Shown here: one piece after another, positions 1 to 64,000 of the stretch | Layout of the letters: each line of letters opens with the position of its first letter | Numbering within the stretch: position 1 is the stretch's first letter | Virus record (IMG/VR): IMGVR_UViG_3300025483_000873 | Source of the DNA: a virus | Strand: one strand, 5' to 3' | DNA length: 64,000 nucleotides | Program-made: the position numbers and the translations under genes | The notes under the pieces: model-generated | Databases searched by the model: none | What the model was told of the DNA's origin: nothing | What the model saw: only the letters and a program-made list of their open reading frames with translations

Positions 1-2
1 AT

Positions 3-158
3 CTTGATATTGCTGGGGTTGACTTATTATTTCACGATGACGGATATAGAATCTGTGAAGCAAATTCTGCTCCAGGATTCAAAGGATTTGAAGAATCATT
101 AGGAATTAATATTCCTCAGAAAGTTTTTGATTATGCCAGTTTGAGGACAAATTCTTGA
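3..158 (+). CDS. rimK: 3' end (partial) of RimK-family ATP-grasp ligase
   Basis: Manual translation LDIAGVDLLFHDDGYRICEANSAPGFKGFEESLGINIPQKVFDYASLRTNS* matches the RimK/LysX C-terminal GVDLL...EVNSxPG..G.E...G.NI pattern; not in the ORF track; 5' part is outside the window. Confidence 0.75.
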   Translation, partial: LDIAGVDLLFHDDGYRICEANSAPGFKGFEESLGINIPQKVFDYASLRTNS

Positions 159-182
159 CCACCTCCTATAATATGATATAAT
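155..182 (+). promoter_or_regulatory. sigma70-type promoter
   Basis: TTGACC-16 bp-TATAAT with TGn extended -10; implies the ORF start is downstream (ATG 208). Confidence 0.6.
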
Positions 183-207
183 GGGGGTCTTAAAGACCCC
201 TTTTTTC

Positions 208-801
208 ATGCTTTATAGTGATATATTTCTCTTTCCTATTAAGTTGGGAGAAACAATAGATGAAGAGTTCTCCTACAAAAATGATTTGATTGAATGGATC
301 ATAAAGTATAAAAAAAATGATGTTAATAACAATGTTAAAGTAAGTAACCGTGGTGGGTATCAAACAAGGGGAAACTTTTATAAAGAACCTGGAGCGGAAG
401 GATTTGATCCATTCATGGACAAAATTTGGAAACAAATTTGTGAAACAATCGAAAACTATTCTGAAGGAATAATGTTGAACGATTATTTAAATACTAATAC
501 ATTAAACCTTGTAAATATTTGGATCAATGTTAATGGACCAGGAGCATTTAATCATGTGCATCAGCATCCAGGATCAGTACTATCCGGTGTTTTTTGGGTA
601 AAATCTTCTGAAAAAAGTGGATTTCTCAACATGATGGATCCTCTTGAAATGAATACATATTGTCTTGGTCCTAACATGGCTCACTTCAAACCGATTGAAG
701 GAAAAATGATAGTGTTTCCCTCTTGTCTTCCTCATAACGTAGACCCTAACGATGATGGAGAGACTAGAATATCCATCTCATTCAACCTTGACTTTGGGTA
801 G
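208..801 (+). CDS. 2OG-Fe(II) oxygenase (TIGR02466-like)
   Basis: NIWINVNGPGAFNHVHQHPGSVLSGVFWV ... FPSCLPHNV ... RISISFN motifs; ORF track start 181. Confidence 0.85.
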   Translation: MLYSDIFLFPIKLGETIDEEFSYKNDLIEWIIKYKKNDVNNNVKVSNRGGYQTRGNFYKEPGAEGFDPFMDKIWKQICETIENYSEGIMLNDYLNTNTLNLVNIWINVNGPGAFNHVHQHPGSVLSGVFWVKSSEKSGFLNMMDPLEMNTYCLGPNMAHFKPIEGKMIVFPSCLPHNVDPNDDGETRISISFNLDFG

Positions 802-816
802 GGTCTCTGCTATACT
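788..816 (+). promoter_or_regulatory. sigma70-type early promoter
   Basis: TTGACT-17 bp-TATACT upstream of glutaredoxin ATG 839. Confidence 0.75.
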
Positions 817-838
817 GTATAAGAAATCAGAAAACGAC

Positions 839-1090
839 ATGGACATTATCATGTACAGCATCCCTGGATGCGACTACTGTTCTCACGCCAAAGAACTTTT
901 CAGAAGATCCGAGGTTGAGTATACTCAATACATTGTTGGTAGAGATTTAACAAAATCAGAACTTCTTAAAAAATATCCGTTAGCACATGGATATCCGTAC
1001 ATTATTATTGACGGTGAACCTATTGTTGGTGGGTTAGTTGCTACTGCAAAACTTTTTGTTGAAAAAGGATTAATCAAATCGAAGAAATGA
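839..1090 (+). CDS. nrdC: glutaredoxin (NrdC-like)
   Basis: MDIIMYSIPGCDYC...YPYIIIDGEPIVGG; CxxC and cis-Pro motifs. Confidence 0.9.
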   Translation: MDIIMYSIPGCDYCSHAKELFRRSEVEYTQYIVGRDLTKSELLKKYPLAHGYPYIIIDGEPIVGGLVATAKLFVEKGLIKSKK

Positions 1091-1251
1091 AAGATGGCGA
1101 CCTACAAATAAATAAAGGTGTGGAGTTAATGCTTCGTAGGAGGACGAAAGATAATCCAGATAGCAAAGGACTTAAAGTTCATAAAACATTCTCTCTTGGC
1201 AGTAAACTAATACGATTTAAGTTTGAATTTACTTGGGAGAGTACAACTTAA
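1087..1251 (+). CDS. small hypothetical protein (54 aa)
   Basis: ATGA overlap with grx stop; MKDGDLQINKGVELMLRRRT...; not in the ORF track. Confidence 0.65.
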   Translation: MKDGDLQINKGVELMLRRRTKDNPDSKGLKVHKTFSLGSKLIRFKFEFTWESTT

Positions 1252-1263
1252 AAGGAGAGCGCC

Positions 1264-1497
1264 ATGTCAGTAGCAGTAATTATTACATTCTCAACAATTC
1301 TAATGTTATTATTTTTGATTGTTGGAGGACTGATTGGATGGACGGCAAACGATTTCTTGTATACCTTTATGACTACACGAGCGAATCTTCCTAGCCATCC
1401 CGAAATGTATGATGGAGACGGGCAGTATATAAATGAAGAACTTTTTGCTGTAAAATTTGTTGATGAGGAGGACCCCGAACAGGATGATTATTATTGA
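1264..1497 (+). CDS. small membrane protein
   Basis: AGGAG SD, N-terminal hydrophobic helix, acidic tail. Confidence 0.7.
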   Translation: MSVAVIITFSTILMLLFLIVGGLIGWTANDFLYTFMTTRANLPSHPEMYDGDGQYINEELFAVKFVDEEDPEQDDYY

Positions 1498-2350
1498 TAT
1501 GAATCAGGTTATGATTAGTAACCTGATGGCACAAATTAAACGTGATGTTCTTGACGAAAGACTTGTAAGACATATGGTTTTAACCAGTCTTTCGTCTTAT
1601 GAGAAACAATACACGGAAGAATATGGTGAAGTAGTTCTTGCGTATGACAGTAGACATTACTGGCGTAAGGATGTCTTTCCTTACTACAAACAAAACCGTA
1701 AAAAAGACAGACAAAAATCTGGTCATGACTGGGGTAGCATCTTTGAGGTTTTGAATAAGATTAGAGATGAGATCAAAAAATACTTTCCATATAAAGTGAT
1801 TGAAGTGCATGGAGCAGAAGCAGATGATGTAATCGCTACTCTATGCAGAAATAAAAAATCTGAAGATAAGGTTCTTATTTTATCCGGAGATAAAGACTTC
1901 ATTCAGTTGCAAAAGTATCCTGGTATCAAACAGTTTAATCCTATTACAAAAAGACCAGTTGCTAATGATGATCCACAAAAGTATATCAAAGAACATATAC
2001 TTCGTGGGGACAAATCAGATGGTATTCCTAACTTCTTATCAGCAGATGATACTTTTGTAACAGGAGTTCGACAAAAACCAATCAGTCAAAAGAAAATGGC
2101 AAAATGGGTTGACCAATCGCCAAACGAGTTCTGTCTTGATACTCAACAACTTTTTAATTATCATAGGAATAGAAGACTTATTGACTTTGATTATGTGCCT
2201 GAAGAAATTGAGGACAAAATTATGGATCAATATAACTCTATAAATATTTCTGAAAAGAAAGTACCTTTAGATTATTTCAAAGAACATCAGTTAAATGAAC
2301 TGATGCAAGAATTTTTCTTTCGTCGTTTATCGCCATTCCAAACAAAATGA
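1484..2350 (+). CDS. rnh: T4-like RNase H / 5'-3' flap nuclease
   Basis: MIIIDMNQ, YKQNRK, EADDVIA, SGDKDF, GDKSDGIPN motifs. Confidence 0.95.
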   Translation: MIIIDMNQVMISNLMAQIKRDVLDERLVRHMVLTSLSSYEKQYTEEYGEVVLAYDSRHYWRKDVFPYYKQNRKKDRQKSGHDWGSIFEVLNKIRDEIKKYFPYKVIEVHGAEADDVIATLCRNKKSEDKVLILSGDKDFIQLQKYPGIKQFNPITKRPVANDDPQKYIKEHILRGDKSDGIPNFLSADDTFVTGVRQKPISQKKMAKWVDQSPNEFCLDTQQLFNYHRNRRLIDFDYVPEEIEDKIMDQYNSINISEKKVPLDYFKEHQLNELMQEFFFRRLSPFQTK

Positions 2351-2781
2351 AAATGTTAATCAGTGAAGTGCTCCAAAAAGTGAGTAATGCAAAGACTAAA
2401 GCAGCAAAGATAAAAATCTTGTTGGAAAATAATACTAATGCCTTGCGCTCTTTACTCATCATCAACTTTGATGAGAGTGTAGAGTCTCTTATTCCTGAAG
2501 GACCAGTGCCATACAACCCGAACGATGCCCCAGAGGGCACCGAGCACACCTTACTGGAGAAAGAGTACAGGAAACTCTATCTGTTCTTCAAGGGCGGTAG
2601 CAGTTCCCTCAAGCAGTCGCAGAGAGAGAATCTGTTCATCCAGATGCTTGAAGGATTATCGGAATCAGAAGCAGAACTTCTTGTGCTGGCAAAAGATAAA
2701 GCACTGAACAAAAAGTATCGTATCACCCGAGCTTGTGTTGAAGAAGCATTTCCTGCTATTGAATGGGGGAATAGATCTTAA
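2347..2781 (+). CDS. conserved cyanophage hypothetical protein
   Basis: 144-aa ORF translationally coupled to rnh. Confidence 0.75.
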   Translation: MKMLISEVLQKVSNAKTKAAKIKILLENNTNALRSLLIINFDESVESLIPEGPVPYNPNDAPEGTEHTLLEKEYRKLYLFFKGGSSSLKQSQRENLFIQMLEGLSESEAELLVLAKDKALNKKYRITRACVEEAFPAIEWGNRS

Positions 2782-3047
2782 TGGCAAAGAGTGTTAACAT
2801 ACTCCAACAAGATTGTGATCCAACACTTGCTCAAGACAAGTCGCTACCTTACACAGCTTATCTGGTGGAGTATGTCCAAGAGGGACTGACAAAATTTGAT
2901 ATTGCTACTTGCAATAAAGTAGTAGACCTTTTTGATTATTATTACGATAATTATAAAAAAGATTTTATTAACTTTACTCAATCAGAAGGTAGAATCAATC
3001 CCAAACTGTACGGATATGTATCCAAAGCAGAAACCAAATCTAAATGA
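2781..3047 (+). CDS. hypothetical protein
   Basis: TAATG coupling; 88 aa. Confidence 0.7.
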   Translation: MAKSVNILQQDCDPTLAQDKSLPYTAYLVEYVQEGLTKFDIATCNKVVDLFDYYYDNYKKDFINFTQSEGRINPKLYGYVSKAETKSK

Positions 3048-3076
3048 TTGACACATCTAAATAGTTATGGTATACT
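3048..3076 (+). promoter_or_regulatory. sigma70 early promoter with embedded late-promoter core CTAAATA (3057-3063)
   Basis: TTGACA-17 bp-TATACT immediately upstream of the riboswitch-like element. Confidence 0.85.
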
Positions 3077-3084
3077 AATACCAT

Positions 3085-3125
3085 CGTTCATCCGAGAGAT
3101 CGGACGCAAGTAAGTCGCGGAACGG
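3085..3125 (+). ncRNA. glutamine-II (Downstream-peptide)-like riboswitch aptamer, copy 1
   Basis: P1 CGTTC/GAACG, linker A, hairpin TCCGA-GAGA-TCGGA, CGCA, GGAACGG; lies upstream of a YRG-motif peptide, the known context of this motif. Confidence 0.75.
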
Positions 3126-3128
3126 AGC

Positions 3129-3309
3129 CGTTCATCCTATGTTAGAAATATTATTCTATTCAACACTCACCTGCCAACAAGCTGATACAATCATGCTTAA
3201 GATGAAAGCAAATGAGAATATCTCAAATGCTTTTAAGGTAGAGTTGATAGAGACCGTTAAGGAATCTACACCTGAGTGTATATGGGACGCACACGACTGA
3301 AGGAACGGG
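3129..3309 (+). ncRNA. glutamine-II-like aptamer, copy 2, split by an ORF in the P2 loop
   Basis: 5' half CGTTCATCCT (3129-3138); 3' half GGGACGCA-CACGACTGA-AGGAACGGG (3284-3309). Confidence 0.55.
3139..3300 (+). CDS. 53-aa hypothetical protein nested in aptamer 2
   Basis: MLEILFYSTLTCQQADTIMLKMKANENISNAFKVELIETVKESTPECIWDAHD*; GGAG at 3124-3127; not in the ORF track. Confidence 0.7.
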   Translation: MLEILFYSTLTCQQADTIMLKMKANENISNAFKVELIETVKESTPECIWDAHD

Positions 3310-3344
3310 GATTAAAACCCTCTATTACTTTAGGAGTAACTACA

Positions 3345-3512
3345 ATGAACACACTGCAAATGATCAAGAAGCAGATCAACAAGGCATCTGCACTTCACGA
3401 CGCACAAGTTCTTCACACTGCATACCGTGGTGTTGAGTACAATACACGTTGTGTCGAGTCGAAAGAAACACACGGTACATTCTGTTATCGTGGTAAAACA
3501 TACAGTAAGTGA
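3345..3512 (+). CDS. DUF4278-like 'downstream peptide'
   Basis: AGGAG SD; two YRG motifs (TAYRGVEY, FCYRGKTY). Confidence 0.8.
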   Translation: MNTLQMIKKQINKASALHDAQVLHTAYRGVEYNTRCVESKETHGTFCYRGKTYSK

Positions 3513-3529
3513 TCTACTTGTAAATAATC

Positions 3530-3555
3530 AGAGGGGTTGCACCCCCTCTTTTTTT
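3530..3555 (+). terminator. Rho-independent terminator
   Basis: AGAGGGG/CCCCTCT stem followed by a T run. Confidence 0.85.
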
Positions 3556-3607
3556 ATGCTAAAATACTAAAGGTATACAAAAGAATAAAAATGTGTTATA
3601 ATAACTT

Positions 3608-3847
3608 ATGAAAAGATCTAGACTTATTAAAAAAGCACTTACTAGAGCAGTCAAGAGCGGAGAAGATATTAACAATCTTGTTGGTATCTATACAGATCAA
3701 CTTCTAAAGGAAGCACTACAAAAACAAACTATCAAGAGAAAAGGATTTGGTTATGAGCGTAAGACTGATTTCAGTGACCCCAGAAGCAGAGAAGATGATG
3801 GGGTACGTAGCGAGAGTCAGCAACCCGAACAACCAGGAGAATCCTAA
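3608..3847 (+). CDS. hypothetical protein overlapping the thyX start
   Basis: 79-aa ORF. Confidence 0.55.
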   Translation: MKRSRLIKKALTRAVKSGEDINNLVGIYTDQLLKEALQKQTIKRKGFGYERKTDFSDPRSREDDGVRSESQQPEQPGES

Positions 3848-4388
3848 AGTCTCTGGTCTGCTTAAATACTGTGTCAATCATCAACACTGGTCTGTTTTTG
3901 AGCAAGCATTCATGACTCTTGAGATCGAGACTACCAGGGGACTGGCAGCTCAAATTTTGAGACATAGATCATTCACATATCAAGAGTTCTCTCAAAGGTA
4001 TGCTGATAGTTCTATGTTGGCAGAAACTATTCCACTTCCAGAACTTCGTAGGCAAGACACAAAGAATCGTCAAAACTCTATTGATAATGTTGACCCGTTT
4101 ATCCGTCAAGAGTTTCAGATCAAAATGCAGAAGCACTTTGAAGAAGGAATGAAACTCTATCAAGAGATGCTTGGGTATGGTATCGCAAAGGAGTGTGCTC
4201 GTTTTGTGCTTCCCCTTGCCGTACCCACAAAATTATACATGAGTGGCTCATGTCGCTCATGGATCCATTATATCCAACTGCGTTCTGCTAATGGCACACA
4301 GAAAGAGCATATGGATATCGCTAATGAATGTAAGCAAGTTTTTATTGAACAATTTCCAACCGTATCAGAGGCATTAGAATGGCAATGA
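3753..4388 (+). CDS. thyX: flavin-dependent thymidylate synthase
   Basis: RHRSFTYQEFSQRY signature; HWSVFEQA; EcARfvLP. Confidence 0.97.
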   Translation: MSVRLISVTPEAEKMMGYVARVSNPNNQENPKVSGLLKYCVNHQHWSVFEQAFMTLEIETTRGLAAQILRHRSFTYQEFSQRYADSSMLAETIPLPELRRQDTKNRQNSIDNVDPFIRQEFQIKMQKHFEEGMKLYQEMLGYGIAKECARFVLPLAVPTKLYMSGSCRSWIHYIQLRSANGTQKEHMDIANECKQVFIEQFPTVSEALEWQ

Positions 4389-4600
4389 ATGAACCAATCA
4401 CAGTAGATGATTACAAAAATGTATCCGAAGAGTTCTTTGGTAAATATAACTACGTTGTAGAACGTATGGGACCAGGACCTAATAAAGCAGAAGATGTTTT
4501 GAAAGTCATGGAAGCATTAAGCGCACAAGTTATTAAAGAACGAGTTAAAAATAAAATCGGTCCATTCGGATTCAATAAAAAGACCCAAGAGGAAGAATAA
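4385..4600 (+). CDS. hypothetical protein
   Basis: Coupled ORF between thyX and the next gene. Confidence 0.7.
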   Translation: MNEPITVDDYKNVSEEFFGKYNYVVERMGPGPNKAEDVLKVMEALSAQVIKERVKNKIGPFGFNKKTQEEE

Positions 4601-4839
4601 TGCCTACATATCCTGTTAAACATAAAGAGACTGGAGAGACTAAAGAACTCTCTATGTCCATGATCGAGTATTCAAAGTGGCGAGAAGAAAATCCCGAGTG
4701 GGATAAAGACTGGTCAGCAGGATGTGCTTCTGCCCAAGAAGTCGGTGAATGGAAACATAAGATGAGTAAGACTCATCCTGGATGGAACGATATCATGACT
4801 CGTGCATCTAAAGTCCGTGGTTCAACTATTGAGTGGTAA
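4600..4839 (+). CDS. conserved cyanophage hypothetical protein
   Basis: MPTYPVKHKETGE... immediately upstream of phoH. Confidence 0.75.
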   Translation: MPTYPVKHKETGETKELSMSMIEYSKWREENPEWDKDWSAGCASAQEVGEWKHKMSKTHPGWNDIMTRASKVRGSTIEW

Positions 4840-4841
4840 CT

Positions 4842-5594
4842 ATGCCAAGATCTAGAAAGCGTAATCAACCTGACATCAATGGTATGTCAAACAAACAGAT
4901 GAAGAGGAAGAAACCTATTGATTCTTCTTATCTGTTACCTGTAGAACCTCTAACAGATAATCAAAAGATTATGTTTGAGGAGTATGATAAAGGACAAAAC
5001 ATCTTTGCTTATGGATGTGCTGGTACAGGCAAAACATTTGTTGCTTTGTATCTAGCTCTTCGTGATGTATTGCATGAGTATACACCATATGATAAGGTGT
5101 ATATCGTTAGATCATTAGTTGCTACAAGGGAGATTGGTTTTCTTCCTGGTACACATGAAGATAAAGCATCTCTTTACCAGATTCCATACAAGAATATGGT
5201 AAAATACATGTTCGAGATGCCTGATGATGCATCATTCGAGATGTTGTATGAGAATCTGAAAGCACAAGAGACAGTATCGTTCTGGTCCACATCATTCTTG
5301 CGCGGTACTACACTTGATAATGCTATTGTTATTATCGATGAGTGTCAGAACCTCAACTTCCACGAACTTGATTCAATCATGACACGTTGTGGTCAAGATA
5401 CAAAGATCATGTTCTGTGGTGATGCAAGACAGTCTGACTTGCAGAAATCTAATGAGCGTACAGGTATCATTGACTTCCAAAAAATCCTTGAGAACATGAA
5501 AGAGTTCTCTATGGTTGAGTATGGTATTGAAGATATTGTTCGTTCGGGTCTCGTTAAGTCTTACTTGATTAGTAAACTTAACCTGGGTCTGTGA
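4842..5594 (+). CDS. phoH: PhoH-like ATPase
   Basis: GCAGTGKT, GFLPG, LRGTT, IIDECQN, GDARQSDL. Confidence 0.95.
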   Translation: MPRSRKRNQPDINGMSNKQMKRKKPIDSSYLLPVEPLTDNQKIMFEEYDKGQNIFAYGCAGTGKTFVALYLALRDVLHEYTPYDKVYIVRSLVATREIGFLPGTHEDKASLYQIPYKNMVKYMFEMPDDASFEMLYENLKAQETVSFWSTSFLRGTTLDNAIVIIDECQNLNFHELDSIMTRCGQDTKIMFCGDARQSDLQKSNERTGIIDFQKILENMKEFSMVEYGIEDIVRSGLVKSYLISKLNLGL

Positions 5595-6286
5595 TGCATA
5601 TCTTTAATCATGTAGATGGTATCATACCGATTGAAATGAACGCAGAGATGATTGATGGTAAACGTTACTACCTTACCCCAACCGGTGGGCAGTACCCATC
5701 AATCACTACTGTGATCAGTAACAATTCTGCAAAGCAAGCAGGTCTTGCCAAGTGGAGAGCAAGAGTCGGTAAAGAAGCAGCACAAGCAAAGACTTCTCGT
5801 GCTGCTGGTAGAGGTACACGATATCATAAACTCGTTGAAGACTACATCAACAACGAACTTGATACAAAAAAGTACAAAGATATGCCACTGCCGTGGACAA
5901 TGTTCCACTCTTCTCGTAAAGAACTAGATAATATAAATAGGGTATACTTACAAGAGGCAGCGTTATACTCTGATTATTTACAAATTGCAGGACGAGTGGA
6001 CTGCATTGCAGAGTATAAAGGGGAACTGGCTATCATCGACTTTAAGACAGCAGCAGAACCAAAAAGAGAACGATATCTTTACGATTACTACGTGCAAGAA
6101 TGTGGATACGCATGTATGTTGCGTGAAGTGTACGGGTTGACTGTAAAGAAATTAGTGACGATTGTTGCTTGTGAGAATGGTGACACTCAAGTAAGTGTTG
6201 TTCCACCAAAAAAAGAATATCTTTTATCATTGCAAGCATATATCAAGGAGTACCAAGAAAAACATGCTAGAAAAACTGGAGGATAA
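5594..6286 (+). CDS. PD-(D/E)xK exonuclease
   Basis: YPSITTV, RGTRYHKLVE, IAGRVDCIAE, IIDFKT, YYVQECGY. Confidence 0.9.
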   Translation: MHIFNHVDGIIPIEMNAEMIDGKRYYLTPTGGQYPSITTVISNNSAKQAGLAKWRARVGKEAAQAKTSRAAGRGTRYHKLVEDYINNELDTKKYKDMPLPWTMFHSSRKELDNINRVYLQEAALYSDYLQIAGRVDCIAEYKGELAIIDFKTAAEPKRERYLYDYYVQECGYACMLREVYGLTVKKLVTIVACENGDTQVSVVPPKKEYLLSLQAYIKEYQEKHARKTGG

Positions 6287-6509
6287 ATTTATGACAACTG
6301 CGAAATTCTCGCAGGATGTTGAAAAAATTGCATACGAAAACAATATGAATTATATTGATGCGATTGTTCATTACTGTGAAACAAATGAGATTGAAATAGA
6401 ATCAGTATCTAAACTGATTAGCAAACCTCTAAAAGAAAAGTTAAAGTACGACGCACAAAAACTAAACTACATCAAGAAAACTAGTAGAGCTAAACTATTG
6501 TTGGTATGA
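6264..6509 (+). CDS. gp33: late-promoter transcription co-activator gp33
   Basis: KFSQDVEK...YIDAIVHYCE.NEIE.E.VSKLISKPLKEKL. Confidence 0.9.
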   Translation: MLEKLEDKFMTTAKFSQDVEKIAYENNMNYIDAIVHYCETNEIEIESVSKLISKPLKEKLKYDAQKLNYIKKTSRAKLLLV

Positions 6510-6853
6510 GTGACTTCTTTACATCTGAAATGGTCCAGGGAGACCTACAAGAACTTGCAAAACTGCAAGAGTATTGCATGAAATCGATGGTGGTATTCCC
6601 TGCACTGTCTCCTGAAAAGAAGATGGAATACTTCAACGTGCTCCAAGAGATGATCGAAAAGCAGAAGGTTTTCTACGCCCGACTCAAGTTGAGTGGACCA
6701 GATAACCAAGAGGCACAAGACATGGCAGACAGCATTAAGCAGGCTGCTATGATGTATGGTGCCAGCGAACATGAGGACGCGAACGTGATCTTTGATGATC
6801 TCATCAGCAAAGTTGAGATGATGAAGAAAACATTAGAGGCAGAAGGGTCTTGA
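6506..6853 (+). CDS. conserved cyanophage hypothetical protein (DUF1825-like)
   Basis: MSDFFTSEMVQGDL...EKQKVFYARLKLS; located between gp33 and gp32. Confidence 0.7.
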   Translation: MSDFFTSEMVQGDLQELAKLQEYCMKSMVVFPALSPEKKMEYFNVLQEMIEKQKVFYARLKLSGPDNQEAQDMADSIKQAAMMYGASEHEDANVIFDDLISKVEMMKKTLEAEGS

Positions 6854-6878
6854 CCCTGCCTTCTGCCTGTGCTATAAT
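6850..6878 (+). promoter_or_regulatory. sigma70 promoter of gp32
   Basis: TTGACC-17 bp-TATAAT with TGn. Confidence 0.8.
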
Positions 6879-6929
6879 AACAACGTGATCGAGGGGTCGC
6901 ACAAACCAAATCCAAATCCGAAAAATCCA

Positions 6930-7820
6930 ATGTCTTTTGCAGATCTAAAGCGTAAGTCCCAGACCAACTTTGACTTCCTTCAAAAGGAACTCACTAAATC
7001 CAGCACTGCCTCTGGTGGTGCCGATGAACGTCTCTGGAAGCCCGAACTTGACGCTAGCGGTAACGGTTATGCAGTATTGCGTTTCCTTCCCGCTCCTGAA
7101 GGGGAAACCCTTCCCTGGGCAAAACTATACCGTCACGCCTTCCAAGGACCAGGCGGTTGGTTGATTGAAAACTGTCTCACTACTAATGGTGATCAGTGTC
7201 CCGTCTGTGCTCACAATAACAAGTTGTGGAACAGTGGGGTTGAGAGTGACAAAGATGTTGCTCGTAAACAGAAGCGTAAACTGGAATACTATTCCAACGT
7301 TCTGGTTGTGAGTGACCCCAAGCACCCTGAAAATGAAGGTAAAGTATTTCTTTATAAGTATGGCAAGAAGATCCATGATAAGATCATCGGTGCTATGCAA
7401 CCTGAATTCCAAGACGAATCTCCTGTAAATGTATTTGACTTTTGGGAAGGTGCTAACTTCAAGCTGAAGATCCGTACCATTGCTGGTTACTGGAACTATG
7501 ATGCTTCGGAGTTCACTGCACCTGCTGCACTCTCTACTGATGATGACGAGATGGAATCATTGTGGAAGCAAGCATACAGTCTGGAAGCATTCACTGCTTC
7601 TAGCGAGTTCAAAGAGTATGGAGCTATTGAGAACCGTTTGAATGCTGTGCTTGGTCTTTCGACTCCTCGTGCAGTAGCACAAGAACAACAGGAAGAAGAG
7701 TTTGAACCAGTTGCTACCACTACTATTGGTAGTAATGATTTCAACTCACCAGATATCACCGCATCATCTACTGATGATGACGATGCTCTATCTTACTTCC
7801 AAAAACTTGCTGAAGAATGA
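6930..7820 (+). CDS. gp32: single-stranded DNA-binding protein gp32
   Basis: MSFADLK, GNGYAVLRFLP, ENC...CPVC Zn site, YGKKI, GANFKLK, acidic tail. Confidence 0.97.
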   Translation: MSFADLKRKSQTNFDFLQKELTKSSTASGGADERLWKPELDASGNGYAVLRFLPAPEGETLPWAKLYRHAFQGPGGWLIENCLTTNGDQCPVCAHNNKLWNSGVESDKDVARKQKRKLEYYSNVLVVSDPKHPENEGKVFLYKYGKKIHDKIIGAMQPEFQDESPVNVFDFWEGANFKLKIRTIAGYWNYDASEFTAPAALSTDDDEMESLWKQAYSLEAFTASSEFKEYGAIENRLNAVLGLSTPRAVAQEQQEEEFEPVATTTIGSNDFNSPDITASSTDDDDALSYFQKLAEE

Positions 7821-7827
7821 TACAGCG

Positions 7828-7853
7828 AAGGGGGTCTATGACCCCCTTTTTTT
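7828..7853. terminator. terminator between convergent gp32 and gp53
   Basis: AAGGGGGTC-TAT-GACCCCCTT followed by a T run. Confidence 0.85.
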
Positions 7854-8532
7854 ATACCCCTGTTTTCTTCAGACGTTTTGAAATAAAATCTGATGATTGT
7901 TTATAGTTATTTTCTTTTCTAAATTCAGATACAAACTGTGTAAGGTATCTTGATTTTAATAAGTAGATTTCTCTGTGACTATTATTTAAATCTTCTTCAT
8001 GATCAAACGCACTCACTGGATATGATATTGATGAACCAGGAACGGTTACAGTATTAGTTCCATCCCAATAGTTGAAAGATTTATTATAAAAAGATTCATC
8101 TACTTTTAAACCCGCTTCCAACACAATAACAGGTACTTTTCTGGGCGTAGCATCACCAGTTAATGATTGATTAGTTTTTACTTCTCTGGTCTTGTAATAT
8201 AGTGGAGCATAAGGATTCTCATACTTCTTTTCGCAGTACTTTTGCAGAGCATAAGATGATATCGGCCAGTCAAATAGTGGATTAATAATATTGTTGGTAA
8301 GTATCACAACCCAGTCGTAGAATGGTGTGTCGTAAATAGCATTAGCGATAGTTGCTGGAGTTTCTCCATCTTCTACTGCATACTTGTTGTAGTAAACAGA
8401 AGAACTAAACATCTCCGGAACTATTTCATATCTTCTGAAGAAATTCTTTGCAGTTACAAAGTCTGAACTTGTAAAAGGATATCCGATAGGTTTAGTATCG
8501 TATTCTATGTTAGGAATGAGATTAAAGTACAT
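7852..8532 (-). CDS. gp53: baseplate wedge subunit gp53
   Basis: YAVEDGETPATIANAIYDTPFYDWVVILTNNIINPLFDWP. Confidence 0.9.
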   Translation of the reverse strand: MYFNLIPNIEYDTKPIGYPFTSSDFVTAKNFFRRYEIVPEMFSSSVYYNKYAVEDGETPATIANAIYDTPFYDWVVILTNNIINPLFDWPISSYALQKYCEKKYENPYAPLYYKTREVKTNQSLTGDATPRKVPVIVLEAGLKVDESFYNKSFNYWDGTNTVTVPGSSISYPVSAFDHEEDLNNSHREIYLLKSRYLTQFVSEFRKENNYKQSSDFISKRLKKTGV

Positions 8533-9548
8533 TAGAAAGACGCTGCTCCAATAGTGATATCTTCTGCAAACAGCATCTTCAACTCTTTAAAGTTGATTGT
8601 TATGTTAGTAGCAACTGGTGCTCCCCCGTCATATGATGCCCATGAACCATCAGGTGTATAGTTAATCGATACATTACTGATAGCACAAGGTTTAAACTGT
8701 GATACATATGGATTTACTGAATCACCTGTCATAAAAGTTACCCGTACTACATTTGGGACATTAATAAAAGCACCACCCCCAAATGATGGAAGCATATTCT
8801 TTTTAAAGGTGTTGCAAATAGCACGAATTTCTGCTGATTCCCCCGGACTAGACGCAAACATTTTATAAGTCAATGAGAATGTTCTCATCTCTGGAGCTTG
8901 ATACATCATTTCTACATTAGGATTCACAATCGTACCACCAATTCCTCCTAATGCTTGGTTGAGAGTCACTCCAGAACCTAATGCCTTGTTAGCATTATTT
9001 ACGATGAAGTCTGCTGCTCCTTTTCTAGCAGAGTCGCTAAAGTCGGTAAAAGCGTCTCCTATATTGAAGTCTCCGCCTGCTATTTTCATTAAACGACCAG
9101 CAAGAAACCCAAAACCAGCACCAGACCAGTTTGCACCGTATTCTGACTGAACATCTTCTGGCATATACATTATAATATTCTTGCCAGATTTGTCTCCTAA
9201 AACATTACTGCTGTCACTAAAATCTATAGAGTCTGAATATTCCTCTGCGTTACCTCCCGCACCTCCAGTTTGAAACGGTGGTTTATATTTAAAGAATTCA
9301 AATGTAACGTAGTCAGTGTCAGATGTTATTTGTGCTCCACCATTTGGATATCTATAGGTAGTACCTTGTGCTATTTTCGACGTATTTATTGCACCAAAAC
9401 TAGAGGGTTTAACTTTTATAACATTCCCCGCTTTTTCTTGCCTATCTGCTTCTTCCTGTAGAAGTTTTTTACCCTCTGGCGTATTATTAAATTCTTTTTG
9501 AAGCTCGGCGTTCTTTTTATTATCTGGATCCCACGTTCCTAATGCCAT
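8532..9548 (-). CDS. gp48: baseplate tail-tube cap gp48
   Basis: LYMPE-like segment, NPNVEMMYQAPEMRTFSLTYKM, KPCAISNVSINYTPDG. Confidence 0.9.
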   Translation of the reverse strand: MALGTWDPDNKKNAELQKEFNNTPEGKKLLQEEADRQEKAGNVIKVKPSSFGAINTSKIAQGTTYRYPNGGAQITSDTDYVTFEFFKYKPPFQTGGAGGNAEEYSDSIDFSDSSNVLGDKSGKNIIMYMPEDVQSEYGANWSGAGFGFLAGRLMKIAGGDFNIGDAFTDFSDSARKGAADFIVNNANKALGSGVTLNQALGGIGGTIVNPNVEMMYQAPEMRTFSLTYKMFASSPGESAEIRAICNTFKKNMLPSFGGGAFINVPNVVRVTFMTGDSVNPYVSQFKPCAISNVSINYTPDGSWASYDGGAPVATNITINFKELKMLFAEDITIGAASF

Positions 9549-10219
9549 TACGTCACCATCTCCTTATCTGATTGTTTACCATAACCTTTGATGATACGTT
9601 TTGCTTTGATACGATCCTGATCTTTTTTAGAAATTTCATCCCATACAGATTCTTTATCGTATGCAATGTTACCGGATCCTTTTGTAATAACGAAGTCTTC
9701 AACAGGTAAGAAGATAGATGTCTCCCACTCATCTATAGCAAGATCCAAGAAAGGACTTTTACAATGTGTCTTTATATATTTATGTATGATTATCTTGGGT
9801 AGGTCAATGAATCCACGTTCTAGTTTCTGAATTACTTTAACTCTTGCTTTGGGTCTTAAGTAATGTAAATTAGCACCATAAAATTCATTGCCAAAGTCTT
9901 TTATTACATAGACTAATGGAAACTTATCGTAGTATGGTAGACTCTTTGTTTTTGCTTCGTACTCAAACAAATATAAGTGACCATCTCTTACTGTGGTCCG
10001 TAAAATATTTTCATCTTGTTGAGTATCATATCGATCACGTTTTTCGATTTCTAATACTCTTGGTGGTTCTGTTTTATATGTAGATGAAAGTGACTTTACC
10101 TTGTCCCTATACCAGGACACGGATTTTTTTTCTCCATTCGTTGCATCACTAACTTTTTCAAAGATAGTTTTATATGTATTAGAAGTTCCTCCGAACCCTT
10201 TACTTTTTGTTTTTGCCAT
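9548..10219 (-). CDS. gp2: DNA end protector gp2-like
   Basis: LYLFEYEAKTKSLPYYDKFPLV...GANLHYL. Confidence 0.8.
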   Translation of the reverse strand: MAKTKSKGFGGTSNTYKTIFEKVSDATNGEKKSVSWYRDKVKSLSSTYKTEPPRVLEIEKRDRYDTQQDENILRTTVRDGHLYLFEYEAKTKSLPYYDKFPLVYVIKDFGNEFYGANLHYLRPKARVKVIQKLERGFIDLPKIIIHKYIKTHCKSPFLDLAIDEWETSIFLPVEDFVITKGSGNIAYDKESVWDEISKKDQDRIKAKRIIKGYGKQSDKEMVT

Positions 10220-10664
10220 TAGATCTTCCTACTCCTAAATGATCTTCGGTAAGGATTAAAAATTTCATCTGTCTATCCTCACAAAAGTCTTCAGCAGCGT
10301 CCCATTTGGCACGGTTCTTCATAAATGTAAAGACTTCTTTTTTCCAAGCGACAGTTTTGCGTTTGGGTTTTTCATTAGGTGGTTGTGTTTGCTTTTTAGG
10401 TTTCACTTCAATAATATACTTTTGATATTTACCACTCCTGTCTTTTACTTTGATGTAAAAGTCTGGATAATATCTATGTACTCTTCCGTCAGTAGGACAC
10501 TTATAAGGAATGATTATTTCCTCACTACCCCACTCGATGATGCTACCATTATGATCACAGAAGAACATAAATTTACGCTCCCATAGCGAGCGGTAAATTA
10601 TTCTGGTTGGATTTCCTTTGTACTTCCGTGGGTTAGTTGGCTTATAAATGCCTGAATATGCCAT
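10200..10664 (-). CDS. gp4: head completion nuclease gp4
   Basis: YRSLWERKFM..CD...W.SEE..IPY...HRYYPDF...IEVKP. Confidence 0.92.
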   Translation of the reverse strand: MAYSGIYKPTNPRKYKGNPTRIIYRSLWERKFMFFCDHNGSIIEWGSEEIIIPYKCPTDGRVHRYYPDFYIKVKDRSGKYQKYIIEVKPKKQTQPPNEKPKRKTVAWKKEVFTFMKNRAKWDAAEDFCEDRQMKFLILTEDHLGVGRSNGKNKK

Positions 10665-10665
10665 G

Positions 10666-10698
10666 CTAAATATAGATGGACCAACTATTTTTATTTAG
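10666..10698. promoter_or_regulatory. pair of late promoters, CTAAATA on + (10666-10672) and on - (10692-10698)
   Basis: T4-type late promoter cores between gp4 and gp54. Confidence 0.7.
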
Positions 10699-10699
10699 C

Positions 10700-11377
10700 G
10701 TGTCATTAGATACTTTCATACAGGCTATTGCTAAACGTGGGGGAATGTCTTTCTCCAATGGATATGATGTTGAGTTCTATGATTTCTCAACGCGATTATC
10801 AAATAATCTTGGAGATTTCATTGGCGCAGGTGGAACTGGAGATGAAACCAAAGCGGCGGGATTAGTTCAGATGCTTTGTGATGAAGCACAACTTCCTAAT
10901 GTACAGGCAGCCGTAGGACAGTTGAGTGGTAGAGTTATGGGAGAAAGTCAGATTAGTTATCCATATGCCAGATTTTACAGTGATTTGTCACTCACATGGA
11001 TGTGTGATGCTGAAATGATACCACTCAAATTTCTTAATACATGGCACTCTTTTATTTTCAATGGAAACAATTCTTCTCAAGATGGTCCTAAACCATCTGC
11101 TGCAGGATTGAAAAATATCAAGCAAGCAACTCCAAATGAGTTTAATAGGGCGATTAGATTGAACTATCCCGTAGAGTATATGTGTAAGTTGAGAATTAGT
11201 AAGACTGAAAAGGGAGCTGGTGCTCCTAATGAGAGATCAGCAGTATCCTATATTATGGAGAATATTTATCCTTATTCTATTGATTCTATTCCTTTATCTT
11301 ATGGTACTTCCCAGATCACGAAGGTAACCGCTAACTTCTACTATCAAAAACATACTGTTGTACACAGTAGGGTATAG
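10700..11377 (+). CDS. gp54: baseplate-tail tube initiator (gp54-like)
   Basis: LCDEAQLP...YPYARFYSDLSLTW...PYSIDSIPLSYG..ITKVTANFYY; GTG start preferred over ATG 10676. Confidence 0.7.
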   Translation: MSLDTFIQAIAKRGGMSFSNGYDVEFYDFSTRLSNNLGDFIGAGGTGDETKAAGLVQMLCDEAQLPNVQAAVGQLSGRVMGESQISYPYARFYSDLSLTWMCDAEMIPLKFLNTWHSFIFNGNNSSQDGPKPSAAGLKNIKQATPNEFNRAIRLNYPVEYMCKLRISKTEKGAGAPNERSAVSYIMENIYPYSIDSIPLSYGTSQITKVTANFYYQKHTVVHSRV

Positions 11378-11456
11378 TAAATGAGGCAAATTTGACTTTT
11401 CAGTTACAAAAAAGTCGAAAAAAAATCGCCACCAAAAATTGACTCAAAAAGTCGAA

Positions 11457-11467
11457 CTAAATAAATA
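11457..11467 (+). promoter_or_regulatory. late promoter
   Basis: CTAAATAAATA upstream of gp26. Confidence 0.75.
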
Positions 11468-11489
11468 TACGATTTGAACTCACATATCA

Positions 11490-12203
11490 ATGGCATTACC
11501 AAAACTTGGCGTACCTACGTATGAACTTACGTTGCCTTCTACCGGGAAAACTGTAAAATATAGACCATTTCTCGTTAAAGAAGAAAAAGTACTACTTTTA
11601 GCATTAGAATCTGATAATGAAAAAGAAGTAATTACTGCTGTAAAGAACACACTGCGAGCATGTGTATTATCTAGAGTAAAAGTTGATCAACTACCATCAT
11701 TCGATCTGGAGTACCTATTTCTTAAGATTCGTGCTGCTGCTGTCGGTGAAGTTATCGAGATGACGGTAACTTGTAATGATGATAACGAAACTCAAGCAAA
11801 AGCATCAATCAATATTGATGAGGTTGAAGTGAAGAAAGATGATGAGCATAGTAGAAAGATTATGCTTACAGACGATATGGGGATTATGCTCAATTATCCA
11901 AGTATGGATAGATTTATTGAATCGCAGTTTCTCAACAAAGATTTAGATCCAGAGCATATTTTCAACTTTATTGCTGAACATATTGAGCAAATTTTTGATG
12001 GTGAAGATGTATATGATTCTACAACTACCACAAAGAAAGAGTTTCGTGAGTTTGTTGAGGGGTTGACTAGCAGACAGTTTGAAGAAATTCAAAAGTTCTA
12101 TGAGACTATGCCTCGCTTGACACACACATTTAGTGTGACCAATCCTAACACTGGTAATGAATGTGAGTATACTATTGAGGGATTGCAAAGTTTTTTCGCA
12201 TAG
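11490..12203 (+). CDS. gp26: baseplate hub subunit gp26
   Basis: MALPKL..PTYELTLPSTGK.VKYRPFLVKEEK...DLEYLFLKIRA...IEGLQSFF. Confidence 0.92.
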   Translation: MALPKLGVPTYELTLPSTGKTVKYRPFLVKEEKVLLLALESDNEKEVITAVKNTLRACVLSRVKVDQLPSFDLEYLFLKIRAAAVGEVIEMTVTCNDDNETQAKASINIDEVEVKKDDEHSRKIMLTDDMGIMLNYPSMDRFIESQFLNKDLDPEHIFNFIAEHIEQIFDGEDVYDSTTTTKKEFREFVEGLTSRQFEEIQKFYETMPRLTHTFSVTNPNTGNECEYTIEGLQSFFA

Positions 12204-12220
12204 CAGTCTTCCAGAATAGT

Positions 12221-12388
12221 TTGGAGGGCTATTACAAGACTAACTTTGCTTTGATGCAGTACCATAAATACTCTTTGACGGAGATTGAACACCTCATACC
12301 GTGGGAAAGAGAAGTTTATACTGCTCTTCTAATTCAACATATTCAAGAGGAAAAGAAAAAAGCAGAGGAAGCAAAGACTCGTAGATGA
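12221..12388 (+). CDS. gp51: short gp51-like baseplate hub assembly ORF (possibly made as a frameshift fusion with gp26)
   Basis: LEGYYKTNFALMQYHKYSLTEIEHLIPWEREVY; not in the ORF track; no clear SD/ATG start. Confidence 0.8.
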   Translation: MEGYYKTNFALMQYHKYSLTEIEHLIPWEREVYTALLIQHIQEEKKKAEEAKTRR

Positions 12389-15381
12389 ACTTCAACACCC
12401 CAGCACCAAAAGATATCGTAAGATGGTATAGGAAAGGTGTGCCTGGTGGCGGACAGAAGGATCGCATCTTTGATAGATTAAAAGCAAAGTTAACTGGCGG
12501 CACGGATGATAGTGGCACCAGTTATTTTTCTATGTTGGAGAAGAAACTCTCCGATAAAGATGCTGATATAATTATTAAGAATATGAAGACGGATATCGAT
12601 GGATATCCTATGCTTGAGACTGGTAGTACCAGTGGTGAGGATCAGAGAAGATATCAAGAATGGATTGTTGAGAGATATTTAAAAACAGCTGGTACAGAAG
12701 GATTTACTGATACATCTGTTGCTGCTCCTGATGATGAAGAAGAACAGAAAGAAGAGGTAGTAGAAGAAGAAGCAGAAGAGATTGTAGAGGAAGCAGAAGA
12801 AGAAGTAAAAGAGAACATTGAAGAAGCAGTTGAGGTAGTAGACGAAGTAATAGAAGAAGCAGATGTATCGGAAGAAACTGGCGATATATCAGACATTACC
12901 GATATTTTACCGCAATCATTTATCGATGCAGTAAATCAACAACAAGGAACAGATTATCAAAAGACAAAGAAATCTACTGGGGTATCAAACACCAAGATTT
13001 TATCAACACTTGTCGGATCATTACAAAAAATCCAAGGACAACTTGGTAGTATTGACAATGAACTGAAAAAGCAGAATGCTCTTATTGGTGCTGCGTTAGG
13101 GACCACTGTAAGCAATCTTAATCAGATTGAGACCAGTCATGATGGTCTTAATGATAGATTTGATGGTATTCTGGAAGCATTTGAAGCACAGACCGCATTA
13201 AAGAAAAAAGAACTTGATGATGCAGAAACTGCTGCTGCTATTGATGAACAAGACGATGTTCTTGATGCTGCAGGAACAGAGGGTATAGGTGGTAAAAAAG
13301 GTAAAAAAGGTAAAGAGGAAGGAGGATTATCAAAATATGTTGGTAGAATTGCCAAATGGTTATGGAAAAAGTTTGCTCCAAAATGGTTAAGGTCTCGTCT
13401 TCGTCTATTAAGGATGAAGTTTGGACCGAAAAATCTTAAGCGTAGAGCAGGTAACTTTTTAAATAGTCAGAAAAAAAGAGCGGGTGACTTTTTAGGTAAT
13501 CAAAAAGATAGATTTGGCGATGCTATCAATCGCAAGAAATCTGAAATTGGTGCCAAAATAGGGCAAGCAAAAGGAAAACTTGGTGATGCTATTACTGGCG
13601 CAAAAACTGGCGCAAAAAAACTTCTATCCGGTATAAAAGGTCAAATATCATCAAAAGCCAATTTTTTAAAAGGCAAAGGTGATGACTTATTAAAAGGTGG
13701 CAAAAATCTTGGTCAACGTGCCTTAAACAGTGGTAAAGGTTTAGTTGATAATGTAGGTAAATTTATGGCAAGCAAGGGTGCCAGAATTGGTGCCAAAGTT
13801 GGTGTTGCTACTGGTAAATATGGTGGTAGGATGATTCCTGCTGCTGGTATTGCTATTAGTGCTGCTGACGCTGTAGATCGTACAAAAAAAGGTGATAAAG
13901 TAGGTGCTTGGTTAGCAGGTCTTGGTGCTGCGTCTGGCACTGGTGCTGTTGTGACAGCTCCTGCTGCATTAAGTGGTGTTGGCGTTGCTGCTCCTGCTGC
14001 ATTTGAGGCAACTTCTGCTGTAGCAGATACAGCACTGTTAATATATGATATCTTTAATGCAGTTACTGATAGAGAGTTTGAGCAAGGCGGATTAACTAAA
14101 CCTGGACTGGCGATGTTGCATGGTACTGAAGCAATTATTCCTAAAGATGTCGCAGATACTAACTTATTGAGTCCTGTTGGTGGAGCATTGATTGGAGCAT
14201 CTGCTAACTTCTTGACACAAGCAGGACCAGCAGCATCTTTAGTTGCTCCTATGTTTAAGCAATCTGCTAACGCATTGACAAAGTTCTTTGATGTGCCTAC
14301 AACACTCGCACAGACAAATGTTGGTGGATCATTTGCTGGTATTGATACCACGATAAAAAATGTAAAGAAAAAATCAGAAGAAGAAAATAATGAAGACCCT
14401 GATGAGTTTGGACCCGAAGGTGGAACAGTAGAAGAAAAAATGCTCGATAAAATGAAGGGTGGGGTGACCGGATTCTTTGGTGGTATGCTAAAGTTATTTG
14501 GCATAAGAATGCCACCCGAAGTTGACGTTAATGATGATGATGGTAATGGTGGTAAATTTGGAGGAAATGGTAAGTTTATTCAGGGCAACTCTGGAGCGTC
14601 TGGTGGCATACATTATCATATTGGTCCTGGTAGTTATCAAGATGGAAATATTACCTCTTCAGCTGGTAATGCTGATGCAAGAGCAGTAGCAGAAAAAGTA
14701 GTTAAGCATTTCCAAGGTAAAAAGAGTATCTACATTGGTAGATTGGGGTACACTGTTAAAGAATCTGATACCCCAGCGATTATCAAAGAGAAAGTAAAAC
14801 GAGGACAGGAGGTACATAGTTCTGGTCGTGGGTCACAAGGTGGTATTGACTTGCAGATTGGTGGTGCATACTACCCTGGAGCAAAAGTTCCTTTCCCATT
14901 AAAAACTGAAGGTCTTAAGTATCGTACTGGAGGTTTTGGTGTAACTGCCAAAGTTTCTGGTTCAAATGCATTTGTAGCACATGGACTGTATGATGAAAAT
15001 GGTAAGCAAGCACCACAAGAAAGAACCAAAATGTATGGTGAAGGTGGTGATACTCCATCAGTACCAACAGAGATTATTGTTGGTGATAGAGGAAAAGAAA
15101 AGGTTATGAAAAACCTGGTTGCTTCTTTTAAACCAGTGTCTGATCTGCTTGATGCGTATAACGCATCAACTTCGACTGATGAGTTGATTGCTGCAACTAG
15201 AGCATATGCTCCTGAAGTTCTTATGTATGATGATGAAGAGGGTGGGATGGGACAACAGATTATTGTGGTAAATAATACACCACCTATGGCACCGATGCCT
15301 ATGGGTGGTGGTACTATAGTAACAAGAAAACCTACTACATCAGCATCAAAAACTTTACTGATGCAAAAACTATTTGCTTGA
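12385..15381 (+). CDS. tape-measure/gp29-like tail protein 1 with degenerate M23-peptidase-like segment
   Basis: 998 aa, low-complexity helical, follows gp26/51; H...GGIDL...GGFG...VAHGL segment near the C-terminus. Confidence 0.6.
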   Translation: MNFNTPAPKDIVRWYRKGVPGGGQKDRIFDRLKAKLTGGTDDSGTSYFSMLEKKLSDKDADIIIKNMKTDIDGYPMLETGSTSGEDQRRYQEWIVERYLKTAGTEGFTDTSVAAPDDEEEQKEEVVEEEAEEIVEEAEEEVKENIEEAVEVVDEVIEEADVSEETGDISDITDILPQSFIDAVNQQQGTDYQKTKKSTGVSNTKILSTLVGSLQKIQGQLGSIDNELKKQNALIGAALGTTVSNLNQIETSHDGLNDRFDGILEAFEAQTALKKKELDDAETAAAIDEQDDVLDAAGTEGIGGKKGKKGKEEGGLSKYVGRIAKWLWKKFAPKWLRSRLRLLRMKFGPKNLKRRAGNFLNSQKKRAGDFLGNQKDRFGDAINRKKSEIGAKIGQAKGKLGDAITGAKTGAKKLLSGIKGQISSKANFLKGKGDDLLKGGKNLGQRALNSGKGLVDNVGKFMASKGARIGAKVGVATGKYGGRMIPAAGIAISAADAVDRTKKGDKVGAWLAGLGAASGTGAVVTAPAALSGVGVAAPAAFEATSAVADTALLIYDIFNAVTDREFEQGGLTKPGLAMLHGTEAIIPKDVADTNLLSPVGGALIGASANFLTQAGPAASLVAPMFKQSANALTKFFDVPTTLAQTNVGGSFAGIDTTIKNVKKKSEEENNEDPDEFGPEGGTVEEKMLDKMKGGVTGFFGGMLKLFGIRMPPEVDVNDDDGNGGKFGGNGKFIQGNSGASGGIHYHIGPGSYQDGNITSSAGNADARAVAEKVVKHFQGKKSIYIGRLGYTVKESDTPAIIKEKVKRGQEVHSSGRGSQGGIDLQIGGAYYPGAKVPFPLKTEGLKYRTGGFGVTAKVSGSNAFVAHGLYDENGKQAPQERTKMYGEGGDTPSVPTEIIVGDRGKEKVMKNLVASFKPVSDLLDAYNASTSTDELIAATRAYAPEVLMYDDEEGGMGQQIIVVNNTPPMAPMPMGGGTIVTRKPTTSASKTLLMQKLFA

Positions 15382-15383
15382 AA

Positions 15384-15390
15384 ATAAATA
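15384..15390 (+). promoter_or_regulatory. late promoter
   Basis: ATAAATA in the intergenic gap. Confidence 0.6.
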
Positions 15391-15410
15391 AAGGCATAGA
15401 GGCATAACTA

Positions 15411-17957
15411 ATGGCAGCAGGAACAGAAGGCTTTAACGACACTTCTCAACCAGGAAAGGACCACATGGGGGCAATGATCTCCAAGGTTATTGCTGCGCGT
15501 AAATTTGCCAGACAAGAGAGAGAAGCAGCAGAAGAAAAGGCAAAGAAAGCAGGATATGATAGTTTAGATGAACTTGGTGTAGAAAAAGGATTCTTTTTCA
15601 AGGCAGCACTGAAGAGTAAGTTCGGTGGATCATACATCAGTGGTAAGAAGCAAGACATTCAACAGACAGTTGATCGTGTCAAACTGCTGAAGAATCCCAA
15701 GGCACAGTTCTGGAACTTTGTAGACAATAGAGGCGCTGACGGTAAAGAGATAAAGAAACTGTCTGAAGTTGAAAGATTTCGAGAACAGTTTGATAACTAT
15801 GCATTTGTAAGTGCCAAGAGAGCTCCTGAAAAGGTAGAATCATCCGAAGAGATGATACCTGATACGGCAGAAGAAACTGCATCATCAGCATCAGGAACTG
15901 GTAAGAGTAGAGTATCACGAGAAGATATTCTTACTGCAGTAAGTGCCATTGCATCATCACTTGAACAGACTGCACAGTCTATCAATAATACACTTGGCGA
16001 GACAAAGAATATTGCTAGTGACGTACAGGCAATCAAGACTGATGTTATTGCTCAATTGAGTGAAAGAACTGATACTATTGAAGCAAAGTTAGATGCTATT
16101 GCTGCTGCTATTAATGCACAGACAGAGTTACAAAAGAAAACTGCTGATGATAAACAAGGTGCTCAAAAAATGAGTGGTGGAGCAGCAGTTAAAAATGCTG
16201 CTGATAGTAGTGACTTTGATGATCTCTCGACTCCTGAAGATGAAGGTGAAGAATCAGATTTAGATACAGATAATATAGCAGATACACCTAGTCAAGAACC
16301 TGCTGCTGACGACCCCAACAAACCGCCAGAAGCAGAGACTGGCGGTATTATTTCTGGTCCTGATAGTGGTTATCTTGCCAAGTTACATGGCGATGAGATG
16401 GTTATTCCATTAGATAATAACTATACTCAAGGCGAACCAAGTGCGATGGATGGTAAGGTACGACCTGTACCGGAAACTCCTGCTATAAAATCTCCTGCTG
16501 TGGCACCTAAAAAGCAATCATTTGAGCAGGGAACATCTAACCTTGGTAGTAAGGTAGGATTTACTGATTTAAATCTTGGTATGGCATCGAAATCTAGTAG
16601 TGGTTCTGATGCTATGGCACAACCATTAATGGATGCAATGTCACTGCCTATGATGGTTGCTGGTGGTACAGTACTATCATCTGTTACCAACCTAATGAAT
16701 CAACTGGGACCAGAGAGTGATTCTTTTGCGGGTGAAATTGCCAAGGTAGCAAGACCTATCGCTGATGTATTTGGGTTGCCTAATAGTCTTGCTAATAAAG
16801 TAACAGGACAAAAGAGTAGTAAGGGCGATTCTGATATTAAAAAGAAAGATGATAAGAAAAAAGGATTCTTTAGTAACTTATTTGAAAAGTTGAAGAAAGT
16901 TTCTGGTGCCGGTGGTGGTGGCGGCGGCGGTGGCGGTGGCGGTGGATCTACTACTGGTGGTGGCGGCAGTGGTGGTAGTGCCTCTCAAAAGGAAGTGGCC
17001 GATGTGATGGGAGCAGAGTTTGAAAAACAAGGATTATCTGAAGAAGGTGCAAAACTTGCCTTGGCAGAAATAGGACGAGAGAATAGTTTAAGTAGATCTC
17101 TTATTCTTGGTACTCATGATGATGGCGGCAAGACTGCATATGGTGCTGTTAGTTGGCAAGGCGGTCGGGAAAAAGTATTGTTGGATGAGTTAAAAGCAAG
17201 GGGGATTGATCCAACAGTAGCAGGACTTGCTGGTAGTGGAGACGAAGGTCTTCGTGCAAATGCTGCTGCTATGGTAAAAGAAATTGCTGCCAGAGGTCAT
17301 ACAGAACTGTTAGATTTACTTAAGAAACCAAACCTCACCGATGCAGAAAAAGATAAGGTAAGACAACTATTTAAAGATGAATACTTTGTTTATAGCAAAA
17401 GTGTTCCATTACAAAGAAGTAGAGACTGGTATGAAACTGTTAGTAGGATGAGTCAAACTCCCCCATCAAGTACAGAAGACGGTATCATAGATTCTACAGA
17501 TTCTCCGGAATCTATGATACCTACAGATTCACAATTAATTACCCAGAACTTCGGAGCAAAGACAGGAGATAGAATACACTTTATGCATAATGGCAAAATG
17601 CATAATGCATATAAAACTACTAAAGGTTTTGCGTTGTTTTACCATAAGATGCCTATTGATACAAGCAATGGTAAAAATGCTGCTGTAGTTAAATCTTTTA
17701 TTAAAGAAGGTAAAAAACGATCAGGAATTAGTTCTCCAACTTCATCAGAAACACCTGGTCAGACACAAGCAGCACTACAGAAACCAGATAAAAATACTGG
17801 TGGGTCGGGTGCAACTCAAGTTGCTATGTTAAATACTTCTGCGGGGCAGCAACAATCTGCAGGCACGGATAAACCTCCAACACCAGAACAAACTGTTGTT
17901 AAAGAGGGTCACACTAATGATTTAACATCCATGTTTGCATCACCACTAGTAGGATAA
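15411..17957 (+). CDS. tape-measure/gp29-like tail protein 2 with tail-lysozyme-like domain
   Basis: 848 aa; GLSEEGAKLALAEIGRENS...YGAVSWQGGR resembles the phage tail lysozyme family; paralogous to the upstream gene. Confidence 0.6.
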   Translation: MAAGTEGFNDTSQPGKDHMGAMISKVIAARKFARQEREAAEEKAKKAGYDSLDELGVEKGFFFKAALKSKFGGSYISGKKQDIQQTVDRVKLLKNPKAQFWNFVDNRGADGKEIKKLSEVERFREQFDNYAFVSAKRAPEKVESSEEMIPDTAEETASSASGTGKSRVSREDILTAVSAIASSLEQTAQSINNTLGETKNIASDVQAIKTDVIAQLSERTDTIEAKLDAIAAAINAQTELQKKTADDKQGAQKMSGGAAVKNAADSSDFDDLSTPEDEGEESDLDTDNIADTPSQEPAADDPNKPPEAETGGIISGPDSGYLAKLHGDEMVIPLDNNYTQGEPSAMDGKVRPVPETPAIKSPAVAPKKQSFEQGTSNLGSKVGFTDLNLGMASKSSSGSDAMAQPLMDAMSLPMMVAGGTVLSSVTNLMNQLGPESDSFAGEIAKVARPIADVFGLPNSLANKVTGQKSSKGDSDIKKKDDKKKGFFSNLFEKLKKVSGAGGGGGGGGGGGGSTTGGGGSGGSASQKEVADVMGAEFEKQGLSEEGAKLALAEIGRENSLSRSLILGTHDDGGKTAYGAVSWQGGREKVLLDELKARGIDPTVAGLAGSGDEGLRANAAAMVKEIAARGHTELLDLLKKPNLTDAEKDKVRQLFKDEYFVYSKSVPLQRSRDWYETVSRMSQTPPSSTEDGIIDSTDSPESMIPTDSQLITQNFGAKTGDRIHFMHNGKMHNAYKTTKGFALFYHKMPIDTSNGKNAAVVKSFIKEGKKRSGISSPTSSETPGQTQAALQKPDKNTGGSGATQVAMLNTSAGQQQSAGTDKPPTPEQTVVKEGHTNDLTSMFASPLVG

Positions 17958-17958
17958 T

Positions 17959-19371
17959 ATGGCACAAGAAGATTTACAATATGCTTCCAGTTTTAAACCA
18001 AAGAAAGTAACTATTACTTCTGTCAGTGGTGATGAGAAAGTCATCACCGATTTAGTGCAGAACTTTTATTACTTTGAGAATATCACAATGCCTACTCTTG
18101 AGGCTATTGCTGTTATTTCTGACTCTGGTGGAAACCTGATTGCAAGTCTTCCTATTCAGGGGTATGAAGATATCGAGATCATTCTTGAAGGACAAGATGA
18201 AGAAGAGATTGTATATAACTTTAAGGTGTATCGAGTCTTTGATAGATTCAGTGCGGATAGAGTACAAGTATACAAACTTGGTATGATATCTAAAGAGGCA
18301 TTGATTAACGAGACAATCAGATTACCTAAACTATTGACAGGTAAACCTGATGCTATTGTTAGTAGTTTGTTGAAAGAAAACTTATCTACAGAGAAAGAAA
18401 TTAAGACAGATCCGACACTATTTAAAGTTAGATTTCATCCAGGAAAGAAGACTCCTTTTTCAATCATTAACGGACTGTTACAAAAAACAGTAGCACAAGA
18501 TGCAAATAATAGTAGTACTGCATCAGGCGGTGGTGCTGGTGGTGGAACGGATGGACAAGGTGGTGTTGCTGACATAAACTCTGGTTCTTACGGTAAGATG
18601 AGTGGCAGTGCCGGATACTTATTCTATGAGAACTATGATGGATATAATTTTAACTCTATTGATAGATTAAACTCTCTTGAGAAAAATCCTCCAGTTATAC
18701 AACTCTATCAAGAGAATAATGAACTTGGACAATCTAAATTAAATAAGATTTTATCTATTGATTTTAAACAAGAGATTGATATGCTCACCAAGTTGAGAAT
18801 GGGAACATTCTCTTCCGTAGTATGTTTCTATAACTACAGCACAGGTTCTTATGAAGAGTTTGCATTTTCATTAAAAGATTCGTTTAAAGATCAGAGTCAT
18901 CTTGGTTCTCAATCTGGTTTGTTGAAAGGTCAATCTGATTTAGCATCTAAACCAACAAGAATCATGTCAGCATTGATTGATCATGAAACTTGGTTTAATG
19001 AAAAAGAAATCGCATCTCCAGAGAAAAAAGATGGTGGTAGTAATGCTGCCGAGTTCCCTGACTGGCAGAAGAGTTATATTTCCCAGTCTATTTCTCGGAT
19101 GAATAGTATTAATAATCAAGAAGCAAAGATTACTATTCCATTGCATCCTGAACTCAAGGTAGGACAAACAGTTGAGATTTTTATTCCTAATATGATTGCC
19201 ACACCTGACAGAAAAGAAGAACCATATGATCCAGAACATAGTGGTGTGTATCTGATTTCTAAACTGAATCACGCTTATGATTTCAAGAATATTAAAGGTA
19301 ATACCCATCTTACGTTGATTCGTGATTCTTATGGTCGAAGAGATGAAGATTCAAAGGCAGAAACTGCCTAA
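17959..19371 (+). CDS. baseplate hub protein (gp27-like)
   Basis: Position before gp5; YLFYENYDGYNF.S.D.L and SG.YLI.KL.H.Y motifs typical of hub proteins. Confidence 0.65.
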   Translation: MAQEDLQYASSFKPKKVTITSVSGDEKVITDLVQNFYYFENITMPTLEAIAVISDSGGNLIASLPIQGYEDIEIILEGQDEEEIVYNFKVYRVFDRFSADRVQVYKLGMISKEALINETIRLPKLLTGKPDAIVSSLLKENLSTEKEIKTDPTLFKVRFHPGKKTPFSIINGLLQKTVAQDANNSSTASGGGAGGGTDGQGGVADINSGSYGKMSGSAGYLFYENYDGYNFNSIDRLNSLEKNPPVIQLYQENNELGQSKLNKILSIDFKQEIDMLTKLRMGTFSSVVCFYNYSTGSYEEFAFSLKDSFKDQSHLGSQSGLLKGQSDLASKPTRIMSALIDHETWFNEKEIASPEKKDGGSNAAEFPDWQKSYISQSISRMNSINNQEAKITIPLHPELKVGQTVEIFIPNMIATPDRKEEPYDPEHSGVYLISKLNHAYDFKNIKGNTHLTLIRDSYGRRDEDSKAETA

Positions 19372-19377
19372 TAAATA
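19371..19377 (+). promoter_or_regulatory. late promoter
   Basis: ATAAATA upstream of gp5. Confidence 0.65.
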
Positions 19378-19397
19378 ATACGTAACTGCTGTTTGAT

Positions 19398-22300
19398 ATG
19401 GATCCCGTATTATCATCATTAATGCAGACTCATCAGGTTGGTGAAGATGGATTTCATTGGTGGATTGGTCAGGTTGAAACATCTAATACTGATGACCCAA
19501 AAGAGTCTGGAAGGTATCGTGTTAGAATTATAGGACATAACCTAAAGGACGCTACTCCTACCAAGGATTTGCCTTGGGCACAAGTAATGTTACCAGTTAC
19601 GACACCATTTAGTGACGGTGGCGTTACGGGTGCGACCGTAGAACTACGTGCAGGTAACTGGGTAACTGGATTCTTCCTTGATAATGATAAGCAAAAGCCA
19701 ATCATTATGGGATCGATTGGTCACACTGCTGGTGCGACTGAAGTAAAACTTGATGAACCACAAGACTCTGGTGAAGGTAAAGGATTAGTTACCTATACAG
19801 ATCCAAAAACTAAATCACAGGCACATCGTTCACAAGATAGACAAGGTGGTGTAGACGAAGAAACTGGTGGTAATACAGATGGTGGTGAACCTGATGCTGC
19901 TCGTGCTAATCTAGAGGATGGTGCTCCCGCTATCATCGCTGCATTACGTGGTAAGCACAGTGAAGCAAACCCTATTGGAATGAAGACTTGTGTTACCCTT
20001 GCTAACCCTACTTGCGGTACGGAGAGTAACTTCGGCAAGCAACTGACTAACATCGTGGGTGATATGTTGGCAGCAAACCAGGCATCTGGTGGTCAACTTG
20101 GAAGTTTTTATGTCAGTAAAGTAAATGGATTCTTGTATGATAAAGTAGCGATTGCTCGTTATCATATTGGTAGAGTTACAAGACTTGTAAGAAGTCTTGT
20201 CGGTAGGATTCAGTCAGAAATCATTAGAAAAATTCGTGAAGGTATTGAATTTTTAGTTAAAGCAGCACTGGGTCTCAACGTACCAGAAGAGCAGAAAGAA
20301 AAAGTACCTGTAGATCCAAAATCAGATTTTGATACCGTTAGACCTAAAGGTAATGTCTTAAAAAGAATCAAGAAAGTACTTGATCAAATCTTACAAGCAT
20401 TAGGTTGTGCTATTGAAGATTTAATTGATAAGTTGGTAAGTTGGTTGACTGACTTGCTGTTTGATTTTATTATGGAGATTTTCTCTCCAGCAGCATGTGC
20501 GATCAAGAATATGATTGATGGTATTCTTAATCAGATCCTGTCGTTGATTGATGGATTGATAGCACAAGTTCTGGGACCTATACAACAAATTTTATCTCTT
20601 ATTGGGGGTTCTGTTGACCTAGTATCATCAGCAATCCAAAAGGTAATGTCTTTCCTCGGCATCAACTGCAGTGGACCGAGTTCAAAGTGTTCTGGTAGCA
20701 CAAAAGAATGTAATGATTGTGGCACTGATGATGATGATGAAGATTTCCTTGATAACCTATTGAAAGATATTGAAGCAGGTGATACCGGAGAGCGTTTGGA
20801 TTGTCCGGAATCTTTAGATTATTTGGATCCGGAACCAACTAAAGTTATTTTTGTTGGTGGTGTTCCTACTTGGAATCCTCCGGAGATTCCTACCGGTGGT
20901 TCTAAACCACCTGGAAATCAATTCCCTGGCGAAGAGACTCCTGATAACTTCTTCCCGTCAACAGCAGACGATCCTTCAAATGATCCTAATATCATTCCGC
21001 AGTTTCCTGATGATGATGATGATGACTTCTTCCCTGACGGACCTGGCACGGTGCCAGATGGTACTTTTCCTGATGATGATGACGCTAATGATATAGTTGG
21101 TGAAGATGGTGAACCTGATCTGCCAAGAGATGCTGGTGGCACCCCATATTACACTGTAGTAGCTGACCCAACGTTTGTTACTGAAAGTGATATCATCACG
21201 TATACTGTTAGAACATCTAACGTACCTATTGGTACTATTCTTAAGTATAGATTGTCTGGCGATACTATTGTTCCTGAATATATTGTTGGTGAGTCTTTAA
21301 CTGGAGATTTTGTTATCAACGAAATTGAAACTGTCACTGAAGATGTTGTTGATGATGATGGTAATCTTGTACCAGTAGAAATCCCTCTTGGTATTGGTGT
21401 AATAACAGTACAACTTGCTGCGGATGATGTGTTGACATCTACCTATCAAGAAATGTTCTTCACTGTCATTGATGCCTCTGATGTAGATACTGATGCTGTT
21501 GCACAAGTTACTATTACTTATGATGCATATGGTTTAATCAATCCATTCTACAATCCAAATACAGTACCTACAGAGACTGTTTCTGTAGTATCAGACAAAG
21601 AACTATATTATGAAGGTGAAGATATTGTTTACACTATCACGTCAGAAAATATTCCTGATGGCACGGTGTTAGAATATATTCTGTATGGAGACATCTCTCC
21701 AGATGATATTGTTCAAGATTCTACATCCGGTTCATTTGTTATCAGAGATAATGCTTCTAAAGTTACAGTTGGTATTATTGAAGATCTTCAAGAAGAATTT
21801 GACGAGAAGGTGTACTTCAAAGTAGTAGGTTACGATGCGTTCACTGATGCAACTATTGTAGGAACTGCTGTTGTTGATGATGGTACATCAACAGAAGAAG
21901 TCCGAGTTGAGTTAACGAAACCAACAGTATATCCTCCTATTACTGATGATAGTGGCGGTATTATTAGTATTCCCGTCAAGGATGCTGGCGATTCTTATTT
22001 AGAAGCACCAAAAGTTATTATTAGTTCTGGAAATGGTTTTGGTGCAACTGCTATTGCACTATTAGATACTAGAGGATATGTATCAGAGATTAGAGTTACT
22101 AGAAAAGGACTTGGGTACAAAGTAAACACTCCTAAATCTAATGGACTAGAATGTATCATTGACTCATTTACTTTGATTGCTCCTGGCATTAGATATAGTA
22201 AAACTCCAACCGTATACATAAATGGTGAGGAAGGAATTGCTCAAGCAATTATTGATCCGAGAGGATATGTGATTAGTATACAGATCCTTGACAGAACTGT

Positions 22301-22451
22301 AAAATACACAGAAGCGCCCAAAGTAAAAATTATTGGTGGTGGCGGAAGTGGAGCAGTTGCTCTACCGAATATGGTGTGTCTTGATCCTGATGACCTCACT
22401 ACAGTAGGATCTGTTAAGATTGGAACCGGTAAATATATTGATTGCCCATAA
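19398..22451 (+). CDS. gp5: gp5-like baseplate hub, N-terminal OB-fold part with long accessory domains
   Basis: VGEDGFHWWIGQVE...GRYRVRIIG...LPWAQVMLP...V.GFFLD...QKPIIMGSI. Confidence 0.88.
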   Translation: MDPVLSSLMQTHQVGEDGFHWWIGQVETSNTDDPKESGRYRVRIIGHNLKDATPTKDLPWAQVMLPVTTPFSDGGVTGATVELRAGNWVTGFFLDNDKQKPIIMGSIGHTAGATEVKLDEPQDSGEGKGLVTYTDPKTKSQAHRSQDRQGGVDEETGGNTDGGEPDAARANLEDGAPAIIAALRGKHSEANPIGMKTCVTLANPTCGTESNFGKQLTNIVGDMLAANQASGGQLGSFYVSKVNGFLYDKVAIARYHIGRVTRLVRSLVGRIQSEIIRKIREGIEFLVKAALGLNVPEEQKEKVPVDPKSDFDTVRPKGNVLKRIKKVLDQILQALGCAIEDLIDKLVSWLTDLLFDFIMEIFSPAACAIKNMIDGILNQILSLIDGLIAQVLGPIQQILSLIGGSVDLVSSAIQKVMSFLGINCSGPSSKCSGSTKECNDCGTDDDDEDFLDNLLKDIEAGDTGERLDCPESLDYLDPEPTKVIFVGGVPTWNPPEIPTGGSKPPGNQFPGEETPDNFFPSTADDPSNDPNIIPQFPDDDDDDFFPDGPGTVPDGTFPDDDDANDIVGEDGEPDLPRDAGGTPYYTVVADPTFVTESDIITYTVRTSNVPIGTILKYRLSGDTIVPEYIVGESLTGDFVINEIETVTEDVVDDDGNLVPVEIPLGIGVITVQLAADDVLTSTYQEMFFTVIDASDVDTDAVAQVTITYDAYGLINPFYNPNTVPTETVSVVSDKELYYEGEDIVYTITSENIPDGTVLEYILYGDISPDDIVQDSTSGSFVIRDNASKVTVGIIEDLQEEFDEKVYFKVVGYDAFTDATIVGTAVVDDGTSTEEVRVELTKPTVYPPITDDSGGIISIPVKDAGDSYLEAPKVIISSGNGFGATAIALLDTRGYVSEIRVTRKGLGYKVNTPKSNGLECIIDSFTLIAPGIRYSKTPTVYINGEEGIAQAIIDPRGYVISIQILDRTVKYTEAPKVKIIGGGGSGAVALPNMVCLDPDDLTTVGSVKIGTGKYIDCP

Positions 22452-23569
22452 TGAGTAACGTACACAATAAAACAGATACTGTTAAACCATCCGCTGGTGC
22501 TGCTGGTGTTGCTGCCGAGGGTGGTGCTGCAGAACCTCAAGCAAGGAAGGATACTGCAGATACAGAACAGTTTTGTGCAGTAAAACCAACAGTGCATTGG
22601 GTTTCCAATGGTTGGACTTGTATGGATTGGGAAGGTGATGACAACACTCCTGGTGGATACACTGTTACCAATGGTCAGAGTGCTTTGTTCTTTGATGAAA
22701 CCGGTAATATGGTATTCACCACAGGACTTCCCTCTCAAGCAGGTTGTGGTGGTAAACTGATATTCAGTAGTGCAGGACAAATGCACAACGTATCAGGACC
22801 AATCTCTATTCAGTCTAAAGGTCCAAAAGATGCTACAAGGTCTGCTGATAGCAGTAGTAGAGGTGAATCTACTAAAGAATCTCATGCGTATTCTGTTTAT
22901 GCAGAGGGAAAGGTTGCTATTGAAGCACAGGGAGAATCTTGTGACTTAAAAGGTGATAACATCACTATTAATGCTCTTAAAACATTAACACTTAAAGCAG
23001 GAGAAGCAGTTAACATCGAAGTTGGTGATGGTAACGGTAAGATGAGCATCTTCACGGGTGACTACAATCTTAATACATCATTCAACAACAAAACTATTGG
23101 TAGTGCTGACTACACTGATGGTGCTGGCGAAAAAACACTGAATACTACGCAACCAGGATCAGTTGAAGCTACCAATAGTATTGGAACTATCAACCGTACT
23201 ATTAAGGGTAACTATTATCTTGGTGTGGCGGGTCACTACAACCTTCAGGCACTTTCTAATATCAACTTAAAGTCAACTACAGGTGGATATGGTTTATCGA
23301 CCACTGGCAGTCACTATCTTTTTGCAGGAGGAACAAAGACGGAAGAGATTGCTGGTATTGTTCCTGCTATTGGAGACAAACCACCTGTTGTAGGTGCATG
23401 TTGGGACTTAAAACTAGGACCAGGCAAGCAATCATTCTCGGCAAAGATGGCAAGCGGTGTTCAAATTCTTTCTACTCTTGGTGTGAACAAGATTACTATG
23501 GCGGGGGTAACATCCGCAACGTTTGCTGGTACACTTACTGTAAAAGCGATTACGATTTTCTTGAATTGA
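22451..23569 (+). CDS. gp5 C-terminal beta-helix/needle protein
   Basis: TAATG coupling to gp5-N; beta-strand repeats; ends ...LTVKAITIFLN like gp5/VgrG spikes. Confidence 0.7.
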   Translation: MSNVHNKTDTVKPSAGAAGVAAEGGAAEPQARKDTADTEQFCAVKPTVHWVSNGWTCMDWEGDDNTPGGYTVTNGQSALFFDETGNMVFTTGLPSQAGCGGKLIFSSAGQMHNVSGPISIQSKGPKDATRSADSSSRGESTKESHAYSVYAEGKVAIEAQGESCDLKGDNITINALKTLTLKAGEAVNIEVGDGNGKMSIFTGDYNLNTSFNNKTIGSADYTDGAGEKTLNTTQPGSVEATNSIGTINRTIKGNYYLGVAGHYNLQALSNINLKSTTGGYGLSTTGSHYLFAGGTKTEEIAGIVPAIGDKPPVVGACWDLKLGPGKQSFSAKMASGVQILSTLGVNKITMAGVTSATFAGTLTVKAITIFLN

Positions 23570-23652
23570 ATACATAAATACCGAAAAAAAATCGCCTGTA
23601 AAAAATAGCAGAAAAAGTCGCTCTAAATAACAGTGGTGGAACGGATTCTTTA

Positions 23653-23967
23653 ATGTTATCTACGCAATATAGACTACGACTGGAATTTATTTGTAAATGT
23701 ATCTCAAACAATGAAGATGTAAAACTAGATGATATGATCTGGGCGCAGAAACTTGCCAAAGCAAATACATCTGCTAATGAGATGTTAAAAATGGCAAGAC
23801 GCCAAGCATCCCAAAACATTGAAGAGGGTAGCACAGACGATTTTCTGAATAGGATGGGTTTAGGAGATCCCGATCCATCCAACCACAAAAAGGGATTTAC
23901 TGATGCTGATGATATGCTAGAATGGTTCCAGCAAGATAAACCTGATGACTGGAGGCAAAGGGATTAA
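23653..23967 (+). CDS. conserved cyanophage hypothetical protein
   Basis: MLSTQYRLRLEFICKCI...; preceded by CTAAATA (23623-23629). Confidence 0.75.
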   Translation: MLSTQYRLRLEFICKCISNNEDVKLDDMIWAQKLAKANTSANEMLKMARRQASQNIEEGSTDDFLNRMGLGDPDPSNHKKGFTDADDMLEWFQQDKPDDWRQRD

Positions 23968-24368
23968 TGCCAAGCGAATTTGATTACGTTGAAGCACCTG
24001 TTGATGGTGAAGTTGATAAATGGGGATTTACGATCAAACCCTCTATCAGCGATAATGAGTTAATACGCAGATGTTTAAGGAATGCTCCTTGTGGTTGCGA
24101 CAAGAAGCAAGTTGAACGCTTGATTAAAGAATATCATGACTAAAAAACAATATAAACAATTACTGCTGGATCACTTCACAGAGCAGTTGGATAAATTGAC
24201 AGCAAAAGAACTCAAGGAACTTGCTGCGAGACACACATGACGGATTATGTCTGTATCGCGACATGGGATCCTATTTTTGATATGATGCGCTATCATTGGG
24301 TACACAAGTCCGAAAAGGATCCTGTGCAATTCGTAAAAAATCTCAACCCAGAGCAAGAAGTGCTATGA
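23967..24368 (+). other. three tiny coupled ORFs (23967-24143, 24136-24240, 24237-24368)
   Basis: Manual translation; TAATG/ATGA-type overlaps. Confidence 0.6.
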
Positions 24369-24658
24369 GACAACTGTTCCTAGTTCCCACTGGTGATGAT
24401 AGATGTATCACTCATGATGGACATGTTCAAATGGGTAGCTTCAATCACTCGGTAGAGAAGCATCTTGAGTTATGTCCTGAACAAGATTGGCAAGTAACAT
24501 ACTGGATGCCTGATCCTCTGGGGTTGCGATACAAGAGAGCAAACTTCCAGCACACTATGAAAGCAAACGAAGGTTCTGCTAGAACTGATAATGCTGGTGA
24601 TAGTCGCCCTAGGGATTTCCCAGACCAGGCGATAAATCGATTGGAGAGAACATTATGA
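24365..24658 (+). CDS. hypothetical protein
   Basis: MRQLFLVPTGDDRCITHDGHVQMG...; ATGA coupling. Confidence 0.7.
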   Translation: MRQLFLVPTGDDRCITHDGHVQMGSFNHSVEKHLELCPEQDWQVTYWMPDPLGLRYKRANFQHTMKANEGSARTDNAGDSRPRDFPDQAINRLERTL

Positions 24659-24888
24659 ATGAATTTAAGATCACTCCTCAAACATATATTGATATGAATA
24701 AGGAGTTTGAAGAAGAAGGTACAGCATTCACAATCGCTGTTCCTACACAGGAAGCGATTGATAAGCATCGAAGTGCTATTCCTATTCCCCAACCAGTGAG
24801 ACATACTGTTGACATGGTTGCTGAAATGTGGGCAGAGCATAATAGAATAGAAGAAGAACGCAAACTACAACTAGAACTTGATTTATGA
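24655..24888 (+). CDS. hypothetical protein
   Basis: Coupled ORF, 77 aa. Confidence 0.65.
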   Translation: MNEFKITPQTYIDMNKEFEEEGTAFTIAVPTQEAIDKHRSAIPIPQPVRHTVDMVAEMWAEHNRIEEERKLQLELDL

Positions 24889-25088
24889 AAGACTTCAATA
24901 CTCCAGGGTCCAATAAAAGTTGGATGGATGAAGGTTTTAAAAAATATATTGTAGAATGGCAACTCGAAAATGTTCGTAACGTGTTAAATGGGACATTAGA
25001 AAAGAAAATCCTTGTAAATAGCAAGGGAGAAGTATCCAAACAAATTGTTATCAACTACACCGAAAATGAAGACATCAGTAATTTATAG
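24885..25088 (+). CDS. hypothetical protein
   Basis: Coupled ORF, 67 aa. Confidence 0.65.
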   Translation: MKDFNTPGSNKSWMDEGFKKYIVEWQLENVRNVLNGTLEKKILVNSKGEVSKQIVINYTENEDISNL

Positions 25089-25311
25089 TAACGGAAATCA
25101 AGAGTGTGAGCGTATTGCAATGCTTTTGAGATCTCTTGGTGGTGAATTTCACGAATATGTTTTAGATTTTGATTTTGATGATCATCAATTTAGAATGGAA
25201 TTTGGTCCAGATGCAACATATCCACAGGTTGCAATAGGCAACTTTCACGTAGGTAATATGCATGATACACTGGAATATCTAAAAAATATGGGTCTGCTCG
25301 ACGAAAGTTGA
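25066..25311 (+). CDS. glutaredoxin-like protein without CxxC
   Basis: VIYSNGNQECER...FG.DATYPQV.IG..HVG thioredoxin-fold pattern. Confidence 0.7.
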   Translation: MKTSVIYSNGNQECERIAMLLRSLGGEFHEYVLDFDFDDHQFRMEFGPDATYPQVAIGNFHVGNMHDTLEYLKNMGLLDES

Positions 25312-25336
25312 CAGATCAGGGCACATACGTTATAAT
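25308..25336 (+). promoter_or_regulatory. consensus sigma70 promoter for tRNA-Leu
   Basis: TTGACA-17 bp-TATAAT. Confidence 0.9.
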
Positions 25337-25349
25337 ATGAGGGTCCCAA

Positions 25350-25433
25350 GGGGCGGTGGCGGAATCGGTAGACGCACCAGACTTAAAATCTGTTGAGCAT
25401 ATGCTCGTGAGAGTTCAAGTCTCTCTCGCCCCA
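25350..25433 (+). tRNA. trnL: tRNA-Leu(TAA)
   Basis: Acceptor GGGGCGG/TCGCCCC, D-loop GGTAGAC, anticodon loop CT-TAA-AA, long variable arm, GTTCAAG T-loop; no encoded CCA. Confidence 0.95.
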
Positions 25434-25442
25434 TGTCCATTA

Positions 25443-25449
25443 CTAAATA
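25443..25449 (+). promoter_or_regulatory. late promoter
   Basis: CTAAATA. Confidence 0.55.
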
Positions 25450-25456
25450 ATCCGTA

Positions 25457-25735
25457 GTGGAAAAAGTCATGAAATACGAACTTTCCCAATGTTATTGTTT
25501 CTTTATGGGACAAGTGGTAAGAATGTATTTCATACAAGGTATTCCATATACCTTTGATGAACTACCGCAAATCATTCAAGATCACCCATCAGTACAAACC
25601 GAAGCATTGCAAGGTTGTGATTGGGATGATGAAGAATTATATAAGTGGTCTTCATATCTTGCTGAAGAGGAGTGTCATCCTCTAATGTTTGATATTGAAG
25701 TTAATGATCCTGAACTATTACCCAAAGATGATTGA
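25457..25735 (+). CDS. conserved cyanophage hypothetical protein
   Basis: VRMYFIQGIPYTFDELP...EECHP. Confidence 0.7.
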   Translation: MEKVMKYELSQCYCFFMGQVVRMYFIQGIPYTFDELPQIIQDHPSVQTEALQGCDWDDEELYKWSSYLAEEECHPLMFDIEVNDPELLPKDD

Positions 25736-26252
25736 TATATTTAATGAATGGTTTGAGGGAACGTGGGAAAATAAAGTTCAGGCATTTTCATATCCTTCAA
25801 AGTTTGCTATGGTCCGTCTGGTCCATAAAAAAATCCAGGGTACAGAATCAATGTACTATGGTGAGCAAGCATATAACTATTCGGTAGACTCACCTTATCG
25901 TCAATTTATTGTAGAAGCAATAGAAGACAATGGGTCAATACGAATAAAAAACTATGATTTTGATAAAAACTTCCATCTGGGGTTTAAAAATTTAGAATCT
26001 CGTCCTGAAGGGTTGACTCATAAAGAGTTTTGTGATATAATGTTTACATTCGACGGTGATTCATTCCAAGGTTCACTCCAAGGATGTAGTTGTTACGTCG
26101 AATGGCAAGATCAAGTAACCTATATCAAAAATGATATCTTTCTATCGAAAGAACAATATAATGTAGTTGATAGAGGTTATTTGGTGGATACCGACAAACA
26201 AGTTTGGGGTGGCAAACACGGTCACTTCAAATTTTTAAAGACGCCCCTGTAG
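25728..26252 (+). CDS. cpeT: CpeT/CpcT-like phycobiliprotein lyase
   Basis: F.G.W.NK.QAFS.P...YGEQAY.Y....PYRQ...FQG...GC.C...DRG...WG. Confidence 0.85.
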   Translation: MIDIFNEWFEGTWENKVQAFSYPSKFAMVRLVHKKIQGTESMYYGEQAYNYSVDSPYRQFIVEAIEDNGSIRIKNYDFDKNFHLGFKNLESRPEGLTHKEFCDIMFTFDGDSFQGSLQGCSCYVEWQDQVTYIKNDIFLSKEQYNVVDRGYLVDTDKQVWGGKHGHFKFLKTPL

Positions 26253-26314
26253 CTCAGCGGTAGAGCAGTGCTTTTGTAAAGCAAAGGTCATCAGTTCAAA
26301 TCTGTTCGGGGGCT
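26243..26314 (+). tRNA. trnT: tRNA-Thr(TGT)
   Basis: Acceptor GCCCCTG/CGGGGGC, GCTC/GAGC D-arm, loop TT-TGT-AA, GTTCAAATC. Confidence 0.92.
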
Positions 26315-26335
26315 CTCGATCCTCTATTTAAAATA

Positions 26336-26857
26336 ATGAAATATCAAATTTTTGACAACTATATGCCTGCAGGTTGGCATTCCGAACTGTGTGAGATGGT
26401 TATCAAAAATCCAATGTTTCAATGGTTTGATAGTACCGTTTTAGAAAAAGAATCTGCGGTTGAAGATAAGTATAATCAACATTTTGTGCATATCTTATAT
26501 AAAGAAATGCAAGTTAAGAGTTATGCTTTTGAGTTCTTTGAACCATTGTTTAAAAAACTCAAGGTCGATATGATCTATAGATCTCAACTTAACATGACAT
26601 TATGTACTCCAAAAATACGTGAATATGGTTACCATATTGACAATTATATTGATAATGATTATATGAAATACTGTAAGACAGCAGTATATTATATCAATAC
26701 ATGTGATGGATATACTGGATTTGAAAGTGGTGAGAAAGTTAATAGTGTTGGTAATCGCTTGGTATCATTTCCCAGTGATTTGAGGCATACAAGTACAACA
26801 ACTACTGATACTAGATCGAGATATGTAATTAATATTAATTACTTTGGTGGCGTGTAG
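26336..26857 (+). CDS. 2OG-Fe(II) oxygenase-like protein
   Basis: GYHID...TAVYYINTCDGYT.F...NRLVSFP...H...RYVININY. Confidence 0.8.
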   Translation: MKYQIFDNYMPAGWHSELCEMVIKNPMFQWFDSTVLEKESAVEDKYNQHFVHILYKEMQVKSYAFEFFEPLFKKLKVDMIYRSQLNMTLCTPKIREYGYHIDNYIDNDYMKYCKTAVYYINTCDGYTGFESGEKVNSVGNRLVSFPSDLRHTSTTTTDTRSRYVININYFGGV

Positions 26858-26919
26858 CACAATGGCAGTGCGAGGAGCTGTTAACTCCTAGGTTGCAAGT
26901 TCGAGTCTTGCCACGCCAG
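26848..26919 (+). tRNA. trnN: tRNA-Asn(GTT)
   Basis: Acceptor TGGCGTG/CACGCCA, AGGAG/CTCCT stem with CT-GTT-AA loop, GTTCGAG. Confidence 0.93.
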
Positions 26920-26960
26920 TTGGCGATTATCGTCAAATCAAAACCCCTTCCGTGTGCTTG

Positions 26961-26986
26961 AAACCTCCCTCACAAGGGGAGGTTTT
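26961..26986 (+). terminator. Rho-independent terminator
   Basis: AAACCTCCC/GGGAGGTTT stem plus T run. Confidence 0.75.
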
Positions 26987-26990
26987 ATTG

Positions 26991-26998
26991 TATAAATA
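26991..26998 (+). promoter_or_regulatory. late promoter
   Basis: TATAAATA (T4 late consensus) upstream of the giant structural gene. Confidence 0.85.
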
Positions 26999-27036
26999 AT
27001 CCAAGAAGAAATAGTCCTAGAAGGAACGGGTTAATT

Positions 27037-30000
27037 ATGCCTCTTACAAGACTTGATAATCTTTACTCAAGTAAAACGGGTAAGTATCTATATGTATCGC
27101 CAGATGACTTTAACGCGACTGATGAGTTAGACAATAGAGGTAACTCCCCCTTACGTCCGTTTAAGACGATCCAGAGAGCATTTATTGAGGTATCACGTTA
27201 CTCTTACCTGCCTGGTAAGGATAATGATAGGTTTGACCAGTTCAGTGTAATGCTGATGCCTGGTAATCACTTTATTGATAACCGTCCTGGTCTTGTAGAT
27301 GCAGCAACCCCAGTATCACGTAATTTTGACGCTGGTAACCTGATTGAGGCCAATACACAAGAAATTATTGACCGTGCTGCTGCTGAAATTGCTGTTCAGC
27401 ACCCCGATTTTTACTATCCTGGTGATAATCAAACTGATGATGGATCTAGATATGCTGATTCATATCGTCTGATTCAGTTAAACAGACAAGAAATTATTGA
27501 CAATGCATATGCTGTAGTAGCAGCAAATCCTCCTGTTCCTGCACCTCCTGATCTTGAGAACAAGTGTAAGATTGACATTGGACGCTTCATCGACGCTGTT
27601 TCTCTTGATGTAGCACAGGCTGGTGGTAACGTATATACCCGTAAACTTCTTCAAAATTACTTCAATGAAGCAGGAACTGCTTGGATTGATGATAGTTTAG
27701 AAGGTGAAGTAACAGAGTCTATTGCTGCATTTGAGTCGGCAAGAGACAATATGCTTCTTGCTATCACCAACCAACTGACTGTAAAAGATCTTACTATCAC
27801 TGCTGATCCTGCAACTGGTGATAACGAAGATCCTGCTTCCTGTGCAGATGTTCAGACTTTTATCAATAATTTGACCACAGTTGTCACAACTGTACTGTCT
27901 GCTGAAAATCTATCAAATCTTCCTGCAGAAACAGTATCTGATCACGAAACTGCTGGTGAGACCAAGTGTAAGCGCGACCTTGGATATGTTGTAGAAGCTG
28001 TCATTGCTGACATTCGTAACGGTGGTAATGCTAATACTATTTCTGCTACCAAAAATTATTTCGACCGTGATGGTAATCCTGTTGCTGACGGATTAGTTGG
28101 GGAAATTACTGAATCAGTAACTTCCTTCAACAAAGCAAGAGACATGATGAAACTTGCTGTAACTAACTCGCTGTATGAGAAGGATCTTACTATATCTCCA
28201 GGTCCTGCAATTGCAGGTCAGGCAACGCCGACTATTGAATACAACGCATCAGGCAATATCGCTACCTGCGTTGATGTTCAGTCATCCATCACAACACTTG
28301 TTGCTATTCTCACTGATACCCTCACTGCAGGTACGCTTACAGGTCTCGCTGCAGTTCAGGTTACTGGTACTGTGCCTGTATTTGATTACAACAGAGCACT
28401 GGAAGAATGGCAGGATGATTCGATTCTTGATCTTTCCAATCCAGACAACGTTCTCTACAAGTTTAACTCCACGACTGGTGGCACTATCGTTCCCAGAGGT
28501 TGTTCGCTGATTGGTTATGACCTTCGACGCACGATTGTAAGACCTCTGTTTGTTCCTGATCCCGTAGATGGTGCTTATGGAAGAACTTCTATCTTTAACT
28601 TGACCGGTGGTTGTTATCTGTGGCAGTTCACTATCAAGGATGGTGATCTTTCCGAGAACTCTCCTTTGTATGATCAGGCAGATCGTGTTGGTAAGGTATA
28701 CAACAATCCATCCGATTTCTCTTCATTAGCGATTCCCGAGTATTCGCACCATAAGATCACTATCATGACTTATGCGGATAATGCTGAACTCGATCGTTAT
28801 TACGAGAAAGTTGGTAGAGCATTCGCACAGTTCCAACCCACCATCGATGATGGCGATTTAGAAGCACTGGTACAAGAGAATAGGATTGTTGGTCCTCTAT
28901 CTGATACCAGAACAATCGAGAGTATCGAGATTGTAGACATTGCTCCTGGATCTTCTGCTCGAATTACTGTATCCACAAAGATTGACCACGGATATTTTAG
29001 GGGTCAGTACATCGCTGTTATCAATAGCGGATTATCAGAGAATGTCAACGGTACATTCAAGGTTGACACAGTTGATCAGGATAATCCCAAAGTATTCTCC
29101 TATACTATTCCCATCAATGCTGCTGGTCTGGGATTAGTTTCTGGTACAACATACACAGCTGCTAATGGTCTTGGCACTAACGGTGTTATCCAAGCAGAAA
29201 TTGACTCGGTTGAGTCTGCATCACCATATGTCTTTAACTGCTCCATCAGATCCACCTGGGGGCAGTGTGGTATGTGGGCGGATGGATCCAAGGCAACTGG
29301 ATTCAAGTCGATGGTTGTTGCACAGTACACGGGTGTTTCGCTCCAGAAAGATGACAGAGCGTTCATTCGTTACGATAGATTTACTAACACTTGGAATCAA
29401 GCAGCACTCACTGATGCATTTGCTACCATTCCTTATCACACTAAAGGTGATGCATACTGGAAGGATGATTGGAGAAACTTCCACATTCGTGCAACGGATG
29501 ACTCTTTCATTCAGTGCGTCTCGGTCTTCGCTGTTGGTTTCCACGATCACTTCCTGATGGAAAGTGGTGGTGACATGTCTATCACCAACTCGAACTCCAA
29601 CTTCGGTAATACATCACTTCACGCAATTGGTTTCAAAGGATTCTCCTTCAACCAAGATAAAGGTGGTTATATTGATGCTATCATTCCTCCAAAAGTTGTT
29701 AATACTTCTGCCACAGCAATTGTTAAGCAGCAATATTATACGATTGATATTGAAGCATCTAACGATCAAGGTAATAATACTAGTCTGTATCTTGCCGGAG
29801 ACACTAATCAAGATCCTGCAAACAGACCTGCAGCTACTATTGGTGGATATCGTATTGGTGCCAAAACTGGAGATAGATTATATGTTAAACTGCCTTCTGG
29901 TGGCGTAGGTGGTAAGCAAACTTATTCTGCTGAACTATCTCCGAGTGGATTCCAGACATTTACTACATCACTCTCTACGTTAACTCCCGCAGGACTTAAC

Positions 30001-33000
30001 ATCAATCTTGATGTTGATGGTGATGGTAATGACGATTTTAATTACGCACAAGATGCGGCAAATCAAATTGAAAGGAATAGAGTATGGTTACAGCAAGAGA
30101 CCTATGGTCATATTACTGCCAAGTATCCTGCACTATTAACTAATCCTAATATCACGATTGGTAAGTGTGAAAGAGACATCGGATACTTTGTTGATGCAAC
30201 TGTCAAGGACTTGCGTCTTGGTGGTAACATCAATACAATTCTTGCTGCCGAAGGTTATCTAGTTGGTGGTCAGTTAGACTTCATCGACAACGAACTGACT
30301 GAAACTTTAGAAGCATATGATTACCTGAAGCGCCTGATGATCGGCGCAATGCGTAACTTCAACTTCTTGATTAAAAATTGTACAACAACCGATGGTAGTG
30401 CAACTGTTGTAGTTGGAGATACTTCAGGTCTTGTTCCTGGTATGAGAGTTATTGAATATGATCAAGACGATTATACAAATGGTCTTCTTGATGACGGAGC
30501 GGTTTCGCTTCCTGACAACATTAACGTTAATACTGCTATCATTGGCGAGATTGTAAACTCAACTACAATCACATTGGTAGATCAGGCAACAGGTGTAGCA
30601 TATAATGCAGTTGGAACAACTAATACTGCATGGTTGTATTTTGAGAATCTTTCCCAATATGCTCAAACATTCCAGTATGCCAATAATGATATTACCCAGG
30701 ATACAAATTATCCAGAGTGTGCCAACATTGCTACAGCAATTGAAGGATACTTTGATAATGTTAACCTGGTTTTGTCTGGTAACGGTAGTCAAGCAGTAAG
30801 AGTAGAAGCACCTATCGAGTCTCGCTCTTTAACTGGACGTGCAACTTTATTTTCTATTAATACGGGTGGATTACAATCTGATCCCCATGGATTACAAACT
30901 GGTACACCGGTAAGACTTGTTCCAAGAGCATTGACAGTTGACACTGATAAGCGTCTCGTTAGATTGCCTCGTGGATTTGAAACCAATAGACCTTACTATG
31001 TAATCGCTCCTGGTAGAGATACATATCCATATTCATTCAATAATACTAGTGAGTTTGATACAACTGCTGGAACAGGTTTATTACTTGCTGCCACTAAAGA
31101 AAACGCAGCTGCTGGTATTTACATCTACTCGCCAGAAACTGAAGCAATTGATCCTGGAGTAGAGATTGTTCTACAGCAGTATGTTCTTGACGAGTCATAT
31201 GACTTGCATCGCTATGTCACTAATGTGAGTGGAATTTATCTTGAGACAGATATTCCTCACATCTTTGATGTTCCCCTACCTAACGTACCCGCACAAACTA
31301 TTTTCTTCAGAACTTCTTCTGATGCTAACTCACTACTTCCTGATATTGCTGGTGGTGGACCAGTAGAAACCGATGTTTACTACTATCCTCGTTATGTAAC
31401 CAAGACGAAGTTCTCGGTTCATACATCTCAAGCAGATGCACAAGCGGGTGTAAACGCAGTTATCTTTACTGCTAACAGTGGTAGTGACTTCCTTGTATAT
31501 GGAGATAAGAAAACATCTCCAATGAAGTTTGATGCTTCTAACTTCAACAGATGGTATCTTAACGTTATCGATGAATCTTCGGGTGGTCAAAATCAAAACG
31601 GTATTCTTACAAGATTCCATGATCCTGATTTTGTTGATGGAACCGGTAATCTATTCACCCCAGATACATGGTATGAGAGATATTCTGATGATAGAAACGA
31701 ACTCGATAGAATCTATCGTTTGCGTTATGTTGTTCCACAATATCTTGATAACGTCCGTGAACCTCTTAATGGTTATGTTATTAAGACTAGAACTGATGAT
31801 AGAAGAAGACTTCGCCCACAAAAGTTAACTCTGGAACCATATAGCAGTGGAGCTCCTGCTGTAGCACAATTCTTCAACCCATCACAACCTACAGAACAAC
31901 TTGGTGCTTCTTTAGCAGATTTGGATACTGCTGGTATTGATATCGGTTCTCCCGAGGATCTATATGATCCATATGAAAATCCTCTTCAGATTGAGTTTCA
32001 ATCAAAGATTGCAACTACCATTCAAAGTGCAAGAACTGTCACGAATGATCTTGGCGAAAGCAGATTAGAATTAACTGTATTTGATCATACTATTACTAAT
32101 CAGAGTTTAAAGAACGAAATCTTTACTATTATTGAAATTTCTCCTCCTCAAGGTGCTGGTATTGAAGAAGATTTATTCAATAGTGATGATGACAACTACG
32201 TAACGTGGAGTGGTTATTGCACTGGTTCTGCATATGTTCATGCATATTTCCCAGCAGCTATTGAAGCAACAGCATTTGTTATTCTTAAGAATGTCACTGG
32301 CAAACTTGATTTCAACACTGCTGGTGCGGGATACGTTGGCAATACTGTTACAACATTCACACAATCGAATGGAACTTTCTGGGAATTATTAGGTGAACCT
32401 GATAGTTGGAATAACATAACTCCTTATCGAGGAGCATCTAGATCTAGTAGAGATAACTTCCTCTATAGAATTGAGGGAGCAAATCTTTATACAGTTGTTC
32501 CTGGTGATAGAGTAACAACTCCTGGCGGTGATACTTATACAGTATCAAATATTTCTGATGTTCCTGAAATTGAAGATAGTTTCTATATTTTTGACGTTGA
32601 ACAGATTCAAGAAGTTATTCCTGCACAACAGGATGGTATCTACTATCTAACCGCTGTCCGTGGTAACATCTCTCCATATCCAACTGGTGCTGGTGTTGGT
32701 GATAACTTTAGAAACTATAAGTTCTCTCAACCAATCTCCAATCTGTATCCATTAGATTACAAGAATGATCCACTGTGGTTCCAGGTTCAAGATAACGGAA
32801 CCAGAGATACATCCATTGTTGATCCTCCTGCATCATCAGCTGCGGCAGATAACTATGTTCATGGTCTTGTAACACTTAATGATTACAAGTATAGTGAGAC
32901 AAAAGAATCAGTTTCAGATCTTCTTGCTACTGATCCACTTCTTTCCTATCAATTTACGAACACTACATCAAATGTTGATGGAAATATTGTTGATAACAGA

Positions 33001-36000
33001 TTAAGAGCACAAGAAGGTAACGCTTCTATCGGTTCAGAAAACAGAAAGATCCCCATCAATGGTGACTCTGTATATCCTCTAGATGGTAGATACTATGTTG
33101 AGTTGCGTCGTCCATCGATTGCAAGATCTGGTAACCACACGTTTGAATATCTTGGTTTCGGTCCTGGTAACTACTCAACTGGTTTCCCACTTCGTCAGGA
33201 AGTGGTCCTAACTGACAAACAGGACTTCTATGCTCAAGCGAAGCGTGAAGACGGCGGTATTGTCTTCTACACGGGTCTAAACTCTAACGGTGACCTCTAT
33301 ATTGGTAATCGTAAGATCAACGCTATCACAGGCGAAGAGACGTTCCTTGAGCAGGCAGTTCTAGGTGATAGCGGTGATGATAGTGATACTATTGGAGCAC
33401 TTGTCACTACATTCGACACTGCAGTTACATTTAATGACAAAGTAACAGTTGAAGGAGATTTGTTCCTCAACAACCCAGTAACAATTAATGTTGACCCATT
33501 CGAGGGAGATTCACTTCGCATCCTATCATTGGTTGGTGCTGGTGATGACCCAACTCTTGATAGATCTTCTTTCAGAGACAATAAAGACGGCGACATTGTT
33601 CTAACCAAGAACGAAGTTAAAGCAGGTGTATTTAAACTTAATCCTCGCGGTAATGTAGGTGCTCAAGGTCAGGTTTACAGCATCAGAACACATTATACTG
33701 GTGGTACTCCTTCTAATGTAACACCAAATAATACTGGTTTAGTTGCTAATGGCGGTTCTGCTTGGTATACCTTACAGAATATCACTTATGGTTCTTCTAT
33801 CGTTCCTAATGCTGGTGATATCATTTACAAAGGTGAAGAGGTTGGTTATTCTGGATCTTTAGGTTGGATTTACTCTAACTTCTATACAGAGATTGCTGAC
33901 GCTCAAATCTTTACTATTACTACTGACAATTCTACTGCTGTTACAATTCAGTGGTCTGTTGGTATTAGCAACCAAGACCTGAAGGTTAAAGTTGGTGAGA
34001 AACTTCGTATTTCTTCTTTCAGTAACAACTTCTTTGACGGAACTTGGAATGTAATTGGCGCAGTAGATGCAGAAAATACATGTCAGATTAGACTCTTTAA
34101 CGAGATCGCTGCAAATGTATACAACTGGGTTGATGAAGGTCCTGGTGCGAAGATTGAAATTTCCGAATCTATCTGGAAAGAAACTGGTGTACTTGGGGCA
34201 GAAGCATTACGTACATACACTAATATCCCTGGTGACTATAAGTTAGGAGTCAATACAGTTGGCAGAACTAATCAAGAAGCATCATTGACCGCTAATGTAT
34301 CTTCTGATTCAGATCCTCGTGCTAACTTGGATGTTGTTGGTAATGCGTTCATCAGTGGTAAGAATTTAGTAACATATGATGCTCTTGGTGCAGTTTCCGC
34401 TAATAACTATCTGGGCGAACCTTCTAACAATAAGGTATACTTCCCACTTACTAATGCATTCTTGGTTGGTGGTGATAGTTCTGATGGAGATGACTTCGCA
34501 ACATTACGTGTTTCTACAACAGATCTCGCGGTTGTTGATCAATCCGCTACTTATAGAGTAGGTGGTCGCGTTGGTGTTAACACCAGCATCGGATTAGATC
34601 CTTCAACTGAACTCGATAAGAACTTCGTTGTTATCGGTGATTCCAGATTTACTGGAAACGTGCAGATTCAAGATGACTTGAGTGTGGATGGTGGAGATCT
34701 TAACTCTACTGCAGAATCATTCCAGTTCTTAACAAATAATGTTGATTTCTTCGTCGGTTTAAATCAAGCAGAGTCGATTATTCTTGGTAACTCTACTACA
34801 TCTTCACAATCGATTAGCCTTGGTGATTCAGTCAGTAGTTCATCAACTCAAACTGTTAGAATTGGTTCTAATGCAGGATCAACTAACCTTAAAATTCATG
34901 AAAGATCGCAGAATGCGGTAGTTGATATTGCTACAGTTGAGGATGATGTTACTAGTAACTGTGATGTCAGACTTGGTGGTGCAGCACCTAACCTTGCTTC
35001 CACCACATATATTGGTACATATCAGACTAAACTTGCTGGCACACTTGAAGTTGCTGCTTTTGCTGGCACATCTTCTGCTCGTATCTTTACTCCTGCAGCA
35101 ACACTTAATATCGGTGATGGTCAGTCAACAACTGCAGTAAAACTTGGAGTTAACGCTTCCCAAGTTACTATTGCATCGTTGGGTGGTAAGACTACTATTA
35201 GAAACTCTCTTGATGTTCTTGCAACTGCCACTGTTTTTGGTAACCTTAAACTTGATGGTGGATTGAGTGCTGGTATTGTCGAACTTGAAAGAGCAAGATT
35301 CGCGACTAGCCCATCCGATCACATTGTTGGTTCACTGGAAAATCCAAATGTTACATTCCTTAAGTTCTCACAAACAGGAAAAGTAATTGATACTGCTGGT
35401 GTTGGTCTTTGGGGTGGTCCTGCTTTCTTACTTGGTGGCGGTCAGATTGCTGCTATTGATAACATCAATCCTACTCAAAGTGCAACTTGGGTTGCTAACA
35501 CCACATATTCTTTCATCGAAGCAACTGGTGGAACTGGCCAAGGTGGATTGTTCACTATTCAAGTATTGAGTGATGGTACTGCCGTTGTTGAATTAGTATC
35601 TCCTGGTTCTGGTTATAGCAACAATGATCTTCTTACTATTCCTGCTGCTGTTTTAGGTAATCCAGCTGGCGATGATTTAACTTTCCAGGTTTCTGGAGTT
35701 AATGCTGCTGGTAATCTTTACAACTTACCGATCACTCAACCATCTGTTAGTGATTTCCAGATTGGTGATTTGCTTCTGATTGATAGAGCAGATCCCCTAT
35801 CTCCTGATAGTATTGATGGCACTGGTGCTACCTTACCAAAGGATCAATCACAAACGGAAATTGTTCAGGTTGTTGGACTAACTAACATCACCAACCCGAA
35901 TGATCCTAGTGGTTTCCGTATCTCGGTTTCTCGTGCTGACTCTGGCACAACAGCAAGAACGGATCACCCTGATGGTTGTGTAATCAATAAGTTAGATAAG

Positions 36001-37482
36001 CAAACAAATGCTTCATTTATTACTGGATTTGACTTCGATTACAACGGTGAATTAGATCCTGTATCAAGTGTACTCATTACTGATGCACAAGTTCAGAAGA
36101 TTGTTTCTGACGGTACTGACATTGTTACTATTCATTGGCAGAGTGAAACAAACTCTACATTGAATATTGATTATGGTGAGTTTATCAGAATCTCTGGCAC
36201 AAACATAAGTGAACTGAATGGTGATTGGCCTGTACAATCAAGCATTGTTGCTAATGATAGTACGGTAGAAGTTAGACTTTCTAATACACTTGCTGCTGCA
36301 GAATATCTCTGGTCTGATCAATCTGATGATGCAGAAGTTAGACTGCAGAGTGCATCTGGTCTTCTTGCTGATACTGCTAATGTTCGTATTGGTATTTCTG
36401 AATTCGGTGGAGTTTTAACAACTAGTGATTACTTACTTCTTTCTAATAGTGAGATTGTTAAAGTTGTTGAACTGGTATCTACAGACATTCAATCATTCAT
36501 TGTTACTGACGGTGGTACACCAGAGTCTGTTAACTTCAAGATCGAATCTACAACCGGTAATACATTCGGTAGTGGAGATCTTAACTTTGGTCAAGGATTT
36601 AATAAGTTAGTTGTTGATGGTCCTACAGGTAATACTGCTATTGCGGGAACACTTACTACCGAGAACACACTTACGATCAACGGTTCTACAATCGAAGGTC
36701 AGCAGTTCTTTACAATCACCAACGGTGGTCCTTCTTACCTATCTGATGGAACAACGGTTGCAGTTCCATTCAGAAAAACATTCGAGATTGATACTGCAAC
36801 AGGTGATTTAACCTTGAATGGTGGTAACTTCAATATCTATGGTGTTGATGGAACTACACCGAGACTTACCTTTGATAATTCTTCTGGAGACTTTACCACA
36901 TATGGTTCATTCTCTGCTTTAGGAACAGGAACAAGTACATTTGGCGGATCATTAGCAATTGCTGGTGATGTTACGATCAATGGTGGCGACCTAACTATTA
37001 ACTCTGGAGGAAACCAATCCTTCGCTATTCGTGCTGATAAAGCGATTACACTTGGTGGAATTACTAACTACTTCTCACCCACAGGTGGTCGAAGATGGGA
37101 TTATTCCGATTCCTTTGAAGTTGTTGCAGAAGCAAACGTAAATTACTTCCTAAACGTAAGTCAGAACACTGTTGTTAAACTTCCTGAAAATGCCCAATTG
37201 GGCGACATGATTAGGATTATAGATATTGGTGGTATCTTGACTTATAACTTATCACTTGTTGTTAGAGCACCAAGTGATGTTAGAGTTCAGAATTCTGCTG
37301 ATAACACAGGATCTATAATGCTTTCTGGTAACTCCGCAAGTCTTTCTGGATATAATGGTGGTGAACTTATTGTTCAAACACCTTATGCAGGATTTGCTCT
37401 TGTGTATGCAGGATCATCTGATGCGGATGGCAACACTGCTGTTTCTACCTCCAAAGTTGGTTGGTATCTAATCGAAGTATAA
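27037..37482 (+). CDS. giant virion structural protein (3481 aa; tail/baseplate-associated)
   Basis: Late promoter; YVSPDDFNATD...PFKTIQRA N-terminus typical of cyanophage structural proteins; C-terminal LP..A.LGD.IRIID...FALVY resembles T4 gp9/gp10-type domains. Confidence 0.8.
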   Translation: MPLTRLDNLYSSKTGKYLYVSPDDFNATDELDNRGNSPLRPFKTIQRAFIEVSRYSYLPGKDNDRFDQFSVMLMPGNHFIDNRPGLVDAATPVSRNFDAGNLIEANTQEIIDRAAAEIAVQHPDFYYPGDNQTDDGSRYADSYRLIQLNRQEIIDNAYAVVAANPPVPAPPDLENKCKIDIGRFIDAVSLDVAQAGGNVYTRKLLQNYFNEAGTAWIDDSLEGEVTESIAAFESARDNMLLAITNQLTVKDLTITADPATGDNEDPASCADVQTFINNLTTVVTTVLSAENLSNLPAETVSDHETAGETKCKRDLGYVVEAVIADIRNGGNANTISATKNYFDRDGNPVADGLVGEITESVTSFNKARDMMKLAVTNSLYEKDLTISPGPAIAGQATPTIEYNASGNIATCVDVQSSITTLVAILTDTLTAGTLTGLAAVQVTGTVPVFDYNRALEEWQDDSILDLSNPDNVLYKFNSTTGGTIVPRGCSLIGYDLRRTIVRPLFVPDPVDGAYGRTSIFNLTGGCYLWQFTIKDGDLSENSPLYDQADRVGKVYNNPSDFSSLAIPEYSHHKITIMTYADNAELDRYYEKVGRAFAQFQPTIDDGDLEALVQENRIVGPLSDTRTIESIEIVDIAPGSSARITVSTKIDHGYFRGQYIAVINSGLSENVNGTFKVDTVDQDNPKVFSYTIPINAAGLGLVSGTTYTAANGLGTNGVIQAEIDSVESASPYVFNCSIRSTWGQCGMWADGSKATGFKSMVVAQYTGVSLQKDDRAFIRYDRFTNTWNQAALTDAFATIPYHTKGDAYWKDDWRNFHIRATDDSFIQCVSVFAVGFHDHFLMESGGDMSITNSNSNFGNTSLHAIGFKGFSFNQDKGGYIDAIIPPKVVNTSATAIVKQQYYTIDIEASNDQGNNTSLYLAGDTNQDPANRPAATIGGYRIGAKTGDRLYVKLPSGGVGGKQTYSAELSPSGFQTFTTSLSTLTPAGLNINLDVDGDGNDDFNYAQDAANQIERNRVWLQQETYGHITAKYPALLTNPNITIGKCERDIGYFVDATVKDLRLGGNINTILAAEGYLVGGQLDFIDNELTETLEAYDYLKRLMIGAMRNFNFLIKNCTTTDGSATVVVGDTSGLVPGMRVIEYDQDDYTNGLLDDGAVSLPDNINVNTAIIGEIVNSTTITLVDQATGVAYNAVGTTNTAWLYFENLSQYAQTFQYANNDITQDTNYPECANIATAIEGYFDNVNLVLSGNGSQAVRVEAPIESRSLTGRATLFSINTGGLQSDPHGLQTGTPVRLVPRALTVDTDKRLVRLPRGFETNRPYYVIAPGRDTYPYSFNNTSEFDTTAGTGLLLAATKENAAAGIYIYSPETEAIDPGVEIVLQQYVLDESYDLHRYVTNVSGIYLETDIPHIFDVPLPNVPAQTIFFRTSSDANSLLPDIAGGGPVETDVYYYPRYVTKTKFSVHTSQADAQAGVNAVIFTANSGSDFLVYGDKKTSPMKFDASNFNRWYLNVIDESSGGQNQNGILTRFHDPDFVDGTGNLFTPDTWYERYSDDRNELDRIYRLRYVVPQYLDNVREPLNGYVIKTRTDDRRRLRPQKLTLEPYSSGAPAVAQFFNPSQPTEQLGASLADLDTAGIDIGSPEDLYDPYENPLQIEFQSKIATTIQSARTVTNDLGESRLELTVFDHTITNQSLKNEIFTIIEISPPQGAGIEEDLFNSDDDNYVTWSGYCTGSAYVHAYFPAAIEATAFVILKNVTGKLDFNTAGAGYVGNTVTTFTQSNGTFWELLGEPDSWNNITPYRGASRSSRDNFLYRIEGANLYTVVPGDRVTTPGGDTYTVSNISDVPEIEDSFYIFDVEQIQEVIPAQQDGIYYLTAVRGNISPYPTGAGVGDNFRNYKFSQPISNLYPLDYKNDPLWFQVQDNGTRDTSIVDPPASSAAADNYVHGLVTLNDYKYSETKESVSDLLATDPLLSYQFTNTTSNVDGNIVDNRLRAQEGNASIGSENRKIPINGDSVYPLDGRYYVELRRPSIARSGNHTFEYLGFGPGNYSTGFPLRQEVVLTDKQDFYAQAKREDGGIVFYTGLNSNGDLYIGNRKINAITGEETFLEQAVLGDSGDDSDTIGALVTTFDTAVTFNDKVTVEGDLFLNNPVTINVDPFEGDSLRILSLVGAGDDPTLDRSSFRDNKDGDIVLTKNEVKAGVFKLNPRGNVGAQGQVYSIRTHYTGGTPSNVTPNNTGLVANGGSAWYTLQNITYGSSIVPNAGDIIYKGEEVGYSGSLGWIYSNFYTEIADAQIFTITTDNSTAVTIQWSVGISNQDLKVKVGEKLRISSFSNNFFDGTWNVIGAVDAENTCQIRLFNEIAANVYNWVDEGPGAKIEISESIWKETGVLGAEALRTYTNIPGDYKLGVNTVGRTNQEASLTANVSSDSDPRANLDVVGNAFISGKNLVTYDALGAVSANNYLGEPSNNKVYFPLTNAFLVGGDSSDGDDFATLRVSTTDLAVVDQSATYRVGGRVGVNTSIGLDPSTELDKNFVVIGDSRFTGNVQIQDDLSVDGGDLNSTAESFQFLTNNVDFFVGLNQAESIILGNSTTSSQSISLGDSVSSSSTQTVRIGSNAGSTNLKIHERSQNAVVDIATVEDDVTSNCDVRLGGAAPNLASTTYIGTYQTKLAGTLEVAAFAGTSSARIFTPAATLNIGDGQSTTAVKLGVNASQVTIASLGGKTTIRNSLDVLATATVFGNLKLDGGLSAGIVELERARFATSPSDHIVGSLENPNVTFLKFSQTGKVIDTAGVGLWGGPAFLLGGGQIAAIDNINPTQSATWVANTTYSFIEATGGTGQGGLFTIQVLSDGTAVVELVSPGSGYSNNDLLTIPAAVLGNPAGDDLTFQVSGVNAAGNLYNLPITQPSVSDFQIGDLLLIDRADPLSPDSIDGTGATLPKDQSQTEIVQVVGLTNITNPNDPSGFRISVSRADSGTTARTDHPDGCVINKLDKQTNASFITGFDFDYNGELDPVSSVLITDAQVQKIVSDGTDIVTIHWQSETNSTLNIDYGEFIRISGTNISELNGDWPVQSSIVANDSTVEVRLSNTLAAAEYLWSDQSDDAEVRLQSASGLLADTANVRIGISEFGGVLTTSDYLLLSNSEIVKVVELVSTDIQSFIVTDGGTPESVNFKIESTTGNTFGSGDLNFGQGFNKLVVDGPTGNTAIAGTLTTENTLTINGSTIEGQQFFTITNGGPSYLSDGTTVAVPFRKTFEIDTATGDLTLNGGNFNIYGVDGTTPRLTFDNSSGDFTTYGSFSALGTGTSTFGGSLAIAGDVTINGGDLTINSGGNQSFAIRADKAITLGGITNYFSPTGGRRWDYSDSFEVVAEANVNYFLNVSQNTVVKLPENAQLGDMIRIIDIGGILTYNLSLVVRAPSDVRVQNSADNTGSIMLSGNSASLSGYNGGELIVQTPYAGFALVYAGSSDADGNTAVSTSKVGWYLIEV

Positions 37483-37486
37483 AAAA

Positions 37487-38935
37487 ATGCCTTTCTATCA
37501 AGAAACTAAAACTGCAAGAGGTGCTGCTATTGGCACCATTATGCCATGGACTGGGGGATTGACATCAATCCCCTCTGGATGGATTATTTGTGATGGTCAG
37601 AGTATCTCTGCTAATGATTTTCCGTTATTAGCACAAGCAATTGGAGACACTTATAATGCTGGCAACAGCGATTTTGATGGTAATTTTCCTGGTTATGTGG
37701 GTAACATTAAAATGCCTAATCTCAATGGTAAAACATTGATTGATATGGAATCATCATATTTTGCCGAGTTTAGTGCTGGCGGTACTGGTCGTCTTGCGGA
37801 TGTAGATCCAAAAGCATTGATCTTAATGGACCCTATCATCGGAACAAATGAAGATGCTGGAGTAACTACTATTTTTACTGATGTTTTTGTTGATTTAGTT
37901 TTTAATATTAATAATGATGACAGATCTGGATATGCAGGTAGAATACAAGGAAATACAAAAATTGATGGGGAAGGATTTGTAACTATTTACCCTGGACCAA
38001 GAAAGTTAGGTAGAGCGCATATTAAGAGACATACTCATTTAGGATCTTTAGAAACTATTGATAGTCGTAATAATGCGAAACCTGGACAAGGAGTAGTTCC
38101 TTATGATCCAGTTTATTACACTCTTTTTGCTCAAGGTACTGATAACGATGGACAATCGTCCGATAGTGACGATCCCGTCAGTGGTGATGAAGCGAAGGGA
38201 GTGGCGTTTTACTTTGGTTGGTCTGACGACGAAGGTTGGCAAAATGATTCCCCAGCTGGGACGGGCAACGGAACCTCAAACGTCTCTATAACACCTGCTG
38301 GAACCTCTAACATATATGGTGGTATCGTAGCTGGTAGATTGACGACTGCTGGAACGACCGGTGCAAACACCCCTGCACCACAAGATGCTAATGTTGTTGA
38401 TACATGGACTTTACTATGGCCCACTGGCAATGATATTCCTAGTGGTTTTGGTGAAGGTCAACCTGGTAAAACGCTTGGAAAAGCACATTCAGAGCAACCG
38501 CCTATTAATATGAAACCAGCGTTTTTATCTAGAACTCCCCTAACTGAAGAATTTATTAGTGTTGATGGGTATTCTAAATATATTTCGGGCAATGTTCCTG
38601 CGGGTATAGGAGGAAATACTGTTGGCATTCCTGAAGGATTTACAAATTATTATACAACATCTGACAATACCGTTGGTGATACACTTGTGAGTAATCCTGG
38701 ACTTGGTTTTACTGAACTAAATGAATCTCCTGGTGCTCCGATTGTTGCACATACTCATGACGAGTTTGATGTAGCATTTGATAGTAGTAGAATGAGACCT
38801 CAAAGCAACTTAACTGCAAGTGTTAACATGCCAAATGCTACCCTTGATAATGTGGCAAATCGAAATGCATTACAAATTGATTTTAATATTCAACAACCAA
38901 GAGTAACTTCAATATACATTATCAGGGCATACTAA
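37487..38935 (+). CDS. tail-collar domain fibre protein (gp12-like)
   Basis: IGTIMPW.G....P.GWIICDG...FP.L...IG.TY...MPNL; HTH motifs. Confidence 0.85.
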   Translation: MPFYQETKTARGAAIGTIMPWTGGLTSIPSGWIICDGQSISANDFPLLAQAIGDTYNAGNSDFDGNFPGYVGNIKMPNLNGKTLIDMESSYFAEFSAGGTGRLADVDPKALILMDPIIGTNEDAGVTTIFTDVFVDLVFNINNDDRSGYAGRIQGNTKIDGEGFVTIYPGPRKLGRAHIKRHTHLGSLETIDSRNNAKPGQGVVPYDPVYYTLFAQGTDNDGQSSDSDDPVSGDEAKGVAFYFGWSDDEGWQNDSPAGTGNGTSNVSITPAGTSNIYGGIVAGRLTTAGTTGANTPAPQDANVVDTWTLLWPTGNDIPSGFGEGQPGKTLGKAHSEQPPINMKPAFLSRTPLTEEFISVDGYSKYISGNVPAGIGGNTVGIPEGFTNYYTTSDNTVGDTLVSNPGLGFTELNESPGAPIVAHTHDEFDVAFDSSRMRPQSNLTASVNMPNATLDNVANRNALQIDFNIQQPRVTSIYIIRAY

Positions 38936-38936
38936 A

Positions 38937-39836
38937 ATGGTAACGAGAACTAGTAACTATACTCACAACAAATCTAACTGGGGCGGAATTCCCGGAACCA
39001 TTCAAATGCATACCGTTCATGGTTTGGGATTTAACAATGATCCAACTACTGCAATATTTAAAAATACTATGCCTGGGGGATTTTTAAAATGTGATGGAAC
39101 AGTAAAAAATGCAAAAGATTTTTACTTACTGTCACAAATTTTGGGAGTAGGAGATGATTCTAGATTCAAAAAACCTTCGACTAATGTGAGAAATCCTGAT
39201 ATTGCAACAAATGATCTTGGTCAGTTTCAACTTCCCGATTTAGGATCAAAAGTAATTATTGGTAGTAGAGGATCTGGAGAGTATTTTTCTACAACTTTGG
39301 AAGATGATGCTGGTGTTAGTAAAGTCGGTGTTGAAGTAGAACCTCTCACCAATATTGGAGATAGAGCAACAGTAAACTATATCGGAAATATGGTAATCTC
39401 CTCTGATATTGCTAACTTTAATGGAACTCCTAGGTTTAATATTCCTAGAAATACCAGTGCAACCACTCTTTCTATTGATGAATTTCAAGGTCATTATCAT
39501 AATGCTGGTGGCGGCGGTGGATTTACAGTTTTAAATAAAACAGTTACTCATGCTACTGGTGGTGACGGTAAAGGACCTAGAGCTAACACCGCAAATGCTT
39601 CTGCGGGAAATAGTCTAGAAGAAACTTCTTTAAATGTTCCTACAGGTGAACCGGGACACGATCACACAATTACAAGACCCTATACATATACTAGTGATTT
39701 TACATATACGTATAACAATATTGATGTTCCTCTAGATGATATGGAATCTTATGTAGATGTGGATGTTGAAAATTTAAATGTATTAAATCAAGTTGTTACA
39801 CCATTTATTTTAGTTCATTATATTATCAAATTTTAG
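38937..39836 (+). CDS. tail-collar domain protein
   Basis: GFLKCDG...L..ILG...FQLPDL; HYH, HDH; ends PFILVHYIIKF. Confidence 0.85.
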   Translation: MVTRTSNYTHNKSNWGGIPGTIQMHTVHGLGFNNDPTTAIFKNTMPGGFLKCDGTVKNAKDFYLLSQILGVGDDSRFKKPSTNVRNPDIATNDLGQFQLPDLGSKVIIGSRGSGEYFSTTLEDDAGVSKVGVEVEPLTNIGDRATVNYIGNMVISSDIANFNGTPRFNIPRNTSATTLSIDEFQGHYHNAGGGGGFTVLNKTVTHATGGDGKGPRANTANASAGNSLEETSLNVPTGEPGHDHTITRPYTYTSDFTYTYNNIDVPLDDMESYVDVDVENLNVLNQVVTPFILVHYIIKF

Positions 39837-39848
39837 CGGTAATATTTT

Positions 39849-41438
39849 ATGGGAAGCTATTCTATAGGTAGGTCTAGCAGTGGTAATATTCAAGTACCAA
39901 CAGATGTAAAGACCATGACTTATATCACTGTAGCTGGTGGTGGCGGTGGTGGTTACCCTAACATTCCAGTTTTCAGTGGAAACTTTACTGCTCCACAAGC
40001 AGGTGGATATACTTGTGCCGGTGGAGTTATATCTTATGGTGGTGGAGCAGGTAGTTTATACAGTCCTGGATATGGTGGTAGTGGTAACTGGCGTAGTGGT
40101 CAATCAGGTAGATTCGGTGGTGGTCCGTGGAATAGAGCTGCCTCTGGATATTCGAGTTATGGATCTGGTGGATCTGGTCAGTGGAGAGGAGCATCTAGTT
40201 CATATGGTGGAGGAGGCGGTGGTGCATCTTGCTGTACAAAATCTAGAGGAACTAGTGGTGCTATAGCAGGACAAAATGTTTATGTTCGTATAGGATACGG
40301 AGGAACACAAGGAGGAAGTGGTAACTGTAGATATGGTGCTTCTGGAGGATTTTTTGGGTGTGTTTGTACATATGATGCACCGTTACCATCAATCAGTGCT
40401 AATCCTGGTGCTTTTCGATTAAATGGAACTGATGGAAATAATGCTCAAACAACGTTATCTTGGACGGTTGGTGGTGGAGATTCTGATTCTGAAGTATTAG
40501 AAAGACTGCGAAATGGCGCTGTTGTTGAATCATATGGACAAGTAAATAGGACTAATAACTCGTTTGTCGTTGCTCCTACAGAAACTAGTGAATTTAGATT
40601 AACCGCTTCAAACCCTGCATATAGTAGGTCAGATACAGTTCTTGTTAACGTATACATAGAACCGGTAATAACATTATCAGCATCTGCTGGTGATCAGGAC
40701 CCAGAATCCGACCCACCAACTTACACTATAGTACAAGGAAACAGTACTATATTGTCTTGGACTGTAGTTGGTGATGCTAACTCGCTCCTTATTGAACCTG
40801 GTGTTGGTTCTTCTGCTCTTAATAGTCAAGCGGTAGTATCTCCAACCATAACGACAACATATACTGCTACTGCTTCAGGATTAGGAGGAACTGGTTCTTC
40901 TGAATTACTAGTAACAGTTTTGCAACCATCAACTATCAGTGTAAGTGGTCCTCTTAATATATTGTATGGAGAAAATGTACCAATAACTATTACCGCTACA
41001 AATTCTGATGGTGGTATTAGTTACATTGCTGAATATCTATATCTAGATGGAACTAACGAGTTTAAACCTTCTGTAGCAATACCTAATACTACTGGAGATG
41101 AAGTAGAAGTAGATCTATATAATATTCCTATTGAATATAATGATTTTGGTCCATTTAAAGTGCGACTAGTGTTTACTGTAGATGGATATGGTAGTTTGGC
41201 AGCAACTGATACTATTGAAGTTCCTGTCATTATCGACCAACTGCCTGATGCCATTGACATTCCAGAAACTGATGATACTTTTAAGAATGAAGAACCTGTT
41301 GTAACACCTGATGTTGAAGTTACGACAGATCAAATTGTTATTGATGATATTGATATACCTGTTGAAGTTAAAGCAGATTATCCAATACAGATTGAGATTG
41401 ATGACAGCGGAACATTCATTAATGTGAGGGAAATCTAA
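39849..41438 (+). CDS. tail/virion protein, array paralog 1 (Gly-rich N-terminus + Ig-like repeats + conserved C-terminus)
   Basis: Shared LSW...GDA...I.PG.G...VSPT.TTTYT and IDQ.PD.I.IPE.DD...IDIPVE.K C-terminal blocks. Confidence 0.75.
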   Translation: MGSYSIGRSSSGNIQVPTDVKTMTYITVAGGGGGGYPNIPVFSGNFTAPQAGGYTCAGGVISYGGGAGSLYSPGYGGSGNWRSGQSGRFGGGPWNRAASGYSSYGSGGSGQWRGASSSYGGGGGGASCCTKSRGTSGAIAGQNVYVRIGYGGTQGGSGNCRYGASGGFFGCVCTYDAPLPSISANPGAFRLNGTDGNNAQTTLSWTVGGGDSDSEVLERLRNGAVVESYGQVNRTNNSFVVAPTETSEFRLTASNPAYSRSDTVLVNVYIEPVITLSASAGDQDPESDPPTYTIVQGNSTILSWTVVGDANSLLIEPGVGSSALNSQAVVSPTITTTYTATASGLGGTGSSELLVTVLQPSTISVSGPLNILYGENVPITITATNSDGGISYIAEYLYLDGTNEFKPSVAIPNTTGDEVEVDLYNIPIEYNDFGPFKVRLVFTVDGYGSLAATDTIEVPVIIDQLPDAIDIPETDDTFKNEEPVVTPDVEVTTDQIVIDDIDIPVEVKADYPIQIEIDDSGTFINVREI

Positions 41439-43129
41439 TGCCAAGTTATTCGGGAAGGGGATCTGGACAGAGAACTATTCAAATACCAGCAGGATCTACG
41501 AATGTAAGATTTAGTATAGGAGCTGCATCAGGTGGTGGATCAGCATCTACTACATGGAATCATTCTCGTGGTGGTTTTGGTAGATCTGGTGATTTTAGAT
41601 TAACTAGTCGTGACTATACATATAATCTGACGTTTTACATGGGTCGAGAAGGATCAAAAGGACAAGGACCAGCTAACCCTGGTGGATCTGGTGGTTATTC
41701 TCCGCTAGCAAGTGGTGGTAATGGTTACCGTTCTGGTGGCGGTGGAGGTGGAGCATCAGGAGTATATGACGGTGGATTGAACAGATATACTGTCATTGTT
41801 GGTGGTGGTGGCGGCGCTGGTAGATTTGATAACAATACTGGTTATGGTGGATATTATACTGCTGGTCGTGGTATTGGTGGTGGAGGTACAACAAGTGGAA
41901 TAGGTGGAAGAAATGGTGGGAATGCTCCTGCAGGTCACCGTGGTGGTGGTGGTGGAGGATCTTCTACTGGCGGTGCCGGTGGGTTAGGTGGTGCAACAAC
42001 CACCAATGGATATGCTGGTATTGGAGGAAATTCTGCTTGGTATAGCAATGGAAGTTATTATCAATGGACTTATAATAGTGGATATAGTAATTATGGTGAC
42101 GGATTCTATACGTTGTCGTTTGATTATGCTAAACCAAATATTCAGTATTTTACAATTAGTCCTGATCAAATTGTTCGAGGCGGCAGTGCTCAACTAACAT
42201 ATCAAATTACTGGTTATGTAACTACTGTTTCTTTGACTGATTTTGGTGGCAATCAACCACAAAATCAGTCACCTCCTGGCATCACAATACAACCTGTTAA
42301 TGATAGAACATATACATTAAGTGCATTTGGACCTGGAGGAACTACTTCACAATCCATAAGTGTTGATGTTCTTATTCCACCAATCCCTACTCTTACAACA
42401 ACTGCTACTGATAATACAATAATACAAGGGCAATCTACCTTTTTAGAATATACTATTACTGGAGATGTTTCTTTAGCACAAATTTCTCCTGGCATTGGTC
42501 CTATTAATATTCAGTCAACTCCAATCCAAATATCTCCAACTACAACTACGACATATACAATAACTGCTTCTCATCCATTAGCAGGTCAAGGTTCCGATCA
42601 AGTTACTGTTACTGTTATTACACCTCCTGTAATAACATTAACGTATCCTTTATCTGTTGATTATGGTGAAAATATTAATCTCAATGTACAATCCGAAAAT
42701 GCTACCACATCTCTACAATTATTAGTAAGATATTATTACGCTGACAATACATATACTGACTATGAACTTGTGGAAGATCTTCCTATTGCAGATGTAGTTG
42801 ATCGAGATGTGATACACACACCAACTTATAATAATCTTGGACCTACTATTATAGAATATAAATTATATGCTATAGGTGAGGGTTCATTGACTGCGGAAGA
42901 TATTGAACAAGTATCAATCAACATTGACAGAATGCCTGATGCCATTGACATTCCAGAAACTGATGATACTTTTAAGAATGAAGAACCTGTTGTAACACCT
43001 GATGTTGAAGTTACTAGTCAGCGACTTCTTGTTGATGATATTGATATACCTGTTGAAGTTAAAGCAGATTATCCAATACAGCTTGAGATTGATGATAGTG
43101 GAATCTACGTAGATATCAGGGAGATTTAG
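41438..43129 (+). CDS. array paralog 2 (Gly-rich N-terminus)
   Basis: Same C-terminal blocks; 82-nt exact identity with paralog 1. Confidence 0.75.
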   Translation: MPSYSGRGSGQRTIQIPAGSTNVRFSIGAASGGGSASTTWNHSRGGFGRSGDFRLTSRDYTYNLTFYMGREGSKGQGPANPGGSGGYSPLASGGNGYRSGGGGGGASGVYDGGLNRYTVIVGGGGGAGRFDNNTGYGGYYTAGRGIGGGGTTSGIGGRNGGNAPAGHRGGGGGGSSTGGAGGLGGATTTNGYAGIGGNSAWYSNGSYYQWTYNSGYSNYGDGFYTLSFDYAKPNIQYFTISPDQIVRGGSAQLTYQITGYVTTVSLTDFGGNQPQNQSPPGITIQPVNDRTYTLSAFGPGGTTSQSISVDVLIPPIPTLTTTATDNTIIQGQSTFLEYTITGDVSLAQISPGIGPINIQSTPIQISPTTTTTYTITASHPLAGQGSDQVTVTVITPPVITLTYPLSVDYGENINLNVQSENATTSLQLLVRYYYADNTYTDYELVEDLPIADVVDRDVIHTPTYNNLGPTIIEYKLYAIGEGSLTAEDIEQVSINIDRMPDAIDIPETDDTFKNEEPVVTPDVEVTSQRLLVDDIDIPVEVKADYPIQLEIDDSGIYVDIREI

Positions 43130-43131
43130 AT

Positions 43132-44682
43132 ATGGGAACTTCCGGTAATTTACATACATTCGATTCTTTTTACGCTACTTTCAATCCTGGTTATTTTAGA
43201 GCGGATACTTTCTATACTTCAAACCCTGGCGGCGAACAAATCACTGCATATAGTGCTGTATCCACTGGTGTTTGGAATCTTTTTATGTCTGGCAGCGTTC
43301 CTGGAATCGTTGGGGCTGTTGCACCTGTATATCGATATTGGAATCCAACTCAATATAATCACTTTTACAAAACTAATTCCAGCACTCCTTCTGGTTATGT
43401 TTATGAAGGTATTATTGGTCATGCATATACTAGTCCTGGAGCATATCGTGTACCAGTTTATAGATTTTATAATGCTCAACTGGTAGATCATAAGTTTAAG
43501 ACCAGTTCTTCTGCGCCATCGGGATACAGCTTTGCAGGTGTTGCGTGGTATTCTCCTGTATTTGTATATGGTTGTAAAGACTCTAGTGCTAATAATTTTA
43601 ACCCATATGCAAATCAGGTCAGCACAGGATGTACATATAATGTCTATGGATGCACTGATAGTCGTGCTAGTAACTACAATCCAAGGGCTAATGTTAATAG
43701 TGGATGTTCCTATCCTACTCCCAGTATTAGTTTCACAATATCACCATCATCTATTATTCAAGGACAAAATGCTACATTATCTTGGTCTATTAGTAATGCT
43801 ACTAGTAGATCATTAAGTGGTGTAGGTGCTATTGCTGCTAGTGGTTCTACTATTGTATCTCCTAATGATGATACGACATATACTATAAGCGCATCTTATT
43901 ATGGCATCACTAGTAATACTAGTACTAAAACTTTAGTAGTTTATATCCCCCCAAATGTTACGTTATCACTAGCTTCGCAATCTATTAATTTGGGTCAGTC
44001 TACTATATTGTCTTGGACTACTACTGGTGACGCCTCAACTAATAACATACAACCTGGAATTGGTTCTGCTAATTTAGTATCCCAGGTAACAGTTTCTCCA
44101 ACTGTAACTACAACATATACCGCAACTGTGTCTGGTTTGGGGGGAACCGATAGTGATGAGATTACCTTGACTGTATTTCCTCCACCAGAAGTAAAATTAG
44201 ATGGTCCAATAAGAGTTACTTATGGAGAGAATGTTGTGTTAACACATGAGCAAGAAAGAGCTATTGATACATATGAGTTGCAGATTTTACTAACTGATTT
44301 GGATGGTGATATGACTACTGAACTCGTTGATTTAGGAGCGTCTGCGTTGGGCAATGGCACATATATTCATAATGTTCCGTATAATAGCAGAGGACCATCG
44401 TCTATACTATATACTCTATATGCTGTTGGGCCCGGCAATTTGTCAGATTCGGACTCTATTGAAGTTAATATTGATATTGATCAAATGCCATTTAACATTG
44501 AAATACCAGAATCTGATGGCAAGATTAAAAGCGAAGCACCCATTATCTCCCCAGATGCTGAAGTTACTAGTGAGCAAATCCTTATCGATGATATTGATAT
44601 ACCGGTAGCAATCAAAGCAGATGCTCCTATTCAGGTAGAAATAGGCGACAGTGGTGTGTATGTAGATGTGGAGCAACTATAA
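43132..44682 (+). CDS. array paralog 3 (PVYR-repeat and GCxD-repeat N-terminus)
   Basis: PVYRYWN...HFY, PVYRFYN; GCKDSSANNFNP, GCTDSRASNYNP; shared C-terminus. Confidence 0.75.
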   Translation: MGTSGNLHTFDSFYATFNPGYFRADTFYTSNPGGEQITAYSAVSTGVWNLFMSGSVPGIVGAVAPVYRYWNPTQYNHFYKTNSSTPSGYVYEGIIGHAYTSPGAYRVPVYRFYNAQLVDHKFKTSSSAPSGYSFAGVAWYSPVFVYGCKDSSANNFNPYANQVSTGCTYNVYGCTDSRASNYNPRANVNSGCSYPTPSISFTISPSSIIQGQNATLSWSISNATSRSLSGVGAIAASGSTIVSPNDDTTYTISASYYGITSNTSTKTLVVYIPPNVTLSLASQSINLGQSTILSWTTTGDASTNNIQPGIGSANLVSQVTVSPTVTTTYTATVSGLGGTDSDEITLTVFPPPEVKLDGPIRVTYGENVVLTHEQERAIDTYELQILLTDLDGDMTTELVDLGASALGNGTYIHNVPYNSRGPSSILYTLYAVGPGNLSDSDSIEVNIDIDQMPFNIEIPESDGKIKSEAPIISPDAEVTSEQILIDDIDIPVAIKADAPIQVEIGDSGVYVDVEQL

Positions 44683-46058
44683 TGCCTTATCGCTATAGTC
44701 ATTACAATCGTTACGGAAATATATATATTTGTGATAGGGGACAACTATGGTGGCCTGGTGGCGGTGGTGATTTTAATGACCCCGTTCGCAATCAAGTTAC
44801 ATCTGCATATTATAGTTTGTTTGGTAGATATGGAGAACAGAGTGGTGTAGAAAGATACGTAGGTACGTGGGTATATCACCCTACTAGAGGTGGTTTTAGT
44901 AGTATCTACCAAATGGTCCGAGCTGGTGGTGACAGGAATCAGGGTGGAAGTGGTGAACTACAGAATGTTCAATCTCAAGGAAGGCATACAAATTTAGGAC
45001 TCGGGGCTAACTGTCCTTTTCCTGGGTGTACAGATAGTCAGGCTAGCAACTATAATCCTAGTGCAACATTTAATGATGGTTCATGTACTTACTATCCACC
45101 AACAGTATCTTTAAGCATTAGTCCATCATCTATTATTCGAGGACAAAATGCCACAGTTAGTTGGAGCACATCTAGAAGTACATCTAGATATATTAATATA
45201 TTTGGATCAGTAGGTACATCAGGATCTAGAACAGTTTCTCCCAATAGTACAACAACGTATATACTAACTGCAAGTGGGCTAGGCGGTACTCGTGCAGTCG
45301 CAAAAACATTAACAGTTTATATTCCTCCTATTGTTACGTTAAGTCTTAACAACAGCACTATCGTTTTAGGACAATCTGCAATATTAAGTTGGAATACTAC
45401 TGGCGATGCTTCAACGGTAAACGTACAACCTGGCATCGGTCCCAGTAATATAGTATCCCAGGTAACAGTTTCTCCAACTGTAACTACAACATATACTGCT
45501 ACTGCTTCTGGTGTTGGTGGAGTTGATAGTGATCAGATTACACTGACTGTATTTCCTCCACCAGAAGTAAATTTAAATGGTCCAATAAGAGTTACTTATG
45601 GAGAGAATGTTGTGTTAACACATGAGCAAGAAAGAGCTACGATTGCATATGAGTTGCAGATTGCAATGACAGATTTGGATGGTAATATTACTAATGACCT
45701 CGTTGATTTGGGAGCATCTGCGTCTGCCGATGGCACATATATTCATAATGTTCCATATAACAATAGAGGACCATCGTCTATTGCATATATTTTATATGCA
45801 ATTGGACCTGGTAATTTAACCGATTCTGAATCGATTACAGTCAATGTTGATATTGATCAAATGCCATTTAACATTGAAATACCAGAATCTGATGACAAGA
45901 TTAAAAACGAAACCCCTATTATCTCTCCAGATGTTGAAGTTACTACGGAAAAAATTGTGATTGATGATGTTGATATACCTGTTGAAGTTAAAGCAGATTA
46001 TCCTATTCAAGTTGATCTTAATCAATCTGATAATTGGACGAATATAAGAGAGATCTAA
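44682..46058 (+). CDS. array paralog 4 (helical N-terminus + GCTD repeat)
   Basis: AYYSLFGRYGEQSGVERYV; GCTDSQASNYNP; shared C-terminus. Confidence 0.75.
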   Translation: MPYRYSHYNRYGNIYICDRGQLWWPGGGGDFNDPVRNQVTSAYYSLFGRYGEQSGVERYVGTWVYHPTRGGFSSIYQMVRAGGDRNQGGSGELQNVQSQGRHTNLGLGANCPFPGCTDSQASNYNPSATFNDGSCTYYPPTVSLSISPSSIIRGQNATVSWSTSRSTSRYINIFGSVGTSGSRTVSPNSTTTYILTASGLGGTRAVAKTLTVYIPPIVTLSLNNSTIVLGQSAILSWNTTGDASTVNVQPGIGPSNIVSQVTVSPTVTTTYTATASGVGGVDSDQITLTVFPPPEVNLNGPIRVTYGENVVLTHEQERATIAYELQIAMTDLDGNITNDLVDLGASASADGTYIHNVPYNNRGPSSIAYILYAIGPGNLTDSESITVNVDIDQMPFNIEIPESDDKIKNETPIISPDVEVTTEKIVIDDVDIPVEVKADYPIQVDLNQSDNWTNIREI

Positions 46059-46059
46059 A

Positions 46060-47757
46060 ATGGCAGACTTTCAGCAAACATTTAACAGCAACGGATCAGT
46101 ACAAATTCCAAGTTATGCGATTAATGTTCGTGTTGATATTGCTGGATCTCGCGGTGGCGGGGGTGGCAACGATGCTGGTGCCAATGCTGGACAAGGTGGT
46201 GGTGGAAGAAGAGCAACTATTTCTTTTCCTAATTATACTGCTAGAACATTAAATTTTTATATCGGAAGACAAGGAGGCACCGGAAGAACCGGATCCAATG
46301 CCGGTGGTGGTAGTGCAGGTAGTTCAAACGCTGCTCGCGGTGGTATAGGTGGAAATTCTGCTAATAATGGATATTCTGGTGCTGGTGGTGGCGGTGGTGG
46401 TGCCAGTGGTATTTACGATTCTTTAAAAAATGGATGGGTTGTTATTGTAGGCGGCGGTGGTGGCGGTGGAGGCGCTTCGTTGAATCGCAGTGGTGGTACT
46501 GGCGGTGCTGGTAGAGGACTGTCTGGCAATCCAAACAATCGCAGTGTTGGTAGCAATGGTCAAAAAAATACTAGTCAACCATCAGGTCGTCCTGATGGCG
46601 GCGGTGGTGGTGGCGGCGGTGGTGGATGCGGCGGTGGTAGTGGTGGTTCATTTGGCATTGATAACAATCGCGGCGGCGGTGGTGGTCAGGGTGGTCGATC
46701 TGGTTATGATAGTAGTTATTGTAGTCTTAATAACAATACAATAAATTATGGTAATGGATTCGCAATTGTTTATTATGACATCTCAAATCCTACAATTGAC
46801 AGTTTTTCGTTAAGTCCGACAGCATTTATACGTGGGCAATGTACTACATTGTCTTGGTCATCTACAAATGCGACGAGTGCTAGCATTAATCAAGGTATTG
46901 GAGCAGTTAGTGTAGATGGAAGCACTGTAAGTTGTCCTACTAATACTACTACTTACACTTTAATTGTTTCTAGGAGTGGTCGTTCAACAACTAGAACTGT
47001 AACTGCTACAGTTTATATTCCTCCTATTGTTACGTTAAGTCTTAACAACAGCACTATCGTTTTAGGACAATCTGCAATATTAAGTTGGAATACTACTGGT
47101 GACGCCTCAACTAATAATATACAACCCGGAATTGGTTCTAGTAATTTAGTATCCCAGGTAACAGTTTCTCCAACTGTAACTACTACGTATACTGCAACTG
47201 TGTCTGGTTTAGGTGGAACTGATACTGATCAGATTACATTAACCGTATTGCAACCACCAGAAGTTGATTTAATAGTTCCTTTAAATGTTAGTTATGGAAA
47301 TAGTTTAGAGTTGGGGTATACATCAATTAATGCTACGACATCACTAAAGATAGTGCCATATTACTACTCGTTAGATGGTGTAGAAACTATAGGTGCGGAT
47401 GTGGTATTACCAACAGGTGATAATGTTAGCGGTACTATTACACACACTCCTGTATGGGATAATCGTGGACCTGCAAGAATCGAGTACAAGTTACTTGCAG
47501 AGGGAGCTGGTTCATTAACAGATGAAGATGTTAAAATAGTTCCTGCTATAATAGATCAACTTCCAGATTCTATTACAGTACCAGAATCGGATGATACTTT
47601 TAAGAATGAAGAACCTATTGTAACTCCTAACATAGAATTAACAACAGAAGAACTATTAGTCACTGATATTGATATCCCTGTAGAAATCAAATCTGATTAT
47701 CCTATTCAGGTAGAGATTGACAATAATGGTGTGTGGATTGACGTAGAGAACATATAA
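46060..47757 (+). CDS. array paralog 5 (Gly-rich N-terminus)
   Basis: 92-nt exact identity with paralog 4; shared C-terminus. Confidence 0.75.
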   Translation: MADFQQTFNSNGSVQIPSYAINVRVDIAGSRGGGGGNDAGANAGQGGGGRRATISFPNYTARTLNFYIGRQGGTGRTGSNAGGGSAGSSNAARGGIGGNSANNGYSGAGGGGGGASGIYDSLKNGWVVIVGGGGGGGGASLNRSGGTGGAGRGLSGNPNNRSVGSNGQKNTSQPSGRPDGGGGGGGGGGCGGGSGGSFGIDNNRGGGGGQGGRSGYDSSYCSLNNNTINYGNGFAIVYYDISNPTIDSFSLSPTAFIRGQCTTLSWSSTNATSASINQGIGAVSVDGSTVSCPTNTTTYTLIVSRSGRSTTRTVTATVYIPPIVTLSLNNSTIVLGQSAILSWNTTGDASTNNIQPGIGSSNLVSQVTVSPTVTTTYTATVSGLGGTDTDQITLTVLQPPEVDLIVPLNVSYGNSLELGYTSINATTSLKIVPYYYSLDGVETIGADVVLPTGDNVSGTITHTPVWDNRGPARIEYKLLAEGAGSLTDEDVKIVPAIIDQLPDSITVPESDDTFKNEEPIVTPNIELTTEELLVTDIDIPVEIKSDYPIQVEIDNNGVWIDVENI

Positions 47758-47767
47758 ACCATTGCCC

Positions 47768-47774
47768 CTAAATA
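47768..47774 (+). promoter_or_regulatory. late promoter
   Basis: CTAAATA. Confidence 0.65.
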
Positions 47775-47817
47775 AGATTAGGATAATCCATTACGTGGAA
47801 AGCAGTAACTTTAGTCC

Positions 47818-50800
47818 ATGACATATTCTTTTTCTAATACACCAGTATATGTAAGCGAAGGACAAACAGTTCGCTTTAAATTTAAAGCACCCTCACAGTG
47901 GAACACTACTCAAAGTGTAACTATTCAGATTGGTGAGCAAACAACGGTCTGGTATATCACTACGATACCAGAAGATTTTGCTCCTGATCCATATCCATTT
48001 CAGACTCTTGATGATGCAGATGCAGGTATCATGTATGTCTATGGAGATGGAAGTAGACCCGGAGAAAGCATTCTCACTATTGTTGGTTTAACTACGTCTA
48101 CAGAAGCAAGCGTTACTGTTACTGGATCTGCTCCTGCATTATCCGAAAACTTCTCTATCAGATATAAGAAAGTATCAGATGGAGAAACAGAATTTAGTGA
48201 TTGGCAGCTGCCTAATCCAGGAGCACTTACTGTAAAGAATACAGATCAAATCCAAACTAGGTTAAAATCTAATTCTATTCCTGGATTATCGTCATATGTT
48301 GATCTTACTATTGGAGCAAGGTCAGAACGTTGGACTATTAATGCGAAAGTAACACCTCCTAATGTTCCTGTACCATTTCCAGACTTCGATGATCTTACTA
48401 ATCAACCATTAAATACGGCTGTTTATAGTAATATTATACAAGTTCAGGGATTAAATGATACTGCAATAATTGCATCAACAAACTCTAATTTATACGTAGG
48501 AGTATCTGATACTAATACATTTTTCACTGATACAAATGGTTATGAGATTTTAAGTAATACTGTTTTTGAATTAGTATCCGACGTTCCTGCACCAACAATT
48601 AATAACGGTCAATATTTGCAGTTGTATATTGTAACTGAAAATACTGCAGGTGCTGTGTCGTCAAATCCACTATCTATTGGTGATGGGGCAAGTGGATCTA
48701 TCTGGAGTGTAAGCAATGGAAATTTCCCATCAACTACACCAAAAGATTTCAGTTTTGTTAATCAAACTGATGTATTAGAAGATGCACTAATTGCCTCTGC
48801 TCCAGCACCAGATCCTAATGATACTCCAGGATCCATTAGCGAATTAGGTACAAATGTAGAAGTTGATGTTGTGTTGGTAAGCAGTACTTCTTCTAATGAT
48901 TCTGGTGGAGATGAACCAAGAATTAAGATTCAGTATGCAGAGGGAGGTGAGAGTTCTATCGGATTGTTCCCAACAAAAGTAAACAATGGGGATAGGATTG
49001 TACTATACAATAGGTCTTCGGGAACATTTTCAACTTCTTTAACGCCATCAGTAGTAACAACTACTATTAAAGTCGGTCAGAGAGTTCTTGATCCTTGGAG
49101 TATTACTACTAATTCTGGACCAGATACTGATGCTGTATTTTCAATACCTACCAATCTTGTTAATCAAGTTCCTAATACAGAAGTATTAAGTAGTATTGTC
49201 AGTGTTTCGGGTATCAATAGACCAATAACCATCAATGCAACAAATGGTGGTCTTATTTCTATTGACTTTGCTACTCCAGTTGCTGGCCCGGTTACATTTG
49301 ATCCTACTATTCATACTTCGTTCCGTGTCTTTATTACTACCGGTAGTGGATTATCCGATTCAAAGCAAACAACAGTTAGTATTGGTACTGGATCACCAAA
49401 TCAATTTATTTGGCAAGTAAGTAACTATGCTGTTGCTCCACCACCACCAGATCTCAAAGGTGCGTGGTATAGTAAGAAAGGTGCTTATGTTGATAGCAAC
49501 GGTGATATTAAAGAAAGTAAGGAAGATGGTCATGCTATTGGTACTATTATAACTATTCTCAAGCAACCTAATGGTACTTATGGTCTATTAGATGGTAGTA
49601 GATCATCACGATATCCAGGATATTATGAGTGTGCGGGACAAACATTAGATAAAGATGATTATCCATTCTTATTTGATGTCATTGGTTATGATTATGGTGG
49701 TGCTGGTAGTAGTTTTAAGTTACCAGATTACAGAAATAGAAAACTTTCGGGAACTGGTGTAGTTGATGGAAATAGAGCATCATCAGCATTTCTTCCTATT
49801 GATGGCGGTAGTAGTATATACGAACCAGGCGGAACTGGTGGTTGGTGGTATGTTGATGATGTTGATGTTGCTGGAGATAATCCATATGAAATCATTGTAT
49901 CTGATGATACTAATGATACAACAGGAATTGAGAGTAACTTCTTCTCTATTGGTACAGTAAAAACAGTATTTGCACAAGATCTTACTCAAGATGTTGACTT
50001 TACTGTTGCTGCTAGCAGTAGTGTAACTGCTCTAGTTGGACCACTTTTAGATACTTCGGTTAATGTTCCTATTCATAGTCATTTATATGTCGCTGCAATT
50101 TCTGATGGAATAACTGGAGATCCTCTAATCCAATGGGACACTAGAGGATCATCTAAATTAGACAGTCACACCGTTTCTGGTGGAGGTATTGGTCAGGGGC
50201 AGCTGTCCATCGAAGATGATGCTCCGGACGCATATAACCCCACAACAATTGCAAATGCTTGGATCTCTAGATTGAACAGTATTGGCGAAAGTCAACAGTT
50301 TGAAGCTGAATGGAATCAAATCGCCAATCAACCTGATTTAATAACTTTAGTTACGGAGATGATTCAATCACTTAACCCAAATAATATCGATGCTAGTGAC
50401 AGAGCTGCTTTAGTAATTTCGGCAAATACCTGGTGGCCATCACCATATTCTGTTGTTTCTGATGATTACATGGAGATCGCTACAGGTCTATTAAACAGAT
50501 TCTATGACACCGATGGGGAGGCTGGAACTGGTAGTCGTGACGTTGCATGTGTTTTTGATACTAATCAGTATTTTACAAGAATAGACCCTTATTCTCCACC
50601 TATTCTTGATGGTGACGACGGAAGTATACAAACTCATGCTCATTTAATTACGACTCAACCAGTTCTTGATCCAAGCGAAGATTATACATACGGAAATACG
50701 TCAGGTGCTGGCAATGGTAAAGAAGGTTTAGGATCAGCGCAGACTACACTTAACATCACATTTAATCAGAGTGATGTTGGCATGGAATTAAATCCTGGAT

Positions 50801-50919
50801 TATTTACTCTAAATACATCAGTTAAGAAACCTATTCCTGACGTAGTATTTTCTCCTAACAGGACAGTGCCACTAGCACCAGAGTTTCATAAAGCAAAGTA
50901 TATTATTAAAGCATTCTAG
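47818..50919 (+). CDS. tail fibre protein with internal tail-collar domain
   Basis: IGTIITI...GYYECAGQ...YP.LF.VIG.DYGG...FKLPD; HSH, HAH; ends AKYIIKAF. Confidence 0.8.
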   Translation: MTYSFSNTPVYVSEGQTVRFKFKAPSQWNTTQSVTIQIGEQTTVWYITTIPEDFAPDPYPFQTLDDADAGIMYVYGDGSRPGESILTIVGLTTSTEASVTVTGSAPALSENFSIRYKKVSDGETEFSDWQLPNPGALTVKNTDQIQTRLKSNSIPGLSSYVDLTIGARSERWTINAKVTPPNVPVPFPDFDDLTNQPLNTAVYSNIIQVQGLNDTAIIASTNSNLYVGVSDTNTFFTDTNGYEILSNTVFELVSDVPAPTINNGQYLQLYIVTENTAGAVSSNPLSIGDGASGSIWSVSNGNFPSTTPKDFSFVNQTDVLEDALIASAPAPDPNDTPGSISELGTNVEVDVVLVSSTSSNDSGGDEPRIKIQYAEGGESSIGLFPTKVNNGDRIVLYNRSSGTFSTSLTPSVVTTTIKVGQRVLDPWSITTNSGPDTDAVFSIPTNLVNQVPNTEVLSSIVSVSGINRPITINATNGGLISIDFATPVAGPVTFDPTIHTSFRVFITTGSGLSDSKQTTVSIGTGSPNQFIWQVSNYAVAPPPPDLKGAWYSKKGAYVDSNGDIKESKEDGHAIGTIITILKQPNGTYGLLDGSRSSRYPGYYECAGQTLDKDDYPFLFDVIGYDYGGAGSSFKLPDYRNRKLSGTGVVDGNRASSAFLPIDGGSSIYEPGGTGGWWYVDDVDVAGDNPYEIIVSDDTNDTTGIESNFFSIGTVKTVFAQDLTQDVDFTVAASSSVTALVGPLLDTSVNVPIHSHLYVAAISDGITGDPLIQWDTRGSSKLDSHTVSGGGIGQGQLSIEDDAPDAYNPTTIANAWISRLNSIGESQQFEAEWNQIANQPDLITLVTEMIQSLNPNNIDASDRAALVISANTWWPSPYSVVSDDYMEIATGLLNRFYDTDGEAGTGSRDVACVFDTNQYFTRIDPYSPPILDGDDGSIQTHAHLITTQPVLDPSEDYTYGNTSGAGNGKEGLGSAQTTLNITFNQSDVGMELNPGLFTLNTSVKKPIPDVVFSPNRTVPLAPEFHKAKYIIKAF

Positions 50920-50923
50920 ATTT

Positions 50924-51586
50924 ATGTCAACTAATGAACTTGCGCCTTATAGGCCACTTGAATTGATGTTAGATTCTAATCTGACATCATCAGATTTTGA
51001 AGATTTTATTGGAGTATGGAAAGGATTTGTTCCCAAAGCATTCTGTGATCAACTTATTAAGTATGGTAATGATGTTTTAGATGATACAGTAGCTCATAGT
51101 ATTGGTACAGGAGCTCTTGATATTATGGATGGATCGAGCGGATATAATGGAAAACAAAATCGTCATGATAGGGCATTTATGCTAAACTATCATAGTAGCA
51201 AGTGGGGCACTCAAGTAAATCAGTTTTTAAAATCGTGTGCTCTTCATTATGTTGAAGAGTATTCTCAACTAAAGAAAGTTGGGTTAGTATCAAATGATAT
51301 CAAATTTCAACGTACACCTCCTGGCGGTGGATATCACTTGTGGCATTATGAAAATGCATCATCATCGTATTCTCATAGAGAACTTACATGGATGATTTAT
51401 CTAAATGACATAGAAGATGGGGGAGAAACGGAGTTTCAATATCAACTGCGTAGGATTAAACCTACCACTGGGACAGTAGTTATATTCCCTGCGGGAATGA
51501 CACATGTGCATAAAGGCAATTTAGTTATGGGTGAGCAGAATAAATACATAGTAACAGGTTGGTATATCAAATCGGGGTCAACTTAA
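50924..51586 (+). CDS. 2OG-Fe(II) oxygenase (prolyl-hydroxylase-like)
   Basis: GGGYHLWHYE...WMIYLND..DGGETEF...FPAG.TH.HKG...KYI. Confidence 0.9.
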   Translation: MSTNELAPYRPLELMLDSNLTSSDFEDFIGVWKGFVPKAFCDQLIKYGNDVLDDTVAHSIGTGALDIMDGSSGYNGKQNRHDRAFMLNYHSSKWGTQVNQFLKSCALHYVEEYSQLKKVGLVSNDIKFQRTPPGGGYHLWHYENASSSYSHRELTWMIYLNDIEDGGETEFQYQLRRIKPTTGTVVIFPAGMTHVHKGNLVMGEQNKYIVTGWYIKSGST

Positions 51587-52530
51587 TGGCGGAATACGTA
51601 GATAAGACATGTAAACTAGAGGTAGATTTTCTCAACTGTATGGTTTTGGATATGTCTAATGTTATCACTTTAGATGACGGAACCAAGATCCCTAATTCTG
51701 CCAAAAAATACGATAAAGAGATGTTAACTAGATTTTTAGAATCTCTAGATGTATTTTGGCATGATGAAAAAGATCAACTTGAATATCTTTCATTTTTTAA
51801 TGACAATACTTTATTTTGCCAAAGAAAAAAATACAAATATGATTTTGCAAATGCACAACAAGTGTATTCAACTTATACATTCACTGGATTTACTGAAGAG
51901 CAAGTCTCTGATTTATATGATAAAGTTCTATCTTTCCTTGATGCACACAATGTTGTAAAGGAACTTAAAGTTAATAAGTATGTAACCAAAGTTGATGAAA
52001 ATATCCTCTTTTTTGAGAAAACATATCTAAAAAGAATTTCAGAAAAGAATGCTATTCTAGCAGCAACTGATTGGCGTATTCTTCCTGATGTTGTTGATTC
52101 TTATCCTGGTGAAAAAGATAGATGGATTTCATATCGTCAAAAAGTTAGATCTTTAGTAATTCCATCTCTTGATGAACATCCATCTCCTTTAGATTTCTTC
52201 AAAGCCATCAAAACGTTAAGATGGCCTATTGATCCCAAAAACTTTAAAGATTTATATCCTGATGGTGTAGATGTTGATGGCAACGTGGTAGAATACTTGG
52301 CAACGGATAATCAATGGGTAGAAAGAGATACTGATTCATCAAGAGATTTGATTGAGTCTAGACTATCAAATATCATTGCAATGCGACAGGATTACGCTAA
52401 ATCAGAAAGGACAACAACTACTGCTGTTAAAGAAATGATGAAACTACTACGCATTGAAGATTTTATCGAAGGCGGCATTGATTACAATAAGATTTACACC
52501 ACAGAGGAATTAAATGATATGGCAGAGTGA
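51586..52530 (+). CDS. tail-fibre assembly chaperone-like protein
   Basis: KNAILAATDWRILPD...W.SYRQKVRSL...WP resembles phage tail assembly chaperones. Confidence 0.65.
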   Translation: MAEYVDKTCKLEVDFLNCMVLDMSNVITLDDGTKIPNSAKKYDKEMLTRFLESLDVFWHDEKDQLEYLSFFNDNTLFCQRKKYKYDFANAQQVYSTYTFTGFTEEQVSDLYDKVLSFLDAHNVVKELKVNKYVTKVDENILFFEKTYLKRISEKNAILAATDWRILPDVVDSYPGEKDRWISYRQKVRSLVIPSLDEHPSPLDFFKAIKTLRWPIDPKNFKDLYPDGVDVDGNVVEYLATDNQWVERDTDSSRDLIESRLSNIIAMRQDYAKSERTTTTAVKEMMKLLRIEDFIEGGIDYNKIYTTEELNDMAE

Positions 52531-53149
52531 TCTACTATCTCCAGATATTGTAGAATATATTACATCATACTATAAAGATAATAACTTCCAGAGTGGTAAT
52601 ATCAGTAATCCTGATGCATCTGTAAAACAGAGTTTGATGATGAAGTGGACTGATCCTTATAATAGATTAGTTAATGGTGTATGGTCCGAAATAAAGAAAA
52701 AGGATAACTTCACCAAGATATACTTAATCAAGCAAATGTCCCAGTTATACTTTCTATGGTATAAGCAGGGACATTTTTATAACTGGCATATGGATGAATA
52801 TCCTTGTGGTGGTGTAAATGCTGATATGAGTATGACTATCTTCTTAAATGATGACTATGAAGGTGGTGAACTAGTAATCAAAGTGGGTAATATAGAGACA
52901 ACTCATAAACCAAAGGCAGGAACTGTTATTTTGTATAATGCAGGGTTAATGCATAAGATAAACCCGGTAACCAAAGGAGATAGGAAAGTAATTGTTGGTT
53001 GGATAGAATCTGATGTGCAAGATAGTTTTATGCGTTCTCATCTTATAGAATATTCTGAAGTTATGGATTCTATGGATGCTGATAATCCACACCTGGTGCA
53101 GTTAGAACAGTTGAGATTGAATTTGATTAGACAATATGAAAACCGTTAA
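52514..53149 (+). CDS. PKHD/PiuC-type 2OG-Fe(II) hydroxylase
   Basis: YNWHMD...SMTIFLNDDYEGGEL...H..NPVTKG.RKVIVGWIES.V. Confidence 0.88.
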   Translation: MIWQSDLLSPDIVEYITSYYKDNNFQSGNISNPDASVKQSLMMKWTDPYNRLVNGVWSEIKKKDNFTKIYLIKQMSQLYFLWYKQGHFYNWHMDEYPCGGVNADMSMTIFLNDDYEGGELVIKVGNIETTHKPKAGTVILYNAGLMHKINPVTKGDRKVIVGWIESDVQDSFMRSHLIEYSEVMDSMDADNPHLVQLEQLRLNLIRQYENR

Positions 53150-53681
53150 TGAACTATTGAGTGATAATCTGGTAGTATATGATCATATGTTTGATCAAGA
53201 TACTTTTATTAAGATCATCAATATACTGCAAGAACCTAAATGGGAGTTCGGGCATACATCATATCATCCCAGTGACCCTAACCATAAACGGTGTTACAAG
53301 TTTTGGAAGAGGGATTTGAGTGATAATCTGTTCTTCACTGATTATCTTCTAAATAAGATACAGGAAAAGACGCAACAGTCTTTTACTCTCGAATATGTTT
53401 ATGCCAACGGACATACTTATGGTTTAGATGGCATCTTTCATCAAGATTGTTATGATGAATATGGAAGAACATTTTTGTTATGTGCAAACTCTCAATGGGC
53501 AAATGAATGGGGAGGGGGAACACAGTTTTATACTGATACTACCGAACTTCGCACCGTAATGTTTCAACCTAACAGAGGAATGTTATTTCCTGGTGTTGTA
53601 TATCATTCCGCAGCACCAACAACACGTTTATTCAATGATCTTCGTATTACTGTCGCCTGGAAACTAACAAAGAATGAATAA
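53136..53681 (+). CDS. 2OG-Fe(II) oxygenase
   Basis: YANGHTYG.DG.FHQD...W..EWGGGT.F...PNR..LFPG..YH...RITVAWKL. Confidence 0.88.
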   Translation: MKTVNELLSDNLVVYDHMFDQDTFIKIINILQEPKWEFGHTSYHPSDPNHKRCYKFWKRDLSDNLFFTDYLLNKIQEKTQQSFTLEYVYANGHTYGLDGIFHQDCYDEYGRTFLLCANSQWANEWGGGTQFYTDTTELRTVMFQPNRGMLFPGVVYHSAAPTTRLFNDLRITVAWKLTKNE

Positions 53682-54021
53682 CACAGAATATCAAATTTAT
53701 GACTTGCAGACATTTATTGGTAGATACGCTGCATTAGCAGGTAAACCTCTAATTTTCTTTCGAGTATATGGATGGAACAATAGCACTGATGTAGATGCTA
53801 TTAACTCGTCTATTGAATTATATACAGGTATGCTTCCTTTAGATTTTACTACTCTTTTCAGAGATAGTGAATATCTAGTTGTGGAAATGGAATCTATTTT
53901 AGAAGCAGAGAAGTTTCTTTTAGATAATTTCCCATTAACACAGGAAGGAACTCCTAAAGAACAGTATATTTTCTATGCTTTATATAATGATCAGGGTCAA
54001 GTTATTATGGATAACGAATGA
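53674..54021 (+). CDS. hypothetical protein
   Basis: Coupled ORF, 115 aa. Confidence 0.7.
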   Translation: MNNTEYQIYDLQTFIGRYAALAGKPLIFFRVYGWNNSTDVDAINSSIELYTGMLPLDFTTLFRDSEYLVVEMESILEAEKFLLDNFPLTQEGTPKEQYIFYALYNDQGQVIMDNE

Positions 54022-54962
54022 TATTCTCCGATAACTATACAGAACACGAAAGATATAGTTTGATCAGCGGCGAACGTTTATCTGACTATTCTATAATGCC
54101 GTGGTTATACACATCGTTGGTTGATAGTCAATACAAACCTGTCATTCCAGTGTCAGTAAAAAATGCTCTCAATAGAGTGTTTGAATATGATTACCTCATT
54201 GCTGATGTGAATTCGATTATGGACGAGATTAAACATCTCGGTGTATATTCAGTTGATGATCAAATACAGTCATATAATAGTATTTTGATGCTTCAGTACG
54301 CTACAGTTAAAAAGTACTTAAGAGATTTCAAGATAAAAACATCAACTTTGGAAATGACTGATATCTATCAGAAGATGAATGATGTTATTCTAGAAAAGCA
54401 TGATGATCACACTTCGATTATTGGTGCTGAACATAGTTTACAGGGAGATATAACTGGGTTATCGTTTCAGAGTAGAAACTATGATGTATCATCATACAAT
54501 AATCCGTTACTTGAGAAAGTTGTTAGACACTCAAAACTGATGCCAAACTATTGTAAGGGCATTTTAACAATCAGACAAAATGATGAAGTATCTTTTTACT
54601 CTTCATTTGTTTATCCAAGATACATAACTGAAATGCCTAATGAGGACTTTCATAAAAATATATTAAAATCTGCTAGTCCGATCTATAAAAAGAAAGTTTC
54701 TAATAGATTGGCAACTAGAAATCATATTGGTGCGTATTTGGCTAATAATATTCTTACGATTGAGCAAGTCGATGTGATAAACTCGTTAGAAGCGGTAACT
54801 GATACTCGCAAAGAGTTGAGATTGCAGGTAGAGCATGTATTCAAAGGATCGGAACTGATCGATGTCATTCTCAATGTGGTAAAGTACAATGAGTTTGAGA
54901 ATACTAGTGGTGAAAAGATGTGGTATATTACATATGATGAAAATGGGAATCCAATTTGGTGA
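54018..54962 (+). CDS. hypothetical protein
   Basis: Coupled ORF, 314 aa. Confidence 0.75.
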   Translation: MIFSDNYTEHERYSLISGERLSDYSIMPWLYTSLVDSQYKPVIPVSVKNALNRVFEYDYLIADVNSIMDEIKHLGVYSVDDQIQSYNSILMLQYATVKKYLRDFKIKTSTLEMTDIYQKMNDVILEKHDDHTSIIGAEHSLQGDITGLSFQSRNYDVSSYNNPLLEKVVRHSKLMPNYCKGILTIRQNDEVSFYSSFVYPRYITEMPNEDFHKNILKSASPIYKKKVSNRLATRNHIGAYLANNILTIEQVDVINSLEAVTDTRKELRLQVEHVFKGSELIDVILNVVKYNEFENTSGEKMWYITYDENGNPIW

Positions 54963-55040
54963 GTCAGTCAGCAAACTGTCACAGCACTCTTGACGGGGTG
55001 CTTTTTTTGTGTCATACTGTATTCATATCAGACGTACAGC
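54959..55040 (+). repeat. early promoter/stem-loop element (PeSL-like), copy 1, including terminator and sigma70 promoter
   Basis: ...AAACTGTCAC; AGCAC/GTGCT hairpin + T run; TTGACG-17 bp-CATACT (54990-55018). Confidence 0.7.
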
Positions 55041-56291
55041 ATGCAACTCCGTCCCCATCAGACCCGCGCTCTCGCTGCTATGCAGCGTAACAAGTTCGGG
55101 CAGATCATTGTCCCCACTGGCGGTGGTAAGACCATGATCATGATCAAAGACCTTGCGGATCGCTTTGCTAATGCAGAGCGTCCTATGACTATTGCTGTTG
55201 TTGCTCCGCGTATTCTCCTCGCTACACAACTGTGTGAGGAGTTTTTTGCTGATGCTGGTATCAATCGCCCTGATGTAGTTCCTGCTCACATTCATAGTGG
55301 CGAGACAGTACACTTTCATACTACCAAGGTAGATCGTATCGGTCTCTTCAATGATATGTGTGATGCTATGCAAGCACATCGTATCTTCTTCACCACATAC
55401 AACTCCTTGCGTCGTCTTAATGAGGCTGGTATTGAGTTTGATGTAGCATACTTTGATGAAGCACACAATGCTACCAAGAAGAACTTCTTCGAGGAAGTAG
55501 GTAACTGCAACGCCAAGCGTTATTACTATTTCACTGCAACACCAAAGCATACACGTTCTCCATATGCTAATGGTATGAACAACTATGTGGTGTTCGGTGA
55601 CATCATTGAACAGTGTCCTGCTCCTGAACTGATTAACAACGGTTCTATTCTTCCTCCTACTGTTGATGCCTATGAGGTTGACTTCGAGCGTCAGAAGGGC
55701 GTACAAGCGTGTGAGGGCGACCGTGAGACCCTGGTGGGTATACTTGATAAACTGAACGATACAACAGCACACAAGATCCTTGTGGCAGCACCTAACAGTC
55801 GTATCATGTATAATCTTCTCACCAAGACTGATATCATCGATCAGTGTAAGGATCGTGGGTTTGAAGTGATGCATATCACCAGCAAGTATGGTGCTTATGT
55901 CAACACACTCAAGGTCAATCGTGAGCAGTTCTTTCACCAGTTTGACCAGTGGGGTCGTGACCCTAACAAAAAGTTCATCATCTTCCACTATTCTATTCTG
56001 TCTGAAGGTATCAACGTTCACGGTCTCACCCAGACTATCTTCCTTCGCAATCTGAATGTGATTGAGATGGCACAGACTATTGGTCGTGTCATCCGTGTTA
56101 ATCGTGATGATGCTGCTGATATGGAAACCGGCAAACTTACTCCTGGTGCGTGTCAGATGTATCGTAAGACTACAGGATTCGTAACTGTACCTGTGTTCAA
56201 AAACTACGGTGTAAATACTATTAAGCGGTTGCAGAATTTGGTGGATACTATTTTCGTCAAAGGATTGCCTGCTATTCACGTTACTGATTGA
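55041..56291 (+). CDS. superfamily 2 (DEAD/DEAH, restriction-type ResIII-like) helicase
   Basis: MQLRPHQ, VPTGGGKT, FDEAH, FTATP, ILSEGINV, QTIGRVIR. Confidence 0.92.
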   Translation: MQLRPHQTRALAAMQRNKFGQIIVPTGGGKTMIMIKDLADRFANAERPMTIAVVAPRILLATQLCEEFFADAGINRPDVVPAHIHSGETVHFHTTKVDRIGLFNDMCDAMQAHRIFFTTYNSLRRLNEAGIEFDVAYFDEAHNATKKNFFEEVGNCNAKRYYYFTATPKHTRSPYANGMNNYVVFGDIIEQCPAPELINNGSILPPTVDAYEVDFERQKGVQACEGDRETLVGILDKLNDTTAHKILVAAPNSRIMYNLLTKTDIIDQCKDRGFEVMHITSKYGAYVNTLKVNREQFFHQFDQWGRDPNKKFIIFHYSILSEGINVHGLTQTIFLRNLNVIEMAQTIGRVIRVNRDDAADMETGKLTPGACQMYRKTTGFVTVPVFKNYGVNTIKRLQNLVDTIFVKGLPAIHVTD

Positions 56292-56295
56292 TATA

Positions 56296-56472
56296 ATGTA
56301 TGAATCACTAAATTGTTTTGAGGAAGCACTCAAACACTTTGGAACAAGAGTAGAGATGATCACTGCCATGGAGATGGCAAAGAAGATATCACCTGAAGAT
56401 GCCTATCAGCTGATTAAGGATGAACTCAAAGCAGTTAAACTATGTCGTAAACAATTCAAAAAGGATAGTTGA
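56296..56472 (+). CDS. small hypothetical protein
   Basis: MYESLNCFEEALKHFGTRVEMI...; manual translation. Confidence 0.65.
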   Translation: MYESLNCFEEALKHFGTRVEMITAMEMAKKISPEDAYQLIKDELKAVKLCRKQFKKDS

Positions 56473-56475
56473 ATC

Positions 56476-56706
56476 ATGTCACAACCACGTCAACGCGACC
56501 CACAAGATCCACTCTATGATGCTAATGATAAGTGGAATGAATACAAGGTAGACTTCCATGCTAATGAAGAACACTCATCTGATGAGTGGGATCCAAAGAC
56601 AGAAGGTAAGATTGCTGACCCACAGAACAGACATCAAGATAAAGTTCTAGATAAATTCTGTGATGACCACCCTGGTTCACCTATGTGTAAGGTATTCGAT
56701 GAGTAA
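56476..56706 (+). CDS. cp12: CP12-like protein (C-terminal Cys pair only)
   Basis: Ends FCDDHPGSPMCKVFDE, matching the CP12 C-x2-P-x4-C-x2-Y/FD terminal motif. Confidence 0.6.
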   Translation: MSQPRQRDPQDPLYDANDKWNEYKVDFHANEEHSSDEWDPKTEGKIADPQNRHQDKVLDKFCDDHPGSPMCKVFDE

Positions 56707-56914
56707 AAAACAGAAACGAAACGATGCTCTTGGGTTATTCTACGAGAGTGTACTTAAAGCAGATCACAATCTACGTGACTGTGCTCATAATCAGGAATGT
56801 TATCACGAACTGATGGAGTGGAGAGATGAGGTTTTAGAATACTTAAACCTCCGACGCAAAGAAGAGTTCAATCAAAACATATCAAAACCCACACCCTGGA
56901 GAGCAAGTGACTGA
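56699..56914 (+). CDS. hypothetical protein
   Basis: LFYESVLKADHNLRDCAHNQEC. Confidence 0.65.
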   Translation: MSKKQKRNDALGLFYESVLKADHNLRDCAHNQECYHELMEWRDEVLEYLNLRRKEEFNQNISKPTPWRASD

Positions 56915-57155
56915 AGAAGTAACAGAGGTTATTGTACCTAAAGGTGCAGAACTCATCGATGAATGTTTCTACGTCTGGGAAACCAGGTATGGATTATATT
57001 CTACGATGACAAAGGAAGGTCGTCAGATGATGACTGGTGCTACTAAAGATGCTGTCACTGTTATGACACGCTGGCATCTTAAGTGTGAGCAAGAGGGTAC
57101 ATTACATTTGTATACGAGAGTGGTTGGAAGTGCCATCGTCAGTGGTAAACTGTAG
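56907..57155 (+). CDS. hypothetical protein
   Basis: 82-aa ORF, GTG start. Confidence 0.65.
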   Translation: MTEEVTEVIVPKGAELIDECFYVWETRYGLYSTMTKEGRQMMTGATKDAVTVMTRWHLKCEQEGTLHLYTRVVGSAIVSGKL

Positions 57156-57175
57156 AGTATGTGAGCACATGTGAT

Positions 57176-57688
57176 ATGAACATCTTTGTCACCAATGAAT
57201 ATCCAGCCGAGAGTGCCGTATGTTTACCTGACAAGCACATTGTCAAGATGCCGTTAGAATGCTGTCAAATGCTTGCTATCGTAGCATCAGACAAGTGGGG
57301 TCAGGGTTATGGTACTCTACCCAAGGCAGATGGCACACCATACAAAACAGAGAAGGGAGCATTCAGGAATCATCCTTGTACTATATGGGCAAGGGAAACT
57401 ATCGACAATGCGTGGTGGTTAATCAAGCATGGTATGAATCTATGTGATGAGTACACATTACGATACGATAAGCAACATTCGTGCTATAATACTTTAGTTC
57501 ATGCATATTATCTCTTTCCGAAGGGCAGTGTGAATAGTGTCACTCCATTCGTCAGAGCAATGCCTGACGAGTTCAAGTTTGACGATAGTATAGATACATT
57601 TACAGCATACAAAATGTATATTGCATCTAAACCGTGGGTAAAAGATAACTACCTACGTATGCCACAACGTAAACCACACTGGATCTAA
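57176..57688 (+). CDS. pyrimidine-dimer DNA glycosylase (DenV-like family) protein
   Basis: MNIF.......SA..L.DKH.VKM.LE..QML...HPCT.W...Y..RY.K.H. Confidence 0.75.
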   Translation: MNIFVTNEYPAESAVCLPDKHIVKMPLECCQMLAIVASDKWGQGYGTLPKADGTPYKTEKGAFRNHPCTIWARETIDNAWWLIKHGMNLCDEYTLRYDKQHSCYNTLVHAYYLFPKGSVNSVTPFVRAMPDEFKFDDSIDTFTAYKMYIASKPWVKDNYLRMPQRKPHWI

Positions 57689-57689
57689 T

Positions 57690-57875
57690 ATGAAAGATGC
57701 TATTACAGACTTCTGGACTACTCCTGATAAACAAAGATACATTGTTCCTGTCGATGATGAGGGTATACTTACATTCCCCGATGAATTGATGGATGCATTG
57801 GATTGGCATGCCGGAGATATGTTGGAATGGATTGACAATAACGACGGATCATTTTCATTAAAGAAACAAAACTAA
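57690..57875 (+). CDS. AbrB/MazE-like swapped-hairpin DNA-binding protein
   Basis: VDDEGILTFPDELMDALDWHAGDMLEW...GSFSLKK. Confidence 0.7.
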   Translation: MKDAITDFWTTPDKQRYIVPVDDEGILTFPDELMDALDWHAGDMLEWIDNNDGSFSLKKQN

Positions 57876-58096
57876 TGGCACTATCAAAATCAGTCAACGA
57901 CTCGCTAGAGGATGCAGAAGCAAGTCTACGCAATGCATTAGCATATGCTGCGAGACAAGAGAAACCATTCATTTGTAGCGGTATTGCTGAACTTATGGGT
58001 AAGATTGAGTCAATGAAGACTATGGATAGTTTATTTGACAAGCTGGAGAGTAGACAAGAGGGAGATAGTGGTACTTGGGGACCACTCATTGATTAA
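57875..58096 (+). CDS. hypothetical protein
   Basis: TAATG coupling; 73 aa. Confidence 0.65.
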   Translation: MALSKSVNDSLEDAEASLRNALAYAARQEKPFICSGIAELMGKIESMKTMDSLFDKLESRQEGDSGTWGPLID

Positions 58097-58115
58097 ATAG
58101 TAAATAAAGAATCTA

Positions 58116-58298
58116 ATGGGACTAACCAAACGACAAGCAGTGTGGATTTGTCGGCGCATGATAAAGATCTGGCATAAAGACATGCGCGGAGATATGTCAG
58201 CAAAGCAAGAATACTGGGAGTATTTCCTTGACATTATGGCAGATTCAGGGTATATTGATCGTAATGACCGCGAAACCTGGACATGTCCATTCAAGTAA
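58116..58298 (+). CDS. hypothetical protein
   Basis: 60-aa ORF. Confidence 0.6.
   Translation: MGLTKRQAVWICRRMIKIWHKDMRGDMSAKQEYWEYFLDIMADSGYIDRNDRETWTCPFK
58228..58256 (+). promoter_or_regulatory. sigma70 promoter inside a coding sequence
   Basis: TTGACA-17 bp-TATATT. Confidence 0.65.
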
Positions 58299-59533
58299 CA
58301 CTGACTGATAGTGAGTTGTTCATGCTTACATGCTCACTACAGTATCTCGAACGCACCGCACAAATGCGTATTGAGGAAGAAATGGGTGCAATCGCGCCAC
58401 TATACAATAAACTGGCGTCATTGCGAGAAAATAGGACAGTTGATGATCTGTCCACTCCACGACACGGGGGCGATATGGATGCGCTATGATTACAAAGTAA
58501 TCGAGAGATGCGCCAATGACCACCAAGTTCAAGATCACTATCACGTCTGATAGTGGTAAATTCGTACAAGAGCACATTGTGTCGCGCAACGTAGCAGATA
58601 CAATGTGCTCCTACATCAACAACAATGGTACATTTAACGATGTCAAAACAGTCACAGTTGAACAAAATGTTTGAAGATGCTGACAATGAGGACAGTTTGG
58701 ACGCCGCATTTGTTGCAGCAATCGAAGAACGCGCTAAACTACTGGAGGTTACCGTAGATTATTACATGGAAGAATTCATGTAATACTACATAATCACGTA
58801 GACCTTACTTTTCTACTATGACTGACATAGAAACTTCAATGGTTAATGAGATGAAAGCTCTCATTAAAGATCAAAACGAAATGATTTGTGTCCAAGATGC
58901 TTACATTGAAGAGTTGAAACAGCAAATGTCCGACATGCACGATAGATACTATGACTGCTGATATTATACATGACCTGGAATCACATTTAGATAGTGGTCA
59001 TGTGTGGAAAGTTGAACTCGAACAACAATGGCAAGATGAACAAGCAGAACCACCTAATGGTGTGTATAATGTTGAAACATATCTCATCGCACCTGATAGA
59101 GATCTAGCACAGTACATTGCTCACAAATTGTACCCTGACACTGACTTCCTCATCATTAATGATCAACCAATCACCAGACAAAGTTACACCAAACGATGAA
59201 CCAATGTTACCTGTAGGCACCCAAGTAGAATTTGATGGGATGTTGGGATTTGTAAAATTTGTAGATCCAACGGGCGAATGTATGACTATTTGCACCAAGG
59301 TATTTCCCGATGAACCAGTAAGAAATGTATGTCGGGTGATATACAAGCACCAATTTGACGACGTAAAACTTGTAATCGGAAACAACACACACAACTGATT
59401 TATTATGAACGAAATTAACTTTGACAACTGGGCTGACGATCCTGCAATCCGTGATGCTATCCTACGAGAGGCATCGCAGGAGATCCTATGGGACAGTGAG
59501 GAAACTGTACCACCAGAACTGGACGACTTCTGA
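58283..59533 (+). other. run of tiny early ORFs (58283-58489, 58516-58674, 58640-58783, 58818-58961, 58951-59199, 59204-59398, 59405-59533)
   Basis: Contiguous + strand ORFs of 42-82 aa with little intergenic space. Confidence 0.6.
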
Positions 59534-59548
59534 CTACAGACTATACTG

Positions 59549-59809
59549 ATGCTATCAACACCAGAACAAATGCTGATCGACACTCAACTGCTCTCCGTCA
59601 TCGAGTCCCTTCAGGATGCCCTGCAAGTGGGCGAGAACGCTACTGACAGTGATTCCCCTGTAGACTCTGATGGAAACGCTCTGAAGCACTTTCTAGACGA
59701 CTCTCCTGCTCCTTCATACGCATATGCATATGGATGGACTTCTTCTAGCATCAAATCTGCGGTATTTTCACTCGAAACTATTCGTACTCAACTGACTAAT
59801 GCGACTTGA
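59549..59809 (+). CDS. hypothetical protein
   Basis: 86-aa ORF. Confidence 0.6.
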   Translation: MLSTPEQMLIDTQLLSVIESLQDALQVGENATDSDSPVDSDGNALKHFLDDSPAPSYAYAYGWTSSSIKSAVFSLETIRTQLTNAT

Positions 59810-60011
59810 TAGTAAAGCAAGAGTGTTAGGTAGTGTTGGTGTCATCACTGCGTATTTTTGTGTCTTGCACGTTAATATATTACTTGGGGTGATCATTAAC
59901 CTCATATCTGACACCATCAGTATTCCATACTTCATCCGAACAAAGTCTTGGGATGTAGTCATCGCATTATCATTCCTGTTAGTCATCAGTCTCACCAAAC
60001 TTGCATCATGA
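59799..60011 (+). CDS. small membrane protein
   Basis: Three hydrophobic segments. Confidence 0.65.
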   Translation: MRLDSKARVLGSVGVITAYFCVLHVNILLGVIINLISDTISIPYFIRTKSWDVVIALSFLLVISLTKLAS

Positions 60012-60211
60012 ACACATACACAAAAGAAGAAATCATCAATGCATTAGTTCACGAGTGGGACTATCTTTGTCACGATGATCCTGATCCTGATGATGATACA
60101 CCTGAAGAGTATCGTCTGAAGTTAGAATGTTATTCATTGGAAGATTTGATAGCAGAAACATCAACTGGTGAAGGTTACACACTCGATGAGTTCATGGAGA
60201 ACCACGGGTGA
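60008..60211 (+). CDS. hypothetical protein
   Basis: MNTYTKEEIINALVHEWDYLCHDD; ATGA coupling. Confidence 0.65.
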   Translation: MNTYTKEEIINALVHEWDYLCHDDPDPDDDTPEEYRLKLECYSLEDLIAETSTGEGYTLDEFMENHG

Positions 60212-60292
60212 CAGTTTAAGAACTGTATACCATTCCCCCATGGGGAGTGGTTTTCGTGTATATTAGTAGAGTCAAAGCAATCCGAGCAACCC
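60208..60292 (+). repeat. early promoter/stem-loop element (PeSL-like), copy 2
   Basis: ACAGTT-taag-AACTGT inverted repeat; CCATTCCCC/GGGGAGTGG hairpin; GTGTATATTAGTAGAGTCAAAG. Confidence 0.75.
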
Positions 60293-60475
60293 ATGACTAC
60301 CTTCGACTTTGAAACCGAGTATCACTGGGGTGCTCTCATGGTCAAACTTGTTCCTATGTTTTGCATGGATGTTTACAGAGCATCTGATGATGAGTTGGTA
60401 TGGGTCTATGATGTGAGCAAACCCAAAGATGGTTATCATGTGCCTGCTCGCAATCTTTCCACTTATTCTTATTGA
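60293..60475 (+). CDS. hypothetical protein
   Basis: First ORF after the repeat element. Confidence 0.65.
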   Translation: MTTFDFETEYHWGALMVKLVPMFCMDVYRASDDELVWVYDVSKPKDGYHVPARNLSTYSY

Positions 60476-60477
60476 TT

Positions 60478-61014
60478 ATGACTAGATTCAATGGCGGTAT
60501 TCAAAACGGCACTGTAGCTACTGATGCTCGTGCTCGTAAACTTGATGATCAATGCCAACAACTAAAAAGAGAAATCTTCAAGGAGTTGAAACATGCTTAT
60601 CCTCAACTGAAGATGCAAGCAAAACTGCGTCAGGATCAAATACCTGGTGGGATTGGTGCTTGTGCTCCTGATGGTGGTGCATGGTTCTTCAATGATGTGC
60701 TGATTGCAGTGTTTGAAGGTAAGAAACAGCAGAATCGAGGTAATGCTATCGAGCGTTGGTTTAAGAATAACTTTGTCTGCCGCACTATCAATCCTGATGT
60801 ATCTTATGTGACGTTCTGCACTGGTGAAGGTGCATACGATAACGGACAAATTGGCAAAGCACTTAACATTGCTCACCTGGATGGTTTCGGCCGGTACAAC
60901 CCTGGCAAGAATAGTGCATTTATGAGCATTGATTGCTTTAAGAAAGAATTTCTTCGTTATACTATGATCGAAGTGATTTGTGAACGTATCAACACTATGT
61001 TTCCTGACGGTTGA
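60478..61014 (+). CDS. EcoRI-like PD-(D/E)xK endonuclease
   Basis: APDGG...FEGKKQ...GNAIERWFKN parallels EcoRI PDGG...EAKHQG...GNAIERSHKN. Confidence 0.75.
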   Translation: MTRFNGGIQNGTVATDARARKLDDQCQQLKREIFKELKHAYPQLKMQAKLRQDQIPGGIGACAPDGGAWFFNDVLIAVFEGKKQQNRGNAIERWFKNNFVCRTINPDVSYVTFCTGEGAYDNGQIGKALNIAHLDGFGRYNPGKNSAFMSIDCFKKEFLRYTMIEVICERINTMFPDG

Positions 61015-61039
61015 CAACTAATCAAACTAGTTGTATAAT
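61011..61039 (+). promoter_or_regulatory. consensus sigma70 promoter containing an inverted repeat
   Basis: TTGACA-17 bp-TATAAT; ACAACTA (61014-61020) / TAGTTGT (61028-61034). Confidence 0.85.
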
Positions 61040-61118
61040 TAAAACACGTTGACTATAACACCCCAAGGCATTCGTGTCAGGTCAACGACAAAAAATAAAG
61101 GGGATTTTGGTAAAATCT

Positions 61119-62153
61119 ATGTACGATTCAAGTAAGGACAATCTCATTCCTTTAACTGAGATAGCAGACAATCTTGGTATCAAAGTCAGAAAGCATGACT
61201 TTGATGACTGGATTGAAGAAACTTTAACACCTGATTGTGTTATCGAAGATGGCACAAGGGGTTATCTTTGTGTGTATGGAATCAAAGTCAAATATCTTTA
61301 CTCTGATAGAGAGTATCAGAGATTGATGAATGGATCCATGATTAAGAAAGCAGGAAAGTTTGATGGTAGATTGTGCCGCCCTTTGTTTGTTTTTAGACGA
61401 CCTGATGGTAAATTTGCTGTTGCAGATGGTCAACATACAGGATCCATTGGTTATCTTTACACAAATCAGGGTAGTGAGTTAGTATTACCTTGCCAAGTTA
61501 TTTTTCATCCTGAGGATAGAAATCTAGAAGACTGTGTTGCCTTTGAAGCAAAGTTTTTTGAAGACCTTAACAAGAATCGCACCAACGTTGGTGCTATCGA
61601 AACTTTGCGATCTGGCATTGCTTACGGTAATAAGGAGTCTATGGAAAAGGAGCAGAAACTTGTTACTATGGGAGTGCATATTGAACAGATTGGTGATACT
61701 AGTGGATATGAAGTTTCTGGTCTTACTCGTATTCTTGAGGGATATGATGTTGGTGATAACTCTAAGTATGCAAAGAAGGCAATTGATACTTATGCCGACC
61801 TGATTGAGGATCAAAATTCACCTAACTGGTCAGAATCTCCTCTGTTGGGATCTCTCGTTGCAGGACTTGCGCGGGTTTGGTATCTCAGAGACAACCTGGG
61901 TAAAGGTGACAAAGGTTATGTTGTTCACAAGTATTTGACTGAACGACTGAAGAAAACCTCTCCAAAGATTCTAACAGAGGGTACATCTGGAAACTCGCAA
62001 TCACACTTGATTGCTGTTAGAATCATCACTAAAATCAATACTCTTATTGAAGAAGATGTGTTGACAAAGAGAGATGGAACTCCTCTGAAACATCAAATTT
62101 CTGAGGGAGAACTTAAGGACTCTGATATTACTGACCCAACAAAGACTAAATGA
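61119..62153 (+). CDS. ParB-like / DGQH-motif protein
   Basis: PLFVFRRPDGKFAVADGQHT...EAKFF..LN. Confidence 0.7.
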   Translation: MYDSSKDNLIPLTEIADNLGIKVRKHDFDDWIEETLTPDCVIEDGTRGYLCVYGIKVKYLYSDREYQRLMNGSMIKKAGKFDGRLCRPLFVFRRPDGKFAVADGQHTGSIGYLYTNQGSELVLPCQVIFHPEDRNLEDCVAFEAKFFEDLNKNRTNVGAIETLRSGIAYGNKESMEKEQKLVTMGVHIEQIGDTSGYEVSGLTRILEGYDVGDNSKYAKKAIDTYADLIEDQNSPNWSESPLLGSLVAGLARVWYLRDNLGKGDKGYVVHKYLTERLKKTSPKILTEGTSGNSQSHLIAVRIITKINTLIEEDVLTKRDGTPLKHQISEGELKDSDITDPTKTK

Positions 62154-63004
62154 AACCTCTCTTTATATGGGCAGGTGGTAAAACAAAGGTGCTAAAACAT
62201 TATGCACCTTTTATGCCATCATCCTTTGAAACTTACTACGAACCATTCTTTGGTGGTGGTGCTATGTTTGTCCATGTGATGAACAGATACCGACCAAAGA
62301 ATGCTGTGATCAATGACATCAACCCCAGCGTGATGAACATTTATCGTAGCATTCGTGATGACTACGATGCATTCACCTCACGTCTAGATGCACTTGAAGC
62401 AGTATATCTTCCCAAGACCAAGGAAGATAGGAAGAAGTATTACATGGATGTGAGGCATCAACATGCCTATGATTATGAGAGTTGGGATACAACATATGAG
62501 GCAGCAACATTATACTTCTTGATGAAGACTGGGTTCAATGGTATATGGCAGATCAACAAGAATACCAACGGTAGGTACGGAACTCCTGCTGGATTGCTGA
62601 ACCAGAAGGATAAAGTATATGATCGTGATGTGCTCAACTGGTGGCATAATACTCTTCAAGTTGTTGATATCAAGACTGGTGATTGGAAGACTGTAGTTGA
62701 TACTGATCCTAATGGTTTCTTCTTCTTTGATCCACCCTATCGTGATAGTTTTGCTGATTATGGCAATGCATTTGGTGAGGATGCCCTATTGGACCTGATC
62801 GACTTTGCCGATGCACAAAAAAGAGTTTTTGTTGCCAACCGTGCTGATGATGACTGGTTTGAGGGTAAATCAAAGTCTTTATCAGTTCATTACTTCAACA
62901 TAACATACACTGCGGGTCGTAGAAAGAAAACAGAGGACGGATATGCTGCTAAAAAAGCAAGAGAAATCCTACTACACAAGACAGACCGTGTGACACTAGT
63001 CTAA
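62150..63004 (+). CDS. dam: Dam-family N6-adenine DNA methyltransferase
   Basis: WAGGK, YYEPFFGGGA, INDIN, GFNG, FFDPPY. Confidence 0.93.
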   Translation: MKPLFIWAGGKTKVLKHYAPFMPSSFETYYEPFFGGGAMFVHVMNRYRPKNAVINDINPSVMNIYRSIRDDYDAFTSRLDALEAVYLPKTKEDRKKYYMDVRHQHAYDYESWDTTYEAATLYFLMKTGFNGIWQINKNTNGRYGTPAGLLNQKDKVYDRDVLNWWHNTLQVVDIKTGDWKTVVDTDPNGFFFFDPPYRDSFADYGNAFGEDALLDLIDFADAQKRVFVANRADDDWFEGKSKSLSVHYFNITYTAGRRKKTEDGYAAKKAREILLHKTDRVTLV

Positions 63005-63071
63005 ACTGTCCACTATTGTGGCACAGCACCCCAAAACCGTGTATTATAAGAGAGTCAAAGGAACCACACCA
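62988..63071 (+). repeat. early promoter/stem-loop element (PeSL-like), copy 3
   Basis: GTGTGACAC...AAACTGTCCAC; GTGTATTATAAGAGAGTCAAAG nearly matches copy 2. Confidence 0.75.
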
Positions 63072-63236
63072 ATGCTCGTCTCTGAATACTACAAGGTCAG
63101 TGCTGTCACTCCTGAAGATGGTGAAGTATCTTATGAGACTCTTGATCAGCAGTTCGCACGTAGCCTACATTCTGAATTGCTCTGCCGTCAACTGAATAAG
63201 GACGGTACTCATAGTGTCACAGTCAGTAAGGGCTAA
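63072..63236 (+). CDS. hypothetical protein
   Basis: MLVSEYYKVSAVTPEDGEV... Confidence 0.6.
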   Translation: MLVSEYYKVSAVTPEDGEVSYETLDQQFARSLHSELLCRQLNKDGTHSVTVSKG

Positions 63237-63278
63237 CGCTCTCCATACGCTATACTATATTCATCAGCAAGACACCCC

Positions 63279-63530
63279 ATGACAGTCACCGCAGTCAAGC
63301 ACTCCTTCTACAAGGTTGAGATCGACACCATCGATGCTCCCCAGCAACCGATCATCTATTTCCGCAAGTGTGGCAAGTGTACCACGGCAAAGGGCATGGA
63401 TCGTCAGCACAATCGTATGGTGAGTGAGACTATTGAGCAGTGGCGTCCATTCTCACATCAGATCCGTCGCTACACCATCTCTCGTGTGCCAGCTGACGTA
63501 GTGGTCGGTGGTGAGATCCGCAACGCCTAA
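63279..63530 (+). CDS. hypothetical protein
   Basis: 83 aa; own TATACT element. Confidence 0.7.
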   Translation: MTVTAVKHSFYKVEIDTIDAPQQPIIYFRKCGKCTTAKGMDRQHNRMVSETIEQWRPFSHQIRRYTISRVPADVVVGGEIRNA

Positions 63531-63570
63531 TCTGCCCTATACTAAACACATCAGCAACCAACCCACTCAA

Positions 63571-63825
63571 ATGCAACTCACCACACTCGTCACCACAGTT
63601 GATTTCTTCCCTGAGGCATTCATCGCTGAAGAGTCTGGCACTGTTGTCAAGCGTTTCCAGAAGCGTGTCACCTTCAACTCCAACGGTCTCAAGTCTTATA
63701 GCACTGTCACAGCACTCACAGCACGTCACGAGTGGTCTGAGCGTATCGCTAACGGTGCTACCGTCACTGGTTACAACGTAGATCAAATGCCTCGCTCCGA
63801 GTATGCTCCAATGGCAGTAGGTTGA
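63571..63825 (+). CDS. hypothetical protein
   Basis: MQLTTLVTTVDFFPEAFIAE...; own TATACT element. Confidence 0.7.
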   Translation: MQLTTLVTTVDFFPEAFIAEESGTVVKRFQKRVTFNSNGLKSYSTVTALTARHEWSERIANGATVTGYNVDQMPRSEYAPMAVG

Positions 63826-63849
63826 TCCGAATTCTTTTCTTTCATCATC

Positions 63850-64000
63850 ATGCTTTTCGATCTCCCAGTTTACAAGAAACAACTCCCACAAATCTGGATG
63901 GAAGATGGTAAGTTCATCATCGAATCAGACTCGTTTCGTTATGTCATTGAAGATGACCTGAAACTATTGTTCAAGTTATGTCGCCGTTTCAAATCTCAAG
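63850..64000 (+). CDS. hypothetical protein (partial, runs off the window)
   Basis: MLFDLPVYKKQLPQIWMEDGKF... Confidence 0.55.
   Translation, partial: MLFDLPVYKKQLPQIWMEDGKFIIESDSFRYVIEDDLKLLFKLCRRFKSQ

Follow-up and report, generated by a model that had tools for sequence, protein, structure and literature searches.

Crossed glutamine riboswitch repeats predicted to fold around a small protein gene in cyanomyoviruses

Riboswitch aptamers are usually treated as compact 5′-leader domains of 50–200 nt that fold before the coding region. The characterised glutamine riboswitches are translational ON switches located upstream of DUF4278 genes (PMC6212724), in which ligand binding removes a strand masking the ribosome site (PMC6212724; PMC6698751). 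Glutamine-I RNAs (RF01739), for example the Synechocystis gifB/IF17 leader (PMC6212724), consist of P1 (CGUUC/GAACG), P2, an E-loop (CG(N)AAGUA...GAAG) and P3. Glutamine-II RNAs (RF01704) are found in marine picocyanobacteria upstream of DUF4278 peptides, and their crystal form is itself a strand-swapped dimer (PMC6698751). Published work also mentions glutamine riboswitches in a methylophage and in genomes of cyanophages, and a 99-nt glnA match in S-CREM1 has the length of the short interlocked units described below.

Here we describe the leader of a small transcription unit in a 64-kb stretch of viral DNA, the whole of which is referred to as the window. In its architecture the layout represents a new variant among glutamine riboswitches; it is found widely in cyanomyoviruses, and standard scans overlook it. 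Full-text literature searches for a gene inside an aptamer, or for interlaced repeats, found neither. The reading that we prefer, with a probability of roughly 0.6, is a crossed-repeat glutamine riboswitch whose P3 arm encloses one gene (ORF1) and which acts as an ON switch for a second (ORF2).

The locus shares with glutamine-I RNAs the P1, P2, E-loop and P3 elements, a long-range pair between C and G by P1, and a position just upstream of a small gene, here one with a sub-threshold DUF4278 match, for which translational ON control would be expected. It differs in that P3 would hold a second full copy of the binding core, with strands swapped with those of the first, in that an inner helix encloses a 53-codon gene, in that the long-range pair is C-G instead of G-C, and in that the version in the window falls below the Rfam threshold. 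With glutamine-II RNAs (PMC6698751) it shares the ligand core, comprising the CGUUC:GAACG helix, the CGC strand in the groove, the C19:G41-type pair as C-G, and GGAACGG. However, there is no P2 helix enclosing GGAACGG, no match to RF01704 was found in the window at E ≤ 10, and the inner core would amount to a circularly permuted version in which a loop of 3–4 nt closes the helix. Tandem aptamers (glycine riboswitches and the tandem glnA RNAs, PMC2864571) also place two cores on one leader, which may sharpen the response. The cores here, in contrast, appear to be interlaced, and are not adjacent, independently closed domains. Group I and group II introns carry homing-endonuclease or maturase ORFs in their peripheral loops, and resemble this locus in having a functional RNA fold with a helix that closes around a complete protein gene. 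Those RNAs are, however, ribozymes whose ORFs serve mobility or splicing, whereas the RNA described here would be a metabolite sensor on an mRNA, and the start and stop codons of ORF1 form part of the sensor helices. As in MS2 long-range control and leader-peptide attenuation, transit of a ribosome would remodel a helix hiding a downstream ribosome site, but ORF1 encodes a conserved protein under purifying selection and the competing structure is a putative ligand-binding aptamer.

On the preferred reading, the sensor forms only by pairing of segments that lie ~150–220 nt from each other on either side of a translated gene. Sensing of the ligand, folding during transcription and the movement of ribosomes would thereby be tied together on one RNA, a situation that current models do not cover. 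Because standard family scans miss the layout, riboswitch content is under-annotated in the several hundred cyanophage genomes that carry the unit, and phage glutamine riboswitches counted as tandem may be one interlaced structure. The arrangement would link the nitrogen status of the infected cell, in the form of glutamine, to early expression of a small-protein family and of an IF17-like peptide (the ORF2 product), which is possibly a glutamine synthetase inhibitor. It also offers a system in which designs based on cooperative or strand-swapped aptamers can be tested directly.

Organization of the transcription unit

The window is from a T4-like cyanomyovirus with relatives in the Kyanoviridae, and thyX and phoH lie downstream of the ORF1/ORF2 unit. 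This unit is self-contained, with a promoter, two repeats carrying glutamine riboswitch anchors, ORF1, AGGAG, ORF2 and a terminator in that order (Table 1). Transcription is expected to start near 3083, two bases before P1, and a single early phage transcript of ~470 nt (~3083 to 3555) would carry the whole sensor together with both ORFs. Metatranscriptome contigs of relatives span ~3102–3565 and carry neither transcript ends nor levels; they were therefore set aside as evidence for expression. One such contig, from a relative in run X5 with a loose end at window position 3278, reads CGACTAAAGGAAC. In this contig ORF1 ends in UAA, and AAAG replaces GAAG as the E-loop strand.

Table 1. Coordinates of the leader, its predicted pairing elements and the two ORFs in the window
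Feature	Position	Strand	Basis or remark
Sigma-70-type promoter	3048–3076	+	TTGACA, 17 nt, TATACT; 11/12 matches, TG before -10
a1, CGUUC, outer P1 5′ strand	3085–3089	+	Predicted to pair with 3303–3307; covariation and Rfam alignment in ORF-less relatives
P2 hairpin, UCCGA-GAGA-UCGGA	3091–3104	+	Third pair covaries
Core 1, CGC (ligand-contacting strand) and AAGUA (E-loop 5′ half)	3105–3112	+	Role of CGC from PMC6698751
P3 5′ strand, AGUCG	3113–3117	+	Predicted to pair with CGACU 3294–3298; invariant
Inner hairpin P3a	3120–3133	+	GAACG 3120–3124, loop GAGC, CGUUC 3129–3133; covaries, in MFE fold
P3b 5′ strand, UCCUAUGU	3135–3142	+	Contains ORF1 start codon 3139–3141; covariation and MFE
ORF1, 53 aa, phrog_504 / T4-GC_430	3139–3300	+	ORF call, phrog match, isolate annotation, dN/dS, structure model
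P3b 3′ strand, AUAUGGGA	3280–3287	+	Also encodes the ORF1 Trp codon; fourth pair covaries
Core 2, CGCACA, second copy of CGC ligand strand	3288–3293	+	Role of CGC from PMC6698751
P3 3′ strand CGACU and E-loop 3′ half GAAG	3294–3302	+	ORF1 stop UGA 3298–3300 lies across both
Candidate OFF-state helix	3297–3333	+	CUGAAG 3297–3302 with CUUUAG 3328–3333; MFE, RNAalifold
a′2, GAACG, outer P1 3′ strand, and G3308	3303–3308	+	G3308 is the long-range C-G partner (PMC6698751)
ORF2 Shine-Dalgarno sequence, AGGAG	3332–3336	+	Sequence; tail comparison
ORF2, 55 aa, phrog_545 / T4-GC_937	3345–3512	+	Weak DUF4278 (IF17-like) match
Intrinsic terminator	3530–3556	+	Strong; also delimited as 3530–3549; ends the ~470-nt unit

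A possible NtcA box (GTA-N8-TAC) at the promoter was rejected; by eye, the GTA...TAC spacing in the window is 6, not 8. The same region contains a perfect inverted repeat (ATGGTAT-ACTA-ATACCAT, 3067–3084), centred on the -10 hexamer and ending just 5′ of P1. Palindromes of at least 6 bp were found at this place in 94 of 137 distinct relatives, with arms such as AGGTCTA/TAGACCT, GTATGGTA/TACCATAC, TGTGATG/CATCACA and AAGACAGT/ACTGTCTT. As arms at the same place differ in sequence, they covary, and the palindrome could act as a DNA hairpin at the promoter or as an RNA hairpin on read-through transcripts.

When the window was searched against Rfam at gathering thresholds, only tRNAs were detected; three tRNA genes lie at 25350–25433, 26243–26314 and 26848–26919. 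Two related contigs contain PhotoRC-II RNA (RF01717) with scores above threshold, at 12140–12235 on the minus strand of L168 (75 bits) and at 1021–1116 on the plus strand of L093 (57 bits).

Pairing of the two repeats

The first-pass annotation of this stretch had described two aptamers with the same anchors, and each anchor was indeed found in both repeats. The sequence CGTTCATCC occurs in the 64-kb window only at 3085–3093 and 3129–3137 (chance expectation 0.23), GGACGCA at 3102 and 3285, and GGAACGG at 3119–3125 and 3302–3308. Nucleotides named as ligand contacts in PMC6698751 are present in both repeats and kept across hundreds of phages, and the equivalents of C1:G40, G2:C39, G18 and C19:G41 of the glutamine-II structure are intact in both. 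This version is predicted to bind glutamine, at one site or at two.

To compare the pairing in relatives, we used a DNA pattern for the 3′ core, which fetched ~200 viral loci and which fixed core 2 and a′2 for most of them. In the P2 hairpin, which follows CGUUCA, the third pair of the 111 distinct units was CG in 83 and AU, GC and UA in 8 each, so that all four Watson-Crick types are represented. In the crossed fold the first CGUUC (a1) pairs with the last GAACG (a′2), and the two middle strands (a′1 and a2) pair with each other; 99.0% of cells in the 111 units were paired in this way. The inner a1:a′2 pair was CG in 102 units and UA in 9, with none unpaired, and the inner a′1:a2 pair was GC in 90 and CG in 20. 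When each repeat was instead folded on its own, 21 and 22 of the 111 units were unpaired at the inner P1 pairs, whereas the crossed pairs were kept. All four combinations of the two inner pairs occur. Thirteen units have CAACG/CGUUG as middle strands and still have CGUUC/GAACG as outer strands, eight have the outer pair changed as well, to CGUUU/AAACG, and in one the outer pair alone is changed. Only a few evolutionary events may lie behind these informative changes, with U-A arising in one lineage and C-G perhaps in one to three events. The inner pair that varies is the equivalent of C5:G36 in the glutamine-II structure, and that pair and just one other in the core are given there as not conserved (PMC6698751).

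Relatives without ORF1 were aligned to RF01739, for which the gathering score is 35 bits. The model aligned one aptamer across both repeats, with scores of 46.4 bits (L179) and 43.6 bits (L093). In these alignments P1 is formed by the first CGUUC and the last GAACG, AAGUA is taken from repeat 1 and GAAG from repeat 2, and P3 is AGU...ACU around an insertion of ~40 nt. The E-loop strands flanking P3 in the window (AAGUA, 3108–3112; GAAG, 3299–3302) are likewise in different repeats, and both are present only if the repeats are read together. The best RF01739 match in the window was repeat 1 alone (27.7 bits). P3 itself (AGUCG/CGACU) was 100% paired but invariant, in a sample partly fixed by the search pattern; its strands being almost invariant, P3 was rejected as a case of covariation and counted as conservation only.

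Covariation of the P1 strands, together with the Rfam alignment in relatives, therefore indicates that the repeats are interlocked, in a strand-swapped manner. The proposal in the first-pass annotation that the second repeat is an independent aptamer was not borne out, since such pairing is broken in 21–22 of 111 units and the covariation fits crossed pairing. In our reading, the RNA contains two binding cores that have exchanged their 3′ strands, and ORF1 sits in the inner arm. In the window all four P1 strands are the canonical CGUUC/GAACG, and the crossed fold is predicted there from its relatives; side-by-side folding is possible as an alternative conformer.

ORF1 and the helix around it

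On sequence criteria, ORF1 is a real protein-coding gene. Its dN/dS (NG86) is 0.24–0.28 and its codon-position entropies are 0.85, 0.45 and 1.18 (84 distinct 53-codon alleles), and among 156 alleles its length ranges from 51 to 65 codons with whole-codon changes only. It is annotated as hypothetical protein T4-GC_430 in ACG-2014i, S-BM3, S-MbCM25 and S-RIM44. AlphaFold, with 59 sequences, modelled the product as three helices with a pLDDT of 83; confidence was low for the C-terminal ten residues, whose codons lie in the sensor core. With Foldseek, no PDB structure matched this model at E ≤ 0.001, and no family for ORF1 was found in Pfam. We considered whether ORF1 might be a regulatory leader peptide or uORF, and rejected this on the basis of its dN/dS, its membership of the phrog_504 family, its paralogs and the confident helical model. 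A Shine-Dalgarno-like GGAG (3124–3127) lies in the closing pair and loop of P3a. GGAG was found upstream of ORF1 in 135 of 156 ORF-bearing units, compared with one of six short units (Fisher 4e-4, phylogeny ignored).

The ORF had earlier been placed within a helix loop of the aptamer, with its ATG abutting the 5′ helix strand, its TGA in the core, and its C-terminal WDAHD encoded by aptamer nucleotides. Most of this description was confirmed. The coding ORF is enclosed by the UCC/GGA helix, which covaries across it; the TGA consists of the last base of the P3 3′ strand and the GA of the E-loop GAAG; and WDAHD (3283–3297) is encoded by UGGGACGCACACGAC, which makes up the helix 3′ strand, the CGC core and P3. 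The location given for the ATG was also correct, but rather than abutting the helix strand it lies inside an 8-bp helix formed by U3135–U3142 and A3280–A3287, two G-U pairs included.

The same layout was found in 279 phage records covering at least 80% of 3083–3345, and in ~150 distinct metagenomic viral loci, where insert lengths differ by multiples of 3. Isolates with the unit include S-RIM2, S-RIM44, Syn19 and S-BM3. In nearly every locus the ORF1 ATG is 10 nt (rarely 11) after the C of CGTTCA. The exact junction sequence of the layout is all but absent from 185,579 genomes of prokaryote species, with six matches that look like phage-sized or mis-binned contigs. These six (L222–L227) are in assemblies labelled as Synechococcus MAG (193,981-bp contig), Nonlabens xiamenensis (188,235-bp contig), and Verrucomicrobiales and Euryarchaeota MAGs; most likely, contigs of cyanophages were binned with cellular genomes or assembled together with them.

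In several relatives (L093, L201, L179, L173 and others) a tetraloop hairpin takes the place of ORF1, while the flanks and ORF2 are unchanged. Examples of these hairpins are CCC-UUCG-GGG, UCCAG-GAAA-CUGGA and UCCGUC-UUUG-GACGGA. Covariation of the UCC/GGA stem across the ORF, proposed earlier as a check, was seen when relatives were aligned. The fourth P3b pair is CG in 84 of the 111 distinct units, UA in 19, UG in 6 and other in 2, so that the base just 5′ of the ORF1 AUG covaries with a base ~145 nt downstream. UCCC pairs with GGGA and UCCU with AGGA, and TCCC and AGGA were never found together; wobble variants occur, the UCCU/GGGA of the window among them. Complementarity within loci was 5.19 bp, compared with 4.35 ± 0.07 bp in between-locus shuffles. 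In one locus (L103), the ORF ends early and yet a non-coding UGGGA is retained. The MFE fold of 3083–3350 (z -3.97) contains both the inner hairpin and the helix across ORF1.

P2 also encloses an ORF in ~29 lineages, in this case of 65–75 codons, with its AUG after CGUUCAUCN and its stop codon overlapping (G/A)GACGCAAG. The closing pairs of these P2 ORFs covary (UCUUAUG/CAUAAGA, UCUCAUG/UAUGAGA and UCC/GGA). By hhalign, the P2 ORFs, ORF1A (the type in the window) and ORF1B, whose stop codon is the UAG in the P3b 3′ strand, are homologous with probabilities of 85–98.8%, and all share a hydrophobic N-terminus and two cysteines ~36 residues apart. P2 ORFs are present in the IMG/VR loci L158, L159, L161, L162, L168, L098, L103, L130, L149, L185 and others, and their transcripts would have a leader of only ~12 nt before the AUG.

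Some loci contain remnants of the unit. The whole first repeat is absent from L208, L210, L215, L216 and L218, where CGTTGA is immediately preceded by the end of a different gene. L148 has its upstream ORF fused to an ORF1-like sequence, which terminates at the second core.

Expression platform and regulation

The ORF2 product gave a weak match to PF14105 (DUF4278; 21 bits, E 4.5e-4, cut-off 25.3). Upstream of ORF2, CUGAAG can pair with CUUUAG (3328–3333), which shares two bases with the 5′ end of the ORF2 Shine-Dalgarno sequence, and a small GGG/CCC hairpin lies inside the helix. The CUGAAG strand comprises the end of P3, the ORF1 stop codon and the E-loop GAAG. The helix is present in the MFE fold (z -3.97) and, as CUGAAG:YUUYAG, is the RNAalifold consensus of 50 diverse tails, where it is kept in 49–50. 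The only changes are C/U opposite two G's (GC 30 / GU 20 and GC 39 / GU 11). YUUYA is found right before the GG of the Shine-Dalgarno sequence in 110 of 114 distinct tails, and also in ORF-less relatives. Both this helix and P3 thus have an invariant partner strand and one-sided changes, with no compensatory ones. The conserved helix fits a glutamine ON switch of the kind characterised elsewhere (PMC6212724; PMC6698751). We also considered whether the Pro-Glu codons of ORF1 (CCUGA) pair with the flank of the ORF2 Shine-Dalgarno sequence, and rejected this for lack of covariation, since S-RIM44 has CCAGA and an unchanged UCAGG.

These elements suggest the following mechanism. The two repeats of the glutamine core (CGUUC-A-hairpin-CGC ... 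GGAACGG) would fold crosswise rather than side by side, with outer P1 formed by the first CGUUC and the last GAACG. AAGUA of repeat 1 and GAAG of repeat 2 would form the E-loop and AGUCG and CGACU would form P3, the sum being a type-1 (glnA-type) aptamer. The P3 arm would then open to an inner junction bearing the GAACG-GAGC-CGUUC hairpin and the UCCUAUGU/AUAUGGGA helix around ORF1. In the unfolded sensor, CUGAAG would be free to pair with YUUYAG, which borders the ribosome site of ORF2. When the sensor is locked by glutamine, the same strand would be taken into P3 and the E-loop, allowing ORF2 to be translated.

The closed fold would also be expected to hinder initiation on ORF1, which would need ~3119–3154 to be single-stranded, including the inner hairpin with its GGAG loop and the 5′ strand of the enclosing helix. 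A ribosome stopped at the UGA (3298–3300) would cover P3, the E-loop and the 3′ strand of outer P1. As the GGAG, AUG and UGA of ORF1 all lie in sensor helices, ORF1 translation and the folded sensor are probably mutually exclusive, given the ribosome footprint. The earlier suggestion that translating ribosomes would melt the aptamer agrees with this. A ribosome terminating on ORF1 would also open the helix that sequesters ORF2, and the net logic could therefore be one of coupling rather than of a toggle. The AND-gate or attenuator-like design suggested earlier is thus a hypothetical one, and the sequestering helix might equally serve translational coupling. The directions in which ORF1 and ORF2 are regulated remain predictions. 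As a tentative extension, the RNA might be a two-site strand-swapped sensor that toggles two cistrons, ORF1 being on at low glutamine, and at high glutamine clamped while the IF17-like ORF2 is freed, with the aptamer-wrapped gene acting as a duplicating module. If this were true, cyanophages would carry a gene family physically packaged inside a metabolite sensor.

Other explanations were weighed against the crossed-repeat switch. It is unlikely that the leader contains two independent glutamine aptamers, each with its own P1 and sensing separately, with ORF1 in the P2 loop of the second. Each repeat does have CGUUCAUCC...GGACGCA...GGAACGG and 89 of 111 units can adopt either folding equally well, but in the remaining 22 the inner pairs would be C-C, G-G, U-C or G-A where the crossed pairs stay Watson-Crick. 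Nor could one repeat make a type-1 E-loop, as repeat 1 is without GAAG and repeat 2 without AAGUA. Single repeats score just under the Rfam thresholds, repeat 1 of the window as given above and repeat 2 of short relatives at 34.4 bits on RF01739 and 25.9–28.1 bits on RF01704 (threshold 33; second hairpin with non-canonical pairs); the crossed alignment nevertheless scores higher despite its ~40-nt insertion. An improbable alternative is that insertion of ORF1 broke an ancestral riboswitch, whose halves persist as ORF1 leader or C-terminal coding sequence and as ORF2 operator, with glutamine no longer sensed. The covariation across ORF1 argues against this, having no coding reason, as do the non-coding UGGGA of L103, the retention of a non-coding core 2 where ORF1 stops earlier (UAG in the UAGGA of P3b), and the conservation of all ligand contacts in both repeats. 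These set against it, it remains true that the five loci without a first repeat and L148 with its fused ORF are clear remnants, that a long-range fold over ~140–190 nt is kinetically demanding, and that the version in the window was undetected by Rfam at the gathering threshold.

It is well established that translation of an upstream gene can open long-range helices, as in the coat-replicase coupling of RNA phage MS2, and this precedent bears on a further explanation. Ribosomes ending at the UGA in CUGAAG might melt the helix so that ORF2 expression simply follows that of ORF1, glutamine modulating only the frequency of ORF1 initiation. We consider this doubtful. The ORF1 stop codon does form part of the conserved sequestering helix, in its 5′ strand, and GGAG is enriched where the ORF is present. 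However, the helix is retained in short relatives that have no ORF1, where something else must open it; coupling would be less direct for ORF1 versions ending at the earlier UAG, which lies 11 nt 5′ of CUGAAG; and coupling alone leaves the retention of two complete ligand cores unexplained.

Two further features were noted. In 33 of 157 distinct tails (including L194, L168, L169, L174 and L206), an extra element, ACGGAUCC-hairpin-GAGAAGGUUAA, lies 3′ of the sensor, after the last GAACGG and before the ORF2 Shine-Dalgarno sequence. Its hairpin covaries (AGC-GAAA-GCU, CUGC-GUAA-GCAG and CACC-GAAA-GGUG), and it resembles a third, partial repeat of the 3′ half; it is absent from the window and has no Rfam match. 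In addition, GUUCAU (3086–3091, and again at 3130–3135) is the exact complement of AUGAAC (3345–3350), the start and Asn codons of ORF2. This pairing is used in the MFE fold, Met-Asn is conserved in relatives of ORF2, and both Asn codons can pair.

Follow-up and report, generated by a model that had tools for sequence, protein, structure and literature searches.

The 64-kb stretch of virus DNA analysed here in full (the window, to which all coordinates refer) belongs to a T4-like cyanomyovirus, whose closest named relative is S-CAM3, and carries two copies of an A-tract element next to genes of the baseplate hub (Table 1). Copy 1, at 11416-11463, reads CG-A8-TCGCC-acc-AAAAATT-gactc-AAAAAGTCG-aa-CTAAATA, and copy 2, at 23582-23629, reads CG-A8-TCGCC-tgt-AAAAAAT-agcag-AAAAAGTCG-ct-CTAAATA. 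Both 48-nt copies proved to be letter-exact as described in an earlier sequence-only reading, with identical spacing between the blocks and different spacer bases, and the gene context given there was also right, with gp26 (PF12322) after copy 1 and gp5 (Gp5_OB) followed by the phrog_4540 gene before copy 2. The additional features ascribed to copy 1, namely, a second AAAAAGTCG and the inverted repeat GACTTTT (11394-11400)/AAAAGTC (11410-11416), were confirmed as well.

Table 1. Features of the two element copies and of the adjoining genes, in window coordinates.
Feature	Interval	Strand	Basis or remark
Tail-tube-like gene	10676..11377	+	Stop codon precedes copy 1; mosaic versus the nearest relative up to the element edge
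5' box of copy 1, AAATTTGACTTTTCAGTTAC	11386..11407	+	Begins 9 nt past the stop codon of the tail-tube-like gene
Extra AAAAAGTCG unit, copy 1 only	11409..11417	+	Local hairpin with GACTTTT
Copy 1 block 1, CG-A8-T-CGCC	11416..11430	+	AnTm tract, G/C clamps
Copy 1 block 2, AAAAATT	11434..11440	+	A5T2, A6T1 or inverse A2T5/AT6 in relatives
Copy 1 block 3, AAAAAGTCG	11446..11454	+	Sequence reading and alignment
Copy 1 putative late promoter CTAAATA (11457-11463) with overlapping ATAAATA (11461-11467)	11457..11467	+	Motif, conservation
gp26, baseplate hub gene, downstream of copy 1	11490..12203	+	PF12322, E=2.7e-70
gp5	19398..22451		Gp5_OB
Second gp5-like hub/lysozyme gene	22442..23569	+	phrog_4540; stop codon 12 nt upstream of copy 2
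Copy 2 block 1, CG-A8-T-CGCC	23582..23596	+	Sequence reading and alignment
Copy 2 block 2, AAAAAAT	23600..23606	+	Sequence reading and alignment
Copy 2 block 3, AAAAAGTCG	23612..23620	+	Sequence reading
Copy 2 putative late promoter CTAAATA	23623..23629	+	Motif
104-aa gene, function not known, downstream of copy 2	23653..23967	+	phrog_507; homologue of S-CAM 'gp136'

The pair of copies exceeds chance. An nhmmer profile made from relatives alone, with the lineage of the window excluded, recovered both of them from the 64 kb (11386-11455 with E=3.8e-15 and 23566-23622 with E=1.9e-6), the next match having E=1.3, and two sub-patterns of the element gave no further match in the window at <=3 mismatches. 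The true unit exceeds 48 nt: copy 1 begins at about 11386 with a 5' box, which is conserved in about 35 family members and whose GACTTTT is complementary to the AAAAGTC boxes, while copy 2 is devoid of this box through a 14-nt deletion relative to the S-CAM-type copies. The hairpin folding of copy 1 has a minimum free energy of -11.3 kcal/mol (z=-3.07).

Judging from an alignment of 42 sequences, near gap-free across about 70 nt, the two 48-nt stretches are paralogous copies of an oriented intergenic cassette of about 70 nt, which belongs to one clade of T4-like cyanomyoviruses (Kyanoviridae). In the 5' to 3' direction the cassette comprises the stop codon of the upstream gene, the 5' box with the sequence AAAATTGACTTTTCAATTAC, block 1 with A(4-9)T(1-6) between G/C clamps, block 2, which is an AnTm tract of 7 nt that may run in either orientation, block 3 with the pattern A(4-7)G(G/T)T(C/T)G (a GTCG box) and, mostly, a promoter. 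All copies examined share the coding strand of their preceding gene, and each lies directly 3' of it, within about 25 nt of the gene end, this gene being a tRNA for the Syn9 16076 copy. Before gp26 the cassette is kept in S-CAM1, S-CAM3, S-RSM4 and about 15 IMG/VR metagenomic loci, and after gp5 in S-CAM1, S-CAM3, S-PM2 and about 20 such loci. There are 2-6 copies per genome in S-CAM1, S-CAM3, S-PM2, S-RSM4, Syn9 (about three) and P-HM2, mostly at the borders of core modules; some of them abut a start codon (S-PM2 p210 and p219, G001 87736, Syn9 16076 and 53564, and four P-HM2 copies), and others face a convergent gene or a terminator (Syn9 3035, S-RSM4 192697 and L171). The cassette is absent at about 60 of 80 more distant gp26 loci, and P-SSM2 and P-TIM40 gave zero cassette matches. 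The expectation that the motif should be uncommon and retained by relatives with the same gene order stood for its rarity (two per 64 kb, 2-6 per genome) and for close relatives, and failed for most distant relatives that keep the gp26 context.

The view that the element brackets the hub operon could not be upheld, since in S-PM2 the operon itself contains a copy, next to the start of p210, and gp26 is not preceded by one, a Syn9 copy lies before gp5, and further copies occupy unrelated borders. The hub genes are flanked by cassettes because two borders between transcription units happen to lie there, and not because the two copies have a function as a pair.

Late promoters of the T4 type, which depend on gp55, gp33 and gp45, occur as TATAAATA, as NATAAATA in cyanophages and as CTAAATA in Aeh1 (PMC2984593, PMC1524935); the core TATAAATA or an accepted variant (NATAAATA; CTAAATA from -12) was used here as the criterion, together with a location some 20-40 nt upstream of a late (virion) gene that relatives also keep. 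The statement that no standard annotation explains the element was wrong for its last block, which corresponds to the late promoter itself (PMC2984593, PMC1524935): because of this published work and of its conservation, the CTAAATA of both window copies is taken to be a gp55-type late promoter. Of the 80 gp26 loci, the great majority have an NTAAATA or close variant about 25-40 nt upstream of the ATG (by-eye count). The predicted transcription start of copy 1 is at about 11469, 21 nt upstream of the gp26 ATG, with CTAAATA ending 27 nt before this codon; that of copy 2 is at about 23635, 18 nt upstream of the ATG at 23653, with CTAAATA ending 24 nt before it. More generally, about four fifths of the copies in the 42-sequence alignment (by-eye tally) have a promoter, either the NATAAATA late motif or TTGACA-N17-TAnnnT, that begins 0-7 nt past block 3. 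The description of the element as a conserved and oriented cis-element adjoining late promoters is sustained.

The type of this promoter is exchangeable at one and the same site (the window versus L139, L142 and S-CAM). At the site of the copy 2 CTAAATA, most relatives have TTGACA-N17-TATAAT instead, as found after gp5 in S-CAM1, S-CAM3, S-PM2 and the loci L139-L157. These sigma70 promoters of the relatives have the block 3 A-run at about -47 to -41 and, further upstream, block 2 at about -59 to -52, while relative to the late starts of the window it is block 1 that lies at about -51 to -43, late promoters having no -35 box. The blocks are about 24 bp nearer the start site at late than at sigma70 promoters, and the cassette is therefore without a single geometry. 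In three copies a promoter-like motif is found upstream of the cassette, which would consequently be transcribed there as a leader.

A bent A-tract was defined as a tract of the AnTm type without a TpA step. The suggestion of bent DNA in the sequence-only reading received support, in that the three A/T blocks obey the AnTm rule and both copies rank high in predicted curvature, which an approximate wedge-model estimate puts at 55.5 degrees per 30 bp in copy 1 (99.9th percentile of the window) and at 49.7 degrees in copy 2 (99.5th percentile). Block 1 is strictly AnTm in 11 of the 15 distinct variants and has an AnTm core in all 15, the AnTm share among A/T runs of similar length in the window being 5.8%. 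Block 2 alternates between A5T2/A6T1 and the reverse-complement A2T5/AT6, which fits a groove or shape readout and not an RNA sequence readout. From centre to centre, successive A-tracts are separated by 11.5, 15 and 11 bp, with no clean helical phasing.

The anticipated breakpoints between relatives were indeed located at or within the element. Thus, the locus L139 combines a window-type 5' half with an S-CAM-type 3' half, the breakpoint being inside the cassette; a promoter and the gp135 gene directly past block 3 are present in some relatives and absent in others; and the comparison with the nearest relative, G001, gave an identity that is patchy in the gene preceding the cassette, where it falls to about 43%, amounts to 59% over the 50 nt just ahead of the cassette, and is 100% from the cassette edge onward. 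The swapping of the hub module as such was not seen, the hub and its flanks being about equally diverged from S-CAM3 (69-78% identity). The conserved cassette sequence appears, therefore, to be also a seam for the exchange of promoters and neighbouring genes.

The part of the cassette upstream of the promoter most likely works at the DNA level. The reading we prefer, tentatively and with somewhat less than even confidence, is that the cassette represents a DNA-level curved, UP-like module of a composite cassette similar to the PeSL (promoter-early stem-loop) cassettes, and a recombination seam as well. A rigid, intrinsically bent A-tract array would supply UP-element-like contacts or curvature to the promoter at its 3' end, and the same upstream module would serve whichever promoter class adjoins block 3. 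Cyanomyoviruses are devoid of alt, modA and modB (PMC2984593), and the alpha subunit of RNA polymerase would therefore stay unmodified throughout infection.

Several observations are at odds with the UP-like role. Some copies have no 3' promoter, their neighbours being start codons, convergent genes or terminators, and three have the upstream promoter-like motif; there is neither a single block-to-start geometry nor a clean helical phasing. The UP-like role also leaves unexplained the complementarity of the 5' and 3' boxes (p=0.003) and the strong hairpins of some lineages (z about -5).

It is improbable, if worth weighing, that the cassette itself is a promoter without a -35 box, in which block 2 (nAWWWWT) would be the -10-like element and the RNA would start in the A-run of block 3. 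The block 1 palindrome would then be an activator site or a sigma contact, and the window copies would be tandem promoters, the cassette promoter plus the late CTAAATA, similar to the tandem early/late promoters described in RB49, S-PM2 and Syn9 (PMC2984593). The genes on both sides of the cassette in P-HM2 share their temporal class, Mid C or Late D (PMC5082946 supplementary file 3), which argues against such an independent start, as do the copies at convergent ends, which would yield antisense or tiny RNAs only. Positions -11 and -7 can be filled by A and T, respectively, in all block 2 variants; however, the block occurs as both A5T2 and A2T5 and matches TATAAT poorly. The size of about 70 bp with fixed spacing and orientation does resemble an RNA polymerase footprint, and at least nine copies stand 2-25 nt upstream of a start codon with no other recognisable promoter between, against which are to be set the low copy number and the lack of copies in P-TIM40 and P-SSM2.

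An abundant early-gene regulatory element was reportedly described in Syn9 and P-TIM40 by Doron in 2016. The cassette was considered as this element and rejected, because its copy number is low (about three in Syn9) and both P-TIM40, with 0 matches, and P-SSM2 are without it; in P-HM2, the genes that follow it belong to the middle or late classes.

The notion that the cassette acts as RNA is likewise doubtful. In this reading the transcript would fold into a dyad-symmetric hairpin, in a 3'-UTR or between cistrons, with the 5' box pairing with block 3 around a block 1 hairpin. Such a fold might reduce or stop read-through, or govern the processing or stability of the mRNA, before the following transcription unit, and would form the stem-loop half of a PeSL-like cassette. 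The position of every copy within about 25 nt of the end of the preceding gene (a tRNA at Syn9 16076) and of some copies between convergent genes or ahead of a canonical terminator is compatible with this, and the plus strand folds slightly better than the minus in 30 of the 42 sequences; in P-HM2, however, no change of temporal class occurs across the cassette. Cognate 5' and 3' boxes are more complementary than permuted pairs (p=0.003), with paired changes (GACTTTT/AAAAGTC versus GACCTT/AAGGTC) and G-U wobbles, yet some cognate pairs are worse than non-cognate ones, e.g., in the S-CAM1 copy before gp26. The folds of L063-L073 reach -19 to -22 kcal/mol (z about -5), and their inner hairpin GCGGGAAA..TTTCCCGC, followed by TATTTTTT, has the form of a canonical intrinsic terminator. 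In contrast, copy 2 and its lineage lack the 5' box and have no structure (z about 0), with blocks 1-3 still conserved; the energy of the block 1 hairpin spans 0 to -13 kcal/mol, so its stability is not conserved; and block 2 is A-rich in half of the copies, which leaves no U-tract there. An intrinsic terminator, i.e., a GC-rich hairpin with a U-run on the transcribed strand, was found in L063-L073 and in neither window copy, and the window phage has canonical GC-rich terminators elsewhere, e.g., near 3527-3556.

Even less probable is that a dedicated trans-acting protein, encoded by the phage or the host, docks on the cassette, its specificity drifting from genome to genome. If true, this would explain why the copies within S-PM2, S-RSM4 or Syn9 are more alike than those at the same site elsewhere, and would mean that a handful of sites per genome is marked for a process independent of the neighbouring promoter, such as origin firing, sliding-clamp loading for late transcription or insulation between transcription units.

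The more specific form of this idea, a platform unrelated to the adjacent promoter (an iteron origin, a clamp- or helicase-loading site or a recombination site) with repeated A(5-8)-N-T-C-G units as the binding words, has a still smaller chance, and the clamp-loading or origin role put forward earlier was not supported. Copy 1 has four direct repeats A(5-8)NT(C/G)(G/A), with spacing kept across genera, but the units are unevenly spaced (10, 16 and 12 nt). The few copies per genome may be compared with the about five origins of T4 (PMC3016281), and one copy is at the end of the gp5 module, T4 oriE being in the 3' part of gene 5; oriE, however, depends on an early transcript that is antisense and lies within gene 5, and an antisense promoter was not noticed here. 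The within-genome copies of the more distant S-PM2, S-RSM4 and Syn9 are 72-87% alike versus 64-69% for same-site copies elsewhere, which a co-evolving factor could cause and gene conversion explains equally well. The pattern scan of the genome collection gave no cyanobacterial record, so nothing suggests a host-factor site, and Syn9 without block 1 of its post-gp6 copy is still a viable phage (PMC8776855 supplementary primers).

That the upstream part is functionless, a decaying terminator or promoter remnant alike by descent and occasional gene conversion, is scarcely credible, despite the absence of the cassette in most distant relatives with the same gene order, the loss of the 5' box in copy 2 and the viability of the Syn9 mutant deleted in one copy, in view of the gap-free alignment across several genera with gp26 proteins only 55-70% identical, the AnTm rule and fixed spacing that hold despite variable spacer bases, and the identical blocks of the window copies with differing spacers.

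T4-like cyanophages are among the most abundant viruses of the ocean, yet of their control signals no more than an outline is known, comprising sigma70-like promoters, late promoters of the NATAAATA type and a single early element that has been reported. The cassette, compact and non-coding, has persisted in several genera, combines with promoters of both classes and has a sequence in keeping with the rules of bent DNA. Should it boost or insulate transcription, we would learn from it how the phages tune the expression of the baseplate hub, how they use a host alpha subunit that, unlike in T4, is not ADP-ribosylated, and at which places they exchange gene modules. The cassette also offers a ready-made part for the genetics of cyanophages and Synechococcus, and the existing Syn9 mutant without block 1 of one copy brings the question within experimental reach.

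Among the known systems, T4 oriE has iterons in the 3' part of gene 5 and an antisense early transcript (PMC3016281). The cassette resembles it in occupying few sites per genome and in having short direct repeats close to where the gene 5 module ends, but is intergenic, while oriE is inside gene 5. An origin of the oriE type, for which evenly spaced iterons and an early promoter of an antisense primer RNA were required, was rejected, the cassette repeats being unevenly spaced and no antisense promoter having been noticed on reading both copies and their flanks. To the late promoter of the T4 type correspond the CTAAATA as the last block and its location 24-27 nt before the start codon, as at most gp26 loci of the relatives; ordinary late promoters of the window (e.g., 25443, 47768 and 53349), in contrast, have no A-tract cassette upstream. 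Curved DNA upstream of the cyanobacterial psbA2, as far as the account given in a later paper goes (Asayama 2002, via PMC5931967), resembles the cassette in its several AnTm tracts before a promoter, the predicted curvature of the cassette being in the top 0.1-0.5% of the window. The cassette differs in its tract spacing of 11-15 bp, not a clean 10-11 bp, and in being a phage element kept as a sequence family, beyond mere base composition.

As the mark of an UP element we took A/T tracts within about -38 to -59 at a sigma70 promoter; a consensus of its subsites was reportedly established by Estrem in 1998/1999. The A-tracts immediately upstream of the -35 box after gp5 in S-CAM1, S-CAM3, S-PM2 and about 15 loci resemble it. 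Early promoters of the T4 type are reported to carry an UP-like, A-rich stretch at -40 to -44 (Nolan 2006, PMC1524935). Unlike the UP element, the cassette is far longer, its three or four tracts being accompanied by G/C clamps that are conserved; it is also joined to late promoters, with the register displaced by about 24 bp, and some copies are promoterless.

The PeSL cassettes have been described in the T4-type phages RB49/phi1, T4/PST and KVP40/nt-1 (Arbiol 2010 PMC2839356; Comeau 2014 PMC4122927), in papers that do not include cyanophages (PMC2839356, PMC4122927). They differ from the cassette in having a sigma70 early promoter, while the window copies carry one of the putative gp55 late type, interchangeable at one site; in occurring by dozens in hyperplastic regions, against 2-6 per genome at core-module borders; and in a GGGG..CCCC stem-loop, that of the cassette being A/T-tract based and weak or absent in the window (two small hairpins in copy 1, z=-3.1; none in copy 2, z about 0). 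The cassette agrees with them in the composite intergenic unit of about 70-100 bp, running from an upstream stop codon through an AT-rich region to SD/ATG, in the dyad or stem-loop followed by a promoter, and in a conserved sequence that marks gene-content differences between relatives (the L139 breakpoint, gp135 and the mosaic upstream gene). The A-tract module is most likely a variant of the control cassettes already known in T4-type phages, and the whole unit would be a cyanophage counterpart of their composite PeSL cassettes.

The window belongs to a T4-like cyanomyovirus, with a hub region that shares ~77% nucleotide identity with Synechococcus phage S-CAM3 over ~72% of its length and with a near-identical relative in the IMG/VR contig G001. 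The gene context of both A-tract copies, copy 1 before gp26 and copy 2 after the gp5 module, was confirmed with Pfam and PHROGs (table below). The two 48-nt elements described in the sequence-only reading match the window letters exactly, and outside the two copies neither half-pattern matches the window again when up to three mismatches are allowed. A profile built from relatives alone, the window's own lineage being left out, matched the window at 11386-11455 (E=3.8e-15) and 23566-23622 (E=1.9e-6), with no further match there below E=1; the two-copy observation is confirmed and far from chance. Alignment of the orthologous places across relatives extended the 48 nt to a unit of ~70 nt, here called the cassette, which comprises the stop codon of the upstream gene, a 5' box (AAAATTGACTTTTCAATTAC), block 1 (A(4-9)T(1-6) flanked by G/C clamps), a 3-nt spacer, block 2 (AnTm, 7 nt), a 5-nt spacer and block 3 (A(4-7)G(G/T)T(C/T)G). 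The alignment of 42 distinct copies is almost gap-free; in the window, a 14-nt deletion has removed the 5' box from copy 2. No Rfam family was found at either copy, only tRNAs attaining the gathering score in the window.

Genes and cassette copies in the hub region of the window
Feature	Position	Strand	Assignment
Tail-tube-like gene (PF23849)	10676-11377	+	Pfam/PHROGs
Copy 1 (48-nt element)	11416-11463		
gp26	11490-12203		Pfam/PHROGs
Four large hub/tail genes	between gp26 and gp5		Pfam/PHROGs
gp5	19398-22451		Pfam/PHROGs
Second gp5-like gene	22442-23569		Pfam/PHROGs
Copy 2 (48-nt element)	23582-23629		
104-aa gene, function unknown (phrog_507, gp136-like)	23653-23967		Pfam/PHROGs

Late promoters of cyanomyoviruses have the form NATAAATA (PMC2984593), and the T4-like phage Aeh1 has CTAAATA, beginning at -12, as its late consensus (PMC1524935). 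The CTAAATA of copy 1 ends 27 nt ahead of the gp26 ATG and that of copy 2 ends 24 nt ahead of the ATG at 23653, and further CTAAATA sites in the window precede other genes; NTAAATA or a close variant stands at the same distance in the great majority of 80 IMG/VR gp26 loci, counted by eye. From the published consensus and this conservation, the last block of both copies is a late promoter, and the earlier statement that no standard annotation explains the element was wrong for that block. Two back-to-back CTAAATA motifs, 10666-10672 (+) and 10692-10698 (-), also lie at the 11-nt gap that separates gene 10200-10664 (-) from its divergent neighbour 10676-11377 (+). As only 3 nt stand between the end of the plus-strand motif and the annotated ATG, either this start codon or the promoter call may be mistaken. 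At 3520-3560, a canonical GC-rich intrinsic terminator (AGAGGGGTTGCACCCCCTCTTTTTTT) shows that the same phage employs ordinary terminators elsewhere.

The cassette occurs before gp26 in S-CAM1, S-CAM3, S-RSM4 and 15 metagenomic loci, and after the gp5 module in S-CAM1, S-CAM3, S-PM2 and 20 loci, while the more distant gp26 loci, about 60 of the 80, carry the late promoter only. Whole-genome scans gave two copies each in S-CAM1 and S-CAM3, three in S-PM2, three to four in S-RSM4, about three in Syn9, about six in P-HM2 (some partial) and zero in P-SSM2 and P-TIM40. The cassette is a composite control unit specific to one clade. G001 carries a third copy (C1:19915-19983; L031 1501-1569), ~200 nt ahead of the point that corresponds to window position 1. 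This copy follows an 89-aa ORF and precedes, at ~45 nt, a TTATAAT -10-like box and then a small gene; an equivalent copy probably exists in the window's own genome, just beyond the window. A degenerate cassette pattern, scanned against 185,579 prokaryote genomes, gave four matches, two of them coding sequence in Pelagibacter single-cell assemblies, and a host origin of the motif was rejected, as none of the four fell in a record titled cyanobacterium. One match (L171, CAZUBV010000117.1, 319-355) is a clear family member with a canonical terminator (AGGGGGGCGAAAGCCCTCCTTTTTT) after it; its 4.6-kb contig was binned as Flavobacteriaceae and is probably a mis-binned cyanophage contig.

This distribution contradicts the proposal that the copies bracket the hub operon. 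In S-PM2 no copy precedes gp26, and the copies lie instead inside the operon (before p210), after gp5 and before p219; Syn9 has one copy between tRNA-Val and gp5 and another between the convergent gp6 and gp7. In S-RSM4 one copy, adjoining g53, occupies the same convergent junction (L039, NC_013085 192650-192740, minus strand); directly 3' of it, inside the g53 3' end, lies a perfect 10-bp hairpin (CATCAACCAG..CTGGTTGATG), a candidate for a bidirectional terminator or small antisense RNA. Nor is there a sign of the hub being swapped as a module, as had been suggested, since the hub runs collinear with S-CAM3 just as its flanks do, and both have diverged from it to a similar degree (69-78% identity).

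A by-eye tally found a promoter starting 0-7 nt past block 3 in some four fifths of the aligned copies; it is always of the late type before gp26, and after gp5 it is in most relatives TTGACA-N17-TATAAT, followed by a gp135-like gene. In the window, G001 and three further loci (L140, L141, L150), CTAAATA directly follows the gp5-side cassette, and an intermediate form with both promoters, TTGACA-N17-TATAAT and then CTAAATA ahead of the phrog_507 gene, is found in L142 and L143. Compared with S-CAM3 (L001 15511-15907), the window at 23569-23653 is without the sigma70 promoter and the gp135-like gene, which in S-CAM1 and S-CAM3 stand between the cassette and the phrog_507 gene. In the relative L139, the left half of the cassette is as in the window and the right half is of the S-CAM type, which places one breakpoint inside the cassette. 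Between the window and G001, identity is patchy, down to ~43%, across the gene upstream of copy 1, and amounts to 59% over the last 50 nt before the cassette versus 100% from the cassette edge onward. The exchanged promoters and genes, together with these breakpoints, indicate that the cassette acts as a seam for its neighbours. The tail-tube-like gene itself (10700-11400) is mosaic relative to G001, with patches of 43-59% identity (10750-10850, 11050-11250, 11350-11399) in surroundings of 90-100%, a pattern that suggests repeated exchange within the gene.

The form of the blocks speaks for a role at the DNA level. Of 15 distinct block 1 variants, 11 are strictly AnTm and all have an AnTm core; only 5.8% of the window A/T runs of 7-10 nt take this form. 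Block 2 switches among copies between A5T2/A6T1 and the reverse complements A2T5/AT6, which have the same groove shape and bending and are different as RNA. The AnTm tracts agree with the suggestion of bent DNA, and by a wedge-model estimate the predicted curvature of copies 1 and 2 would rank at the 99.9th and 99.5th percentiles within the window. At the sigma70 promoters, the block 3 A-run spans about -47 to -41, and block 2 about -59 to -52, and UP-like A-rich stretches have been reported at such upstream positions in T4-type early promoters (PMC1524935); at the window late promoters, block 1 falls at about -51 to -43. The genes alt, modA and modB are absent from cyanomyoviruses (PMC2984593), so that contacts of the alpha subunit, which would be left unmodified by the phage, could persist late in infection. 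The A-tract body would bend DNA or give UP-like contacts upstream of whichever promoter is joined to it, and its reading as a bent, UP-like upstream module combined with a recombination seam is tentatively preferred, at somewhat under even probability.

A pure upstream module fits poorly with several features. At least nine copies abut a start codon without an intervening promoter, three are preceded by a promoter-like motif, and a convergent gene or terminator faces three. Such start-codon copies would suit an independent promoter, which is nonetheless unlikely: in P-HM2, no change of temporal class is seen across the cassette, the genes on its two sides being both Mid C or both Late D (PMC5082946 supplementary file 3), which argues against an early promoter and equally against a strong terminator. 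The cassette as an RNA hairpin is likewise doubtful. The 5' box is complementary to block 3, with paired changes and G-U wobbles as well as some counter-examples, and cognate pairs beat permuted ones (p=0.003); duplex energies were permuted instead of scoring fixed-column covariation, since in the MAFFT alignment the 5' box and the palindrome centre are out of register by 1 nt between sub-families. The cassette of sub-clade L063-L073 forms a long hairpin (-19 to -22 kcal/mol) with an inner stem and T-run resembling a canonical terminator, and in the window copy 1 folds into two small hairpins only (z=-3.1) and copy 2 into none. A conserved stem between blocks 1 and 2 was rejected, cognate and permuted pairs being equal (p=0.57). 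Over longer distances, copies inside one genome resemble each other more than same-site copies elsewhere (85-87% within S-PM2 versus 64-69%), a sign of either gene conversion or a co-evolving factor. That the cassette is an origin or a dedicated protein site is improbable. By eye, no convincing match to NtcA, PhoB Pho box, RpaB HLR1, IHF or LexA sites was seen in the cassette.

A mutant of one copy is already published. In Syn9-delta6.5, 14 bp just before TCCCGCCAAAAATTAGGT were replaced (PMC8776855 supplementary primers), which in the Syn9 sequence are the block 1 A-tract of the copy after gp6 (NC_008296 ~3035-3105; L041, L158). The phage was isolated as viable (PMC8776855), and one copy is therefore dispensable for plaque formation; that the cassette is a relic is the least probable reading of all. 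The existing mutant makes transcript analysis of the cassette possible. The annotated 60-aa gp7 of Syn9 overlaps the cassette 3' part and may not be a real gene.

Among known elements, an early-gene element of T4-like cyanophages was reportedly described by Doron in 2016; identity with it is ruled out by copy number, by zero matches in P-TIM40 and P-SSM2, and by the P-HM2 genes downstream of the cassette, which are of middle or late class. An internal sigma70 promoter was also rejected, TTGACT-N17-TAAATA being confined to the window and S-CAM copies before gp26 and not family-wide. The closest known kind are the promoter-early stem-loop (PeSL) cassettes of T4-type phages, laid out as stop codon, AT-rich region, stem-loop, promoter and SD/ATG (PMC2839356). 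However, two of their defining features are missing, namely the sigma70 promoter, absent from the window copies, and a high copy number, while the behaviour of the cassette as a seam agrees with the PeSL description (PMC2839356).

Follow-up and report, generated by a model that had tools for sequence, protein, structure and literature searches.

The short open reading frame called gp51 lies, in the DNA analyzed here, in the -1 frame at the end of the gp26 gene and beyond it. The question raised by this locus is whether such a frame is a gene in its own right, or whether it is the second part of gp26, reached by ribosomes that slip back one base. The DNA is a stretch of 64,000 nucleotides from IMG/VR virus record IMGVR_UViG_3300025483_000873 (the window), and it belongs to a T4-like cyanomyovirus whose closest named relative is Synechococcus phage S-CAM3 (Kyanoviridae), with 84% nucleotide identity across the gp26 region. 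An initial annotation had proposed a programmed -1 frameshift of the lambda G/GT type at this place, and had suggested that the two annotated genes may be one recoded gene. The predictions that this proposal makes at the sequence level all hold. The preferred reading, to which a probability of about 0.85 is given, is that gp26 and the short gp51 frame are one recoded gene for two forms of a tail (hub) assembly chaperone.

Frameshifting of this kind has been described before. A conserved -1 frameshift in tail assembly chaperone genes is credited to Levin et al. 1993 and to Xu, Hendrix & Duda 2004 (both as cited in PMC2147016). The tail assembly chaperones of T4-like phages were identified by Vladimirov, Gautam & Davidson (Virology 2022;566:9-15, as reported in PMC10885494 and PMC12846349). 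Poly-T slippery sequences at the ends of the TAC-N genes of T4-like phages are presented in PMC12846349 as -1 frameshift signals, and according to PMC10885494 a frameshift is lacking in some T4-like phages, which have a short gene and a longer fusion gene in its place. The gene family of the 2022 study is the same as that of the window and, on the account of the citing papers, so is the signal. Judged by these accounts, the frameshift idea for T4-like phages has been known since 2022, and the window is one more genome with the signal.

The features of the locus are collected in Table 1. The match of gp26 to PF12322 is full-length (profile positions 2-219 of 219, E 2.7e-70), and BLASTP aligns the protein to T4 gp26 with E 3e-5. 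The gene preceding gp26 encodes a tube-like protein, and genes in the equivalent position of Vibrio phage CZ01 and Pelagibacter phage Mosig are annotated as gp54-like tube initiators; a BLASTP comparison of the window protein with T4 gp54 itself gave no usable similarity (E 0.049). The gene that follows had been called tape-measure-like in the initial annotation. Its position, length and composition agree with that call, from which the 998-aa product is taken to be a putative tape measure; BLASTP found no similarity between this product and T4 gp29 (E 1.2), and no Pfam family was matched. Beyond close relatives of T4, gp29 is unrecognisable by BLAST (Hardies et al., PMC2147016). The order of tube-like gene (PF23849), gp26, -1 frame and long 998-aa gene was also found in Vibrio, Pelagibacter and Methylophilales phages, and it agrees with a chaperone role for gp26.

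Table 1. Features of the gp26 locus, in window coordinates
Feature	Position	Strand	Basis
Tail-tube-like gene (gp54-like tube initiator), directly 5' of gp26	10676..11377	+	Pfam PF23849 Phage_TTP_2, E 1.3e-47; phrog_45 tail tube
gp26, short chaperone form (TAC-N), 0-frame product, 237 aa	11490..12203	+	PF12322 T4_baseplate; phrog_150
Predicted recoded gene, gp26-51 fusion (TAC-NC), 299 aa	11490..12388	+	Inferred, -1 slip at 12191-12197
Slippery heptamer T TTT TTC (X XXY YYZ)	12191..12197	+	Read directly in the gp26 frame
-1 frame extension (annotated 'gp51', TAC-C part), 63 codons + TGA	12197..12388	+	phrog_634 'baseplate hub assembly catalyst', E 1.2e-26
0-frame stop TAG, one codon past the heptamer	12201..12203	+	Read directly; same spacing in 85/88 loci
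Predicted stimulatory hairpin, core arms 12206-12213 / 12222-12229, 8-nt spacer	12206..12229	+	Fold
Tape-measure-like gene, 998 aa	12385..15381	+	ORF list; phrog_11440, function unknown

Some further features of the surroundings may be recorded here. The TGA of the -1 frame overlaps the ATG of the 998-aa gene (ATGA, 12385-12388), and the 0-frame stop of gp26 lies 182 nt 5' of the same ATG; ribosomes that complete the long form could pass straight into the 998-aa gene through the overlap. The 848-aa gene after the 998-aa gene has a weak match to the same phrog_11440. A CTAAATA motif at 11457-11463, about 27 nt 5' of the gp26 ATG, resembles the late-promoter core of T4-like cyanophages.

The elements of the proposed signal can be read directly in the window. 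The gp26 gene ends in AGT (12189-12191), TTT TTC (12192-12197), GCA and TAG, and this sequence places the heptamer in the gp26 frame as had been claimed. The -1 frame is closed upstream, opens 22 nt before the gp26 stop, and reads CGC ATA GCA GTC TTC CAG... from 12197 to 12385, with its TGA at 12386-12388, so that it is open from the slip site onward as proposed. A slip at the heptamer would join 236 residues of gp26 to the 63 of the extension, in agreement with the length of about 299 aa and with the junction that had been predicted (...GLQSFF/RIAVFQNSLEGYYK). The hairpin also folds where it had been placed, 8 nt past the heptamer, and this spacer falls within the canonical 5-9 nt for a stimulatory RNA structure. 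It has 8-11 bp, being extendable to 12205-12215 / 12220-12230, with a centroid energy of -12.4 kcal/mol and an MFE of -16.8 kcal/mol for a 73-nt stretch. Taken singly, neither element is remarkable: the window has 18 copies of TTTTTTC where 17.3 are expected, and the stability of the hairpin relative to dinucleotide shuffles (z -1.34) is not significant by itself. The significance of the signal, which goes far beyond chance, rests on its conservation.

Conservation was examined in 88 loci, comprising the window, 80 IMG/VR contigs, three named cyanophages, two KVP40-like Vibrio phages, one Pelagibacter phage and one Methylophilales phage, whose gp26 proteins are 47-90% identical to that of the window. 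TTTTTT(C/T) stands at the gp26 end, in the X XXY YYZ register, in every one of these loci (88/88). The codon before the T-run varies (AGT, TCT, AAT, GAT, GCT, GGT) and ends in T in every case. TTC serves as the second Phe codon in 87 of 88 loci, against a share of 28% among the Phe codons elsewhere in these gp26 genes. Two of the more distant phages differ in their details: Pelagibacter phage Mosig (L087 2494-2528) keeps T TTT TTC and its 0 frame continues for 8 more codons to the stop, and Methylophilales phage Melnitz (L088 2492-2501) has a T8 run, with T TTT TTT followed directly by TAA.

A homopolymer at a break between two frames may also arise from a sequencing or assembly error, or mark a pseudogene, in which case the true gene would be a single in-frame ORF. 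A few metagenomic proteins do run in frame across the junction (P0121, P0122). The identical break, however, occurs in all 88 loci, which come from independent isolates as well as metagenomes, and contigs from independent DNA and RNA runs carry it too, without an indel. Among the best 120 gp26 homologues from a collection of 5.8 billion proteins, lengths range from 225 to 237 aa, with 118 proteins at exactly 237 aa and no in-frame fusion; the lack of any fusion-length protein among them indicates that the frame break is real. An error of this kind is hardly credible as the cause. When a profile of the tail alignment was searched, the best 150 matches were nearly all short ORFs. The longer in-frame proteins P0121, P0122, P0126 and P0162 were considered as natural fusions and set aside; their junctions are garbled and look like indel artefacts or chimeras.

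The hairpin is maintained in a different manner from the heptamer. In the clade of the window (20 sequences), 96.9% of the cells of the 8-bp core are paired, compared with 43-76% in slid registers; one pair alternates between CG (13) and GC (5), and three further pairs switch between G-U and Watson-Crick. A sister clade (34 sequences) has a 9-bp hairpin at equal distance from the slip site and one nucleotide out of register with that of the window, with 88.6% of its cells paired versus 19-48% when slid. In one of its pairs, found as UA (18), AU (6) and GC (5), the third position of an Ala codon, where changes are synonymous, covaries with the second position of a codon lying 14 nt further on. 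The encoded residues at the hairpin are MAH...LES in the sister clade versus LF...LEG in the clade of the window, and the remaining clades have other local stems again. The hairpin thus shows compensatory changes in two clades, and other stems are found elsewhere. From these alignments, the kept feature appears to be structure rather than sequence, as expected of a frameshift stimulator. The arms of the window hairpin encode the conserved LF...LEG, and protein constraint could explain part of its conservation. All four of the environmental runs compared showed C>T at 12211 and G>A at 12238; the former change (TTC to TTT, synonymous in the -1 frame) converts a C-G pair of the hairpin to U-G, and pairing is retained.

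These data also bear on slippage at the level of transcription, in which RNA polymerase would add or drop a U within the T-run and a subset of the mRNA would have the two ORFs in one frame. The site is indeed homopolymeric, with T6 in the window and T8 in Melnitz. Six T, on the other hand, is short for efficient polymerase slippage, and a process of this kind would require no fixed X XXY YYZ register, nor any covarying hairpin 8 nt past the site. Contigs of two metatranscriptome libraries from one sample span the site without an indel, as far as contigs, which display the dominant form only and may include DNA carried over, can be read in this way. Polymerase slippage is accordingly considered very improbable as the source of the fusion, and a slip of the ribosome accounts better for the register and the hairpin.

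The short frame itself shows conservation that begins at the slip site. In the alignment the -1 peptide has conserved residues as early as codon 1, with R1, L9, Y12, N16 and F17 invariant or almost so, and the window frame also matches phrog_23772 (positions 190-241, E 0.046). The first ATG of the frame is codon 20 in 21 of 88 loci, namely the window and 20 others. It had been claimed that the frame has no good start of its own, and the relatives bear this out: apart from the late ATG, the TTG at 12221 sits within the hairpin and is CTG in S-CAM3, so it is not a conserved start. Since codons 1-19 are conserved and the first ATG is codon 20, independent initiation cannot yield the conserved N-terminal third in the clade of the window. 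As judged from the alignment, selection on the protein acts on the -1 frame of this clade from the slip site on, and the frame appears to be without a usable start of its own.

The same observations have to be weighed against an alternative in which the short ORF stands as a gene by itself. Its translation would then begin at a start of its own, or by termination-reinitiation past the gp26 stop; a free 'gp51' of 40-60 aa would be the only product, and the T-run would be incidental. Other clades offer some support for this alternative. In 55 of 88 loci an ATG stands at codon 4 of the -1 frame, a few nt past the 0-frame stop, and in the Vibrio phages an ATG stands at codon 3; many database gene calls begin at an ATG near the start of the frame, and GenBank annotates a separate gene. 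The 21 loci with a late ATG and conserved first codons nevertheless speak against an independent gene, as does the position of TTG 12221 and its replacement in S-CAM3, and reinitiation leaves an invariant heptamer in fixed register in 88 loci unexplained. T4, moreover, carries the homologous tail as part of one protein with a gp26-like domain.

The T4 genome has 26 and 51 as separate genes, neighbours transcribed divergently, in contrast to the single gene with a predicted -1 slip of the window. The gp26 of the window, T4 gp26 and T4 gp51 all belong to PF12322. T4 gp26 (208 aa) matches the family with E 8.8e-64, residues 1-201 of T4 gp51 (249 aa) cover the whole domain with E 3.9e-52, and the two T4 proteins align with each other with E 2e-6. 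The C-terminal 40 residues of T4 gp51 are matched by the -1 frame of the window (BLASTP, residues 212-249, E 6e-4). It had been remarked that T4 gp51 is much longer than the cyanophage ORF; this is so because it consists of a complete gp26-like PF12322 domain and the homologous C-terminal tail. In the window, the gp51-type tail becomes contiguous with the PF12322 domain only after the -1 slip. T4 gp26 retains the C-terminal GL..FF motif, and its gene ends in GAG TTC TTT GAG TTA CTA TAA, without a slippery site. By homology, the predicted cyanophage fusion appears to have its colinear counterpart in T4 gp51, and the short form to have its own in T4 gp26. T4 would thus encode the two chaperone forms as separate genes, with gp51 as the one-gene equivalent of the proposed fusion.

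Both T4 proteins are listed as hub assembly chaperones in a review of the T4 tail (PMC3004832), in which gp51 is described as essential for assembly, of unknown function and not in the particle. A protein that is essential and absent from the particle fits a long chaperone form of low abundance. Taken together with the T4 proteins, the conserved first codons make an independent gene an improbable explanation of the short frame. Reinitiation may possibly serve as an additional route in the 55 loci with the codon-4 ATG.

That gp26 belongs to the tail assembly chaperones is also suggested by the predicted structure. AlphaFold2 gave a confident model (mean pLDDT 88.8, pTM 0.82) of the protein, and this model was aligned structurally (VIA-align, exhaustive) to 48,161 chains. 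The three best matches were 3klu (YqbN, Z 6.6), 2ob9 (the HK97 tail assembly chaperone, HK97 gp10, Z 6.5) and 3fgx (an uncharacterised B. stearothermophilus protein, Z 6.3), values that are modest, as the level regarded as safe on its own for this tool is 8. Each of these chains aligns 84-85 residues to residues 1-94 of the model, and the next unrelated chain scores Z 3.8. YqbN and 3fgx are presumably members of the same chaperone family as HK97 gp10. Foldseek found no match of the model in the PDB at E <= 0.001. The model comparison supports a tail assembly chaperone fold for the N-terminal ~90 residues of gp26, and the ranking is hard to ascribe to chance.

With the recoded gene as the preferred reading, expression of the locus may be pictured as follows. 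Most ribosomes would read AGT TTT TTC GCA and halt at TAG, producing the 237-aa TAC-N. The hairpin 8 nt further on would pause a minority of them, and these would move back by one base on T TTT TTC; both tRNA-Phe would re-pair on UUU UUU, and the -1 frame would be read for 63 codons. The result would be the 299-aa TAC-NC, joined at ...GLQSFF/RIAVFQ.... If lambda gpG/gpGT and T4 gp26/gp51 are taken as guides, the N-terminal domain common to both forms should hold the product of the next gene, the putative tape measure, and the C-terminal extension should dock the resulting complex to proteins of the tube or hub. Only small amounts of the long form would be required, and neither form would be left in the virion. 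A complex prediction for the tail peptide with the upstream tube-like protein scored 0.00, which is evidence neither for nor against binding.

A more elaborate scheme, which seems rather unlikely, is that the locus may yield three products in most clades (those 55 loci with the codon-4 ATG), that is, TAC-N, the frameshifted TAC-NC and a free tail peptide of ~60 aa made by termination-reinitiation. The hairpins, lying in clade-specific registers, would then set the product ratio. If this were true, the clade of the window, having lost the codon-4 ATG, would rely on the slip alone.

The predicted gene can be compared with the chaperones of lambda (gpG/gpGT) and P2 (gpE/gpE+E'). It has in common with them predicted nested products with a common N-terminus, a predicted -1 slip on an X XXY YYZ heptamer, a position between a tube-type gene and a putative tape-measure-type gene, and an N-terminal fold of the same class as HK97 gp10. 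It differs in that the slip site is one codon before the 0-frame stop, that a profile search of PDB sequences with gp26 returned chance-level matches only, so that no sequence similarity to solved structures was found, and that the gp26/gp51 proteins are known from T4 as assembly factors of the hub, not the tube. In addition, the gp26 of the window is about twice the length of lambda gpG, with an extra C-terminal half. Another parallel is found in Bacillus phage 0305phi8-36, in which gp143/gp144 form a two-gene tail chaperone (Hardies et al. 2007, PMC2147016). As with T4 26/51, the frameshift is replaced there by two genes with a homologous domain; this phage, however, is of an unrelated lineage, and the window retains the frameshift form.

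The predicted frameshifted gp26-51 of cyanophages and the two genes of T4 explain each other. According to the papers that cite the 2022 study, this link has been in the literature since that year, and the scientific gain is accordingly small. The practical gain is in annotation. No ribosomal-slippage CDS was present in the public cyanophage records inspected, and the invariant heptamer with a stop one codon later provides a simple rule by which hundreds of Kyanoviridae and KVP40-like records can be corrected. In the S-CAM3 record, a 'gp51' of 37 codons is called from an internal start (L001 2357-2470), and further records likewise call a separate short ORF, whereas those of S-CAM1 and S-H9-1 have no annotation for the roughly 180 nt that separate gp26 from the following gene (L002 2289-2472; L003 2264-2438).

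The C-terminal half of gp26 (window 11750-12200, residues ~87-237) has weak matches, with Z about 3, to zinc-ribbon proteins such as NrdR, ZPR1 and ZitP. CxxC-type motifs are found in the C-terminal half of T4 gp26, T4 gp51 and Vibrio gp26, and the cyanophage protein is without most of the cysteines. This suggests that the C-terminal half of cyanophage gp26 is a degenerate zinc ribbon. The fold of the gp26 model is also more widespread, since matches in BFVD show that it recurs in many large myoviruses that are not T4-like. Its carriers there include Bacillus SP-15, Campylobacter CP220, Ralstonia phiRSL1, Pseudomonas PaBG and an Ackermannviridae protein, and the fold is sometimes embedded in proteins of 380-670 aa.

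What the first reader, a model, noticed from the sequence alone, without database searches (positions are those of the whole stretch)
39849..47757. Five tandem paralogs with interchangeable heads and a patchwork of exact DNA identities
Seen: all five share the C-terminal Ig-like and IDQ.P..I.IPE.D blocks, but identity is mosaic. Paralogs 1 and 2 share 82 nt (41242-41323 = 42933-43014) and 50 nt (41341-41390 = 43032-43081); 4 and 5 share 92 nt (45312-45403 = 47008-47099); 3 and 4 share several blocks (for example around 44074-44119/45451-45496 and 44471-44518/45847-45894); 3 and 5 share the TAGTATCCCAGGTAACAGTTTCTCCAACTGTAACTAC region. Different pairs share different segments, which simple serial duplication does not explain. 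Inference: ongoing gene conversion/recombination shuffles variable N-terminal heads onto a common docking tail, i.e. a recombinase-free diversity cassette for receptor binding.
Basis: partly seen in the sequence, partly recalled or inferred. Interest (0 to 1): 0.7.

Follow-up and report, generated by a model that had tools for sequence, protein, structure and literature searches.

The report
Swappable cyanophage fibre tips, split-domain socket
A marine cyanobacterial virus carries a row of five related particle proteins whose host-binding-type heads are exchanged by ordinary recombination among wild relatives, and each ends in half of a protein domain whose other half begins the next tail-fibre gene, which suggests a plug-and-socket way of mounting alternative tips on one fibre.

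Summary
In detail: the exact blocks exist, beat permutation tests, and the five-gene array recurs in other assemblies. The window is a T4-like Synechococcus phage (Kyanoviridae, near S-CAM3). The genes are PHROG 2155 virion proteins: variable head, three Ig domains, 68-aa terminal segment (T). Relatives at 91-96% identity carry 3-, 4- and 5-gene arrays in which heads H3, H4 and H5 sit on the same last tail. The window's gene 4 is itself a chimera of two 4-gene haplotypes (switch at 45388-45404). Crossovers and homogenisation concentrate in the second Ig domain and T. This is unequal homologous recombination plus gene conversion, largely between phage genomes, not programmed switching; heads 1 and 2 stay on their tails in near relatives. 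New point: T is the first half of an uncatalogued ~100-aa repeat, and the downstream collar fibre always starts with the second half (joined profile 98.9%; 49/49 phage records hold both). A complex prediction gave only weak support. Best reading: alternative adhesin tips that dock by completing a split domain. Binding, location on the virion and receptors are not shown.

The parts
39849..41438 (+). P1, 529 aa: glycine-rich head H1 (aa 1-176), IgA, IgB, IgC, T
   Evidence: PHROG 2155 E 6e-135; alignment; head family with 27 members
41438..43129 (+). P2, 563 aa: glycine-rich head H2 (aa 1-232), three Ig domains, T
   Evidence: PHROG 2155; profile of H2/H5-type genes hits the ALK-like glycine-rich domain 7lir, E 2e-4
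43132..44682 (+). P3, 516 aa: beta-rich head H3 with DUF5648 and two Cys-containing short repeats, three Ig domains, T
   Evidence: PF18885 E 3e-11; model pLDDT about 90 or more for the Ig domains, about 50 for T
44682..46058 (+). P4, 458 aa: chimeric gene; head H4 and IgA from an L035-type haplotype, IgB end, IgC and T from an L096-type haplotype
   Evidence: informative sites switch between 45388 and 45404
46060..47757 (+). P5, 565 aa: TNF-like/polyglycine head H5 (aa 1-243), three Ig domains, T; carries the 'last gene' IgC type
   Evidence: model; VIA Z 14.2 ALK GRD, 10.9 Bxb1 tail tip, 10.7 cyanophage Pam3 fibre
47551..47754 (+). T segment of P5 (others: 41217-41435, 42914-43126, 44476-44679, 45852-46055): first half of a ~100-aa repeat domain, the proposed plug
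   Evidence: hhalign to intact repeats from 112 other proteins: positions 5-59, 80.6%, E 1.3e-5; poorly folded alone
47818..47970 (+). First 50 aa of the collar fibre gene: second half of the same repeat, the proposed socket
   Evidence: repeat profile positions 57-103 match aa 4-50; at residue 1 in 120 of 120 homologues
47818..50919 (+). 1033-aa collar fibre: half repeat, four intact repeats, collar domain (aa 600-641), two HxH motifs
   Evidence: PHROG 4924, PF07484; repeats; motifs
37487..39836 (+). Two upstream collar-domain genes (482 and 299 aa), each with two HxH motifs; left boundary of the array in the relatives examined
   Evidence: PHROG 4591, 4714; PF07484; synteny
27037..37482 (+). 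3481-aa tail fibre gene heading the module, behind a T4 late-promoter motif at 26991
   Evidence: PHROG 4527/529; motif
45312..45403 (+). 92-nt block identical to 47008-47099 (IgA/IgB border); flanks the 1696-bp unit that L035-type arrays lack
44018..44193 (+). IgB of P3: crossover zone. Run X7 joins 44018 to 45395; L016 switches to P5 between 44181/47253 and 44193/47265
41242..41390 (+). 82- and 50-nt blocks in T of P1, identical to T of P2 (42933-43081); L095 changes lineage at about 43030
45903..47031 (+). Segment (end of P4 T, H5, IgA of P5) shared with S-CAM4, another genus: 80-82% nt against 57-63% for neighbouring genes

Best explanation
The array encodes alternative adhesin tips of a tail-fibre module of S-PM2/S-CAM-type cyanomyoviruses. 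SHOWN (comparative sequence): each gene is head + three Ig domains + T; array length (1-6 T units, mode 3) and head/tail pairing change by homologous crossovers in the conserved second Ig domain and T, within and between phage genomes, with conversion keeping those two segments alike inside each genome; the window is a derived recombinant of two four-gene haplotypes. WELL SUPPORTED BY SEQUENCE: T and the first 50 aa of the next gene are the two halves of one repeat domain. INFERRED: the two halves fold together, so any paralog can plug into the N-terminal socket of the collar fibre; with one socket gene and several plugs, particles display a mixture of heads. INFERRED: the heads bind the host surface, and the phage's own UvsX/UvsY recombination drives the exchanges. 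The confidence given is for the whole account including docking; the recombination part alone is about 0.9.
For: Haplotypes: L016 (96% nt) P1,P2,H3-last tail; X7 contig of 11.3 kb joining 44018-45395 with zero depth over the skipped part, same layout as L096; L035/L097 with H4-last tail; L095 with foreign P1-P2; P4 switch point; S-RIM44 isolates 97-99% alike in flanks but with different gene-2 heads. Concerted evolution: IgB 76-87% among paralogs of one genome against 50-73% between genomes, while IgA and IgC follow orthology. 36 head clusters in 178 genes, several per tail type. Split domain: T+N joined aligns over 100 columns to intact repeats (98.9%), T alone to the first half, Ig controls under 2%; also to the fibre's own repeat R3 (95.9%; reversed order 45 columns); T poorly folded alone; the same 49 of 50,697 phage records hold both genes; T lies within 700 nt upstream of the socket in 164 of 168 loci; one socket per locus. 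Complex prediction: weak support, 0.35 against best control 0.00, partner pLDDT at least 39, runs agree in at least 9% of contacts; the mark was reached by 58 of 80 solved and 2 of 110 mismatched pairs, but at 0.60 or under by only 7 solved and both mismatches, and halves of a split domain can pass by likeness. Heads: P5 fold matches Pam3 fibre and Bxb1 tail tip (PMC9608196 assigns that domain to receptor recognition); PA14 domains in some relatives' heads. Two of three S-PM2 paralogs are listed as detected in virions (PMC3037559 Table S8, rows identified by gene length).
Against: No binding, stoichiometry or location was measured. The T match to the repeat is moderate (80.6%). In some relatives two or three units are fused in one polypeptide with internal T segments followed by a linker, not by a second half, which a simple one-plug-one-socket picture must accommodate. 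In gp12-like fibres the N-terminus faces the baseplate (own knowledge), so the socket could point toward the virion. All haplotypes near the window are metagenomic contigs, which give no frequencies or rates. Two S-CAM3 isolates keep the same six-gene layout at 99.7%. In a 500-day S-PM2d coevolution study the passages read name mutations in the neighbouring genes d218, d219, d220 and d224 but not in the paralogs d221-223.
Confidence: 0.55

Rival explanations
1. Recombining adhesin array as above, but T docks elsewhere or oligomerises with itself; the half-domains are relics of an old gene fission and no longer pair.
For: Complex prediction only weak; fused polyproteins with internal T; T has diverged from the repeat consensus.
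Against: Both halves are strongly conserved, occur together in all 49 phage records, and the socket is at residue 1 in 120 of 120 homologues; a bare half domain kept this long needs a partner; T identity tracks socket identity across 50 genomes (rho 0.73, though shared ancestry alone gives this).
Confidence: 0.2
2. All paralogs are obligatory parts at fixed, different positions of one fibre or baseplate assembly (a chain or heteromer); recombination is incidental turnover of a tandem array.
For: Position-specific IgC types, conserved order (H1 first, H2 next), modal count of three T units even when fused.
Against: Arrays of 1 to 6 units exist, and 3, 4 and 5 within one 91-96% cluster; only one socket per locus.
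Confidence: 0.12
3. Hoc-like capsid decoration proteins: Ig stalk plus C-terminal capsid anchor, with heads for weak surface adhesion.
For: PHROG files the family under head and packaging; Ig chain resembles RB49 Hoc among many Ig proteins; N-terminal Ig domains with a C-terminal anchor is the Hoc layout (own knowledge).
Against: Constant position inside the collar/fibre module; T is homologous to the fibre's repeat; heads resemble tail-tip adhesins.
Confidence: 0.08
4. A programmed, high-frequency switching cassette acting inside each clone (shufflon, invertible or DGR-like).
For: Exact repeats long enough for recombination; several chimeric forms in nature.
Against: All copies are intact, co-directional genes, apparently translationally coupled; crossover points differ (44018, 44181-93, 45388-404, 43030, 47008); no RT or serine recombinase in S-CAM3/S-CAM4; L105 and L106 match the window over 16 kb with 2-6 differences.
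Confidence: 0.03
5. Blocks and variant arrays are assembly artefacts.
For: Most sequences are short-read assemblies; several contigs break inside T or at the IgC start.
Against: The L016 junction lies in 11 nt of identity, below any assembler word length; X7 lacks the skipped DNA entirely; each layout recurs in separate assemblies; cultured isolates show blocks and head swaps too.
Confidence: 0.02

Closest known systems
PHROG 2155 / T4-GC 737-739 'virion structural protein' (S-PM2 p223-225, S-CAM3, S-CAM4, Syn1, S-RIM44)
   Same: Direct membership (E to 1e-201), same synteny between collar genes, near-identical gene lengths to S-CAM3 genes 1-4.
   Different: The family has a name only; no paper found that describes it as a recombining array or notes the split domain (the library lacks most subscription journals).
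T-even gp38 adhesins (T2, T6, S16; PMC3157838)
   Same: Separate adhesin mounted on a fibre through an attachment domain; glycine-rich recognition domain; chimeras made by crossovers in conserved motifs.
   Different: gp38 is one gene with an N-terminal attachment domain and hypervariable loops. Here up to six genes, C-terminal attachment, an Ig stalk, and whole unrelated heads exchanged.
TNF-like/glycine-rich tips: cyanophage Pam3 gp24 (7ypx), Bxb1 tail tip (9d93), ALK GRD (7lrz)
   Same: Fold of the P5 head (Z 10.7, 10.9, 14.2); H1 and H2 are related by sequence.
   Different: There the domain is C-terminal on a trimeric fibre; here it is N-terminal on an Ig stalk, and H3 and H4 are other folds.
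Recombination hotspots in receptor-binding genes of T4-like vibriophages (PMC12028318) and intragenic conversion in S-TIM4 ORF108 (PMC6224464)
   Same: Homologous recombination as the source of adsorption diversity in large myoviruses.
   Different: Allele exchange in single fibres; no tandem array of tips sharing a docking element.
Donor-strand complementation in chaperone-usher pili (own knowledge)
   Same: An incomplete beta-sandwich completed by a segment of the partner, used as a modular joint.
   Different: Pili donate one strand; here about half a domain comes from each protein, in an unrelated repeat family without Pfam or PDB sequence match. Analogy only.
Shufflons, Mu/P1 invertible tail-fibre segments, diversity-generating retroelements
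   Same: Variable host-recognition ends joined to a constant part.
   Different: Those use a dedicated enzyme, fixed sites and silent copies; none seen here.

Membership tests
PHROG 2155 cyanomyovirus virion protein | Profile match over the tail | tested here: met
   E 6e-135 to 3e-201 for all five
PHROG 2155 cyanomyovirus virion protein | Position between collar gene and 'short tail fibre' gene | tested here: met
PHROG 2155 cyanomyovirus virion protein | Presence in purified particles | not testable with these tools
   Reported for S-PM2 orthologues only (PMC3037559 Table S8)
Concertedly evolving tandem gene array | Paralogs more alike within than between genomes at synonymous level | tested here: met
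   IgB and T only; IgA and IgC follow orthology
Concertedly evolving tandem gene array | Copy-number variants and in-frame chimeras in close relatives | tested here: met
gp38-type adhesin | Polyglycine recognition domain | tested here: met
   P5 head by fold; P1 and P2 by sequence; not P3 or P4
gp38-type adhesin | N-terminal attachment domain, C-terminal specificity domain, single gene | tested here: not met
   Order reversed, three Ig domains between, five genes
gp38-type adhesin | Determines receptor specificity | not testable with these tools
   needs adsorption assays
Diversity-generating retroelement | Reverse transcriptase and template repeat with adenine-specific changes | tested here: not met
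   No RVT_1 in complete S-CAM3 and S-CAM4 genomes (the nearest record is only 47% complete); repeats are exact and coding
Shufflon / invertible fibre cassette | Site-specific recombinase, fixed crossover sites, inverted silent segments | tested here: not met
   No PF00239 in the two complete relatives; all genes co-directional; crossover points vary. Tyrosine recombinases were not searched.
Hoc-like capsid decoration protein | C-terminal capsid-binding domain | tested here: inconclusive
   Ig chain similar to Hoc among many Ig proteins; T not modelled well enough for a fold search
Split-domain (complementation) docking pair | Two proteins carry complementary, non-overlapping halves of one domain | tested here: met
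Split-domain (complementation) docking pair | The halves bind | tested here: inconclusive
   weak predicted support, 0.35 against best control 0.00

The most novel reading that the evidence does not exclude
A widespread lineage of marine cyanomyoviruses mounts a repertoire of unrelated adhesin heads (36 clusters seen) on one tail fibre through a universal plug-and-socket joint made of a split beta-sandwich repeat. Several plug genes compete for one socket, so each particle is a mosaic of tips, and recombination in the stalk and plug adds, drops and swaps heads across species and genera.
Probability: 0.4. Interest if true: 0.8.

Novelty: new variant of a known kind. Interest (0 to 1): 0.6.

Why it matters
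T4-like cyanophages lack recognisable T4 fibre and adhesin genes, and which proteins set their host range is open (PMC2984593). This array gives named candidates in cultured models (S-PM2 p223-225, S-CAM3, Syn1, S-RIM44) and natural isolate pairs that differ in one head. The split domain predicts a specific, cheap-to-test interaction. If it holds, it is an attachment principle for phage adhesins not found in the papers searched, and a route to breadth of host range by mixed display instead of switching. If it fails, what remains is a well-documented but familiar case of recombination in phage fibre genes.

Tried and rejected
Window's own assembly not held; nearest record G001 = L016 is 47% complete, so the absence of UvsX, UvsY, RT and resolvase there says nothing. 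Pairwise profile of five paralogs against the fibre gave nothing; deep alignments were needed. No natural fusion of T to the socket among 120 fibre homologues or 120 longer proteins. Read-through from the last paralog into the fibre rejected: spacers of 26-60 nt in different frames, and all paralogs carry T. Pfam, PDB sequence search and the Atlas gave no name for the repeat or for head H4; this is not proof of a new fold. Foldseek on whole models returned generic Ig chains. 'Window is ancestral, others are deletions' rejected: more distant relatives have the four-gene H4-last layout, P3 and P4 tails are closer to each other (84%) than to outgroup orthologues (71-76%), and H5 is shared with another genus. 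Earlier scan notes held nothing on this family.
Full report
Setting. The window is part of a T4-like marine cyanophage. Its genes match PHROG baseplate, tail and fibre families, and the closest cultured relatives of this module are Kyanoviridae infecting Synechococcus, with S-CAM3 nearest. The five genes P1-P5 (39849-47757) are PHROG 2155 'virion structural proteins'. They lie between two collar-domain genes (37487, 38937) and a 1033-aa collar fibre gene (47818), downstream of a 3481-aa fibre gene. The same module is in S-PM2, Syn1, S-RIM44, S-CAM1, S-CAM3, S-CAM4 and others.

Observation. They exceed chance in codon-level permutations that keep the amino-acid pattern (p 5e-5 to 0.01 for the four pairs named). 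All 17 four-fold sites in the P1/P2 blocks agree, against 40% elsewhere. The array recurs in other assemblies, and exact blocks between paralogs are common in relatives, including cultured isolates, in pairs that differ from genome to genome.

Anatomy. Models of P3 and P5 show a head, three confident Ig-like domains (IgA, IgB, IgC) and a terminal 68 aa (T) that does not fold alone. The P5 head matches the ALK glycine-rich domain (Z 14.2, rmsd 4.3, 198 aligned), the Bxb1 tail tip (Z 10.9, rmsd 3.3, 149) and the fibre of cyanophage Pam3 (Z 10.7, rmsd 2.8, 142); in Pam3 this domain is assigned to host recognition (PMC9608196). H1 and H2 are related glycine-rich heads, H3 holds DUF5648, H4 is unassigned. 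Across 178 genes there are 36 head clusters, some with PA14 sugar-binding domains, and several tail types carry three or four different heads. Heads themselves are old families found across many genomes.

Recombination. In near relatives (91-96% nt) there are four layouts: A, P1 P2 P3 and H4 on the 'last' tail (L097; L035, which begins inside P2; also the more distant L099, L019); B, P1 P2, H3 on a P4-type tail, P5 (L096; run X7 from another study, whose 11.3-kb contig joins 44018 to 45395 and which has no depth over the skipped DNA); D, P1 P2 and H3 on the last tail (L016, junction in 11 nt of identity; also L098, L101); and the window's five genes. At sites that distinguish A from B, the window's P4 follows A up to 45388 and B from 45404. 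The window is therefore most simply a product of unequal crossover between an A and a B genome. That explains the 92-nt P4=P5 block and the 84% likeness of the P3 and P4 tails without intragenomic conversion. H5 with IgA is 82% identical to S-CAM4, against 57-63% for neighbouring genes, which points to transfer between genera (direction not tested). L095 has the window's P3-P5 but P1-P2 of another lineage, joined inside T. Cultured S-RIM44 isolates differ in the head of gene 2 with 97-99% flanks. Conversion proper is seen in IgB and T, where paralogs of one genome are closer than positional orthologues, while IgA travels with the head and IgC keeps position-specific types. H1 and H2 stayed on their own tails in near relatives. 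Complete relatives encode UvsX-like and UvsY proteins and no RT or serine recombinase, so general T4-type recombination is the likely engine (inference). Nothing here measures a rate.

The split domain. The fibre gene at 47818 holds four copies of a repeat and starts with a fragment matching their second half (93-95%). A search of 1.84 billion representatives found many unrelated proteins with tandem copies. A profile of these intact repeats (112 proteins, spacing 99 aa) matches fibre aa 4-50 at positions 57-103, T at positions 5-59 (80.6%, E 1.3e-5; this half was not used to select the repeats), and T joined to the fragment over 100 columns (98.9%); Ig domains score under 2%. The repeat has no Pfam family or solved relative by sequence. 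The same 49 phage records hold both genes; all 120 fibre homologues start with the half domain and none is fused to T; there is one socket per locus and 1-6 T units, mode 3 (counts are limited by locus length). The complex prediction was a weak pass: 0.35 against best control 0.00, partner pLDDT at least 39, run agreement at least 9%; scores of 0.60 or under were reached by 7 of 80 solved complexes and by both mismatches that passed, and split halves may pass by likeness. It does not establish binding.

Mechanism. Most likely each paralog is an adhesin on an Ig stalk whose T completes the first domain of the collar fibre. The three collar proteins share collar, HxH motifs and C-terminal strand and may form one needle (speculation). 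With several plugs and one socket, particles would carry mixed tips. Two S-PM2 paralogs are listed as detected in virions (PMC3037559 Table S8; row labels in the machine-read table are shifted, so rows were identified by gene length), which fits co-incorporation but also the fixed-position rival. Fused polyproteins with internal T segments and the absence of the paralogs from the mutations named in the passages read of an S-PM2d coevolution study (PMC9910659) are the main unexplained points.

Verdict. Real feature; reader partly right. The genetic part is a known kind of process (gp38-style shuffling at conserved motifs, PMC3157838) in a family that had only a generic name. The split-domain joint was not found in the literature searched and is the part worth testing. 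Interest 0.6; new variant of a known kind.

Noticed in passing
L002:7169-12754, L010:5403-10772, L077:7973-13048: Two or three head-Ig-T units fused into one polypeptide (1691-1861 aa) in ACG-2014e/j-type phages; total T count stays three.
   Followed up: partly
L015:9991-12065 (S-CAM3 isolate 0910TB04): The sixth paralog is broken into two ORFs in this isolate but intact in 1010CC42; real lesion or sequencing error not checked.
   Followed up: no
window 37487-39836 and 47818-50919: Three collar-domain proteins, each with two HxH motifs and a similar C-terminal strand; possible heterotrimeric metal-binding needle.
   Followed up: partly
P0241-P0382: Large family of proteins with up to about 30 tandem ~99-aa repeats and no Pfam or PDB sequence match; worth its own description.
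   Followed up: partly
L005, L006, L007: One S-RIM44 isolate matches Syn1 at 99.9% over 21 kb of this region while differing from another S-RIM44 isolate in the array.
   Followed up: partly
L064 vs L071/L089: Near-identical phages differ by an in-frame 237-nt deletion in the head of gene 2 and by short indels in the large fibre gene.
   Followed up: no
window 12385-17957: Two large conserved genes of unknown function (998 and 848 aa; PHROG 11440, 10925) ahead of the tail and baseplate-hub genes.
   Followed up: no
L156, L164, L167, L172, L176-L178, L180: A lineage with a single paralog between collar gene and fibre, a natural minimal case for testing the socket.
   Followed up: no
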